Virus record (IMG/VR): IMGVR_UViG_3300036796_000279
Location: 1-35,155 of that record
Direction: 5' to 3' (one strand)
DNA from: a virus
Taxonomy: Duplodnaviria; Caudoviricetes
DNA length: 35,155 nucleotides
In this document: positions 1-35,155 of the stretch, one piece after another
How the letters are laid out: each line of letters opens with the position of its first letter
Position numbering within the stretch: the stretch's first letter is position 1
Made by a program: the position numbers and the translations under genes
Notes under the pieces: model-generated
The model's database searches: none
What the model was told of the DNA's origin: nothing
Seen by the model: the letters and a program-made list of their open reading frames with translations, nothing else

Positions 1-192
1 TCAGGAAAATTTCTGGTTAACCCCTCCGTTTAAAATCCACTTCTCCACCTCAGACCGAAGGTACTGTTTGGGGTGGGTCCGAATAGGCTTAGGGAAGTTG
101 TGGTGCTCGGTGTATTTCCAGATTGTCATTCTGGAGGATACTTTGAGCATCTTCATCGCCTCTTTTTCATCAATCATTTCAATATCAGCCAT
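1..192 (-). CDS. xis: Excisionase / AlpA-family HTH protein
   Basis: MADIEMIDEKEAMKMLKVSSRMTIWKY..FPKPI..YLRSEVEKWI pattern; GAGGTG RBS before ATG at 192; last gene of the leftward operon. Confidence 0.75.
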   Translation of the reverse strand: MADIEMIDEKEAMKMLKVSSRMTIWKYTEHHNFPKPIRTHPKQYLRSEVEKWILNGGVNQKFS

Positions 193-199
193 AATCACC

Positions 200-460
200 T
201 CACACCGCGCCAATCGCTTTCTGTACCACTCGGTAACCCCGCCTCCTGGGCTTCTTCTTCGGTTCGATCTTCACTCCGGCCACCTTCGGCGCTGGTGGCA
301 TCGGTACGCTGACGCCGTTCCGCATATCTCGCCTTGCGTTCATCAACCAGACCAGGCGGTTAGTATGGTCGCAGCCATCATCAATATGGACGCTGGCCTT
401 GACCTGTTCGTCGTTGATATCAACCAGGCGGTCTTTCGATACACGTTTCATCGTTGGCAT
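200..460 (-). CDS. Hypothetical phage protein, basic C-terminus
   Basis: ORF with GGAGG RBS, packed in the leftward operon. Confidence 0.7.
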   Translation of the reverse strand: MPTMKRVSKDRLVDINDEQVKASVHIDDGCDHTNRLVWLMNARRDMRNGVSVPMPPAPKVAGVKIEPKKKPRRRGYRVVQKAIGAV

Positions 461-855
461 TGGTTGGCCTCCGATTTGCTCAACTCATTCTGCAGGCGTT
501 CTTCGGCTAATGCCCGGGCGACTGCAATTGAGGATTTCAGATCAGCGCTTGGTACCTGCTGGCGCAGCAGCTTCAACAGCTCTTCGTTTTCATACTGCAT
601 CCGGAGCTTGTTTGTTTCTCTTTCATCCCTGCGCAGCACAGCCAGTTTTTCAGTGATACGGCGGCGCGTTTTGCTCCACGATTTGTGTGCGTCAGTTGCC
701 CTGCGGAACCAGTCGGCATCCTCAGAGCCACGGACATCCAGTTTCGACTTAATGGTATCAATGGTCTTATTGGCGATAGCCAGTGCTTCGAGGCATTCAG
801 GAATTCCGGCCAGTGCCTCAAGAACAATTCGGTTGTTTTCTCGTTTGATGCTCAT
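448..855 (-). CDS. Hypothetical coiled-coil phage protein
   Basis: Start MSIKREN at 855 with GGAGG RBS; ATGA overlap with the upstream stop. Confidence 0.75.
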   Translation of the reverse strand: MSIKRENNRIVLEALAGIPECLEALAIANKTIDTIKSKLDVRGSEDADWFRRATDAHKSWSKTRRRITEKLAVLRRDERETNKLRMQYENEELLKLLRQQVPSADLKSSIAVARALAEERLQNELSKSEANQCQR

Positions 856-1247
856 GGCTTTTCCTCCTGCATGCCGCCACGCGAAGGAATGGTCATATGA
901 CCACACCCGTACTTTTCCGGTTCTCCTGCAGCTGAATCAGAATAGCCAGCCGCGATAATTGCTTTAGCTGCGCTGGCTGGACTAGCATTTTCGCGTGACA
1001 TTTCCTGCTCGATAACTTCGTTCAGTTCAGATTGAAGGATGCCCTCATAGTCTTTCGGCCACACGCTCCAGGGCAGATCTGCGCCCTCAAAACCCGACAG
1101 AATATCCAGTGTCAGCGCAACTGCTTTGTCAGCGCTCTGGGCTGGTTTACGGTACCCGGCAGCCCATACGGCATCGGTTACATCACTCGGATCAGTGCCA
1201 GCGGCTTTGATAACCTGCGCCAGCGCGAAAATGTTGGATTCTGTCAT
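852..1247 (-). CDS. Hypothetical phage protein with two 'A.(I/W).AAGY' motifs
   Basis: GAGG RBS; coupled to both neighbours. Confidence 0.75.
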   Translation of the reverse strand: MTESNIFALAQVIKAAGTDPSDVTDAVWAAGYRKPAQSADKAVALTLDILSGFEGADLPWSVWPKDYEGILQSELNEVIEQEMSRENASPASAAKAIIAAGYSDSAAGEPEKYGCGHMTIPSRGGMQEEKP

Positions 1248-1248
1248 T

Positions 1249-1629
1249 TCAGATATCCTCTTCGTTGATTGCTACCTGCTTCCCGCAGCGGGGGCAGAAT
1301 TTGACATCGTTTTCAGCAGGTACGCCGTCGATAAATTGCCAGAACGCACCACACGACCCAGACCAGGCGAACTCAGGGTGATCTTGATAAGACCAAAGAC
1401 ATGAACCTATGCTTGGGCTATCCGTTAAAACCAATCCCCGATTAGTTCCGCGTTTCATTTCCAGGTAACCTTTTCTTTGCAAAGCCTTCAGGTGAAGGTG
1501 TGCACTGTTTGGCGATTTCCACCCCATACCCGAAGCGATTTCCTGTATGCTGGGTGACATTCCGTTTTCACGGATGTAAGCGCGAATAAAATTCAGCGTT
1601 GATTGCTGAGTCTCTGTCAAACATGTCAT
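1249..1629 (-). CDS. LexA-type winged-HTH DNA-binding domain fused to a Cys-rich putative Zn ribbon
   Basis: LTETQQSTLNFI..YI.ENGMSPS.QEIA..MGWKSPNSAHLHLKALQRKGY matches the LexA N-domain; C-terminal C..SC..FCPRCG; no S24 peptidase domain. Confidence 0.85.
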   Translation of the reverse strand: MTCLTETQQSTLNFIRAYIRENGMSPSIQEIASGMGWKSPNSAHLHLKALQRKGYLEMKRGTNRGLVLTDSPSIGSCLWSYQDHPEFAWSGSCGAFWQFIDGVPAENDVKFCPRCGKQVAINEEDI

Positions 1630-1850
1630 CGTCCTGCCTCCCGTACTGCTACCCTGTAGGCTCGCAACGCATGCCTTGATTTACCGGAAATAACGGTTTT
1701 CATGATGAAGAAACCACGATGTTCGCTGACGACTTCCGGCACCAGGAAGAGGGTGGTATCAGCCACCCGGTTATGCTTACGAAACTCAAATACGGTGCTG
1801 GTAATCGTGACGTTCGCCACTGCGCCGAAGTCCTGATAATCGATTTTCAT
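1626..1850 (-). CDS. Hypothetical phage protein
   Basis: ATGA overlaps at both ends. Confidence 0.75.
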   Translation of the reverse strand: MKIDYQDFGAVANVTITSTVFEFRKHNRVADTTLFLVPEVVSEHRGFFIMKTVISGKSRHALRAYRVAVREAGR

Positions 1851-2269
1851 GGCGTTTCCTTCCCTTCGACCTTTCTGACGTATTCATCCCACCCACCGTA
1901 ACTGCTAACCATTTCTCCGAGCCTGGAGAAGCAGGCATTGAGCCACCGGATCCCGCGAGGGGTAAGAGCCGGAACAGTACCCCAGTCGATAAAATCAGTG
2001 TTCTTGCGGCTCCTGTACGTGATGAGGTCCAGGATATCGATGTAATGCGCCAGACGGCGTTCGATGCCCCACCCCTTATCCATGAGATAGGAGTCAATAA
2101 ATCCCTGCACAGCTGGCTGATTAAGTGAGATATCACCGTTCACATGACGATAAACCGGGCGGCGATGCAGGCTTACCAGATAGAACAGGTACGCATCACA
2201 TACCCACGTAAGCGCCTGCTGGTGGGACTCGAACAGAGTTTTGCCGGGCTCGGTGTAAATGCTGTGCAT
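1847..2269 (-). CDS. Hypothetical phage protein
   Basis: 140 aa ORF overlapping both neighbours. Confidence 0.75.
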   Translation of the reverse strand: MHSIYTEPGKTLFESHQQALTWVCDAYLFYLVSLHRRPVYRHVNGDISLNQPAVQGFIDSYLMDKGWGIERRLAHYIDILDLITYRSRKNTDFIDWGTVPALTPRGIRWLNACFSRLGEMVSSYGGWDEYVRKVEGKETP

Positions 2270-2544
2270 TATTTGGTTTCCTGCTGGTTGTCGGATTTCA
2301 GGCTAAGCTCAAACCCGCCAGACTCAGCGTTGAGTGAATCCGCTTCACCATAGGTCGCGATGCGGATAGATTTGAAGGTTGGGTGAGTAATTCCATCCGG
2401 GCGCTGGCAGATACTCACGGCAGCGCTGACCGCCGCGGCAGTTTCGCTGCTGCCCTGAGTGAAAATTGAGTACTCGCTTCGCTCGCTGTTCTTTGTCACC
2501 ATGAAGGTGACGAAGTACCAGACAGATATTGGTTCGTTTTTCAT
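2269..2544 (-). CDS. Hypothetical phage protein
   Basis: ATG at 2544 with GAGGG RBS; TAATG overlap with the next gene. Confidence 0.7.
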   Translation of the reverse strand: MKNEPISVWYFVTFMVTKNSERSEYSIFTQGSSETAAAVSAAVSICQRPDGITHPTFKSIRIATYGEADSLNAESGGFELSLKSDNQQETK

Positions 2545-2553
2545 CGCCAACCC

Positions 2554-3057
2554 TCAGTGCACGGATGGTTTTACGGGCAGCTTCTCTCCGGAACGCATCC
2601 GGGCAGCCAGGTCGGTAAAAATGTCATCAAGAAACTCGGTGAACCAGTTTTCTCCGATTTCTTCCAGGCGCTGATCGTTGGCCTTGTAGAATTGGTAAAC
2701 CGCGATATAACGATCCTGCTTGGTTTCGAGGAGAGCACCTTCGACGTGCTCAATGAGCAGGCTTTCAATCAGTTCGCGCCCTAAGCCGAACACGAACTCA
2801 CCGCTTTTCAGATGATATTCGCCGTCACACATACCCCAGCGTTTCTCGCACTCGATGAGATAGCGTAAGGCGACTGTGCTACGCATTGAACGACAGACGG
2901 TTTCTGCCCATTCGTGAATCTCTGCGTCAGTGAGAGCCTCCTTGCCATACCGGTTTTCATCGAGCATCCATTCAGGAAACTTTTCCCCGGTCCGTGCCTG
3001 CATATCCTTCAGTCTGGCGACGAGCTGTTTCACATTTTCTTTTTCAGCATTCATCAT
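2554..3057 (-). CDS. Hypothetical phage protein (167 aa)
   Basis: Start MMNAEKE at 3057 overlaps the upstream stop (ATGA); the longer 5' extension in the ORF track overlaps another gene. Confidence 0.75.
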   Translation of the reverse strand: MMNAEKENVKQLVARLKDMQARTGEKFPEWMLDENRYGKEALTDAEIHEWAETVCRSMRSTVALRYLIECEKRWGMCDGEYHLKSGEFVFGLGRELIESLLIEHVEGALLETKQDRYIAVYQFYKANDQRLEEIGENWFTEFLDDIFTDLAARMRSGEKLPVKPSVH

Positions 3058-3275
3058 TTTCTGTCCTTCTTGCCGTTGTATTGTTCGTGGCTCATTACTT
3101 GCCAGTTCTTGCCGCCATCCCGTGACAGCAGACGCCAGCGCGGATTTACTACCAGGCTGAGATGCCCAGTGCGATACATTCGGCGGGCGTGGATGCGTTG
3201 CGCCCGGTAGCGGGCCAGAACAAGCACAGCCCGCATGTGAACCCACTCAGGAACACGAATTGCTGTAAGCGCCAT
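3054..3275 (-). CDS. Small basic ParE/RelE-like toxin-fold phage protein
   Basis: LSLVVNPRWRLLSRDGGKNWQVMSHEQYN resembles the RelE/ParE-like motif (..V..RWRLL....W...SH..Y). Confidence 0.55.
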   Translation of the reverse strand: MALTAIRVPEWVHMRAVLVLARYRAQRIHARRMYRTGHLSLVVNPRWRLLSRDGGKNWQVMSHEQYNGKKDRK

Positions 3276-3505
3276 CAACTGCCCTCGCTTACTTTGTAGC
3301 CAGCATCACGAGCCAGCTCTAAGAAGCTGTCCAGGCTGGCTACATGTTCACGGTCAAGCAGCCGGCGGTGGCAAATAGCGCGTCCCTTTTCGAAGTGGAT
3401 AACTACACGCCCGGTAAAGTCGGGTAAGACGTGTAATTCAATATTCAGAACCGGAGCCGGGATATGTACGCCTCGGTGGTTGATAGTTCTTTGCTCAGTT
3501 GGCAT
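3275..3505 (-). CDS. Hypothetical phage protein
   Basis: Start MPTEQ with GAAGGGGG RBS; TGATG overlap with the next gene. Confidence 0.7.
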   Translation of the reverse strand: MPTEQRTINHRGVHIPAPVLNIELHVLPDFTGRVVIHFEKGRAICHRRLLDREHVASLDSFLELARDAGYKVSEGS

Positions 3506-3848
3506 GCTTTCCCCCTTCATGTTCGAAAGCCCGTTCAGCTAAATTCGCTATAACCGCGTTCATAAATTCCATGCCCAGCGGAGAAAGCTTGTTTAATTTG
3601 TTGCCCATGCAGGCGCTGTAATGCTCTGATATGTGCCGCTCAGCATCAGCGCGTTTGTTTACGTCAAACACCATCGCTTCGAAAATCTTGATTAATGCCT
3701 TTGTTAATATTTCTTCGGTTAATTCAACGGTTGTTGATTTCCCGTTGGGAAGCTTAACGATATCGAAATAACTTCCAGTTTTGCGCTGCATGGAATTCAG
3801 CTTCGCAATAACAATCCGTCGGCGACGTGTTTCAATTATCGAGGTCAC
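3495..3848 (-). CDS. Hypothetical phage protein
   Basis: Probable GTG start at 3848 (ORF track extends to 3896); start uncertain. Confidence 0.65.
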   Translation of the reverse strand: MTSIIETRRRRIVIAKLNSMQRKTGSYFDIVKLPNGKSTTVELTEEILTKALIKIFEAMVFDVNKRADAERHISEHYSACMGNKLNKLSPLGMEFMNAVIANLAERAFEHEGGKHAN

Positions 3849-4059
3849 TTTGTTTTTTCTCCTCTGCCTGAATCCATTTGTTAACATCTGCTGCAAGGTT
3901 CCAGGCTATTTCCGCAAGATTTATCAACTGCTCCTTTTCCATACCTTCGCCATTTTCACTAATGGTCTTTAACTGGTAGAAAAGTTGCTCTGATGTAATG
4001 CTTATTACGTCAACACCCCAGCCCACAGGACTCATGGTTTTTTGCTTTGATTTATTCAT
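3832..4059 (-). CDS. Small acidic helical protein
   Basis: GGGAG RBS; 75 aa; in the PL operon. Confidence 0.7.
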   Translation of the reverse strand: MNKSKQKTMSPVGWGVDVISITSEQLFYQLKTISENGEGMEKEQLINLAEIAWNLAADVNKWIQAEEKKQSDLDN

Positions 4060-4061
4060 AG

Positions 4062-4178
4062 CTATCTCCCATATGCTTTACGCAAGAAGAGGTCTGCAAT
4101 ATGGCGATACTCTTCACCGTAATTAACAAAAATAACGAGCGCTGTTCGGTATGCTGCTTTGTCTTTTATGAAGGTCAT
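4062..4178 (-). CDS. 38-aa small protein MTFIKDKAAYRTALVIFVNYGEEYRHIADLFLRKAYGR (not in ORF track)
   Basis: ATG 4178 with GGAG RBS, TAG 4062-4064; exactly fills the gap between neighbours. Confidence 0.7.
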   Translation of the reverse strand: MTFIKDKAAYRTALVIFVNYGEEYRHIADLFLRKAYGR

Positions 4179-4184
4179 AAGAAC

Positions 4185-4403
4185 TCACTCCGAGTATTCA
4201 CTGTAAATGCTGTCTATTTTCTCAAATGCAGAGCCCATAACAGCGAGCGCACAGCCAATCATCATTGTTCTTTCTTCATCCGGGATAGTGCAGCAATTAA
4301 CATGCGCCACACCAACAGTGCCCCACGCATCACGCATACCTTCAAGAGCGTCAGCAATATCACCAAGCGCCTTGCGGTAATCAGTTTCATTATTCATATC
4401 CAT
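4185..4403 (-). CDS. Small helical protein, apparent paralogue of 4462-4644
   Basis: GAGGA RBS; shares RDA-x7-H-x5-IP..M..CAL-x5-A.E.ID. Confidence 0.7.
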   Translation of the reverse strand: MDMNNETDYRKALGDIADALEGMRDAWGTVGVAHVNCCTIPDEERTMMIGCALAVMGSAFEKIDSIYSEYSE

Positions 4404-4461
4404 TCCTCAGGATGTGTTTAGCCCCAGCGGTTAGGCTGTAATTTAAAGTTGGTTAATTTAA

Positions 4462-4644
4462 TTAGAGGTTGTCAATTGCTTCTAATGCTTGATATGCGCT
4501 GTTTAATGCGCAACTCACGGCCATTTCTTTTGCTGGTATGTCAAGCTCCACAGTGTGCGTGATCTCAATAACTGCGATTGCATCGCGGAGGTTGTTTATA
4601 TAAAGGCTGAGTAGTTCAAGGCTTGTATCTTTCGTGAGTTTCAT
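4462..4644 (-). CDS. Small helical protein, apparent paralogue of 4185-4403
   Basis: ATGA overlap with the upstream gene; shared motif. Confidence 0.7.
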   Translation of the reverse strand: MKLTKDTSLELLSLYINNLRDAIAVIEITHTVELDIPAKEMAVSCALNSAYQALEAIDNL

Positions 4645-4850
4645 AGTTTATTCTCCGGCCAGTCAGAACCAAATGTATCGTTAATGGTTTTAATATCTCT
4701 GACGAGTTGGTTAATACAAACCCTGATAAGTGATGCCGCCTGATAACTAGTCTCCTCATCATCTCTGGCGTAAGCCAGAGTTTGAATTACGTAATCAAGG
4801 TTAAAGGTCAGGTCACGCATGTTCATATTTTCTTTTGTAGGTAATTTCAT
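4641..4850 (-). CDS. Small acidic helical protein
   Basis: ATGA overlaps at both ends. Confidence 0.7.
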   Translation of the reverse strand: MKLPTKENMNMRDLTFNLDYVIQTLAYARDDEETSYQAASLIRVCINQLVRDIKTINDTFGSDWPENKL

Positions 4851-5044
4851 GCGACACCGCCTTGAACGCGAGCCTCTTTGGCATATTGATGGGCCAGATC
4901 AATAAGTTCACTGGCAATTCCTTGCACTGCTTTATTGGTAGAGCACAAACAGACCTCAGATGCTGCTAACAAGTCAGCGATATTACTAATCGCGTCAATT
5001 GGCCTCATGGAAAGGCCGTCTAATAATTCTGATTCAATACTCAT
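4847..5044 (-). CDS. First gene of the PL operon, small acidic protein
   Basis: Start MSIESELL at 5044 with GAGG RBS, just downstream of the left operators. Confidence 0.7.
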   Translation of the reverse strand: MSIESELLDGLSMRPIDAISNIADLLAASEVCLCSTNKAVQGIASELIDLAHQYAKEARVQGGVA

Positions 5045-5077
5045 TTCATTTGCCTCGCTGTTTGCTGATGAAATGAT

Positions 5078-5156
5078 AATAGAACATGCTATTGGGTGGA
5101 TCAATAGAAAATTCTATTTATTTTGCTATTGAGTTTTATGTAATTGATTGTGCTAT
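5078..5156 (-). promoter_or_regulatory. OL operators / PL region
   Basis: Palindromes AATAG-AACATG-CTATT (5078-5093) and AATAG-AAAATT-CTATT (5103-5118); degenerate ATTG-N6-CTAT (5143-5156). Confidence 0.75.
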
Positions 5157-5179
5157 AAAAAAAGCCGCAAATGCGGCTT
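5157..5179 (-). terminator. Rho-independent terminator after cI
   Basis: AAGCCGC-N4-GCGGCTT hairpin followed by a U run on the minus strand. Confidence 0.8.
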
Positions 5180-5197
5180 GGGTGTTCGAGATGGCTG

Positions 5198-5917
5198 TTA
5201 AATCAAAACGGAATACCAGAAAACTCTACCTATAATTTCTATGCTGTTGAGCGGTTTTTCTTCTGGTGGATGCTCTGCTGAGTTGTAGCTCCTTACGCTT
5301 ACAGTTTCAGGCCCGGTGCGGTATAGCATTTTTATACGTTTCCAGCCATCTTCACTGATTGCATACACCTTGCCGTCTACGATTTTCTTATCTTCAGTGT
5401 TAATAGCGACAGTCGTACCATCAGGTATCACTGGTTCCATGCTATCCCCTCTGGCCGGGAAGCACATAATCCCGTGACCGTCGGAGCTTGCCCCAATTCG
5501 CCGTAGGGTGGCTTTTGAGAATCTGAGTTTATATCCGTTATAATCTTCATCTCCAATGCGCCCGTCACCACAAGCAAACTCAATATCCTTTAGAAAAGGC
5601 ACTTCCACCTCATCGTCATCGAGTGGGGTATCACGATCCCACGTTTTTACCCCAATGTGGTCTTGTGCTTTTGGCGGTTGATGGGCTAATGCTGCCCTCA
5701 TTGGTCCGCTGCCATCAGCCAGCCACTCAGTCCTGACGCCTAGTGCATTAGCAATATCGACTATCTTTGTTGTGCCCTTGGCGTTCCCAGATGCAATCCT
5801 CCATATGGTTGGCTGGGCCATGTTTGCAACTTTGGCAAGCTGCCCCTGGCTCATTCCCATCTCGTGCATTGCGTAGTTAAGCCTGTCCGCGAGTGTTTTA
5901 AGTGTACTTTCTTGCAT
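5198..5917 (-). CDS. cI: CI-type repressor (XRE HTH plus S24 autopeptidase)
   Basis: HTH MSQGQLAKVANMAQPTIWRI; CG cleavage site (FACGDG); GDSMEP catalytic Ser; RIKML Lys; IIGRVFW end. Confidence 0.95.
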   Translation of the reverse strand: MQESTLKTLADRLNYAMHEMGMSQGQLAKVANMAQPTIWRIASGNAKGTTKIVDIANALGVRTEWLADGSGPMRAALAHQPPKAQDHIGVKTWDRDTPLDDDEVEVPFLKDIEFACGDGRIGDEDYNGYKLRFSKATLRRIGASSDGHGIMCFPARGDSMEPVIPDGTTVAINTEDKKIVDGKVYAISEDGWKRIKMLYRTGPETVSVRSYNSAEHPPEEKPLNSIEIIGRVFWYSVLI

Positions 5918-5922
5918 TTTAT

Positions 5923-6007
5923 ATAGCCTCCGCTATCACATTTTAGCCCCGCATAATAAACAAGTCTATTGCTCATTCCAATAGCAATTGCTATCATTAA
6001 TCAATAG
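5923..6007. promoter_or_regulatory. OR operators / PR-PRM region
   Basis: ATAG-CCTCCG-CTAT (5923-5936), ATAA-ACAAGT-CTAT (5956-5969), ATAG-CAATTG-CTAT (5981-5994): same consensus as OL. Confidence 0.8.
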
Positions 6008-6031
6008 CAATTAACTTGGGTTGGTAATGTT

Positions 6032-6271
6032 ATGAAAACGGCAATTGAAAGAGCTATTGATGCAGCTGGAGGGGTAAACGCTTTGGCTCGTGCAGTGGGC
6101 GTTAAGCAGCCGTCGGTGTCTTACTGGAGAAGGGTGGGAGTTGTCGGGGTGGATTACGTGCCCGATGTCGCAAGGCTGACCGGAGTACCGGCCCATGAGT
6201 TGCGACCGGATAAGCCAAAACTATTCCCGCGCCCTGATGACACCTCTGATGCTGAAGGAGGCAGCCAATGA
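6032..6271 (+). CDS. cro: Cro-like / YdaS-family HTH regulator
   Basis: AIDAAGGVNALARAVGVKQPSVSYW..HELRPD; divergent from cI. Confidence 0.9.
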   Translation: MKTAIERAIDAAGGVNALARAVGVKQPSVSYWRRVGVVGVDYVPDVARLTGVPAHELRPDKPKLFPRPDDTSDAEGGSQ

Positions 6272-7125
6272 AACCCCAACTCAAAACCATCAGCGCTGAC
6301 CGCCTGCCAGAAATCCAGTGGGAAGGTGTGCGCGTTGTTACCACTGAAACGCTGGCTGCAGGATATGGCACTGATGCAGAAAATATCCGTCGCAACCTGA
6401 ATCGTAATCGCAGCCGCTTCATTGAAGGTGAGCATATCTTCACTATCGAAGGTGACGACCTGAAAGCTTTGCGCGGGACTTTGAGTCCTGCACAAATTTC
6501 GAACAAGGCTCGAACTCTTACCCTTTGGGCCGTTCGCGGTGCTGCCCGCATGTCAAAAATCGTAGATACCGATGAGGCTTGGTCATTCTTCGAGAAGATG
6601 GAGTGCGCTTACTTCCGCAAGCCAGATCCTGCTCTTCCGGTTAGCACAATGCCCGACTTCAATAATCCGGCTGCTGCTGCCCGCGCATGGGCTGATGAGT
6701 ATGAGGCCAAAAATAAAGCGGTAGTTTACGTCCATCGGCAGGCGCAATACATCAGCCACCTCGAAAACCTGTTTCAGGATGGTATGACACCCTTCCAGTT
6801 TTGCAAACTGCTGAACGGCGTGAATGTCAGCCAGATAAACGCTTTTCTCGCCGATCACAACTGGCTGTTCGACGAACGCCCGGACTCTCGTAAAGCCGCC
6901 TGGCGGGTTAAGCACTACGCCCGTGATTTGTACCTGACAGAGAAACGCCAGCGCATAGATCCCGACGAAGCAGAGAGCTTTGATGCGTACAAACCCATCC
7001 TGAAACGCAAGGGAGCCACCTGGCTTTACCGGCACTACCTCAAGGGCAACCTGCCGATGAAAAAAGACTGGGATGGCAAATTTACCCACGACACCGACCT
7101 GCAGGAGGGACTCAATGCAGCCTGA
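6268..7125 (+). CDS. ORF6N-domain antirepressor-like protein with KilAC/ANT-like C-terminal half
   Basis: RVVTTETLAAGYGT..NI..N.NRN..RFIEG.H.F..EG..LK and LW..RGAARMSK..DTD.AW..FE; PDFNNPAAAARAWA linker. Confidence 0.85.
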   Translation: MKPQLKTISADRLPEIQWEGVRVVTTETLAAGYGTDAENIRRNLNRNRSRFIEGEHIFTIEGDDLKALRGTLSPAQISNKARTLTLWAVRGAARMSKIVDTDEAWSFFEKMECAYFRKPDPALPVSTMPDFNNPAAAARAWADEYEAKNKAVVYVHRQAQYISHLENLFQDGMTPFQFCKLLNGVNVSQINAFLADHNWLFDERPDSRKAAWRVKHYARDLYLTEKRQRIDPDEAESFDAYKPILKRKGATWLYRHYLKGNLPMKKDWDGKFTHDTDLQEGLNAA

Positions 7126-7355
7126 AGAGTTCATCTTAAAAAACATCATCACTGTATTGGTGAGCGAGGGCGTACCGCCTGAAGTCGCCAGGGGGGGGGG
7201 CTGATGCCGGACTTGATTACTACCGCCGATGCTCTCAGGCGAGCCGCAAAGGGCGCATGTTTGACGATGTGCTCTATGAGGCCCGGCAGTGGGTACGATT
7301 TCATGCCAGTAAGCCACGGCGCAAGCGCCCGGAACGTAAAGGTAGCCTGCTATGA
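7115..7355 (+). pseudogene. Small phage gene frameshifted at a G10 tract (79 aa with G9)
   Basis: ATG 7115 with GGAGG RBS reads MQPEEFILKN..EVARGGG then TGA (7202-7204); the +1 frame continues ADAGLDYYRRCSQASRKGRMFDD..KGSLL to TGA 7353-7355, overlapping the initiator ATG. Confidence 0.75.
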
Positions 7356-8164
7356 GTCTTAAATTGATGGATAAGGCCTTCGACATTCGCGTTGGTAATC
7401 CGCTGCGTAAACTCATCCTGATTAAGCTGGCCGATAACGCCAGCGACCAGGGAGAGTGCTGGCCGTCATACCAGCACATCGCTAACCAGTGCGAAATAAG
7501 CAAGCGATCAGTGATGTCCCATATTGATGCGTTATGCGAAATGGGGCTTATCAGAAAAGAGTACCGCAGCGGCCCAAAAGGTAACTCCAGTAACCTCTAT
7601 CTTCTGACTCTGGATGGTGCAGGAGATTCACCAGGGGGTAGTGCAGGATATTCACTACCTGGTGCAGCACGTTCACCAGGTAGTGCAGGAGATTCACCAG
7701 GGGGTAGTGCAGGAGCTGCACCCAGAATCAGTCATTCTTTTGAATCAGTCAAAGAACCTGTCATTGAACCAAAAGATATTGGTGCATCCGCTGACGCTCC
7801 TGCACAAAAGCGCTCTTCCAGAGATGAATATTCACCTGAATTCGAAACCGCCTGGCAGGCATACCCAAAACGCGCTGGTGGTAACCCGAAAGCCGCGGCC
7901 TGGAAACACTGGAAAGCACGGCTTAACGAGGGGGTTAAACCCGAAGCCATGCTGGAAGGCGTTAAGCGCTATGCGGCGTTCGTACAGGCTACGGGTAATA
8001 CCGGAACCCAGTACGTCAAACAGGCCGCCACGTTCTTCGGGCCCGATCGCCATTTTGAGGAATCCTGGCAAGTACCCGCCAATCAGCTAGGCGGGCGACG
8101 AGGTGGTTTGCCAGTGGCAGGCTTCAGTAATCAGGACTACGGCCAGTCGAGCTGCGACTGGTAA
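7352..8164 (+). CDS. Replication initiator (O-like, N-terminal winged HTH)
   Basis: KLILIKLADNASDQGECWPSYQHIA..CEIS..SV..HI..L N-domain; FE.AW..YPKR and YVKQAATFFGPDRHFEE C-domain; internal iterons. Confidence 0.9.
   Translation: MSLKLMDKAFDIRVGNPLRKLILIKLADNASDQGECWPSYQHIANQCEISKRSVMSHIDALCEMGLIRKEYRSGPKGNSSNLYLLTLDGAGDSPGGSAGYSLPGAARSPGSAGDSPGGSAGAAPRISHSFESVKEPVIEPKDIGASADAPAQKRSSRDEYSPEFETAWQAYPKRAGGNPKAAAWKHWKARLNEGVKPEAMLEGVKRYAAFVQATGNTGTQYVKQAATFFGPDRHFEESWQVPANQLGGRRGGLPVAGFSNQDYGQSSCDW
7616..7722 (+). repeat. Five iterons (GTGCAG-N5-(T/G)CAC), likely replication origin
   Basis: Tandem variants of GTGCAGGAGATTCAC inside the initiator gene, followed by a more AT-rich stretch. Confidence 0.8.
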
Positions 8165-8172
8165 GCGGGAGA

Positions 8173-9057
8173 ATGACGATGTTGAATTTGAACCAGATGC
8201 ATGAAAAAAACGAGCTTAAATCCCGGCAGGAGCAGCTCACTGAGGAACTGGCATTCGCTGTTGAGGGTGTTAAGCCATTCCATTACGAGCGCTGGCAGGA
8301 GAGCGCAGAGGCCGCAATTTGTGACTCTCACGGTGAATACTCCAGCTCTGTTTTGACCGGCCCAGAGTTTCGCGGTGTGCCGGGTGTAAAGCGTTCCGGC
8401 TGCCCGGCATGTATCCGCCATGAACTGGCAGAAACCGAATCCAGCCTGCGCAGCCTGCAGGTGGCGGGACTGCTCAATGACGCCGGTATCGCCCGTCGCT
8501 TTGAAAGCAGCGAGTTCGAAAACTACCTACCAGTCAATCAGGACTCGGAAAAAAATCTGTCTGCCTGCCAGCGCTACGCTGAGAACTGGCCGAATATTCT
8601 CGCAGCCGGCACCGGGCTGGTGATGACAGGGAGCTGCGGAACCGGAAAAAATCACCTGGCGGTGTCGATGGCAAAATCGATTGTCCGTAAACATCTCGCC
8701 CGGGTTGAAATCACCGATGTAATGCGCCTCACCCGCGCTGTGAAAAGCACCTGGCGCAATGATTCAAGCCATAGCGAGGATGAAGTTATCGGGCATTACG
8801 CATCGCTCGACCTGCTGATTATCGACGAGGTTGGGGTGCAGTTTGGCAGCCAGTCAGAGTCAGTGATCCTGCAGGAAATCATTAATGCCCGGTACGAAAG
8901 CGTGCTGCCGACAATCCTGATAAGCAATCTGACATTCGCCCAGCTGATTGACGCAATAGGTGAACGAGCGGTAGATCGCATTACCAATGGTGGGCGTAAC
9001 CGCCTGGCGTTCAACTGGGACAGCTATCGCAGTAAGACAGGGAGCAAGGCCGAATGA
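8173..9057 (+). CDS. DnaC/IstB-like AAA+ helicase loader
   Basis: Walker A GSCGTGKNH, Walker B LLIIDEVG, PTILISN; C..H..CPAC Zn motif. Confidence 0.9.
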   Translation: MTMLNLNQMHEKNELKSRQEQLTEELAFAVEGVKPFHYERWQESAEAAICDSHGEYSSSVLTGPEFRGVPGVKRSGCPACIRHELAETESSLRSLQVAGLLNDAGIARRFESSEFENYLPVNQDSEKNLSACQRYAENWPNILAAGTGLVMTGSCGTGKNHLAVSMAKSIVRKHLARVEITDVMRLTRAVKSTWRNDSSHSEDEVIGHYASLDLLIIDEVGVQFGSQSESVILQEIINARYESVLPTILISNLTFAQLIDAIGERAVDRITNGGRNRLAFNWDSYRSKTGSKAE

Positions 9058-10409
9058 GTGAAGTCTGGCGTAATGAGGAACTCGAGGGAGCGGTAATTGG
9101 CGCGATGTTTTTACGCGGCGCCGACCCTGAGGTGCTGGAAATTATTTCTCGTCTGCCTGAAAGCGCATTTTCTGTCAGGCAGTACCGGGAAATTTATGCC
9201 GGTATCTGCCGACAGGCCAGAAGCAGTGGCGTTATTGATCCGGTGATTTTGTGCGAAGCGATGCCTGCGCATGAATCGGTCATTCTCGGTGCTGGTCGGA
9301 TTGCCTGGGCTAAATCGGCGCTGGTCTCCTACGTGTCAGCCCTTGAGCGGAATGCCGCTGTACGTGATGCAGAAGCAACGCTTAGCGCCGCGCTGGAAGG
9401 TATTCGCAATGCGAACAATGGCGAGGCCGCAATGGCGGCGCTTGACGCTGCTAAAGCAACAATGGCGAACATCGATGCCGGAAGCCGGGCAGTTCAGGCC
9501 GTGCACATGTCCGATCTGCTGGAAGATATTACCAACAAAATCGAAGCGGGCAATCAGGGGAAAGAAGCTGGGCGCAGCCTGTTAACGGGTATTGATGAAC
9601 TGGATGCAAAAACCGGCGGCATTGACCTCACCGACCTGGTGTTTATCGCTGCCCGGCCATCAATGGGCAAAACCGAGCTGGCGCTGGATATCATCGAAAA
9701 GGTAACGGGACAGGGCCATGGTGTACTGCTTTTCAGCATGGAGATGGCGAGCATTCAGATTGCCGAGCGCATGGTGTCTGCTGCGGGTGGGATGCCCGTT
9801 TCAAAACTGAAAGCGCCTGAGCGTTTCAACGATGAAGAGTGGGGACGTCTCTTCGGTGGTATGGAGCGGCTCGCTAATCGTGATATCTGGATTGTGGATG
9901 CCACGAACCTCACCATTGAGCAGATTTGCCAGACAGCAACCCGGTATCAACTGGCCCACCCTGAGATAGCGATGGTGGTGGTTGATTACCTTGGCCTTAT
10001 CAAAATCAACAGCGCTAATCGCCACGACCTTGCTGTGGGTGAAATATCCAAAGGGCTTAAGGGGCTGGCTAAGGCAAATAAAACCCCTGTGATTGCGCTC
10101 AGCCAGCTTTCACGTGGTGTGGAGTCCAGACCAAACAAGCGCCCGATGAACTCAGACATGAAAAACTCCGGCGAAATTGAAGCTGACGCCGACATCATTC
10201 TGATGCTGTACAGGGACGAGGTATACAACCCTGAATCCCCGGCGCGTGGCATTGCTGAAATCAACGTAACCAAACAACGTAACGGCGAGCTGGGGACTAT
10301 CTACCGCAGATTTTATAACGGGCATTTTTTGCCAATCGACCAGGATCAGGCCCGGATGCTTTCCGCTCCACAGCCAAAAGAACAATCACGCCGGTATGCG
10401 CGCCGATAG
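9054..10409 (+). CDS. dnaB: DnaB-like replicative helicase
   Basis: AARPSMGKT, FSMEM, VVVDYLGLI, ALSQLSR, SGEIEADAD, KQRNG motifs. Confidence 0.95.
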   Translation: MSEVWRNEELEGAVIGAMFLRGADPEVLEIISRLPESAFSVRQYREIYAGICRQARSSGVIDPVILCEAMPAHESVILGAGRIAWAKSALVSYVSALERNAAVRDAEATLSAALEGIRNANNGEAAMAALDAAKATMANIDAGSRAVQAVHMSDLLEDITNKIEAGNQGKEAGRSLLTGIDELDAKTGGIDLTDLVFIAARPSMGKTELALDIIEKVTGQGHGVLLFSMEMASIQIAERMVSAAGGMPVSKLKAPERFNDEEWGRLFGGMERLANRDIWIVDATNLTIEQICQTATRYQLAHPEIAMVVVDYLGLIKINSANRHDLAVGEISKGLKGLAKANKTPVIALSQLSRGVESRPNKRPMNSDMKNSGEIEADADIILMLYRDEVYNPESPARGIAEINVTKQRNGELGTIYRRFYNGHFLPIDQDQARMLSAPQPKEQSRRYARR

Positions 10410-10417
10410 GGGAAAAT

Positions 10418-11197
10418 ATGAAACTTGAAGCATCATTGAAGCATTTTAGCCCGCAGGGGCTGGCCTATACAGATTCGGCCAAATCCACTTCACCGGACCG
10501 GATCACCGGCACCGATATCATGGCCGCCCTTGGCTCTACCGCGTCAAAGGCAAAGTTTGGGCTTTGGGTATTCCTGGGCAAAAACGGCATCAGCTCCGGG
10601 GATGAGCAGAGAGCTGTTCAACAGCTTGCCAGCATCGCGCTGGAGTTCGCGCCAAAGAACGTACGCAAAGCAGCTGGGGGTCAGTTGAGGCAATGCATGC
10701 TCATGATGGCCCGCTTTGCCTTTACTGAGTATTCGCGTTCGGCGGCCAGCACAACGGACTGCAAACCCTGCAGCGGGAAAGGGATGATAGAGGCCTGGGA
10801 AGACGTTACCCGGTATCCTGGTTATGTCGGCGCGGATGGTGAAGAGAAAATTACCCCGTGGATCGAAAGGCAGTTGGTTAAAAAGCAATGCTCTCACTGT
10901 GAGGGTAAGGGCGTTACTTCGGCCAGATGCCGCTGCAAAGGCACTGGCACAGTGCTTGACCGCAAGGCCACCAGCGAACGTGGCGCACCGGTATTCAAAG
11001 AATGCGAACGTTGCACCGGGAAAGGGTTTGCTGGCATGCCATCGACAAACGTCTATAAAGCGATCCTGAGCCTTATTCCTGATTTGCACGTCAGGACGTG
11101 GACTCGCAACTGGAAGCCGTTCTATGACGAGCTGGTGAAGGAATGTTACGTTGCTGAGGGTAAGGCTGAGTCTGAATTTATGAAAGCGACTAAATAA
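10418..11197 (+). CDS. Q: Late antitermination protein Q (Zn-finger type)
   Basis: MKLEASLKHFSPQG..ITGTDIMAALG; CxxCxGxG repeats; TWTRNWKPFY; directly upstream of lysis genes. Confidence 0.9.
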   Translation: MKLEASLKHFSPQGLAYTDSAKSTSPDRITGTDIMAALGSTASKAKFGLWVFLGKNGISSGDEQRAVQQLASIALEFAPKNVRKAAGGQLRQCMLMMARFAFTEYSRSAASTTDCKPCSGKGMIEAWEDVTRYPGYVGADGEEKITPWIERQLVKKQCSHCEGKGVTSARCRCKGTGTVLDRKATSERGAPVFKECERCTGKGFAGMPSTNVYKAILSLIPDLHVRTWTRNWKPFYDELVKECYVAEGKAESEFMKATK

Positions 11198-11239
11198 TTG
11201 CCAATGGCAACAAAATTTTGCATTTTTGATGCATATAGC

Positions 11240-11269
11240 TTGATTTTGTCCGAAGTTGTCGTGTAAGCT
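11240..11269 (+). promoter_or_regulatory. Putative late promoter pR'
   Basis: TTGATT-N18-TAAGCT directly after Q and before terminators. Confidence 0.5.
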
Positions 11270-11313
11270 TCTAATCATGGAGTGTTGCGCCTGAAATGAC
11301 AACGCTCCCGATA

Positions 11314-11370
11314 GCCCGCCACCGTGCGGGTTTTTTTTCATTAAAGGGCTGCCATCGGGCGGCCTTTTTT
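11314..11370 (+). terminator. Two tandem intrinsic terminators (tR'-like)
   Basis: CCCGC..GCGGG-T8 (11314-11338) and GGCTGCC..GGCGGCC-T6 (about 11347-11370). Confidence 0.8.
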
Positions 11371-11410
11371 GTTTCCCTCACACAGCACCCGCTTAGCGAG
11401 GTGAGAGATC

Positions 11411-11752
11411 ATGAAAATGCCACATACCCCGACTAACTGGCCTGACTGGCTTGAACTATTTCAGAGCTGGTGGCGCGGAGAAACGCCGCTGGGCGCTGTT
11501 CTAATGGCGTTCATCATGGCTGCCCTGCGTATTGCATATACCGGAGGCGGCTGGAAAAAAATGCTGCTCGAGGGATTGCTCTGTGGAGCGCTGACGCTGA
11601 CGGTGGCCTCGGGGCTTGAATACCTGGAATGGCCGAAATCAATCTCTATCGCTATCGGCGGTGGCATTGGTTTTATTGGCGTAGAGCAGTTCAGAAAGCT
11701 TGTACTGAACGTGATTAACATACGTTTTGGAGGCGGTAATGCAGCAAAATAG
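11411..11752 (+). CDS. Lambda S-family holin
   Basis: MKM dual-start motif, three hydrophobic segments, GGGIGFIGVE. Confidence 0.9.
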   Translation: MKMPHTPTNWPDWLELFQSWWRGETPLGAVLMAFIMAALRIAYTGGGWKKMLLEGLLCGALTLTVASGLEYLEWPKSISIAIGGGIGFIGVEQFRKLVLNVINIRFGGGNAAK

Positions 11753-12155
11753 CCCTCGCGGCATTCGAAATAATAACCCGGGCAATATTCGCTGGGGCGA
11801 TGAATGGAAAGGTCTGGTATCAAAACCACAACGAACCGATAAATCATTTTGCCAGTTTACCGGCCCTGAATACGGTATCCGGGCGATGGTCGTTATTCTG
11901 CGCAACTATCAACGCAAGTATGCCCTGAACACTATCAGCGGCATTATCCATCGCTGGGCACCGCCGAACGAGAACAACACTCAGGCATATATCGATAGTG
12001 TTGCCCGGGCTTTAGGTGTGGAGGCAGACCAGCGAATTGATGTGACCGACAGCAGGGTAATGATTCCATTGCTGGAAGCCATCATTAAGCATGAGAACGG
12101 CCAGCAGCCTTACAGCTTTGATGTATTCGTTCGTGCTGTCGATCTGGCGGGCTAG
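11739..12155 (+). CDS. Endolysin (RGIRNNNPGNI-type lysozyme-like)
   Basis: PRGIRNNNPGNIR, RWAPPNENNT, IIKHENG; between holin and Rz; ATG 11739 with GGAGG. Confidence 0.85.
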   Translation: MQQNSPRGIRNNNPGNIRWGDEWKGLVSKPQRTDKSFCQFTGPEYGIRAMVVILRNYQRKYALNTISGIIHRWAPPNENNTQAYIDSVARALGVEADQRIDVTDSRVMIPLLEAIIKHENGQQPYSFDVFVRAVDLAG

Positions 12156-12157
12156 CC

Positions 12158-12616
12158 ATGGTATTAGCGCTAATCAAAGAGTACTGGAGAGTTTTCGCTT
12201 TAGGGATGCTGCTCCTGATGCTGCTGTTCACAGCAGAACTGGCATCGAGTGAGAAGAAGAGAGCCGATGCCGCTATCACAGAGCGCGACGAAGCAAAGGC
12301 CACCATCGCCGACATGCAGACCCGCCAGCGCGATGTGGCCGCTCTCGACTCGAAATACACTCAGGAACTGGCCGATGCCAAACAGACTATTGAAGAGCTG
12401 CGTGATGCCGTTGCTGCTGGTGATAAGCGGCTGCACCTCAACGCCACCTGCCCAGTGCGTAACTCCACCAGCACCCCCGGCGTGGATGATGTTGCCGCAC
12501 CCGGACTTACTGACGCCGCTGAACGGGATTATTTCCGTCTCAGGGAGCGAATCGAAACCAGCAACAAGCAAATAGCAGGGCTGCAGGAGTACATCAGGCA
12601 GCAGTGTTTAAGATAA
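12158..12616 (+). CDS. Rz: i-spanin
   Basis: N-terminal TM; QRDVAALDSKYTQELADAK..LQEYIRQQC. Confidence 0.9.
   Translation: MVLALIKEYWRVFALGMLLLMLLFTAELASSEKKRADAAITERDEAKATIADMQTRQRDVAALDSKYTQELADAKQTIEELRDAVAAGDKRLHLNATCPVRNSTSTPGVDDVAAPGLTDAAERDYFRLRERIETSNKQIAGLQEYIRQQCLR
12375..12575 (+). CDS. Rz1: o-spanin lipoprotein embedded in Rz
   Basis: +1 frame within Rz; lipobox LVISGC; Pro-rich PPAPPAWMM..PDL. Confidence 0.85.
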   Translation: MPNRLLKSCVMPLLLVISGCTSTPPAQCVTPPAPPAWMMLPHPDLLTPLNGIISVSGSESKPATSK

Positions 12617-12637
12617 GCCGAAAGGCGGGAGATAGTT

Positions 12638-12844
12638 ATGACTTTAGAAGAGCGTGTTGAAGCTCTAGAAGCGGATATGACTAAGATGAATATTCAGCAG
12701 CAAGAAGCTGATGCAGTGAGGGAAGTAGCGAGAAAGACTACTATTGAGGTGATTGCAAATGCGCGTCGCCCTGGCGGTATGTTGAATGCGGCCCAGATTC
12801 AGGCCGCTGAGTATAAATCTAGGTTCGGTATTAATCGCGGCTAA
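12638..12844 (+). CDS. Small coiled-coil protein with a tape-measure C-terminus-like motif
   Basis: GGGAG RBS; AVREVARKTTIEVIANARRPGGML. Confidence 0.7.
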   Translation: MTLEERVEALEADMTKMNIQQQEADAVREVARKTTIEVIANARRPGGMLNAAQIQAAEYKSRFGINRG

Positions 12845-13046
12845 TTTGTTTTAGGTTTGCAACCCATTCCTGCATTGGTTTGTTATCAACTTCAGATAGC
12901 TCAGCTATTAATTGTTTACGTGAGCTAGGATCAAGCTTAAGAGCAATAGCTAAGACTATCGTCTTTAAATCGTTAATCTCTGAGGCTGTAGATTCAGGGG
13001 TTGCAGTCGAAGAAGTAAAAGTAAAATTATGTTCGCTACTTTCCAT
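12831..13046 (-). CDS. Antisense moron gene, 71 aa
   Basis: AAGGA RBS; AT-rich; convergent 14-nt overlap with 12638-12844. Confidence 0.7.
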   Translation of the reverse strand: MESSEHNFTFTSSTATPESTASEINDLKTIVLAIALKLDPSSRKQLIAELSEVDNKPMQEWVANLKQISRD

Positions 13047-13164
13047 TTCTAGTCCTTATTTCAGAGGTAATCAGCCATCCCTCATTGTTGTGTGCGTCCA
13101 TGCCCTCACATGGACGGGCTGAGGTTCAATGATAGCCAGGAGCAGGAGAAATGGACACTAACCA

Positions 13165-13190
13165 GGGCCTCGCAATAGCGGGGCTTTTTT
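13165..13190 (+). terminator. Intrinsic terminator
   Basis: GCCTCGC-AATA-GCGGGGC-T6. Confidence 0.75.
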
Positions 13191-13197
13191 ATGCGCA

Positions 13198-13293
13198 TCG
13201 CACGCGCCAATCAGAGAGTCTTTCAGTAGTGAGCCTGGGTAATGCCGTTACCTCTCGGGCGGTATTGCCGTGCGACAGGCTCACACCTCAAAG
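13198..13293 (+). ncRNA. Putative structured RNA leader (nested stems with possible pseudoknot)
   Basis: GTGAGCCTG/CAGGCTCAC stem, inner GGTAATGCCG/CGGTATTGCC stem, bulge GTGCGA complementary to upstream TCGCAC. Confidence 0.5.
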
Positions 13294-13303
13294 GTAAACC
13301 ACT

Positions 13304-13480
13304 ATGCAACTTGGCAAGAAAAGCCGGAAGGGTAGACGCTGCATTATGCGGACTGACGCCACTCTAATCGTTAATAAGCGCGGAAAGGTTGAGGTGGTGC
13401 TTGGTTCGAATATCGACGAAAGCCACAAGCTCCGCACCGGAACCCCGTCAACTTTTAATCAATTAGGTAAAGCGTTATGA
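13304..13480 (+). CDS. 58-aa basic protein (not in ORF track)
   Basis: ATG 13304 after AAGG; TGA overlaps the ATG at 13477 (ATGA). Confidence 0.6.
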   Translation: MQLGKKSRKGRRCIMRTDATLIVNKRGKVEVVLGSNIDESHKLRTGTPSTFNQLGKAL

Positions 13481-14007
13481 AAAGAATTCAACTTAAGGAC
13501 GTAATGTCCAGCCTGCGTATCGTAGCCAATGAAACTGGCTATGAAGTTCACAACGCCGCCGGCTCCGCTAAATATGACGCTTGGGGTTATCGTCGTGAGG
13601 TTAACGGCATCCCTGAATACTTCCCGGATAAAATCAGCATGGAAGGCAAGGCAAAATCATCCAGCGCAAGCCAGATAAAAGTAAATCTGAATCTCGATAC
13701 TACGGATGCCCAGAAAGCGCTGGATGATATTCAGAAGATTATCAACGATAGCAGCCAGGCATTTGAATCATTTCAGGAGCGCGTCAGGAAGGAAACAACA
13801 AGCGTGACATGGAGTGGTTCTCTCGCGCTTGGTATCACTCGCGACATTAATGCATTGATTGAAAATGGTGTGGCCTCTAATGCAGAAAGTGAGCGTATTA
13901 AGGCAGTTATGGAAGAGGCAACAAAAAAAGCCGTTACTGATGCGGTGGCCACGGTCCTTAAAGACTTCCAAACTCGCGGACCTCTACGCCGGGCACTGAA
14001 CATTTAA
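13477..14007 (+). CDS. Hypothetical protein resembling both ends of the tape measure protein
   Basis: C-terminus MEEATKK..D..LKDFQTRGPLRRALNI versus TMP MQEAARK..D..LEDFQNRGQGRRLLGV. Confidence 0.75.
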   Translation: MKRIQLKDVMSSLRIVANETGYEVHNAAGSAKYDAWGYRREVNGIPEYFPDKISMEGKAKSSSASQIKVNLNLDTTDAQKALDDIQKIINDSSQAFESFQERVRKETTSVTWSGSLALGITRDINALIENGVASNAESERIKAVMEEATKKAVTDAVATVLKDFQTRGPLRRALNI

Positions 14008-14019
14008 TCAGAGGTATCT

Positions 14020-14619
14020 ATGCAGGTCACTATTGACGGTGTCCAGTATGCGCCTGTCTGCAATTCAGTTGGAGAGAAGAAATGCGGCGTTAATGGATGC
14101 TCCCAAAAACATCATGCCCGCGGCTTATGCCAGACTCACTATTTTAGACAAAAGCAATATGGACGATTTGAATTACTGGCTCGGCACGATTTAGAGCAGC
14201 GCTTTTGGTCTAGGGTTGAAAAAGGTAATGAATGTTGGATCTGGAATGGAGTAATCACTCCCCAAGGTTATGGTAATTGGACTTGGCGAGAAAATGGAAA
14301 TCTTAGAACTGATTCTGCACATCATTTCGCTTTCATATTATCTGGCAGAAAAATACCTGATGGTTACCATCTCGATCACCTTTGTAGAAACCGCAGATGC
14401 TGCAACCCAGATCATCTTGAGGCGGTAACGCCCAGGGAAAACACCTTACGTGGAATTGGGCCCAGCGCAGAAAATGCCAGGAAAACACATTGCAAGCGAG
14501 GACATGAGTTCACGGTCAGCAATACATACCTGAAAAATGGGAAGTATGGCGTATTAAGAGTCTGCAGACAGTGTGCTGCTGAATCGGCCAGGAAAAGGAG
14601 AGCGTCATGTCGCCGGTGA
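14020..14619 (+). CDS. HNH homing endonuclease
   Basis: RFWSRVEK..ECWIWNG, AHHFAF, LDHLCRNRRCCNPDHLEAVT..EN, KTHCKRGHEF; AT-richer than flanks. Confidence 0.9.
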   Translation: MQVTIDGVQYAPVCNSVGEKKCGVNGCSQKHHARGLCQTHYFRQKQYGRFELLARHDLEQRFWSRVEKGNECWIWNGVITPQGYGNWTWRENGNLRTDSAHHFAFILSGRKIPDGYHLDHLCRNRRCCNPDHLEAVTPRENTLRGIGPSAENARKTHCKRGHEFTVSNTYLKNGKYGVLRVCRQCAAESARKRRASCRR

Positions 14620-16070
14620 GAGTGAGTATCGACGGTGTTGATTATGCGCCCTGCAATAACTCCAGTCGTATTGGTGTGTGCATAACGACCCACAATCGCG
14701 CTGACGTTCTGCGCCGCGCTCTTGAGCAGCATCAGCAGTTCTTACCGCCTGGCGCGCTGGTGGTTGTTATCGACGACGGCTCTACCCCGGCGGCCACAGT
14801 TCCCGAGAACGTGCAACTGATCCGGCATGAGAAGTCGCTGGGCATCGTGGCTTCAAAAAACCGAAGTCTCGAATCGCTGGTGGATGCCGGCTGCGAGCAT
14901 TTGTTCCTTTGGGATGATGATGCCTGGCCGACTGCGCCGGGCTGGTGGGCTCCTTACATCGAATCCCCAGAGCCTCACCTGGCTTATCAATTTCATGATC
15001 TGGCCGGGCCGCGAAAGCTTAACGATATGGCCGTGTTACACCGGGATGATAAGCACGTCGCTTACACCGGACAACGCGGCGTCATGCTGTATTACCATCG
15101 CAGCGCCATTGAAGCGGTCGGTGGTTTCGATCCTGTCTACGGTCGAGGCATGTACGAGCATCCCGATTTGGCACTGCGCATCCACAACGCCGGGCTGACG
15201 TCATGGGCGTTTGCTGATGTAGTTGGTTCGGCTGCGCTGATTCATTCGATGGACGAACACGAAGAAGGTGTGCGCTCTATCCCGCGGCCTGAGCGTGAGG
15301 CGCTGGCGAAAGCCAATGCGGTCACCTACAGCGCCCGGCGCGACAGCGGATACACGGCTTATGTTCCGTTCCGCACCCCGCAGGACGTTGTGATCACCAC
15401 GCTGCTTACGAGCCAGCCAGACCCACAGCGTCCAACGAAGATGGCTGCTGATCCTGCTTTGCTGCAGGCGTGGGCATCGTCTATTCGTGGCGCTGCTGCT
15501 GTCGTGCTTGCCGATGAGCTGGAGACGGCGCCCGGCGGAGTCAGTCTGGTGAGTGTAGCTGTGCTGGAAATGAGCCCGTACTTTGCGCGCTGGCTGCATA
15601 TCTACCAGCACCTGCGCGATCATCCTGAGTATCGAAACGTATGGTGCACCGATGGCACAGACGTTGAGATGCTTAGAGAGCCCTGGGCAGAAATGGAACC
15701 CGGCATGATTTACGTTGGTTCCGAGCACAAGGTTTACGCAGATGAGTGGATGAAGGCCAATCACCACGGCAAAGCTTACGGTGAGTTCATCGACCGATAC
15801 CGTGACGCGCAACTGCTTAACGCGGGGCTGCTAGGTGGCAGTCGGGCTGACGTGATGGCGTTCGCCCACTACATCATCCGATTTCATTACCTGCAGACCA
15901 GCCATCGTTACTGGAAGATGGAGACGGCCCCGGCCACGCTCGTTGATATGGGTGCGTTCGGTATGGCGGCGAAGTCGTTCGGTGACCGGGTTGTGACCGG
16001 GCCGAAGGTCAACACGATCTTTAAGTCCGATGGGATCGGGAAGGAGTGCGCCTTTTGGAAACACAAGTGA
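14607..16070 (+). CDS. Two-domain glycosyltransferase (GT2 N-domain plus second GT-A-like domain)
   Basis: ITTHNR, VVIDDGS, GIVASKN, FLWDDD (DxD), GGFD..YG..EH.DLA.R; C-domain WCTDGTDV and LLNAGLLGG; no TM segment or signal peptide evident. Confidence 0.9.
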   Translation: MSPVRVSIDGVDYAPCNNSSRIGVCITTHNRADVLRRALEQHQQFLPPGALVVVIDDGSTPAATVPENVQLIRHEKSLGIVASKNRSLESLVDAGCEHLFLWDDDAWPTAPGWWAPYIESPEPHLAYQFHDLAGPRKLNDMAVLHRDDKHVAYTGQRGVMLYYHRSAIEAVGGFDPVYGRGMYEHPDLALRIHNAGLTSWAFADVVGSAALIHSMDEHEEGVRSIPRPEREALAKANAVTYSARRDSGYTAYVPFRTPQDVVITTLLTSQPDPQRPTKMAADPALLQAWASSIRGAAAVVLADELETAPGGVSLVSVAVLEMSPYFARWLHIYQHLRDHPEYRNVWCTDGTDVEMLREPWAEMEPGMIYVGSEHKVYADEWMKANHHGKAYGEFIDRYRDAQLLNAGLLGGSRADVMAFAHYIIRFHYLQTSHRYWKMETAPATLVDMGAFGMAAKSFGDRVVTGPKVNTIFKSDGIGKECAFWKHK

Positions 16071-16642
16071 AGTATGTGGTGGTCGGTCATCATGCTCGCC
16101 AGGCTCAAGCCGAAATACTGGCCAGCTCTCTTGGTGCTCATCTGCTGATTGACGACGGCGACCATGGAGCCAACTGGAATCACCGCCGTGCGCTTGAGTG
16201 GGCCGCCGGCCAGACCTGCCGGGTTGTAGTCCTCGAGGATGACGCTGTGCTTGTTGATGGCTTCACCGATAAGGTTACTGATTGGCTGGAACGGTTCCCC
16301 GATGCTCTGCTGAGCTTCTACCTGGGCACGGGCCGTCCGCCACAGTACCAGATGCAGATAGCCGAGCGACTTATCATTTCCGATAAGAGCCGATTGGACT
16401 ACATCACATTGCCAAGGTTGATTCACGGCGTCTGCTACAGCGTGCCGCCGCAGGCCATTGATCTCGTGCTCTCACGCTGGGATGCCAGCAAAGCCGCTGA
16501 CTATGCAGTGGGTGACGCGCACGGCGGCGCTGTTATCTATCCGTGTTACTCACTCGTTGACCATGCAGATGGTGAGCCGGTAGAGCGGTCGGTGGATGGC
16601 ATGCCGCGCACCGAGCGCCGTCGAGCATGGAGACTGGCATGA
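16067..16642 (+). CDS. GT25-like glycosyltransferase
   Basis: NHRRALEW..VVVLEDDA, SFYLG, HGVCY, SLVDH; GTGA overlap with the upstream GT. Confidence 0.75.
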   Translation: MKYVVVGHHARQAQAEILASSLGAHLLIDDGDHGANWNHRRALEWAAGQTCRVVVLEDDAVLVDGFTDKVTDWLERFPDALLSFYLGTGRPPQYQMQIAERLIISDKSRLDYITLPRLIHGVCYSVPPQAIDLVLSRWDASKAADYAVGDAHGGAVIYPCYSLVDHADGEPVERSVDGMPRTERRRAWRLA

Positions 16643-16992
16643 GCAAAGAACCTCGTATCTACGGGAGCAAGTGGGACAGGCAGAGGGTTAACTTCCTTCG
16701 TGCCAACCCGTTGTGTGTGATGTGCCAGGAACAAGGACGGGTGGCAGCCGCTACGGTTGTAGATCACATCACACCACACAATCTTAAAGAAGCGCTTAGG
16801 TCTGGTGAGCAGCAGGCAATCGCAAAGGCACAGAAGTTGTTCTGGAGCCAAAGCAACTGGCAGCCTCTGTGCAAGCAGCACCACGACTCAACAAAGCAAC
16901 GCATGGAGAAGCGCGGCGTGGAGATAGGATGCACGGCTGACGGCATGCCGCTCGACCCATCCTCTCACTGGTACAGGGGGAGGGGAGGGTGA
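16639..16992 (+). CDS. Terminase-associated HNH endonuclease (HK97 gp74-like)
   Basis: PLCVMC..ATVVDHITPH..FW.QSNWQPLCKQHH; directly before terS. Confidence 0.9.
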   Translation: MSKEPRIYGSKWDRQRVNFLRANPLCVMCQEQGRVAAATVVDHITPHNLKEALRSGEQQAIAKAQKLFWSQSNWQPLCKQHHDSTKQRMEKRGVEIGCTADGMPLDPSSHWYRGRGG

Positions 16993-17080
16993 AAAGTTCA
17001 CCCCTCTCTCGCTAAATGACCGCCGCTCGTGCTTTCTGTGCACAACCGCGAAATGAAAAGTTTTTTTCTGGGAGGTTCCG
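16993..17080. other. Probable cos region
   Basis: Intergenic gap between gp74-like HNH and terS, where HK97-type phages carry cos; GC-rich GACCGCCGC core; cut site not determinable. Confidence 0.45.
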
Positions 17081-17545
17081 ATGGCAGGACGACGCCCGAA
17101 ACCGACCCACCTCAAAGTGGTTACCGGCAATCCGGGCAAACGCAAACTCAACGATAAAGAGCCAACTCCGGCACGAGAAATTCCCAGCCCGCCGGCGCAC
17201 CTGACCGACTGGGGGAAGGTGGCCTGGGGCAAGCTAACCGTTTTGCTGGATGGCATGGGAATTTTGACCGTTGCCGACACGCTGGCGCTCGAGCGACTCT
17301 GTGATATTTACGCCGACATTCTGCAACTTAGGCTGACGATCGCCGATGAGGGCCGGACCTACACCGTGCAGACGGAAGGCGGCTTTTTGATTAAAGCAAA
17401 CCCGGCTGTATCGATGTTGGCCGACGCTGATCGCCGCTTTAAAAGTTACCTGGTTGAATTTGGTCTTACCCCTGCAGCCAGGACGAAGGTGAAAGTTGAT
17501 GGTGGAGAAAAAGAAGAAGACCCGCTCAACCAGTTCTTCGGTTGA
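17081..17545 (+). CDS. terS: Terminase small subunit (P27 family)
   Basis: MAGRRPKPTHLKVVTGNPGKRKLN..NPA..EFGLTPAAR. Confidence 0.93.
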   Translation: MAGRRPKPTHLKVVTGNPGKRKLNDKEPTPAREIPSPPAHLTDWGKVAWGKLTVLLDGMGILTVADTLALERLCDIYADILQLRLTIADEGRTYTVQTEGGFLIKANPAVSMLADADRRFKSYLVEFGLTPAARTKVKVDGGEKEEDPLNQFFG

Positions 17546-19235
17546 CCCAGCCACGCAGTACGCGATGGATGTGGATTCCGGCAAAGAGATCGCCGGCCCC
17601 GATATCCGCAACTCCTGTAAACGACACCTTAAAGATTTGGAGTCATGCCACGCTCGCGGGCTGGCATGGGATCCAGCGGCGGCGCAACGCGCCATCGACT
17701 TTTTCGCCAAAGTGCTAAAGCTCAACGGTGGGGAGTATGAAGGTAAGCCCTTCAATCTGCTGCCGTGGCAGTGCTTTATTGTAGGCTCGATATACGGCTG
17801 GAAAAACTCAGACAACTACCGGCGTTTTCGCATGGTATATGTCGAGTCCGGTAAAGGTTCTGGTAAATCGCCACTTGCCGCGGGTGTAGCTCTTTACTGC
17901 CTGGTTGCTGACAAAGAGCCTCGTGCGGAGGTGTATGCCGCTGCCACGAAAAAAGATCAGGCCATGATCCTGTTTCGCGATGCGGTGGCGATGGTAGACC
18001 AGTCACCGGCGCTGGCGCAGCGAATCAACAAATCAGGCGGTGCCGGGAAAGAGTGGAACCTGGCGTTCCTGCAAACAGGCTCATTCTTTCGGCCTATCAG
18101 TTCTGACGACGGGCAGTCAGGACCACGTCCGCACTGCGCGCTGATTGACGAAATTCACGAGCACAAAAACAACCAGGTGGTTGAGATGATGCGCGCCGGG
18201 ACGAAAGGCCGGCGGCAGGCGCTGATTTTCATGATCACCAACAGTGGCCACGATAAAACCAGTGTCTGTTATGACTATCACGAGTACGGGCGCAAGGTCG
18301 CCGAAGGCTCGATTGATGATGACAGCTTCTTCTCGTTCATCTGCTCCCTCGATGAGGGCGAGGATCCCTTCAAGGATGAAAGCTGCTGGAAAAAGGCTAA
18401 CCCTTCGCTGGGCCACACTTTCACCGACCGCTATTTGCGTGAGCAGGTGACGCAGGCCCGCGGCATGCCGTCGAAGGAAAGTATCGTGCGGCGCCTGAAT
18501 TTCTGCCAGTGGGTGGATGCCGACAATCCATGGATGAGCAGCGATGTCTGGATGGGGTGTGAAGACGATTTCGATCTTCAGGAATTGCAGGGCGAAGAGT
18601 GCTACGGCGGCCTGGATTTGTCGGGTTCGCGTGACCTGACTGCGCTGGCGTTGTTCTTCCCCAAGAAGCGAAAGCTGCTGGTTGAATTCTGGACTCCGAA
18701 AGATACGCTGGCGGAAAGGGCAAAAACAGACCGTGTGCCATATGACGCCTGGGAGAGGGCTGGGTATATCCATACCACGCCGGGTAAGGCTGTGAAATAT
18801 GGCTTTGTGGCAGAACGTATCGCCGACCTTTCGCAGCTGTTTTTCATCAAGGCAATCGCATTTGACCAGTACCGCATCAAATACCTTGAGCCAGAGCTGG
18901 AGGAAGCGTCTGTTTCGGTACCGCTTATTCCGCACGGGCAGGGATATTACAAGGCACAGGAATCCGGCCTGTGGATGCCTCACTCGATTGAGCTGTTCGA
19001 GCAGTGCCTGGATGATGGCGAAATCATCATTAAGACCAACCCCTGCCTTCGCTGGAATGCGGCGTCAGCTGTAACTGAGGCAGATCAGAAAGAAAACCGT
19101 ATCTTTGCCAAGAAAAAAAGCACCGGCCGTATTGACGGTGTGGTGGCTTCAGCTATGGCAATAGGTGCATCTGAAGGTGATGTCACTGACGATGGTGATA
19201 TTGACGACTTCTTCTCACAACCGTTGAGCATGTGA
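17496..19235 (+). CDS. terL: Terminase large subunit
   Basis: LLPWQ.F, Walker A GKGSGKS, Walker B LIDEIHEH, GLDLS, RIDGVVA; start uncertain. Confidence 0.95.
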   Translation: MMVEKKKKTRSTSSSVDPATQYAMDVDSGKEIAGPDIRNSCKRHLKDLESCHARGLAWDPAAAQRAIDFFAKVLKLNGGEYEGKPFNLLPWQCFIVGSIYGWKNSDNYRRFRMVYVESGKGSGKSPLAAGVALYCLVADKEPRAEVYAAATKKDQAMILFRDAVAMVDQSPALAQRINKSGGAGKEWNLAFLQTGSFFRPISSDDGQSGPRPHCALIDEIHEHKNNQVVEMMRAGTKGRRQALIFMITNSGHDKTSVCYDYHEYGRKVAEGSIDDDSFFSFICSLDEGEDPFKDESCWKKANPSLGHTFTDRYLREQVTQARGMPSKESIVRRLNFCQWVDADNPWMSSDVWMGCEDDFDLQELQGEECYGGLDLSGSRDLTALALFFPKKRKLLVEFWTPKDTLAERAKTDRVPYDAWERAGYIHTTPGKAVKYGFVAERIADLSQLFFIKAIAFDQYRIKYLEPELEEASVSVPLIPHGQGYYKAQESGLWMPHSIELFEQCLDDGEIIIKTNPCLRWNAASAVTEADQKENRIFAKKKSTGRIDGVVASAMAIGASEGDVTDDGDIDDFFSQPLSM

Positions 19236-20509
19236 TGGACGATACAAATTACAGCATTGATCTGCGCACAAATAACGGCTGGTGGGCCCGGGTGGCGTCT
19301 TGGTTCGTTGGTGGACGACTGGTGACACCTGAGCAGGGCTCCCAGACCGGGCCTGTTTCTGCCAGTGGCACTCTGGGCGATTCACAGATTACGGATGAAC
19401 GCATCCTGCAGATATCGACTGTTTGGCGATGTGTTTCTCTGATTTCCACGCTAACAGCCTGTCTGCCATTGGATGTGTTTGAAACCGACAAAGAGGACAA
19501 CCGCACCAAGGTTGGATTAAGTAATCCCCTGGCCCGCCTGCTGCGCTACTCGCCGAATCAGTACATGACGGCGCAGGAGTTCCGCGAGGCCATGACTATG
19601 CAACTGTGCTTCTATGGCAACGCATATGCGCTGGTTGAGAGAAATGGTGTGGGGGATGTGGTCAGCCTCCTGCCGCTGATGTCAGCCAATATGGACGTTC
19701 GGCTTGAAGGTAAGCGCATTGTTTACCGCTATCAGCGTGACAATGAATACGCCAATTTTTCCCAACGAGAAATCTTCCACCTTAAAGGGTTTGGTTTTAA
19801 CGGCCTGACGGGGCTTTCGCCTATTGCACATGCCTGTAAATCAGCGGGTGTTGCCGTGGCGATGGAGGACCAGCAGCGGGAGTTTTACGCCAACGGTGCC
19901 AAATCCCCCAAAATCCTCACGACAGGCGACCGGGTGCTGACCAAAGAGCAGCGTACGCAGCTGGAGGAGAACTTCAAGGAGATTGCCGGTGGACCGGTGA
20001 AAAAACGTCTCTGGATCCTCGAGGCGAACTTCCAGGCTCATGACATTGGCGTCAGCCCGCAGGACGCCGAGACAATGACCTCCAGAAAGTTTCAGGTTAG
20101 CGAACTGGCGCGCTTCTTTGGCGTTCCTCCGCATCTGGTTGGTGATGTCGAGAAAAGCACTAGCTGGGGCACCGGGATCGAGCAACAGAACCTGGGCTTT
20201 CTCCAGTACACCCTCCAGCCCTACATTTCCCGGTGGGAAAACAGCATCCAGCGCTGGCTGCTCAAGCCTGATCAGGTCGGCGTGTATCACGCAGAGCACA
20301 ATCTTGATGGTCTGTTGCGCGGTGATTCCGCGTCCCGCGCAGCCTTTATGAAAGCGATGGGAGAAGCTGGCCTGCGAACAATCAACGAAATGCGTCGTAT
20401 GGATAACTGCCCACCGCTGCCTGGCGGCGATGTCGCCATGCGGCAGGCGCAGTATGTACCCATTACTCAACTCGGTAATGACAAGGAGCCCCGCAATGAC
20501 GGGGCTTAA
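19232..20509 (+). CDS. Portal protein, HK97 family
   Basis: VWRCVSLIS, YGNAY, IFHLK, GLSPI, ARFFGVPPHLVG, TINEMR. Confidence 0.95.
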   Translation: MMDDTNYSIDLRTNNGWWARVASWFVGGRLVTPEQGSQTGPVSASGTLGDSQITDERILQISTVWRCVSLISTLTACLPLDVFETDKEDNRTKVGLSNPLARLLRYSPNQYMTAQEFREAMTMQLCFYGNAYALVERNGVGDVVSLLPLMSANMDVRLEGKRIVYRYQRDNEYANFSQREIFHLKGFGFNGLTGLSPIAHACKSAGVAVAMEDQQREFYANGAKSPKILTTGDRVLTKEQRTQLEENFKEIAGGPVKKRLWILEANFQAHDIGVSPQDAETMTSRKFQVSELARFFGVPPHLVGDVEKSTSWGTGIEQQNLGFLQYTLQPYISRWENSIQRWLLKPDQVGVYHAEHNLDGLLRGDSASRAAFMKAMGEAGLRTINEMRRMDNCPPLPGGDVAMRQAQYVPITQLGNDKEPRNDGA

Positions 20510-20526
20510 TTTTTATGGGGGCCACG

Positions 20527-21207
20527 ATGCCTGACATCATCAAAACGCTTTCTTTCGACGAAACGGAAATCAAGTTTGCCGGTGACGGCAAGCAGGGCAT
20601 TTTCGAGGGTTATGCCTCTGTATTCGGTAACACCGACTCGGATGGCGACATCATTCTGCCTGGGGCATTCAAGAACACGCTTGAAACCCAGACCCGCAAA
20701 GTGGCGATGTTTTTTAATCACCGCCAGTGGGAAATCCCGGTGGGTAAGTGGGACAGCATCCAGGAAGACAGTAAAGGCCTGCTGGTGCGCGGCCAGTTAA
20801 CGCCCGGACACAGCGGAGCCTCTGACCTGAAGGCGGCCATGATCCATGGCACGGTTGAAGGAATGTCCATCGGTTTTTCGGTCAATAAGGACGACTACAG
20901 TATTGCCCCTAACGGCGGCTGCATCTTCAAAAATATATCCTGGCTGAGAGAGATCAGCGTCTGCACTTTTCCGGCGAACGAGCTGGCGAGCGTGGATTCG
21001 ATGAAGAGCGTCGATGGGATAGAAACCATTCGTGACGTGGAGAACTGGCTGAGGGATTCAGCCGGGCTTAGCAAGTCACAGGCAGTAGGGCTGATAGCCC
21101 GCTTCAAAAACGCTATTCGGAGTGAGTCTGAAGGCGATCAAAACAAACCCGATATCAGCGCTCTGCTTAAGAGCATTAATGACTTTAATCCGACAGCAGG
21201 AAAATAA
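20527..21207 (+). CDS. Prohead maturation protease (HK97 gp4)
   Basis: FEGYASVF..DSDGD, FFNH, GMSIGF, LREISVCTFPAN. Confidence 0.95.
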   Translation: MPDIIKTLSFDETEIKFAGDGKQGIFEGYASVFGNTDSDGDIILPGAFKNTLETQTRKVAMFFNHRQWEIPVGKWDSIQEDSKGLLVRGQLTPGHSGASDLKAAMIHGTVEGMSIGFSVNKDDYSIAPNGGCIFKNISWLREISVCTFPANELASVDSMKSVDGIETIRDVENWLRDSAGLSKSQAVGLIARFKNAIRSESEGDQNKPDISALLKSINDFNPTAGK

Positions 21208-21210
21208 ACC

Positions 21211-22371
21211 ATGTCAGAACTCGCACAAATCCAGAAAGCCCTCGAAGAGTCCCAGACCAAACTGAAAGGGCTCTTTGATGAGCAGAAACAGCAAATTGAA
21301 CAAAGCGGCACGATCTCGAAACAGTTGCAGGGCGATATGGCGAAGGTCAATGAAGAGATGACCAAGACCGGCCAGCGCCTGTTTGATCTCGAACAGCGTC
21401 TGTCCTCTGGCCCGGATAACCCAGGTGAGAAGAAATCCTTCTCCGAGCGCGCCGCGGAAGAACTCACCAAGTCCTGGAACGGCAGCAAGTCGCACTTCGA
21501 GGCGAAAACCTTTAACAAATCGCTAGGCAGTGATGCCGACTCAGCCGGCACGTTGATTCAGCCGATGCAGGTGCCGGGTATTGTGATGCCTGGTCTGCGT
21601 CGTTTGACCATTCGTGATCTACTGGCGCAGGGCCGCATATCCAGCAACTCGCTAGAGTACGTTCGCGAAGAGTTGTTCACTAACAACGCCGCAAGCGTGG
21701 CGGAAAAGGCGCTGAAACCTGAATCAGATATTACGTTCAGTAAGCAAACGGCAAACGTAAAAACCGTAGCTCACTGGATTCAGGCATCTCGCCAGGTAAT
21801 GGATGATGCGCCAATGCTGCAGTCCTACGTCAATAACCGCCTGATGTACGGCCTGGCGCTGGAAGAAGAACGCCAGTTGCTTAACGGCGACGGCAGCGGT
21901 GACGATTTGGAAGGCATCAACCATGTGGCCACTGCTTATGACACCGGACTGAACGTAGCCGGTGACACGCGCGCAGATATTATTGCCCACGCGATCTTCC
22001 AGGTGACTGAGTCAGAATTCAGCGCATCAGGCATCGTCCTTAACCCGCGAGACTGGCACTCCATTGCGTTGCTGAAGGATAACGAAGGGCGTTACATCTT
22101 CGGTGGGCCGCAGGCGTTTACCCAAAACATTATGTGGGGCCTGCCAGTGGTGCCAACGCGTGCACAGACCCAGGGCACCTTCACCGTCGGTGGTTTTGAT
22201 ATGGCCTCGCAGGTTTGGGATCGCATGGATGCCACCATTGAGGTGAGCCGCGAAGACCGTGACAACTTCGTGAAAAACATGCTCACTATTTTGTGTGAAG
22301 AGCGCCTGGCACTGGCGCACTACCGCCCGAAAGCGCTGATCAAAGGCACCTTTGGCGAACCAACCAGCTGA
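21211..22371 (+). CDS. Major capsid protein, close to HK97 gp5
   Basis: KTFNK/SLGSDADSAG delta-domain cleavage site; AEKALKPES and NFVKNMLTILCEER crosslink motifs; ends GTFGEPTS. Confidence 0.97.
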   Translation: MSELAQIQKALEESQTKLKGLFDEQKQQIEQSGTISKQLQGDMAKVNEEMTKTGQRLFDLEQRLSSGPDNPGEKKSFSERAAEELTKSWNGSKSHFEAKTFNKSLGSDADSAGTLIQPMQVPGIVMPGLRRLTIRDLLAQGRISSNSLEYVREELFTNNAASVAEKALKPESDITFSKQTANVKTVAHWIQASRQVMDDAPMLQSYVNNRLMYGLALEEERQLLNGDGSGDDLEGINHVATAYDTGLNVAGDTRADIIAHAIFQVTESEFSASGIVLNPRDWHSIALLKDNEGRYIFGGPQAFTQNIMWGLPVVPTRAQTQGTFTVGGFDMASQVWDRMDATIEVSREDRDNFVKNMLTILCEERLALAHYRPKALIKGTFGEPTS

Positions 22372-22404
22372 TGAGGGTGGGCGGGGTGACCCGCCCTTTA
22401 GCCT

Positions 22405-22728
22405 ATGAGCATAGATGTACTTACCGTTGTTCCTATTGAAGAGCTCAGGCAGCACGTTGAAATGGACACCGACGACCGCGATGCGGTGATCAAACGCTAT
22501 GCGCAAGCGGCTCTGGATTACTGCCTGCGCTGGTGTGATGACCCTCGCTGGAAATTGGCTACAGATATTCCCGCCCCTGTTGTATCCGCCATGCTGCTGG
22601 TCTTCGGAGATTTGTTCGAGCATCGAACCAGCCAGACCGAGGTTCAGCTATATGCGAATGCTGCGGCAGAAAATCTGATGTTCTCTTGCAGGAACTGGCG
22701 AGGCAGTGTGGAAGAGGAGACATCCTGA
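22405..22728 (+). CDS. Head-tail connector (gp6-like)
   Basis: EELRQH..DD.D..I..Y..AA..AMLL..GDLFEHR; synteny. Confidence 0.88.
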   Translation: MSIDVLTVVPIEELRQHVEMDTDDRDAVIKRYAQAALDYCLRWCDDPRWKLATDIPAPVVSAMLLVFGDLFEHRTSQTEVQLYANAAAENLMFSCRNWRGSVEEETS

Positions 22729-23069
22729 TGGAGCCAGGACGCCTCCGGCATCGTGTCCGGATCGAAGTTAAATCTGACGAACGCGACGAACATGGACAAC
22801 CAAAAGGTTGGGTGAGCCGTGGAGTCGTTGCCGCTGATATACGGTCGGTTACCGGCAAGGAGTTCATTAGCGGAAATGCTGAACGTTCTTCAGTTACAAC
22901 AAAAATTTTTATGCGCTATCGCGATGATGTCAGGGCAACAACAACCCGCTTTGTTGAGATCACCTCCAGCGGGAATGGTCGTGTTTACAGTGTAACTGCG
23001 CCATTGCCTACGCGAGACAGGAGAAACATGGAGGTGCTGTGTACGGAGGACTTCACTCGTGTTCACTGA
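22728..23069 (+). CDS. Head closure protein
   Basis: MEPGRLRHRVRI..DEHGQ..W..V.A.IRSVTGKEF; TGATG overlap. Confidence 0.88.
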   Translation: MEPGRLRHRVRIEVKSDERDEHGQPKGWVSRGVVAADIRSVTGKEFISGNAERSSVTTKIFMRYRDDVRATTTRFVEITSSGNGRVYSVTAPLPTRDRRNMEVLCTEDFTRVH

Positions 23070-23436
23070 CCTTAAATCTGAAATTGAAAGGCTACTTGGC
23101 GTAAACGTTTTTCCGCTGGTGGGCCCCCAGACAGAAAACGAATTTGTTACTTTGCAGTTGGTGAGCGACCCTCAGTTAGAGTCAGGAACCATTCGCACAA
23201 AACTCGTTGCTGCGCGCTGGCAAATCAGCCTGATTTCATCTCTCTACAGCCGAACAGAAGAAATGGACAAAGCGCTCTGGCTGGCCTGGGAAGGACTGGC
23301 GCATGGGTACATTGGCCGATATCCGGTTCAATATGCCCAGCGCGGCGGAGTTTCTGAGAGTTTTGATTCTGACGATGGTGGGAAATACCGTCGGTCCCGG
23401 GATTACATTTTTTACTATCCGGAGGGGGCTTCATGA
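23059..23436 (+). CDS. Tail completion/terminator protein
   Basis: Synteny; FVTLQLVSDP..RWQIS..YRRSRDY. Confidence 0.7.
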   Translation: MFTDLKSEIERLLGVNVFPLVGPQTENEFVTLQLVSDPQLESGTIRTKLVAARWQISLISSLYSRTEEMDKALWLAWEGLAHGYIGRYPVQYAQRGGVSESFDSDDGGKYRRSRDYIFYYPEGAS

Positions 23437-23843
23437 TCCGTATGGAAGTAAAAGGACTCAAAGAGCTTGAGCAGCAACTGGAAGCCCTGGGTGAAAAAGT
23501 CGCTGTGAAAATCCTCGGTAATGCGGGTAAAGAGGCAATGGAAATCGTCAGGGAGGATATGCAGCATCACGCGGGTTATGACGCCAGCAGTGATGGACCG
23601 CACATGCGGGACGGCATCAAAAACAACTACAAAAACCGCATGAAGGATCAGCGGTGGCAGTCAGTCGTAACCATTCGGGTTGGCCCCTCCAAAGAACACA
23701 CCATAAAAGCCCTAGCGCAGGAATTTGGCACTGTAAAACAGGTCGCCAGCCCGTTTATGCGCCCGGCACTGGATTTTAACCGCGCCAAAATACTGCGCAT
23801 TCTTGCGGTAAGCATCCGTGAGGGTATCGAAAATAATCGTTAA
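23433..23843 (+). CDS. HK97 gp10-family tail component
   Basis: VKGLKELEQQL..AQEFGT....SPFMRPALD. Confidence 0.88.
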   Translation: MIRMEVKGLKELEQQLEALGEKVAVKILGNAGKEAMEIVREDMQHHAGYDASSDGPHMRDGIKNNYKNRMKDQRWQSVVTIRVGPSKEHTIKALAQEFGTVKQVASPFMRPALDFNRAKILRILAVSIREGIENNR

Positions 23844-23856
23844 GTGAGGTAGTGAA

Positions 23857-24318
23857 ATGCCAGATCAAAATAAAAGCTCTCCTGAATACGCGATGCTTCC
23901 TGCCGGAACGGTGGTGAAGTGGGGCGCATCCGGCGATGCTGTGGCGGATATGCAGCCGCTGATTAACTGTAAGGCCCTGGGGGCAACGGGCGTCACCGGT
24001 TCCTTTGTTGACTGCACGACGCTCATTGATACGCAGAAGCAGTTTATTTCTGACCTGCCAGAAGGGCCTGAGAAATCCCTGGGATTTGTTGACGACCCGT
24101 CCAACACCAGTTTCACGGCGTTCCTGAATGCGGCCGAGAAACGCCAGACGGTGCAATTCTATGTTCAGCTTCCTAACGGGCGAACGGCGACCATGATCAT
24201 GGCGCTGTCTGGCTGGCAGTTGAACGAAATTACCGCGCCGGCCAGCGACGTTATCCAGGTGACGGTGAACGGCAAGCAGAACAACATTGAGTGGGGCTAC
24301 AGCGAACCGACCAGCTGA
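23857..24318 (+). CDS. Major tail tube protein
   Basis: VDCTTLIDTQKQFISDLPEG, VQLPNG; position before chaperones; ends WGYSEPTS. Confidence 0.88.
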   Translation: MPDQNKSSPEYAMLPAGTVVKWGASGDAVADMQPLINCKALGATGVTGSFVDCTTLIDTQKQFISDLPEGPEKSLGFVDDPSNTSFTAFLNAAEKRQTVQFYVQLPNGRTATMIMALSGWQLNEITAPASDVIQVTVNGKQNNIEWGYSEPTS

Positions 24319-24339
24319 GCCTTAACCCGTAATAGTATG

Positions 24340-24361
24340 GCCGCCATCAGGGCGGCTTTTT
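24340..24361 (+). terminator. Intrinsic terminator after the tail tube gene
   Basis: GCCGCC-ATCAG-GGCGGC-T5. Confidence 0.7.
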
Positions 24362-24375
24362 AATGGAGTTTTTTA

Positions 24376-24717
24376 ATGAAAGACCTGAAGTCACGCCTGC
24401 TGTCTCCTGCTTACGCTGCCCACCCGGTAACACTGCTTGGCACCGACCTTTTAATTCGCCGCCTGACCGCCAATGAGTTGGCCGATTTCGAAGAGAAAGC
24501 CTCTCAGTTGCGCTCTGACGATAACACCCGCGGCCTGGCGCTGGCCGGTGCCTCGCTGGTGCTTAGCGCCCTGGTTGATGAAAATGGCGTTCCTGAGCAG
24601 GACCTTCCAGCGCCCGACGAGCTGATGAAGCACCATTCCTATGCAACGCTGATTGAAGCGCTGACCATCGTCCAGCGGCACAGCTATGGCACGCTGGAGG
24701 AAGCGGAAAAAAACTAA
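24376..24717 (+). CDS. Tail assembly chaperone (gpG-like)
   Basis: Between tube and TMP; ends EAEKN at a slippery site. Confidence 0.85.
   Translation: MKDLKSRLLSPAYAAHPVTLLGTDLLIRRLTANELADFEEKASQLRSDDNTRGLALAGASLVLSALVDENGVPEQDLPAPDELMKHHSYATLIEALTIVQRHSYGTLEEAEKN
24708..24714 (+). other. Programmed -1 frameshift site A AAA AAC giving the G-T fusion (24376-24953)
   Basis: GAA AAA AAC TAA; the -1 frame reads LIDSPWLMLIFSLADRLG.. to TGA 24953. Confidence 0.85.
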
Positions 24718-24953
24718 TCGACTCTCCCTGGCTGATGCTGATTTTCTCCCTGGCTGATCGCCTGGGGGAGTCTGACCCTCGAAAAATCGCCAACCTGCCG
24801 GCAGATATTCTTCTCTACTGGCAGGCCTGGTATTCGTTAACCGGAAACGCTGTTCAGGCTATCGGTGAACCGGCCCCGGTTGCCGCACCACCAAAAACCA
24901 ACCCAGTTGTTTCTCAGCAGTGCGCTGATGTTATGAGGATCCTCGGACAATGA
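24714..24953 (+). CDS. gpT-like portion of the chaperone (via frameshift)
   Basis: Open in the -1 frame from the slippery site; ATGA overlap with TMP. Confidence 0.8.
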   Translation, partial: LIDSPWLMLIFSLADRLGESDPRKIANLPADILLYWQAWYSLTGNAVQAIGEPAPVAAPPKTNPVVSQQCADVMRILGQ

Positions 24954-27949
24954 GTGATGTCGCAAGCCTGTCGGTTGCCCTGCACCTGAATTCCGCTGCT
25001 TTCAAATCGCAGATCACCGACGCGTACCAGAAGGCCGGCCAGGCCAGCAAAAAATTCAATGACCAGGCGACCGCGCAGGCAAACGAATTATCCGAGGCGA
25101 TCGCCAGAACCGTCAGCGCGGCCAAAAACATTGGCATGCAAGGCAATGAGTCTGGTCAGTTCTCCAGCGTTACCCGCGGCGCTGGCCAGCTCAACTTCGT
25201 GCTTCACGAAGTTGCCGCAGGCAGCAACGTTGCCAGCAGTACGATTATTAATGCCCTTATTCCGGCTGTTCACTCGCTTAAAGGCCAATTAGATGGTTCT
25301 GCCGGTGGCTGGAAAACACAGCAGGACGCCGCCCGCAATGCTGCTGCAGAATTAGCGGCAGCCGCGCAAAGCCAGATCGCCGCTGCTCAGGCAGAAAAAC
25401 AGGCCGCGCTTAACAAGGCGGCCATTGCTGAGAAAACTATTGCTGCAGCTCAGGCTCAGCGTGAAGAGGCGATTGCCCTAGACGAGTATTACGCCAAGCA
25501 AACGCAAATGAACAAGCTCTATGGTCTGAACGTCAGCTACCAGGAGCAGCACCTCAAAAACGAGCGCGCCATCATCGAGGCAAACCGCCTGGAATCCGGC
25601 GCGCTGGAAAAACTGAAAACTGTTAAAGCTACTGTGATGGCCGCTGACCTGGCCGAGGCAGAAGGTAAAGCCGCGCTGGTGGCGTCAACTGAGGCGGCAG
25701 CGGCAGCCAATACGCAGATGACTATCTCTCAGCGCATCGCGGCGACCAGCAGTCGCGCACTCAGCTCTGCAATGAGTCTGCTTGGTGGCCCTGTCGGTAT
25801 TGGGCTTAGCGTTCTGGCCGCTGGCGGCACTCTGATCTACAGCGAGTTTAAAAAGGCCGAGGAGCAGACCAAAAAGCTCAATACCGCAATTCTAGACCTT
25901 CACACCTCTTCCCTTGTGTCATTAACAGACCTAAAAAACCTGAATAATCAGCTTGGTGACACTGATGCCTCTATTGATGCTGTAACGGCCACCGCAAAAG
26001 CGGGTTTTAGTGGTCATCTTCTGACTGATGTAGCAACGCTGGCTAATGCATACGCCGAGGCTGGTGGTAGCGCCCAGGATCTTGTTAATAATCTCTCATC
26101 ACTGCGTGGTGACCCCATTGCCGCGATGGAAAAACTGACCTCCCAAGGCGTGGCATTAAATGAGTCTATAATTCAACAGGTTATAAGCTTAACCAAAAAA
26201 GGACAAACTGCACAAGCAACGCAAGTAATAATGGAACAGGCCCTAGAGGCTGAAAACGTCCGGCTGAAAGAACTCGGAGCACAGGCCGACACCTACCTCG
26301 ACAAATTAAAAAATCTTGGGCGAGAATGGGGGGCTCTTGGTGGTCTAAGTGAGGCTGTTGCCTGGGGGGATGTGCTAGGGAGAAATCAGAAAGATTTTGA
26401 GGATAAAACCCGACAGTTTCTGGCCGCAAGTAAAGCTGGTTATGCTGAAGCTCAGAGCGAGCGAATTAAAAACGCCGCTGGCCTTAAAAGCTATATGGAT
26501 GCAGGAACCAGCGCTGCGGAGAAACGTGCTGCGGCAATTAAGAAACTGAATAATAGTATTTATCAACCTGATTCAACCGATTATCAGCGAATCCTCAAAG
26601 GGATTAACGATGAATACGAAAAGTCCACCAAAAAACCAAAAGCCAGCGCCTCTGCTGGGATAACCGAAGGTCAGCGCGCTCTTGAGCAAGCCCAGCAACG
26701 CAATGTAGTTTTGCTGGAGCAAGCACAAACCACAGACAAGCAAACGGAATCGCAGCGTCAGCTTATTATCTTCGAACAAAAGATATCCAGCCTGAAGGGG
26801 GAGCATCTCACTGCCGATCAGCAAAGCCTAGTTAATATGCAGGCACAAATCCGCTCTCAACTTCAGTCGAACGTACAGCTTGAGAAAGAGGCGGCCTTAC
26901 GACAAACGGCAATGAAGTATCAGCAGGAGAGCATTAAGTGGGCTGAAGAAGCAGATGCCATGCAGCGTGAGGCAGCGCTGGCAGTAGAAAAATTCGGTAT
27001 GTCTGAAAGAGAGGCTGCTGATGCAGAAGCCCGTAACGCCATCATTAACCGCTTTAATCAGCGCCGTATAGCGCTGGAGAAAGATTTTACCGATCACACA
27101 TCAGCTGAGTATCAGACCCGGCTCGCTGACCTGGAGAATGCTCAGCAACGTGAGTTGCAGATAACCGAACAGACCAGGCAGCAGAAAATGGCTGCAGAAC
27201 AGGATTTCAGCGCTGGCCTGCGTAAGGGCGCTGTTGACTGGCTGGACTCTGCATCAAGCTACGCAACACAAAGCGCAAACCTCGTTAGCAACACTATGAG
27301 TGGGTTTGTAGATCAATTATCTGGCGCATTGAGCGGGAACAAAGCCAGTTGGCAGGATTGGGCAAATTCTGTATTGCAGTCAATGCAAAAGGTGATCCTC
27401 AACGCAATGCTTGTGAACAGTATTCAGTCTATGGGGGGCTCAAGTCTTTTCGGTTTCTTTGGCGGTGGATCAGGAGGCACAGCCGCTTCAGCGAGCGGGG
27501 GAACCTTTGGCGCTGGCGCATGGGATTCTGCCGCCTCAGGAGTGAAGTTTAATGCCAAAGGTGGGGTTTATGACTCGCCTTCGCTTAGCTCCTACAGCAA
27601 CGGCGTTTTCAATTCTCCTCAGGTATTCGCCTTTGCTAAAGGGGCTGGTGTATTTGCTGAGGCAGGCCCTGAGGCAATTATGCCACTGGCAAGGGGAGCA
27701 AATGGCTCACTGGGTGTAAGGGCTGTTGATGCTGGTGGCTCAAACTCTACAGAGACTTCATCGATGGGCGATCCCATTATTCAAATTACCCAGCACATCA
27801 GTGTATCCGGTAATGGCGATGCCGCTCTCAACCAAGCCATGCAGGAAGCGGCTAGGAAAGGCGCTCAGGATGGCGCTAAGTTGGCTCACCAGAAAATGCT
27901 GGAAGATTTCCAAAACCGCGGGCAGGGGAGGAGATTGCTGGGTGTTTAG
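24950..27949 (+). CDS. Tail tape measure protein
   Basis: 999 aa, Ala/Gln-rich helical; FNAKGGVY..FAFAKGAGVFAEAGPEAIMPL motif. Confidence 0.95.
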   Translation: MSDVASLSVALHLNSAAFKSQITDAYQKAGQASKKFNDQATAQANELSEAIARTVSAAKNIGMQGNESGQFSSVTRGAGQLNFVLHEVAAGSNVASSTIINALIPAVHSLKGQLDGSAGGWKTQQDAARNAAAELAAAAQSQIAAAQAEKQAALNKAAIAEKTIAAAQAQREEAIALDEYYAKQTQMNKLYGLNVSYQEQHLKNERAIIEANRLESGALEKLKTVKATVMAADLAEAEGKAALVASTEAAAAANTQMTISQRIAATSSRALSSAMSLLGGPVGIGLSVLAAGGTLIYSEFKKAEEQTKKLNTAILDLHTSSLVSLTDLKNLNNQLGDTDASIDAVTATAKAGFSGHLLTDVATLANAYAEAGGSAQDLVNNLSSLRGDPIAAMEKLTSQGVALNESIIQQVISLTKKGQTAQATQVIMEQALEAENVRLKELGAQADTYLDKLKNLGREWGALGGLSEAVAWGDVLGRNQKDFEDKTRQFLAASKAGYAEAQSERIKNAAGLKSYMDAGTSAAEKRAAAIKKLNNSIYQPDSTDYQRILKGINDEYEKSTKKPKASASAGITEGQRALEQAQQRNVVLLEQAQTTDKQTESQRQLIIFEQKISSLKGEHLTADQQSLVNMQAQIRSQLQSNVQLEKEAALRQTAMKYQQESIKWAEEADAMQREAALAVEKFGMSEREAADAEARNAIINRFNQRRIALEKDFTDHTSAEYQTRLADLENAQQRELQITEQTRQQKMAAEQDFSAGLRKGAVDWLDSASSYATQSANLVSNTMSGFVDQLSGALSGNKASWQDWANSVLQSMQKVILNAMLVNSIQSMGGSSLFGFFGGGSGGTAASASGGTFGAGAWDSAASGVKFNAKGGVYDSPSLSSYSNGVFNSPQVFAFAKGAGVFAEAGPEAIMPLARGANGSLGVRAVDAGGSNSTETSSMGDPIIQITQHISVSGNGDAALNQAMQEAARKGAQDGAKLAHQKMLEDFQNRGQGRRLLGV

Positions 27950-28016
27950 ATCTGGCTGATCTCTTCATCAACCAGTGATAGGATTACGCTAGAATCTTAT
28001 TTATGGGGATGCAGAT

Positions 28017-28448
28017 GTGAAAGGGATTGGCTTGGTTGTTCTGGTTGTCGGTGTCATATGGGCAATTGTTGCTCTGAATATGGATGTGAGTGTTGCCACA
28101 GGATATGGGAGGGTAAATAATATAGGATTGATGGCATCAAGACAGACTCATTTAATTTTTGCTGGTTTTTTATCTATTGCCGGTATTTTGCTAGTTCTAT
28201 TTGGTGATAAATTTAGCCTGTCCACTATAGAAAGGAAATGTCCTTTCTGTGCAGAATTAATAAGTAAAGAAGCAACAAAGTGCAAGCACTGTGGAATCGA
28301 TGTATCGCAAATTGAAACCCATAATTCAATAGCTGAAGATGTGACGCCTTCTGTAGCTCATGGATGGTTTAGCACCAAGGTAACGATAGGGATTGTCGTT
28401 GGTATATTCGCAGTTATTGTGTTACATATCGTTGTCTATAGAATGTAG
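28017..28448 (+). CDS. Moron: membrane protein with Zn ribbon
   Basis: Three hydrophobic segments; KCPFCAELI..EATKCKHCG; AT-rich. Confidence 0.8.
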   Translation: MKGIGLVVLVVGVIWAIVALNMDVSVATGYGRVNNIGLMASRQTHLIFAGFLSIAGILLVLFGDKFSLSTIERKCPFCAELISKEATKCKHCGIDVSQIETHNSIAEDVTPSVAHGWFSTKVTIGIVVGIFAVIVLHIVVYRM

Positions 28449-28488
28449 TTTGTATTATATTTTTCATGTTGATTTAAGGATGATGATT

Positions 28489-29172
28489 ATGCGCTTCTTG
28501 ATACCACTAACTATTTTGGTAGTACCAACTTTTGCATTTGCTGCTGCAGGAGATCAGACTTTATCTGTTGGGTACACACAGATACATTCATCAGGTTTGA
28601 AAGGATATTACAATCAGGTTGCAAATCTATATAGCGATGTAACAAATAGCGCTGCGTTATATGGCGGTCAAAAATCATCATTAGACATTGATAACTATAA
28701 GCAACCGGAAGGCATGTTCATCAGGTATCGTTATGAATACGATCATAGCCTTGGTGTCGTAGGGTCATTATCATATGCTGTGCAGGATAACAATATAAAC
28801 ACATCAAATGTTTACTCCAGATTTGGTGTGAATTATGAAGATGCATATAAGAACAATATAAGTAGCAACTATTTTTCTGCATTGATAGGACCATCGTATA
28901 GAATAAACAGTTATTTAAGCCTGTTGGCTATGGCTGGCATATCTTATAAAAGTGTAGAAACCAAGATAAAGGCGTTTTCTTACGAGAATGACCGGGTGGT
29001 AAATTCAGGTGCATATTCTGAAAGTGAGCATAAGTTTTCACCAGCTTACAGCCTTGGCGCTCAGGTTAATATCTACCAGGGTCTGGTAATTGATGCGGCT
29101 TATGAAGCATCATCTGGGGGAAGACAATGGAAAACAAACGGATTCACCGTAGGCATCGGTTATAAATTCTGA
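28489..29172 (+). CDS. Ail/Lom/OmpX-family outer-membrane beta-barrel
   Basis: Signal peptide, TLSVGY, RYRYE, GPSYRIN, AYSLGAQ.N, terminal VGIGYKF. Confidence 0.9.
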   Translation: MRFLIPLTILVVPTFAFAAAGDQTLSVGYTQIHSSGLKGYYNQVANLYSDVTNSAALYGGQKSSLDIDNYKQPEGMFIRYRYEYDHSLGVVGSLSYAVQDNNINTSNVYSRFGVNYEDAYKNNISSNYFSALIGPSYRINSYLSLLAMAGISYKSVETKIKAFSYENDRVVNSGAYSESEHKFSPAYSLGAQVNIYQGLVIDAAYEASSGGRQWKTNGFTVGIGYKF

Positions 29173-29189
29173 ACCGATAGACGCTTTTC

Positions 29190-29216
29190 AAAACCGCCCG
29201 CCGAGGCGGTTTTTTT
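29190..29216 (+). terminator. Moron terminator (possibly bidirectional)
   Basis: AAAACCGCC..GGCGGTTTTTTT. Confidence 0.8.
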
Positions 29217-29228
29217 ATGGAGTAAGCT

Positions 29229-29822
29229 ATGGCTGTGCTCGAGTGGCCACAAGATGTATGCCCGGCCTCATTAACCTGGCGGCCGGAAAGTAACAGCAAA
29301 ACGTTCCGATCCCCCTTCAATGGCGCTTCACAAACTGTTCGTTTCCCTGGCACCCGCTGGCTTTGCTCCCTGACCTTTACCAACCTGACCGACGACAAAT
29401 CCCGGCGCATTGATGCGCTGGTGGCTGCGCTGGAAGGTGAATATGGCCGGGTAAAAATTCGAGACTGGGGCAGGGACGGGCGAACACCTGCGGGTGCGCC
29501 GGTTGTTTCGGATGCCGAACAGTCTGGCGTGTCACTGAACACCAAAGGCTGGACGCCGGGCGCGGTAGTGCTGCGCACAGGGGATTACTTCACAGTGAAC
29601 AACGAGTTGAAGATGGTCACCGCCGACGCCAGCAGCAATAGTAGCGGCGTGGCCATAATCCAGTTTGCCCCGATGCTGCGCAGCGCGCCGCCGGCGAATA
29701 CCCCGCTGGAGGTCGCCGCGCCTTACGGCATTTTCAAACTGAAGGATAACAGCCAGGGAACGGGCAACCGGGTACCGGGAGTATTTACCAGTTACACCAT
29801 CGATTTTGAGGAGGCTTTCTGA
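29229..29822 (+). CDS. Distal tail (Dit-like) protein
   Basis: Synteny after TMP; FRSPFNGASQT..PG.RW. Confidence 0.7.
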   Translation: MAVLEWPQDVCPASLTWRPESNSKTFRSPFNGASQTVRFPGTRWLCSLTFTNLTDDKSRRIDALVAALEGEYGRVKIRDWGRDGRTPAGAPVVSDAEQSGVSLNTKGWTPGAVVLRTGDYFTVNNELKMVTADASSNSSGVAIIQFAPMLRSAPPANTPLEVAAPYGIFKLKDNSQGTGNRVPGVFTSYTIDFEEAF

Positions 29823-30406
29823 TGATTGTTGCGCCATTTTCCGACGACATGATCACGTGGCTTTCCCGCGACCGTGTAACCGCTGTACTGGCGGCAAAGA
29901 TTGAGTTTGAGTCCGGGACGGTATACGTGCATTCCGGTACAGGACCTATGGTGCTAAACGGTTTTGTCTATAACGGGCTGGGTACAATGGGCAGCGTTGA
30001 TGATGTGGGCGAAACCAGCACAACCAGCCCCACGCAGTTGAAGATGACACTTTCCGGGCTGGATATGTCGCTGTTTGCCACGACGCTAAACGAGCGCTGC
30101 GTCGGTCGTCCGGCAGAGCTTTACCTTGTCGCCCTGGATGATTCCGGCGTGCCGCAAGTTGCTGACTTGCTGTTTAAAGGTAAGGTCACCGGCACCGGGG
30201 CCACTTGTGGCAGCACCAATGCGCTGCAGTACACCATTAGTAATGTTTTTGAAGACTGGCAGCGGCCATTCCCGGATCGCTTCACCGACGAATCTCACCA
30301 GGCTGTGCAGCCCGGCGACCGTATCTTTCGCTATGTGGCCCAGATGGCCGAGCGTTCCATCTTCTGGGGAAGCAAGAAAGACGCTCCACCATTTACTTAT
30401 TCATAG
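29822..30406 (+). CDS. Minor tail tip protein
   Basis: Synteny; Y.GLG.MG, LSG, RFTDESHQ...PGD..F.YV. Confidence 0.7.
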   Translation: MIVAPFSDDMITWLSRDRVTAVLAAKIEFESGTVYVHSGTGPMVLNGFVYNGLGTMGSVDDVGETSTTSPTQLKMTLSGLDMSLFATTLNERCVGRPAELYLVALDDSGVPQVADLLFKGKVTGTGATCGSTNALQYTISNVFEDWQRPFPDRFTDESHQAVQPGDRIFRYVAQMAERSIFWGSKKDAPPFTYS

Positions 30407-30414
30407 GGGATCGC

Positions 30415-30813
30415 ATGAAGCATCCTGACTGGCAAAAAAGACTGATAGACGTGATTAGGGCCGCTGAAAAGCGGCCTTTTTTATGGGGCGAGCATGACTG
30501 CTGTCTGTTTGCTGCCGACTGCGCCCAGGCTATGTGCGGAGAGGATTTTGCATCTGATTTGCGCGGGACCTACAGCACGGACGTAGGCGCTAAGCGCGTG
30601 CTGCTTAATCGCGGTGGCTCGATTGAGAAGGTGCTGGCGCAGCATCTGGATGAAGTGCCTGTTAGCCTGCGCCAGCGTGGGGATATTGCCGTGGTGATGA
30701 GTGGCGACAGCCGCTGCGCCGGGGTTGTGTTCAGCGGCACCGTTTTTGTTCCCGGGGAAACCGGGCTGGTGAAAGTGTCGGGCAAGCCCGAGAGTGTCTG
30801 GAGGGTTCGATAA
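30415..30813 (+). CDS. NlpC/P60-like tail assembly protein
   Basis: PFLWGEHDCCLFAADC..RGDI. Confidence 0.75.
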   Translation: MKHPDWQKRLIDVIRAAEKRPFLWGEHDCCLFAADCAQAMCGEDFASDLRGTYSTDVGAKRVLLNRGGSIEKVLAQHLDEVPVSLRQRGDIAVVMSGDSRCAGVVFSGTVFVPGETGLVKVSGKPESVWRVR

Positions 30814-33497
30814 TGCCTGCAGCTATTCCTATTATTGGGGCCGTAGCTGCTGGAGTGGCTGCGTCCTATGAAGCCTACGGAATTGCGATGGCGATTACGA
30901 TTGCGGCGCAGATTGCGACACAGGCACTGACAAAGACTCCTTCTCTTGGCAATTATCGAGATAACTCAGAGCGTAAGCAGGTGCTGCGCGCGGCCGCCAG
31001 CGCAAAAACAGTGACTTATGGGCAGACGTTATCCGCGGGCACGCTTTTTTTCTCAGAAGAGCAGCCAGGCGAGCAGGAAGACGGCGAGCTGCTGCACCTG
31101 GCGATTACGCTGGCCGGTCATCCGCTTTCCAGTGTTGGTAAAATTTACCTGGGCGATGATGAAATCGCCACATATGCCGAGTACGCACAGTACGAAGTGC
31201 ATATTGACCGCCAGACCGCCGACCCCTATTTACTCGCTAACGCCCCATCCTGGAAAGCCGACATGATCGGCAAAGGCATCAGTTGGTTGCGACTCACGCT
31301 GAAATACAGCGCTGAAAAATTCCCTTCAGGCATTCCAAATGTGCGTGTCGAAAAGTTTGGGCGCCCGGTCTACGACCCACGCACCGGACAAACTGTTTAT
31401 TCGAACAATGCCGCGCTCTGCATTCTGGACTATTACCGCAACTACCTGAATGTGCCTGACAGTGACATTCTCTGGGACCAGTTTCAGGAAGCGGCCAATA
31501 TCGCTGATGAGCTTGTTAGCCGGGCCGATGGTGCCACGGAGAAGCGGTACACGATTAACGGCGAGTTCGATTTAAGCGAGAACAAAGCCAGCATCCTTGA
31601 AGCGATGCTTTCAGCCTGTGCCGGAGAGCCAACCTATACCGCAGGCAAGCACGGTATCCTTGTCGGGGCGTATTATGGCCCGGCCAGTCTGGTTATCACC
31701 GAAAACCAGTTAGCTGGCGATATTGAAATCATGCCAGAGGTGTCGCAGTCAGAGCGAGTGAATACTATAAAAGGGACGTTCACCGATCCGCTTCAGTTCT
31801 ACTCCGAAACAGATTTTCCGGCCGTATCGGTCAGCGAGTGGGTAACCGAGGATGGCGTAGAGATTTCGCAGGATATGAAACTCCGCTTCGTCACTTCGGA
31901 GTTCCAGGGCCAGCGCCTGGCTGACATCAAGCTGAAGCGTACACGTATATCACGCACGATGAACGTTGTGCTGAATCTGAGCGGGTACCGCTACCGGCCT
32001 GGTATGTACGTGAAAGTTAATTTCCCGACTCTTGCCATGAACAATGTTGAGATGCGCGTCACTGACTGGAAGTTTGGCGTGCAGAACGGCGTGCAGCTGA
32101 CGCTTAAACAGGAAACCTCGGATGTTTGGGGGGATGCGATCGGCAAGCCGATTGAGCGGCCGCCATTCACCCAACTTCCTCCGGGTGGAGTGGCCCAGCC
32201 TCAGAACCTGCGTTATACGGTCGAGGAAATTGGGCAGGTGGTGCAGGGAGTGTTGTCCTGGCAGAACATCGGGCAGGTTTCCTACAACAAAGTGATCATT
32301 CGGCGCGCCGGTGTTCCCGTCCTCTCTGTGCAGGTCCCGGGTTCATTTACCCGGCTAACCGGGTTGCCGCGCGACAGTTATACCGCCCATGTAATTGCTG
32401 TTAACCAGATGGGCGGCCAGTCACCGGAAGCTTTTCTGCAGTTCAACATTGATGCGCCGCCGGCGCCGTCGATCGTGGATATCGAGCAGGGATATTTTTC
32501 TGTCACGCTGAAACCACGGCTGGCCGAACTTACCAGCGTTTCCACGCAGTTTGATTTCTGGACCTCCGGAGAAACTAAGCTCGCCAATACTGATACGGCG
32601 ACGGTGGAGGCGCATGCCACGCGCGCGGGCATGGGCACGATATGGACGAGCAACGAGCTGCAGGTCGACCACACCTATTACTGGTATGTGCGCACAATTA
32701 ATGCCTTCGGCTCGTCAGCTTTTGTGGAAGTAGCTGCGCTGTGCAGCATGGACACCGGCAGCCTGATTGACCTGGTCGATGATGCTGTCCGGGATTCGGA
32801 CGCATTCAAAAATGTTGCTGACGGAGTGGATACCAACCTGGAAGGCATCATGGAAAACGCACTGGCCAATCACGGCAGCGTAGAACGCCAGTTCCAGCAA
32901 CTTGGGCAGACGCGTGCGGAAATCATGACAGTGCGGACTACTGTTGCCAACCTGGATGGGGCTTTCGCCGAGTTGGCCGATTATGTCCAGGCGCAGATTG
33001 GCCCGGATGGCGAACTGATGGCTGCCGTTAATCAGAAAATGACAGCAGAGGTTAAAAGCGATGGCACAGCGAAGGCAAGCTATACCCTCAACATGGGGAT
33101 CGTCAGAAATGGTGTGAAGTACAACACCGGATTCGGGATGTCTATTGAGCCCTCCGGCGATTCGTATAAATCGACAGTTGTGTTTGCTGCTGACCAGTTT
33201 GGGGTTTATACCGGAAATGACCCAGGGAACTATAAACCGGCCATGATCCTTAAAAACGGTCAGGCATTTTTCAACGAGATATTCACGGATTACGCTTCAT
33301 TTACACTGGCGAAAATCGGGCAGTGGCGCTCGGCTAACTATGTTCCAGGTAGCACCGGCACGCGTATGGATGCTGATGGCTCATTTGAAGTAAATGGTGG
33401 TGCGCCGGGCGGTGGTCGCCTCGTCATTAATGGCCCGCGCATTTCTGCTATCGATGCGAACGGGGTTGAGCAAGCAAGGTTTGGGTACCTGAAATGA
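30813..33497 (+). CDS. Central tail fibre / tip attachment protein (gpJ-like)
   Basis: 894 aa; VYDPRTG..YSNN.AL, FnIII-like YWYVRTINAFG, C-terminal VVFAADQF segment. Confidence 0.9.
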   Translation: MPAAIPIIGAVAAGVAASYEAYGIAMAITIAAQIATQALTKTPSLGNYRDNSERKQVLRAAASAKTVTYGQTLSAGTLFFSEEQPGEQEDGELLHLAITLAGHPLSSVGKIYLGDDEIATYAEYAQYEVHIDRQTADPYLLANAPSWKADMIGKGISWLRLTLKYSAEKFPSGIPNVRVEKFGRPVYDPRTGQTVYSNNAALCILDYYRNYLNVPDSDILWDQFQEAANIADELVSRADGATEKRYTINGEFDLSENKASILEAMLSACAGEPTYTAGKHGILVGAYYGPASLVITENQLAGDIEIMPEVSQSERVNTIKGTFTDPLQFYSETDFPAVSVSEWVTEDGVEISQDMKLRFVTSEFQGQRLADIKLKRTRISRTMNVVLNLSGYRYRPGMYVKVNFPTLAMNNVEMRVTDWKFGVQNGVQLTLKQETSDVWGDAIGKPIERPPFTQLPPGGVAQPQNLRYTVEEIGQVVQGVLSWQNIGQVSYNKVIIRRAGVPVLSVQVPGSFTRLTGLPRDSYTAHVIAVNQMGGQSPEAFLQFNIDAPPAPSIVDIEQGYFSVTLKPRLAELTSVSTQFDFWTSGETKLANTDTATVEAHATRAGMGTIWTSNELQVDHTYYWYVRTINAFGSSAFVEVAALCSMDTGSLIDLVDDAVRDSDAFKNVADGVDTNLEGIMENALANHGSVERQFQQLGQTRAEIMTVRTTVANLDGAFAELADYVQAQIGPDGELMAAVNQKMTAEVKSDGTAKASYTLNMGIVRNGVKYNTGFGMSIEPSGDSYKSTVVFAADQFGVYTGNDPGNYKPAMILKNGQAFFNEIFTDYASFTLAKIGQWRSANYVPGSTGTRMDADGSFEVNGGAPGGGRLVINGPRISAIDANGVEQARFGYLK

Positions 33498-34501
33498 GCG
33501 GAGACTGGGGTATGATGGTTCGGGGGAGGACAAACGTTGCTGACGCTTCCCCGCTGCAGTTTTTACGGAAAATACCGCGTAGCGAAATGAACCTGCAGAG
33601 CGGACAGTCAACGAACTACGACTTCACGGGCCAGGTTCCTGCAGGAACGCAGCTCGTCGTTTTTACTGACGTCGCTGTTGAGGTGCTGACATCGGCTATT
33701 ATGCTCGGCGTTCACACTGTTCCGATCAACATCACCGTGAATGGTTTGGTTGTGAATGTTTCTATCCCGCCGTGGGGAACAGGAAGCTGGAACTATCCGC
33801 CACCGACATGGCCGCTTGGTTTTTGGGTGTTCGCTATTTACGGACAGCCATCACGTGGAGACTGGGGCGCATGGGTTAATCAGGGTGGTGCGTTCCCGGC
33901 AGTAGTAAACAGCGATGCTGGCATGTTCCTCACACAGAAAATGAGCATTAATTTTACTGGCTCTTATCCGATTAACTGCTCTGAAAATGCGCTGGTTTTC
34001 TGCTCGTGCACTGACGCCTCAATTGGTCTTGTTTTTGACAGGGCCGATATGACGCTGAAGGGTTACCGACCCAGCGGCAATATCTGGGGAAATCAGGGAG
34101 GGTTCAGTGTGCCGGTAAACATTTGCGTGTTTGATATCAAAACGCCAACTGTGCCGGACTGGGGATTCTGGGTAAAAGGCCGGGACGGAAAGATAGCATT
34201 CACATCCGCAGAGACACCGTTAATTATTCGCGAGTGGGTAACCGTTCCCGGCTATGTTGGTGCCATGAATGGTTTTTCCGGCGTTCCATATGGGCCAATG
34301 ATATTGCCCACCCACGTAGGGACAAAGACGACGAATGAATCTGATATCTGGAAATGTAATTTATCAACAAATGGGCAGGGGTTAGGCATTAGCTCCGGCG
34401 CTCAATTAATTCATGTCGGTTCAAACATTCTGAATGATGTTGAGATAATTGCGTATTCGGGTAAGCCGATTCCGGTCATCTGGTCCAGTGATTATTTTTA
34501 G
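33494..34501 (+). CDS. Tail-tip accessory protein with three DWG repeats
   Basis: ATGA overlap with J; GDWGMMV / GDWGAWV / PDWGFWV. Confidence 0.7.
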   Translation: MSGDWGMMVRGRTNVADASPLQFLRKIPRSEMNLQSGQSTNYDFTGQVPAGTQLVVFTDVAVEVLTSAIMLGVHTVPINITVNGLVVNVSIPPWGTGSWNYPPPTWPLGFWVFAIYGQPSRGDWGAWVNQGGAFPAVVNSDAGMFLTQKMSINFTGSYPINCSENALVFCSCTDASIGLVFDRADMTLKGYRPSGNIWGNQGGFSVPVNICVFDIKTPTVPDWGFWVKGRDGKIAFTSAETPLIIREWVTVPGYVGAMNGFSGVPYGPMILPTHVGTKTTNESDIWKCNLSTNGQGLGISSGAQLIHVGSNILNDVEIIAYSGKPIPVIWSSDYF

Positions 34502-34520
34502 AAAAAACCATGCATATAAG

Positions 34521-34541
34521 ACCCGCTTCTGCGGGTTTTTT
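34521..34541 (+). terminator. Intrinsic terminator
   Basis: ACCCGC-TTCT-GCGGGT followed by a T run. Confidence 0.75.
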
Positions 34542-34564
34542 ATTGTCTGCAATCAGGAGACGCT

Positions 34565-35155
34565 ATGTCTGCAGGAACTCTTTCGCTCACTAATAACAGC
34601 GCCGCGGTAACGGGAACTGGAACGCCGTTTAACACCGAGCTGGCCGCTGGTGATTTCATCGTTGTCACTGTCGGCGGTGTGCCGTACACGCTGCCGGTCA
34701 AATCAGTTGAGAGTGCAACGGCATTAACGCTCGTCAGCGTTTACACCGGACCAACACAATCAGGTGCAGCCTGGTCAGCTGTGCCACGCGTTGCAATGAA
34801 CCTTGTCACTGCTGCATTGGTAGCTCAGAGCGCCGAAGCGCTACGTGGACTGAACTACGACAAGCATAACTGGCAACAGGTGTTCACCGGTACAGGGGAA
34901 GTTACTGTCAGGCTGCCTGACGGCACGACATACACTGGCCCGGCATGGAACGGAATATCTCTGCTTATTAGCGAAATGGCTAAAAAGGGAATAAATAGCG
35001 ACATTACATCATTAACCGGTCTTACAACTCCTTTAAGCCTGGCGCAGGGCGGCCTTGGCTCGAATACAGCGGCTGGTGGACGGACGACACTTGGCCTTGG
35101 GTCTGCGGCAACAAAGGATACTGGGATTGGTGCCGGGCAAATACCTGATATTTCC
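34565..35155 (+). CDS. Side tail fibre/tailspike, N-terminal part (runs off the window)
   Basis: AGGAG RBS; MSAGTLSLTNNSAAVTGTGT.F.TELAAGDFIV..ALRGLNYDK.NWQQVF..LPDG. Confidence 0.85.
   Translation, partial: MSAGTLSLTNNSAAVTGTGTPFNTELAAGDFIVVTVGGVPYTLPVKSVESATALTLVSVYTGPTQSGAAWSAVPRVAMNLVTAALVAQSAEALRGLNYDKHNWQQVFTGTGEVTVRLPDGTTYTGPAWNGISLLISEMAKKGINSDITSLTGLTTPLSLAQGGLGSNTAAGGRTTLGLGSAATKDTGIGAGQIPDIS

Follow-up and report, generated by a model that had tools for sequence, protein, structure and literature searches.

A convergent gene pair among the late genes of a lambdoid phage: a candidate tail-assembly blocker facing a partner with a J-like tail

Why should a lambdoid phage carry, directly 3' of its Rz gene, two small genes that run into each other from opposite strands? 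The window, that is the whole stretch of 35,155 nucleotides analysed here, is a lambdoid phage record in which Q, Rz, TMP and J are recognised by Pfam and in which lysis genes and terminases are present; its TMP gene occupies 24950-27949 and its J gene, for the central tail fibre, 30813-33497. The ORF pair lies in the late region. On the plus strand, a late gene and candidate decoy or antidote (12638-12844, ORF call, with a GGAG RBS at 12628-12631) encodes 68 aa and has six close homologues; on the minus strand, a reverse moron and candidate tail-assembly blocker (12831-13046, ORF call) encodes 71 aa. Both ORFs, and their tail-to-tail overlap of 14 nt, were found where a preceding sequence-only reading had placed them. 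According to that reading the minus gene inhibits the tail assembly of superinfecting phages, and the plus gene is its late antidote, mimicking the target by means of a segment that resembles a TMP C-terminus.

The minus gene, its leader and its distribution

The minus gene is AT-rich, at 37.5% GC against 52.2% for the window, and has an RBS of its own, AAGGA (13053-13057, minus strand), 6 nt before its ATG. Both traits had been pointed out before, as had a structured leader, which is placed here at 13071-13122 (minus strand) and is composed of an outer stem and an inner hairpin. Five of the 14 pairs of this hairpin change on both sides across 23 sequences, and the covariation score was reached by none of 500 shuffles, bearing in mind that the outer stem barely varies and that relatedness of the sequences can inflate covariation counts. 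The fold of the leader alone is modest (z -2.15), and no Rfam family matches it at gathering score. A -10-like hexamer, TATCAT (13129-13134, minus strand), lies 6 nt before the leader, and all 23 aligned leaders, as read by eye, are preceded at 6-7 nt by a TAnnnT hexamer. An upstream conserved block, present in most relatives, is missing in the window, and a strict promoter scan of the window returned no promoter for the minus gene; expression of the gene in the lysogen can therefore only be inferred.

Within the leader there is also a tiny ORF of five codons behind GAGG (13068-13085, minus strand), which in some relatives runs in frame into the moron, a possible means of translational control judging from the arrangement. 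Just beyond the cassette, on the plus strand, a terminator-like hairpin is followed by a T run (13167-13194); the strict scan missed this hairpin.

The minus protein matches phrog_6806 (E 1.2e-14), and a phmmer search returned 16 matches among cluster representatives, one being a spurious repeat protein; no relatives turned up in two scans of genome contigs, in plasmids or in an initial viral scan. Its closest relative, at locus L004, shares 53 of 71 residues with it, the two genes differing by 17 synonymous and 18 non-synonymous codons. In the predicted structure (pLDDT 86.5), the N-terminus is extended and three helices are present. Fold searches with this model gave nothing clear in the viral and PDB libraries (Foldseek, E>0.5), Tab not appearing among the matches listed, and the best VIA match (Z 6.0) was to generic helical bundles. 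Neighbours in the ESM Atlas include DUF2594 and IraP-like clusters, a lead only, with feature scores (0.77-0.83) below 0.9; Pfam gave no match to IraP or DUF2594 in 21 minus proteins. No curated family for the cassette was found in Pfam, PADLOC, NCBIfam or Rfam, and none of the 12 minus proteins scanned was matched by PADLOC or NCBIfam.

The pair is a widespread convergent cassette. Viral contigs yielded 235 candidate stretches. A relative of the minus gene is encoded in 28 of them, and a convergent partner is present at every one of these loci; 27 of the pairs overlap by 14-62 nt, one is frameshifted, and 20 are distinct. At metagenome loci the partner is seen in three cases out of four. When the search starts from the plus side, all 25 loci, five of them also contained in the minus-side set, face a minus ORF, and these minus ORFs come from several families. 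A scan for the leader over half of the collection returned at least 121 loci, 41 of which were too short; among the 80 analysed, 63 have a partner of at least 40 aa, and none of that length was found at the other 17, five Srb-like loci included, nor was any partner found at L040. Whereas in the window the cassette follows Rz, in relatives it mostly lies between tail genes.

A partner with a swappable middle and a J-like end

The plus protein begins with a coiled-coil start that carries an RhxxhE motif (12638-12670, plus strand) and is helical in the model. This motif, known as a trimerisation motif, lies within the first 15 aa in 27 of the 50 distinct partners.

Residues 23-49 (12704-12784, plus strand) make up the TMP-C-terminus-like segment, swappable and of a non-self type. 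The 68-aa protein does contain the motif that had been quoted, and the lambda gpH end given for comparison agrees with the record. By rank, these residues place the lambda gpH C-terminus first of 34,131 six-frame windows, the ES18 TMP end first of 29,061, the SPN3UB TMP end second of 8,678, the HK022 and HK97 ends 28th and 57th, respectively, and the TMP end of the phage itself 98th of 25,563. Likeness to lambda gpH and difference from the phage's own TMP, as claimed earlier, are thus borne out; an exclusively lambda type is not, since ES18-type TMP ends score equally well. A profile match to TMP was likewise obtained, one in 20,000 shuffles being as good against a profile of 16 TMP ends, although these had been chosen by their RP/DG-G pattern, which biases the profile towards a match. 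A homologue of the plus protein, at L032, matches the TMP family phrog_24 near the TMP end (E 0.0012); an ESM Atlas search with the plus protein gave no usable match.

Across partners, the middle of the protein is interchangeable: it can be TMP-like or J-like, consist of a phrog_11851 domain or be all but absent. At L006 and L007, 66 of 72 residues of the minus proteins are identical, yet one middle is J-like and the other TMP-like; the partner at L004 is without a TMP-like piece, and that at L005, a close relative, keeps a shortened one. A TMP-only profile scores above shuffles in six of 13 partners of the window family, of which five are counted as having a clear TMP-like piece, because L011 has a negative score and no motif; the same profile also matches partners in all five other moron families tested. 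The proposal that this piece mimics the target of the minus gene is not supported: the phage's own TMP is unmatched, so that no need for self-protection arises, and the piece is absent from most family partners while sitting beside five other families. Its sequence and distribution suggest that it is probably not the antidote element; it would rather be a swappable extra, a second and independent decoy against the TMP-directed defences of other elements.

Another late ORF, of 176 aa (13477-14007, plus strand), ends in about 36 residues that match the C-terminus of the phage's own TMP (0 of 5,000 shuffles); it has a weak phrog_4705 match, and no facing moron was seen. J-like and TMP-N-like pieces were considered in it and rejected as not significant.

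At the C-terminus of the plus protein, residues 56-67 (12803-12838, plus strand) carry a J-like motif, in a form that is degenerate in the window copy. Y59 and G64 are invariant across 13 aligned partners; both lie outside the ORF overlap, and the idea that the overlap forces the motif was rejected. A profile of ten partner tails, built without J and without the window copy, ranks a strand of the phage's own J, the putative target (J residues 754-765; 33072-33107, plus strand; inside Pfam Phage_Tail_Tip 738-874), first of 30,622 windows. The J strand also comes first in ES18 (of 35,001) and HK022 (of 31,649) and second in HK97 and SPN3UB; the J of lambda, matched at a different position, reaches rank 13. 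In the opposite direction, a J-only profile, made from two distinct strand sequences, matches nine of 12 partners of the window family at p<=0.02 (window partner, p 0.010), three of four family-F partners and none of 21 partners of four other families. For these counts, families were clustered after removing 27 of 82 pairs that were >90% identical, a few singletons being assigned by eye, and J segments and anchors were picked by eye after the sequences had been seen. As far as sequence goes, then, the family-wide feature of the partners is a C-terminal J-like motif that matches the phage's own J, with the caveat that tail and moron are adjacent and linkage alone could make them travel together.

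The window copy itself is a poor example of the motif, with a serine at a site that is normally hydrophobic. It scores 8.7 bits (48 of 20,000 shuffles; third of 30,622), and hhalign pairs it with the same J strand at a probability of 1.7% only; a plain local alignment with six J proteins missed it, 138 of 200 shuffles doing equally well, and the single-chain model predicts a low-confidence helix, not a strand. Compared by eye with L005, the tail DNA (12803-12830, plus strand) looks as if it had undergone a 5-nt loss and a 5-nt gain, which could account for the degenerate motif.

Related morons and HK022 Srb

By profile homology and by the shared leader, the window minus gene belongs with the HK022 Srb-like reverse morons (phrog_6806 group). 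HK022 Srb (gp23) is a homologue of the minus protein (hhalign probability 82%, E 1e-5; 16 of 73 residues identical), stands behind the same leader and faces a convergent partner, gp22, with a J-like stretch (p 0.010); it differs in belonging to another subfamily, matched to another J strand, and the record assigns it no function. Atkinson and Gottesman reportedly found, in 1992, that recessive mutations in a 73-codon ORF of HK022, presumably srb (gp23), restore growth under conditions of weak Q antitermination. Rescue by loss of srb when Q works poorly is what is expected of a self-inhibitor that late expression overcomes.

The leader is common to HK022 gp23, HK97 gp23, ES18 gp25 and many other reverse morons. 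Convergent pairs behind it are found in HK022 (gp22/srb; L064, 13652-13972), HK97 (gp22/gp23; L062, 14475-14975) and ES18 (gp24/gp25; L063, 17528-18080), and in SPN3UB two cassettes, gp28/29 and gp32/33, flank the TMP gene (L001, 5123-5516 and 8220-8610). The same leader also stands before unrelated genes (L075, L079, L086, L101, L111, L121 and others), whose products include beta-rich proteins of about 88 aa, a cysteine-rich one of 63 aa and others of about 210 aa, some of them without a partner.

The tails of other families match other segments of J, strongly in family B, fairly in C, partly in D and not clearly in E, F and G, as judged by sequence. Family B tails rank J first in four of six genomes, and so do family C tails, with the match falling elsewhere in J in two of their four; family D tails rank the J C-terminus first in SPN3UB, second in ES18 and fifth in HK022. 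J-only profiles match one of eight D partners, two of four B partners and two of four C partners. For E, F and G tails no clear J segment of their own was found; two candidate sources, the J segment that follows the Ig domains for F tails and a J strand for E tails, were rejected for poor ranks. The J C-terminus matched by D tails contains V1176, a residue labelled for the J of HK106, of the same length, in a supplement figure of the Tai study (PMC11364771). Along the same line, the swappable middle of some partners matches lambda J 915-933, where F924 is given as the HepS trigger residue in the accessible text of PMC13043305.

In phi80, next to tai/ati, orf66 (L002, 5353-6081) contains three J-like segments (0, 4 and 2 of 2,000 shuffles), matches Pfam Phage_Tail_Tip above cut-off and has a TMP-like end by eye, as a multi-epitope tail mimic would.

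Mode of action, precedents and competing readings

The reading that I favour, and to which I would give an even chance, is that the pair consists of a blocker of J assembly expressed in the lysogen and a late antidote mimicking J. It is supported by the fixed pairing, by the shared leader and -10-like box, by partner tails that as a family resemble J and match the J of the window phage, and by the swappable nature of the TMP-like middle. The minus protein would be made in the lysogen from the leader cassette, and its extended N-terminus would seize a strand of nascent J by completing a sheet, in the manner of HepS, thereby blocking the folding or trimerisation of J, such that the tail tips of incoming lambdoid phages would not be formed. 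On induction, Q read-through would produce the late partner, whose J-like tail would titrate the minus protein, and might at the same time damp the minus gene by antisense, as is reported for Tai in the accessible text of PMC11364771. An antidote would be needed because the presumed target of the minus protein matches the phage's own J, a reason that a mimic of a non-self TMP does not provide. If the J strand is the target, lambda would be the least likely to be blocked among lambda, HK97 and HK022. The defence and late-antidote logic of the sequence-only reading is plausible, being in keeping with the fixed pairing, with a promoter-like box and a leader that are both conserved, and with what is described for Tab and Tai; its choice of the TMP piece as the mimic is not supported.

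The closest precedent in layout is Tab/anti-Tab of Pseudomonas phage JBD26, in which, according to the accessible text of PMC10884400, a minus-strand moron with its own promoter lies in the late operon and is countered by a late gene. Here too a small minus-strand moron (Tab has 83 aa) overlaps tail-to-tail with a small late gene. The two systems differ in showing no sequence likeness (hhalign probabilities of 0.15% and 0.10% against single sequences), in their PHROGs (phrog_14530/13614 versus phrog_6806) and in position, the Tab gene sitting between the genes of the small and the large terminase, the window pair after Rz (PMC10884400, accessible text). That text gives the TMP C-terminus as the target of Tab, whereas the comparative sequence data for the window family point to J, and it describes no mimicry for anti-Tab.

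In Tai/Ati of phi80, as described in the accessible text of PMC11364771, a minus gene that lies within the Q operon and is expressed constitutively is countered by a late gene, the target of Tai is the C-terminal region of J and Q damps Tai expression. By its position after Rz, the window minus gene is likewise an antisense gene in a Q-controlled late operon. However, Tai has 204 aa and no likeness to the minus family (probability 1.5%), nor is Ati like the partners, the phi80 versions being those compared; furthermore, the phi80 genes are arranged head-to-head and the window genes tail-to-tail. HepS of Gifsy-1 is a prophage protein that, in the accessible text of PMC13043305, binds a nascent J segment via a composite beta-sheet; the J segment bound by it recurs as the middle piece in related partners. 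It differs in being a HEPN tRNase whose self-activation is avoided, according to a review, by a J variant and not by a decoy gene. By sequence, the window cassette belongs to neither Tab/anti-Tab nor Tai/Ati; on the portions of these studies that were accessible, it is laid out like the former and may work like the latter.

A wider scheme can be offered tentatively, as possible though short of probable: one promoter-leader cassette would drive many small helical inhibitors, each for a different segment of nascent J, and late genes assembled from snippets of tail proteins would disarm them during lysis, the last snippet copying the cognate J segment and the middle ones, such as TMP ends and the HepS trigger, acting as decoys for other defences. 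Were this so, the sequence of a partner would read out the target of its inhibitor, and the first member to have been approached genetically would be HK022 srb. If the favoured reading of the window pair is right, it would represent a prophage tail-assembly defence family without sequence relation to Tab and Tai, with target mimicry as a mechanism of self-protection, which is not described for Tab or Tai in the accessible texts of PMC10884400 and PMC11364771. The antidote tail could then predict the phage epitope attacked by an uncharacterised moron, and a set of long-unassigned lambdoid morons could be explained. In the literature searched, mainly openly accessible, no account of the minus family or of J-mimic antidotes was found, and the cassette goes unmentioned in the accessible parts of a moron review, an LF82 paper, a conference report and editorials.

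Among the alternatives, the one that survives best, while still unlikely, reverses or uncouples the roles: the plus protein would be made late as a poison or a decoy with several epitopes, directed against the tail-sensing defences of other elements or against rival tails, and the minus protein would do no more than bind and neutralise the J-like tail of the plus protein, or would silence leaky late transcripts. Partners do hold pieces that are unrelated to the adjoining moron, such as a TMP end or a segment like the HepS trigger; orf66 of phi80 joins three J-like pieces; and the ORF at 13477-14007 mimics the TMP end of its own phage with no facing moron in sight. Yet at some loci no partner could be detected for Srb-like morons, the minus gene has a promoter-like cassette of its own and the reported srb genetics make the minus gene the inhibitor.

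Decidedly less probable is that the minus protein detects the J strand and, once triggered, works as a toxin or inhibits growth, in the manner of abortive infection and instead of blocking assembly, with the partner sequestering it. HepS acts in this way on a neighbouring J segment (PMC13043305, accessible text), and the DUF2594 and IraP-like Atlas neighbours, scoring below 0.9 and a lead only, would not be out of place; against this, a protein of 71 aa and three helices, for which fold searches found no enzyme fold, is a poor candidate, and a J-like partner could trigger such a sensor instead of silencing it.

It is improbable that the minus protein targets TMP C-termini after all, with the TMP-like segment as its antidote. 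The likeness to TMP is real, Tab has such a target (PMC10884400, accessible text) and the close relative L005 retains a shortened piece; nevertheless, self-protection is not needed where the own TMP is unmatched, the piece is clear in only five of 13 family partners and occurs beside all six families tested, and the closest relative, L004, lacks it.

Least credible of these readings is that the window holds a remnant of the cassette, in decay or left by recombination, with little function. Its tail is degenerate and its upstream promoter block has been replaced, but the two ORFs with their RBSs, the leader and the -10 box have all stayed intact, and synonymous changes make up about half of the codons that differ from relatives.

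Elsewhere in the window, two apparent membrane morons lie between the TMP gene and the next tail gene (28017-29172, plus strand).

Follow-up and report, generated by a model that had tools for sequence, protein, structure and literature searches.

P0001, a protein of 176 aa encoded on the + strand of the window (the whole stretch of DNA analysed, 35,155 nucleotides), belongs to a modular family located in the lysis-to-terminase interval, with an Ati-like N domain, a middle part resembling the central tail fibre J and a C-terminus of tape-measure protein (TMP) type. The reading that we favour, with a probability of about 0.5, is that P0001 would be a late-made decoy against tail-assembly blockers of the Tai/Tab type. 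The modules and their fixed order, the placement of the TMP-like end at the C-terminus, the position in the late region and the purifying selection in relatives are read from the sequences, and the role itself is proposed. Tai and Tab are known systems, and the question addressed here is how phages devoid of the matching anti-gene evade them. If the decoy reading is true, each copied piece predicts an attacked tail surface and offers a bait for its blocker. The features concerned are the following:

12638..12844 (+), 68-aa ORF, possible PGG-type TMP end (weak)
13190..13306 (+), conserved untranslated leader, predicted long hairpin, with its outer stem over the ribosome-binding site
13304..13480 (+), 58-aa ORF between the leader and P0001, overlapping the start of P0001 by 4 bases
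13477..14007 (+), P0001, modular accessory protein, between the lysis genes and the HNH, glycosyltransferase and terminase genes
13477..13647 (+), folded N domain, residues 1-57, the family's constant part (AlphaFold2, hhalign, HMM search)
13669..13764 (+), strand-DT-helix linker, residues 65-96; first half weakly like the TMP N-end (at family level only), second half like the first J coiled-coil helix
13819..13896 (+), residues 115-140, resembling the turns that follow in the J coiled coil (HMM of 17 family segments)
13897..14007 (+), copy of a TMP C-terminus, 'DF-x-x-RG' type, residues 141-176 (BLASTP, shuffles, HMMs, codon comparison)
27827..27949 (+), matched stretch at the C-terminus of the phage's own TMP (TMP gene 24950-27949)
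32766..32885 (+), coiled-coil start of the phage's own central tail fibre J, residues 652-691, resembled by the family linker and second helix

Genomic setting and overall identity

In the window, which is a lambdoid prophage or phage, the genes are arranged as Q, holin, lysin, Rz, accessory genes, HNH, terminase, head and tail, some of these gene names being presumed from gene order and general knowledge. P0001 is encoded on the late strand, in the accessory interval between the lysis and packaging genes, which is the position occupied by Ati. The ORF 13477-14007 and both peptides quoted in an earlier reading of this DNA (hereafter the sequence-only reading) are present in the window, the peptide given as residues 65-100 being in fact residues 65-96.

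No match naming a function was obtained for P0001 in Pfam, PHROG, NCBIfam or PADLOC, and none passes the Pfam or NCBIfam cut-off. The rows for QatB, LmuB and SctL (PADLOC, NCBIfam) are taken as chance matches because they lie far below the cut-off where one is given and are located on the helical part of the protein. In total, 147 homologues of P0001 were retrieved, and P0001 was matched in 2 of 50,697 phage records. The model of the whole protein has no fold match at E<=0.001 in PDB or BFVD, another fold search returned generic helices only (Z<=5.8), and an Atlas search returned the family's own clusters and weak rows only. P0001 does not match the TMP families PF09718 and PF24622, its 176 residues are encoded outside the tail operon, and its TMP likeness is confined to the last 36 residues. 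Likewise, the beta-prism PF09327 has no match in P0001, and many relatives carry a piece of it. In the literature covered, which includes the available text of two reviews (PMC12908700, PMC13434031) and a minority of the subscription papers, neither this family nor decoys made of tail pieces were found described.

A C-terminus of tape-measure type

The C-terminal TMP likeness of P0001 is real, as judged from sequence comparisons. Indeed, (i) BLASTP aligns the last 36 residues of P0001 with the last 40 of the phage's own TMP at 15/36 identities and an E value of 2e-4, with a single 4-residue gap and up to the last residue of both proteins, (ii) the score against the whole TMP is reached by none of 5000 shuffles of the last 40 residues of P0001, and by 16 of 2000 shuffles when the two whole proteins are compared, (iii) an HMM of 14 family ends, from which TMPs were excluded, matches, among 8782 ORFs, each of the eight TMP rows with a DF-type end, at the last residue (E 5e-11 to 6e-6), the next matches being family members, (iv) the reverse HMM, built on 4 TMP ends, retrieves the family, with P0001 at E 0.035, and (v) a blind search of 401 genomes yields two matches, one family gene and one TMP end. 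The alignment and the shuffle test thus uphold what the sequence-only reading had claimed for this end.

TMP ends are of two types, 'DF' and 'PGG', and the family copies each. The phage's own TMP, which had been named as the source, does not hold up in that role: the end of P0001 scores 69 on the foreign TMP of G283 and 59 on the TMP of its own phage. Over the last 19 codons, codon positions 1 and 2 agree with those of the own TMP at 24/38 and position 3 at 6/19; because of these third positions, a recent DNA copy from the phage's own TMP is ruled out.

A middle part resembling the central tail fibre J

The middle of P0001 resembles the start of the J coiled coil, indirectly, through its relatives, over residues 73-140. 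With an HMM of the linker, built on 36 family segments, the four best non-family matches are J proteins, all at the coiled-coil start, and the phage's own J ranks first among them (E 0.05). In the opposite direction, an HMM of 8 J segments retrieves family rows as 37 of the best 40 matches listed (best family E 8.5e-5), two of the remaining ones being further J proteins. P0007, which is 47% identical to P0001, aligns over about 48 residues to the J coiled-coil region (E 0.07). For the second helix, the HMM of 17 segments, P0001 included, places J rows at seven of the top eight non-family ranks, with residues 671-691 of the own J at E 0.017; compared pairwise with J, residues 115-140 of P0001 are equalled by 104 of 2000 shuffles. 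The assignment to J therefore rests on relatives, since the direct scores of P0001 are poor (E 79 on the J-only HMM).

Further J pieces are found in the relatives. The start of the beta-prism is detected by a J-only HMM in 76 of 180 family rows at E<0.01, the best non-family row being at E 0.31, and motifs resembling the J C-end score at E 0.03-5. A stretch equal to residues 916-929 of lambda J, corresponding to the trigger of the HepS defence, is present in 31 of 92 representatives and absent from P0001; its key Phe is found in 25 of those 31 (rows read by eye).

The sequence-only reading had also seen the TMP N-terminus in this region. In P0001 itself that match is not significant (1065 of 20000 shuffles score as high; E 140 on a TMP N-end HMM), and the second half of residues 65-96 matches J better than the TMP N-end. 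A weak likeness may exist at the level of the family, as 13 of 92 representatives pass, P0001 marginally, against 0-5 of 92 for 11 control TMP windows.

The N domain and its likeness to AtiEcA

The N domain is predicted by AlphaFold2 as a helix followed by a four-strand meander (mean pLDDT 90). It is likely, and not proven, to be a remote homologue of AtiEcA. In a comparison of profiles by hhalign, it aligns end to end with AtiEcA over 52 columns (P 1.1e-4, probability 57%). In an HMM search with the N domain, the top eight non-family ranks are AtiEcA-family rows, the best at E 0.006 in a database of about 8900 sequences to which 12 AtiEcA-family sequences had been added by hand, and the phi80 Ati appears at E 0.28. 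The first 50 positions of PHROG 29765 match both AtiEcA (E 0.045) and the family's N domains (E 6e-4). The link is graded as remote because weaker tests are not significant (hhalign with the full-length alignment, P 0.06; a first HMM, whose score was equalled by 3 of 5000 shuffles; a pairwise comparison) and because AtiEcA-family identifiers are missing from the matches listed in a profile search of 1.84 billion proteins.

The N domain alone has no fold match at E<=0.001 in BFVD and a best Z of 4.5 in the other search. Prediction of a complex between TaiEcA and the N domain gave a score of 0.00, which carries no weight either way. The idea that the N domain is itself a copy of the J C-end is unsupported by the HMM searches. 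An adjacent tai gene in opposite orientation, a feature of Ati, is absent beside P0001, and a TaiEcA-like search found no tai homologue anywhere in the window, which may lack the prophage ends.

Family pattern, selection and covariation

The family was sampled by its N domain alone, giving 94 representatives at 50% identity, of which two long repetitive rows were dropped. Modules were called above the 99th percentile of shuffles for each HMM, and a few of the J calls are false because five J HMMs were pooled. A TMP end is carried by 65 of the 92 representatives, in 63 of these within 12 residues of the stop; a J piece is carried by 55, and 49 combine both. The smallest members (L027, L029; 95 aa) consist of the N domain, a short linker and a TMP end. 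The DF-type end, found in 8 of 78 tree rows, is the minority form; its distribution on the N-domain tree, a weak tree of 56 columns, requires at least four changes, which suggests a modular exchange of the ends. In 39 of 44 loci, the family gene is followed, in the same orientation, by a gene for a glycosyltransferase or for the terminase. Six loci have a tai homologue just upstream, phi80 (order tai, ati, orf66) among them; of the 45 carrier loci with at least 2 kb upstream, 6 have one, and several of these are near-copies.

Two family members, L095 1399-2166 (-) and L097 1231-1809 (+), show an N part that looks J fibronectin-type-like by eye, followed by a J junction helix and a PGG-type TMP end.

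The N domain and the PGG-type TMP-like end are under purifying selection in relatives. The pN/pS ratio of the N domain is 0.13-0.32 in 12 of 13 pairs, the remaining pair differing at one base, and that of the ends is 0-0.42 in 13 of 13 pairs; these ratios are uncorrected, the pairs are non-independent and the TMP-like ends were measured on the PGG type.

Covariation with the cognate TMP type, which the sequence-only reading had proposed as a check, was assessed on 19 genes, each paired with the TMP encoded downstream within one record. Ten loci were left out because their TMP end duplicates one included before (L003, L006, L011, L013, L016, L018, L019, L021, L023, L029), as were four loci with no usable linked TMP (L005, L009, L028, L097; L089 excepted; contig ends), and the TMPs of 10 metagenome loci are absent from the set. 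The gene/TMP end types are DF/DF in 2 pairs, DF/PGG in 1, PGG/DF in 3 and PGG/PGG in 13, so that 15 pairs match, P0001 included (12.6 expected from the margins), and four are mismatched. No significant association results (p 0.11 by permutation of the scores, 0.15 by Fisher's test and 0.79 for the 13 PGG pairs taken alone), at a low power given three DF genes among the 19. The mismatched loci G041 and G283 did not reveal another gene with a TMP end. With a non-significant N-end, a higher score on a foreign TMP and no covariation, the view that P0001 carries both ends of its own phage's TMP fails.

Comparison with known systems

AtiEcA (phi80 orf64, PMC11364771) shows a remote likeness to P0001 over the whole 57-residue N domain and is encoded, like P0001, between the lysis and packaging genes and in the same orientation. 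However, AtiEcA is a stand-alone protein of 63-76 aa located beside its own tai, whereas P0001 adds about 120 residues of tail look-alikes.

A second phi80 protein, orf66 ('ORF x171.28; similar to N15 gp59'), is a member of the same family and matches 108 of 120 homologues among those listed. It shares with P0001 the linker, the J-like pieces, a TMP-like end and the leader, but differs by its N domain (winged-helix-like by eye only) and by an end of PGG type. The orf66-type N domain (PHROG 4365/16910) is absent from P0001 and is present in P0005 and P0006, which are 78-83% identical to P0001 over the C-terminal 63%. No function of orf66 was found in the literature searched, and a search of E. 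coli DNA returned only phi80-like copies, over 116 bases. The family is distributed over PHROGs 17079, 13555, 29765 and 16910 and bears the NCBI names 'DUF1983 / phage tail tip fiber protein' and 'Fur-regulated protein'. These database names derive from the J piece and mislabel the family as a tail fibre; the family would account for many proteins misnamed 'tail tip fibre' or 'Fur-regulated protein'.

The Tab/anti-Tab pair of Pseudomonas phage JBD26 was compared by its description: anti-Tab is a late gene near the terminase and is not described as a TMP mimic in the portions of PMC10884400 consulted, and Tab belongs to a Pseudomonas Mu-like system, with another host and tail type. As for HepS of Gifsy-1, a short J peptide is an epitope of the defence (PMC13043305), and its equivalent is the stretch found above in a third of the representatives. 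Since the free peptide activates HepS, no protection would be expected from a copy, and P0001 is devoid of the stretch.

Possible role of P0001

As a decoy, P0001 would be expressed late and would bind a blocker of the Tai/Tab kind, so that the real tail tips could assemble. The blocker would be supplied by another prophage or by a satellite, since the window encodes none. Given the low number of copies per virion at which the imitated parts are produced, a small soluble mimic could titrate out a blocker that acts stoichiometrically. Several published observations fit this scheme: Tai escape mutations map to the C-terminal region of J, and Tai is cancelled by AtiEcA, itself encoded by a late gene, with an interaction between the members of a homologous pair seen in a two-hybrid assay (PMC11364771); Tab sensitivity maps to the TMP's C-terminal region, and anti-Tab is a late gene whose product binds Tab (PMC10884400). 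The missing covariation is compatible with a decoy, because a decoy must match only the target of the blocker and not its own tail.

Counting against the decoy are the absence of tai from the window and its rarity among the carrier loci. To our knowledge, no enterobacterial blocker of these TMP ends has been described. In phi80, moreover, the loss of orf64 cut the titre though orf66 was intact (PMC11364771); since orf66, which has no Ati-like domain, failed to compensate that loss, the J and TMP pieces by themselves were not sufficient against TaiEcA.

The sequence-only reading had proposed a decoy that titrates either a tail-assembly blocker or a TMP-sensing defence, or else a dominant-negative poison of competitor tails. 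The copied TMP C-end and the late-region position are retained from it, and a decoy for blockers is the leading form. A sensing defence, activated by a trigger, is disfavoured as the target of the decoy, because HepS is turned on by a free J peptide of 32 residues (PMC13043305); for the representatives that carry the equivalent stretch, it would be a drawback in the face of sensor defences. Both the Ati-like N domain and the part derived from J in the middle had been missed and matter more for the mechanism.

It is unlikely, although the best of the other readings, that P0001 is an assembly helper or escort, whose TMP end and J helices would dock it on its own nascent tail tip, where it could either hold a metastable coiled coil or bring the Ati-like domain to the site of action of the blockers. 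The TMP end is a free C-terminus in 63 of 65 cases, as in a real docking element, and the 95-aa members look like a domain with an address tag. However, docking of this kind finds no echo in covariation with the resident TMP, and the gene is optional, given its 2 matches in 50,697 phage records and the fact that phi80 lacking orf62-66 was propagated and tested (PMC11364771).

Somewhat less probable, and ranking below the decoy, is the dominant-negative poison, by which P0001 made from a prophage would co-assemble with an incoming J trimer or with a TMP-binding site and stall the tail. The copied parts are trimeric axial elements: the three-helix coil at the C-terminus of the lambda TMP sits in the tip lumen (PMC10721106) and the helical shaft of lambda J anchors the closed tip (PMC11101478). 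A poison would also be in keeping with the four mismatched pairs among the 19, and with a conserved leader of its own that could uncouple P0001 from the late operon. Against this, P0001 lies in late-gene orientation, while tai and tab are encoded on the other strand and the strand of P0001 is that of the anti-genes; the interval 11100-14100 has three promoter-like sites, a number not above chance, each of them on the minus strand; and there is no sign of self-avoidance, because the 15 pairs of shared end type exceed the 12.6 expected.

A small share is left for readings not thought of. Mere recombination debris, that is scraps of tail genes without a role behind a small domain, is highly improbable: both the number and the order of the pieces are variable, a scored TMP end is missing in 27 of 92 representatives and lambdoid late regions are mosaic, but pN/pS is well below 1 in the TMP-like end, silent sites have decayed while residues are kept, and two end types are fixed at the C-terminus across clusters of less than 50% identity.

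The decoy reading could be tested cheaply, phi80 orf66 being present in common laboratory E. coli strains.

A possible library of tail-tip epitopes

More tentatively, with odds somewhat against it, lambdoid phages could maintain an exchangeable library of tail-tip epitopes (TMP ends, the J coiled-coil start, J beta-prism pieces, the J C-end) on small late proteins acting as multi-target decoys, and anti-Tai proteins could work likewise. The latter extension is drawn from a gene located right after a Tai homologue, which starts with a copy of the J C-end type present in these phages. This ORF of 111-117 aa (L003, L004 and L011, 9538-9873 (+); L034, 655-1008 (+)) begins with a J C-end-type copy detected by a J-only HMM at E 3e-5 to 1e-4, the reverse search matching six J rows within one residue of their end; in L003, L004 and L011 it directly follows a reverse-strand TaiEcA homologue (27% identity). 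It is a candidate for a new anti-Tai that would be a J-end decoy. If the library idea is true, the copied pieces form a map of tail surfaces attacked by undiscovered defences.

Another small accessory family (L038, 8929-9300 (+); L111, 7832-8131) carries a terminal helix resembling the J coiled coil (E 0.006), and its homologues are located beside a gene of the P0001 family or just after the TMP gene.

Leader and neighbouring genes

The leader is common to 9 of 10 loci aligned. Its hairpin has a z-score of -2.95 (2 of 200 shuffles are as stable), none of the 30 pairs of the stem is compensatory, and no Rfam match at the gathering score was obtained. The stem pattern occurs once each in 47 of 130 loci, just 5' of the family gene wherever its position is readable. 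The 58-aa ORF that follows is likely coupled translationally with P0001; an ORF 67% identical to it occupies the same place in L025, and this version ranks third on a J C-end HMM (E 4.2), on which the version of the window has no score. Further upstream, the 68-aa ORF scores at E 0.009 to the end of L087, E 1.1 on the family PGG HMM and E 28 on a TMP-only HMM; given this weak PGG-type likeness, the window may carry both end types.

Between these ORFs, a 71-aa ORF at 12831-13046 (-) corresponds to phrog_6806 (E 1e-14) and lies in an AT-richer stretch that interrupts the late operon, an arrangement as for tai; it has no Tai, PADLOC or usable Atlas match. Downstream of P0001, the HNH gene (14020-14619, +) starts with nearly the same 15 residues as the glycosyltransferase that follows (14607-14660), and is placed as if it had been inserted at the glycosyltransferase start with duplication of the 5' end. 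Two glycosyltransferase genes (phrog_1579, phrog_854) are encoded at 14607-16642 (+), between lysis and terminase. Finally, at 28017-29172 (+), a zinc-ribbon membrane protein and an outer-membrane gene of the Ail/Lom family are inserted between the TMP and the distal tail genes.

Follow-up and report, generated by a model that had tools for sequence, protein, structure and literature searches.

A candidate virion O-glycosylation system in a lambdoid prophage: two late glycosyltransferase genes and serine-ended capsid and tail tube proteins

Described systems and the two enzyme genes

Virion proteins of the mycobacteriophages Che8 and Corndog are reportedly glycosylated at a C-terminal site, which Freeman et al. 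are said to have described in 2023. Passages in four papers cite virion O-glycosylation for Che8 gp108-110 and Corndog gp36-38 (PMC12363180; PMC13445384; PMC12582341; PMC12894461). One such passage names gp110 and gp38 as essential for mycobacteriophage capsid glycosylation (PMC12363180), and passages in two of the papers describe the Che8 glycans as a shield from antibodies (PMC12363180; PMC13445384). For Rita, a cluster F mycobacteriophage, a passage that cites a poster calls the capsid glycosylated (PMC11256854), and no passage containing "glycosyl" or "glycan" was found in the Rita genome paper (PMC10508093). A passage on ten other phages states that no glycoprotein was found (PMC12894461). 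The capsid and tube proteins of Che8, Rita and Corndog all end in serine (KTGS/SDGS and LVGS/KGDS). In a literature search conducted mostly without subscription papers, no report of virion glycosylation beyond mycobacteriophages was found, phages of Gram-negative hosts included.

The window analyzed here is a 35,155-nucleotide stretch from a record classed as a provirus that is 88% complete. It contains, on the + strand, a gene for a large two-domain glycosyltransferase (14607..16070; 487 aa; phrog_1579) followed by one for a small glycosyltransferase (16067..16642; 191 aa; phrog_854), which has a GTG start. The two genes overlap by 4 nt (GTGA), and the stop of the small gene is overlapped by the ATG at 16639 of a gp74-like HNH nuclease (16639..16992, + strand; PHROGs), a landmark showing that the pair lies ahead of the terminase genes. 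These overlaps bear out the original prediction that the glycosyltransferase genes are start/stop-coupled into the late operon. At the other side, the start of the large gene lies inside the 3' end of an upstream homing-type HNH open reading frame. A consensus scan of the + strand found no promoter-like site in 11150-17200 and no terminator-like site beyond 11665. Since the genes lie downstream of the late antiterminator Q (10418..11197, + strand; Pfam) and of the lysis genes, they are probably expressed late.

The locus resembles those of Che8 and Corndog in its small enzyme, which is homologous over its full length to Che8 gp110 (33%, E 9e-26) and Corndog gp38 (33%, E 5e-19), in its position, as the Che8 genes lie just before the terminal HNH gene, and in its serine-ended capsid and tube. 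It differs in the Gram-negative lambdoid host range, in a large partner with no detectable similarity to Che8 gp108 or gp109, in that a methyltransferase gene was not seen here, and in a connector that is probably tagged too. The likeness to Rita extends to the two-enzyme set, with gp101 matching the large enzyme (46%, E 1e-134) and gp103 the small one (32%), to the same order before HNH, and to the ends of the Rita capsid (KTGS) and tube (SDGS); the host phylum is different and the capsid sequences are unrelated. In relatives, HNH-type or unrelated small open reading frames, judged by eye, separate the two genes in 110/228 loci, and no third sugar enzyme was apparent by eye among these inserts.

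The acidic motif EDD at residues 57-59 of the small enzyme is invariant in 36 homologues. Its fold model is of GT-A type, with a mediocre pLDDT of 64 and weak fold matches throughout. The best Foldseek match was 2p72, a capsid glycosyltransferase of the chlorovirus PBCV-1. That protein is a virus-encoded GT-A enzyme with a described involvement in capsid glycosylation; the match is weak (E 8.5e-4, TM 0.37, 11% identity), is to a eukaryotic virus and does not imply family membership. The small gene had been called GT25-like, a label that is loose: the protein has only a weak fold match to COLGALT1 (E 5e-3), no Pfam match at E 0.01, leaving the Glyco_transf_25 (GT25) profile unmatched, and no NCBIfam match. 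The N-terminal domain of the large enzyme is GT2 (PF00535, residues 24-110, 24.8 bits against a curated cut-off of 23.3). Its C-terminal domain, a putative second catalytic domain of GT-A fold, gave no match in a PDB sequence search or in NCBIfam and was proposed from motifs and feature neighbours, 58% of which at 0.96 were GT_PLOD, a resemblance by features only. The motifs DDD (103-105) and DxTD (349-352) of the large enzyme are invariant.

Phage-encoded glycosyltransferases in temperate enterobacterial phages also occur in gtrABC cassettes. Unlike those cassettes, this locus has no membrane proteins and no flippase, and it lies in the late operon rather than beside the attachment site. Both the absence of membrane segments and the exclusion of a gtrABC O-antigen converter had been predicted, and both agree with our results: the maxima of the 19-residue Kyte-Doolittle mean are 1.37 and 1.08 for the two enzymes, compared with 1.73 for the holin, and neither enzyme matched a GtrA, GtrB or GtrC family in Pfam or PHROGs. 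It is very unlikely that the enzymes modify LPS or another glycan of the host surface, giving superinfection exclusion or a serotype change, with the serine ends unrelated. The weak similarity of the large enzyme's N-terminal domain to cell-envelope GT2 families would fit such a role, as would the weak phrog_854 matches in 66/401 Enterobacterales genomes (E 1e-4 to 1e-9, in genes mostly of 220-300 codons). The lack of a membrane segment and the late-operon coupling without a promoter-like site of its own argue against it, as do homologues of the glycosyltransferases in mycobacteriophages and lytic jumbo phages. A host-surface role would also leave unexplained why the terminal residue tracks the type of enzyme.

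Glycosylation of phage DNA before packaging, as a defense against restriction, is extremely unlikely. The genes do adjoin HNH and terminase genes, PHROGs uses the label "glucosyltransferase," and one distant homologue of the large enzyme has a weak match (E 8e-6) to a family of glucosyl-HMC transferases. Against this, the nearest characterized homologues act on virion proteins, the terminal-residue pattern described below would go unexplained, and no modified-base synthesis gene was seen among the window open reading frames scanned, which were part of those in this 88% complete record.

Terminal residues of the virion proteins

The HK97-type major capsid protein (21211..22371, + strand; Pfam) is 84% identical to HK97 gp5 and ends GTFGEPTS (GAA CCA ACC AGC TGA, 22357-22371). 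The tail tube protein (23857..24318, + strand; Pfam) ends WGYSEPTS (GAA CCG ACC AGC TGA, 24304-24318). The predicted acceptor serine codons are 22366-22368 and 24313-24315, respectively. The gp6-like head-tail connector (22405..22728, + strand; PHROGs) ends EEETS and the tail terminator (23059..23436, + strand; PHROGs) ends PEGAS, so all four ends read as the original prediction gave them.

That prediction took EPTS as the acceptor tag, a proposal that the relatives contradict. None of 423 capsid and tube ends in enzyme-carrying relatives is EPTS and 14 are PTS; 349 are GS and 64 are TS. The closest relative of the tube (95%) ends NEPGS. Capsid and tube share their last four residues in only 5/194 enzyme-carrying relatives and their last residue in 190/194. 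Judged by these ends, the putative tag is the terminal serine rather than EPTS.

Terminal serine follows the presence of the enzymes. Capsids end in serine in 227/228 relatives with the enzymes and in 8/58 without, and among carriers the residue is found across three capsid clades (104/104, 79/79 and 44/45). For tail tubes, which fall into three families, the counts are 190/194 and 13/45. Control genes (portal, protease, terminase, head closure, chaperone, tape measure and similar) end in serine in 22/1628 cases with the enzymes and 2/373 without. Jumbo phage FBKp24, which has the enzyme pair, has a capsid ending in VTPAS. The exceptions among carriers are one capsid that ends in alanine beside a tube ending ESGS (locus L088) and four tubes without terminal serine. 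Comparing carriers with enzyme-less relatives had been proposed as a check, and its outcome is favorable, with the reservation that enzyme-less phages often keep the serine, HK97 among them. Serine is kept in 6/8 enzyme-less, near-complete HK97-like records examined, several of which were merged by de-duplication for the capsid count of 8/58. The end of HK97 gp5, GTFSSGS, was correctly given in the original prediction; the contrast drawn with it was misleading, since SSGS is itself the family tag, retained in the absence of the enzymes. Tree-based tests on independent pairs gave 2.7 same, 0 opposite and 2.3 unchanged of 5 pairs in clade A (p 0.25) and 2 same, 0 opposite and 5 unchanged of 7 pairs in clade C (p 0.5); clade B had no enzyme-less member. 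These tests are under-powered and not significant by themselves.

The connector is a probable third acceptor in its lineage, with terminal serine in 100/151 relatives with the enzymes versus 6/59 without; another connector family has it in 0/69. The tail terminator was also considered and is unsupported as an acceptor: its relatives end in serine or threonine, and the counts are 20/49 in its own cluster and 1/132 in another terminator family.

There is a slim chance that, although the family does have such a system, it is inactive in this prophage or active on only some of the proteins. The record is an incomplete provirus, TS ends are the minority form (64/417), and the homing-type HNH frame overlaps the start of the large gene. 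On the other side, both glycosyltransferase reading frames are intact with their invariant acidic motifs, and the capsid, tube, connector and terminator all keep the terminal serine.

Exchange of the small enzyme and the terminal residue

In some relatives, the gp110-like enzyme is replaced by phrog_14179, a small glycosyltransferase unrelated to it. Capsids beside phrog_14179 end in threonine in 30/40 cases and in serine in the other 10, compared with threonine in 0/228 beside the gp110-like enzyme. Tubes beside phrog_14179 end in threonine in 18/21 cases. The background for terminal threonine is 59/915. The threonine-ended capsids occur in all three clades, where their serine-ended neighbours are 98%, 93% and 81% identical, and the change from serine to threonine accompanies the enzyme swap in 8/10 further capsid lineages as well. 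Capsids were located in only 36/70 of the new loci of the threonine type. Cellulophaga phage phi12:1 fits the pattern (SGT/VGT). Phage phi92 breaks it, with a 46% homologue of the threonine-type enzyme beside a capsid ending KLTTA, a sheath ending TVSS and a tube ending LTIQ. No strong match to the threonine-type enzyme was found in 401 Enterobacterales genomes, and a metagenome scan yielded five loci that are apparently repeats of viral loci already in the set.

These data make it highly improbable that the terminal serine is merely co-inherited with the gene pair through linkage at the packaging junction, or kept for stability, while the enzymes act elsewhere. The non-significant pair tests and the retention of SSGS by HK97 speak for this reading. 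It does not account for a pattern that is seen again and again, in three clades of capsids and three families of tubes, and is absent from interleaved genes such as portal, protease and terminase, or for a residue that changes with the enzyme in capsids 81-98% identical. The large enzyme can be retained when the small one is exchanged, and the acceptor residue follows the small one. This co-variation suggests that the small enzyme is the one that primes and chooses the acceptor.

Proposed mechanism and reach

The particles of this phage are likely sugar-coated, given the homology of the enzymes and the way terminal serine tracks their presence and type. The two late genes very probably form a virion O-glycosylation system acting on the terminal serine of the capsid, the tube and probably the connector, with the large enzyme as extender. 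The core of the original prediction, that phage glycosyltransferases modify the capsid and tube C-termini, thus gains strong comparative support from homology, gene position and co-variation; the EPTS tag does not stand. In the proposed mechanism, the enzymes would be made late under Q and would work in the cytoplasm with nucleotide sugars from the host. The small enzyme, predicted to prime and to select the terminal serine, would place the first sugar on the hydroxyl of that last residue, and the large enzyme, the predicted chain extender, would lengthen it into a short glycan coat. This division of labor is our proposal, and the O-linkage is suggested by the Che8 case. What the system recognizes may be a short tail, assumed to be exposed, with a small residue before a serine that carries the free carboxyl group (GS, TS, NS); nothing usable was found in the literature placing the HK97 C-terminus on the capsid exterior. 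The coat would most likely serve as a general shield for the surface of particles once they are released.

A broader reading, which we consider fairly probable, is a modular code across tailed phages of Proteobacteria, Bacteroidota and Actinobacteria. Unrelated, interchangeable primers would act with a shared extender, the gp110 family on C-terminal serine and phrog_14179 on C-terminal threonine. SSGS of HK97 would then be a leftover acceptor, and the HK97 capsid would be the naked form of a particle that normally carries sugars.

If the proposed system is real, a function could be given to a large protein family, with 1812 members at 90% clustering, whose annotation is hypothetical, and a one-residue rule would predict which phages are glycosylated. 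The two primers would be a natural serine/threonine specificity pair of a cytoplasmic enzyme acting on the last residue of a protein. Virion glycosylation would also reach lambdoid Enterobacterales phages, including the cultured coliphages HK542, ECP1 and mEp390. These three carry the enzymes and have capsids close to that of HK97, so the chemistry, the enzymes and the purpose of the coat can be tested in E. coli K-12 on the best-studied capsid.

Glycosyltransferase genes in the window

The record that holds the window is a provirus (88% complete) with a lambdoid gene order, in which the repressor, replication genes, Q, holin, endolysin, and Rz are followed by packaging and HK97-type head genes. 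Its capsid is 84% identical to HK97 gp5. Re-reading the sequence bore out both predicted glycosyltransferase ORFs, one large (14607-16070, plus strand, 487 aa) and one small (16067-16642, plus strand, 191 aa), and the endings of four proteins: the capsid (GTFGEPTS), tail tube (WGYSEPTS), connector (EEETS), and tail terminator (PEGAS).

The small enzyme is a member of phrog_854, and full-length alignments give 33% identity with Che8 gp110 (E 9e-26), 33% with Corndog gp38, and 32% with Rita gp103. Published accounts name Che8 gp110 and Corndog gp38 as the enzymes essential for capsid glycosylation (PMC12363180) and describe the Che8 glycan linkage as through oxygen (PMC13445384). The predicted structure of the small enzyme has a GT-A-type topology (pLDDT 64), and its top PDB match, a weak one (E 8.5e-4), is a chlorovirus capsid glycosyltransferase. 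The large enzyme (phrog_1579) is matched by 611 phage records, 567 of them Mycobacterium phages, and is 46% identical to Rita gp101. It had been predicted to be a two-domain GT2 enzyme. This held for the N-terminal half, which is GT2. In the C-terminal half, an acidic motif is invariant and the feature neighbours include GT_PLOD-bearing clusters, and a family search with this half gave no direct match.

Terminal serine in relatives with and without the pair

Loci were sampled around three capsid clades (A, B, and C) and one tube family, and each was scored for the gene pair. A locus was called enzyme-less if the gene was missing and the sequence reached 3 kb or more upstream of the terminase, or if it was missing from the record as a whole. 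For the capsid count, identical capsid genes were merged, and 29 rows of unknown status and two with the large gene only were left out. Capsids ended in serine at 104/104, 79/79, and 44/45 enzyme-carrying loci in the three clades, compared to 4/26 and 4/32 enzyme-less loci; clade B had none that were enzyme-less. Overall, 227/228 capsids with the pair ended in serine versus 8/58 without it, and the tail tubes of three families did so in 190/194 versus 13/45 cases. Twenty pooled control clusters gave 22/1628 and 2/373, respectively. One connector family follows in part (100/151 with enzymes versus 6/59 without), and another never ends in serine (0/69).

The proposal that EPTS is the acceptor tag failed, as this motif was found at none of the 423 capsid or tube ends in enzyme-associated relatives. 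The final residues of these ends were GS (349), TS (64), NS (3), and IS (1). Since serine tracks the enzymes while EPTS does not recur, the putative signal is the last residue. In the tail tube cluster of locus L031, 117/122 enzyme-carrying phages have a short tube form, and 13/30 enzyme-less phages have a longer one of about 230-250 aa that may include an Ig-like domain. A glycan and an extra tube domain may be alternative decorations.

The relatives in these counts share ancestry and do not amount to independent observations. With the last 12 residues left out of the trees, serine status changed five times in clade A and three times in clade C. Independent pairs differed in the expected direction or not at all, never in the opposite one, and, being few, do not reach significance (p = 0.25 and 0.5). 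This leaves a small probability that the terminal serine reflects linkage with the gene pair alone, or protein stability, as does HK97 (NC_002167.1), which lacks glycosyltransferase genes of this kind and keeps Gly-Ser ends on gp5 (SSGS) and its connector gp6 (EEGS). The relationship is asymmetric: enzymes go with serine, and serine is able to persist without enzymes. SSGS is kept in six near-complete enzyme-less records (L402, L403, L405, L407, L408, and L410), and three other loci (L424, L427, and L428) have capsids 99% identical to HK97 gp5 that end in FSAD. The HK97 Gly-Ser ends are likely a leftover acceptor. In our reading, the enzymes were lost first and the tag decayed afterwards, a proposal made from unrooted comparisons. 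Phages with a single gene of the pair (HK633, L383, and L065) were also seen, suggesting stepwise loss.

Replacement of the small enzyme and the switch to threonine

One complete record, L273, is an exception: it has the large enzyme and no phrog_854 gene. In place of the small enzyme it encodes a 180-aa glycosyltransferase of phrog_14179 (2977-3519), with no BLAST similarity to the small enzyme of the window, and its capsid and tube end in GVPTT and RPATT. Thr-Thr ends also accompany phrog_14179 in clade A (capsid QQTT, connector EETT, tube PATT), clade B (NPTT), and a distant phage (GGTT). The nearest Ser-ending capsids to those ending in Thr-Thr are 98%, 93%, and 81% identical.

A profile scan for phrog_14179 yielded 70 further loci, and the capsid was located in 36, of which 26 ended in Thr, 10 in Ser, and none in another residue. 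Thr endings occurred in 8/10 capsid lineages (50% clusters) and in all 18 of the capsids whose locus encodes an enzyme with 41% or more identity to the query. The 21 tubes at added loci ended in Thr (18), Ser (1), or Ile (2); the background of Thr ends is 59/915. All the added loci lack a gp110-like gene, and none of the 228 gp110-type capsids ends in Thr. Cellulophaga phi12:1 agrees with the Thr rule and phi92, whose capsid ends in KLTTA, breaks it; phi92-like loci were left out of the count because no capsid lay inside the flank taken. On these sequences, phrog_14179 goes together with threonine at the ends of capsids and tubes in many phage lineages. Linkage or stability does not easily explain a terminal residue that switches when the small enzyme is replaced. 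The switch also suggests that it is the small enzyme which would contact the substrate protein. Replacement of the gp110-like gene was seen in L273, L479, L484, L485, L486, and L495-L564, and 142 phage records contain phrog_14179, most of them phi92- or phAPEC8-like.

Comparison with other phages and distribution of the pair

As in the window, the glycosyltransferase genes of Che8 and Rita lie directly before the last HNH gene, and every capsid and tube of Che8, Rita, and Corndog ends in serine. Che8 shares the small-enzyme homologue gp110 with the window, but its gp108 and gp109 have no detectable similarity to the large enzyme. In the primary Che8 study, by Freeman et al. in 2023, the glycan reportedly sits on the C-terminal serine. 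Judged from sequence, the window system very probably works like that of the mycobacteriophages, whose testable features it shares. The small enzyme would act late in lytic growth, priming the terminal serine of the capsid and tube, and probably that of the connector, with a sugar drawn from the host nucleotide-sugar pool; both domains of the large enzyme would then extend this sugar. Homologues occur in mycobacteriophages from soil as well as in lytic jumbo phages such as FBKp24, and from this range we propose that the glycan may shield the particle surface in general and not solely against antibodies. At the title and abstract level, the literature searched contained no report of virion glycosylation in a Gram-negative phage and none of a Ser/Thr enzyme swap; the supplements of the primary Che8 study may list enterobacterial homologues.

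The Klebsiella jumbo phage FBKp24 (NC_061421.1, 139828-141897) and its relatives also carry both genes (56% and 47%), and its major capsid protein ends in VTPAS, also in serine. Passages of PMC9700779 locate the C-terminal loop of this capsid protein at the pore of the hexamer and contain no mention of glycosylation. Among named organisms, the small enzyme has its closest relative in Cedecea neteri (92%), and the named matches are mostly from Enterobacter, with some from Citrobacter, Salmonella, and E. coli. A DNA search showed the gene to be rare in E. coli (9/5426 complete genomes), and a strong match occurs in 4/401 of the Enterobacterales species genomes sampled.

An HNH endonuclease ORF (14020-14619) overlaps the start of the large glycosyltransferase gene and opens with a copy of the N-terminal residues of that enzyme (10/16 identical), a pattern resembling homing-type insertion into the 5' end of the gene. 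The junction between the two glycosyltransferase genes is an insertion hot spot, with an insert of HNH-like and other small ORFs in 110/228 loci. A low-GC insert (28017-29172) between the tape measure and distal tail genes of the window encodes a zinc-ribbon protein and an Ail/Lom outer-membrane protein.
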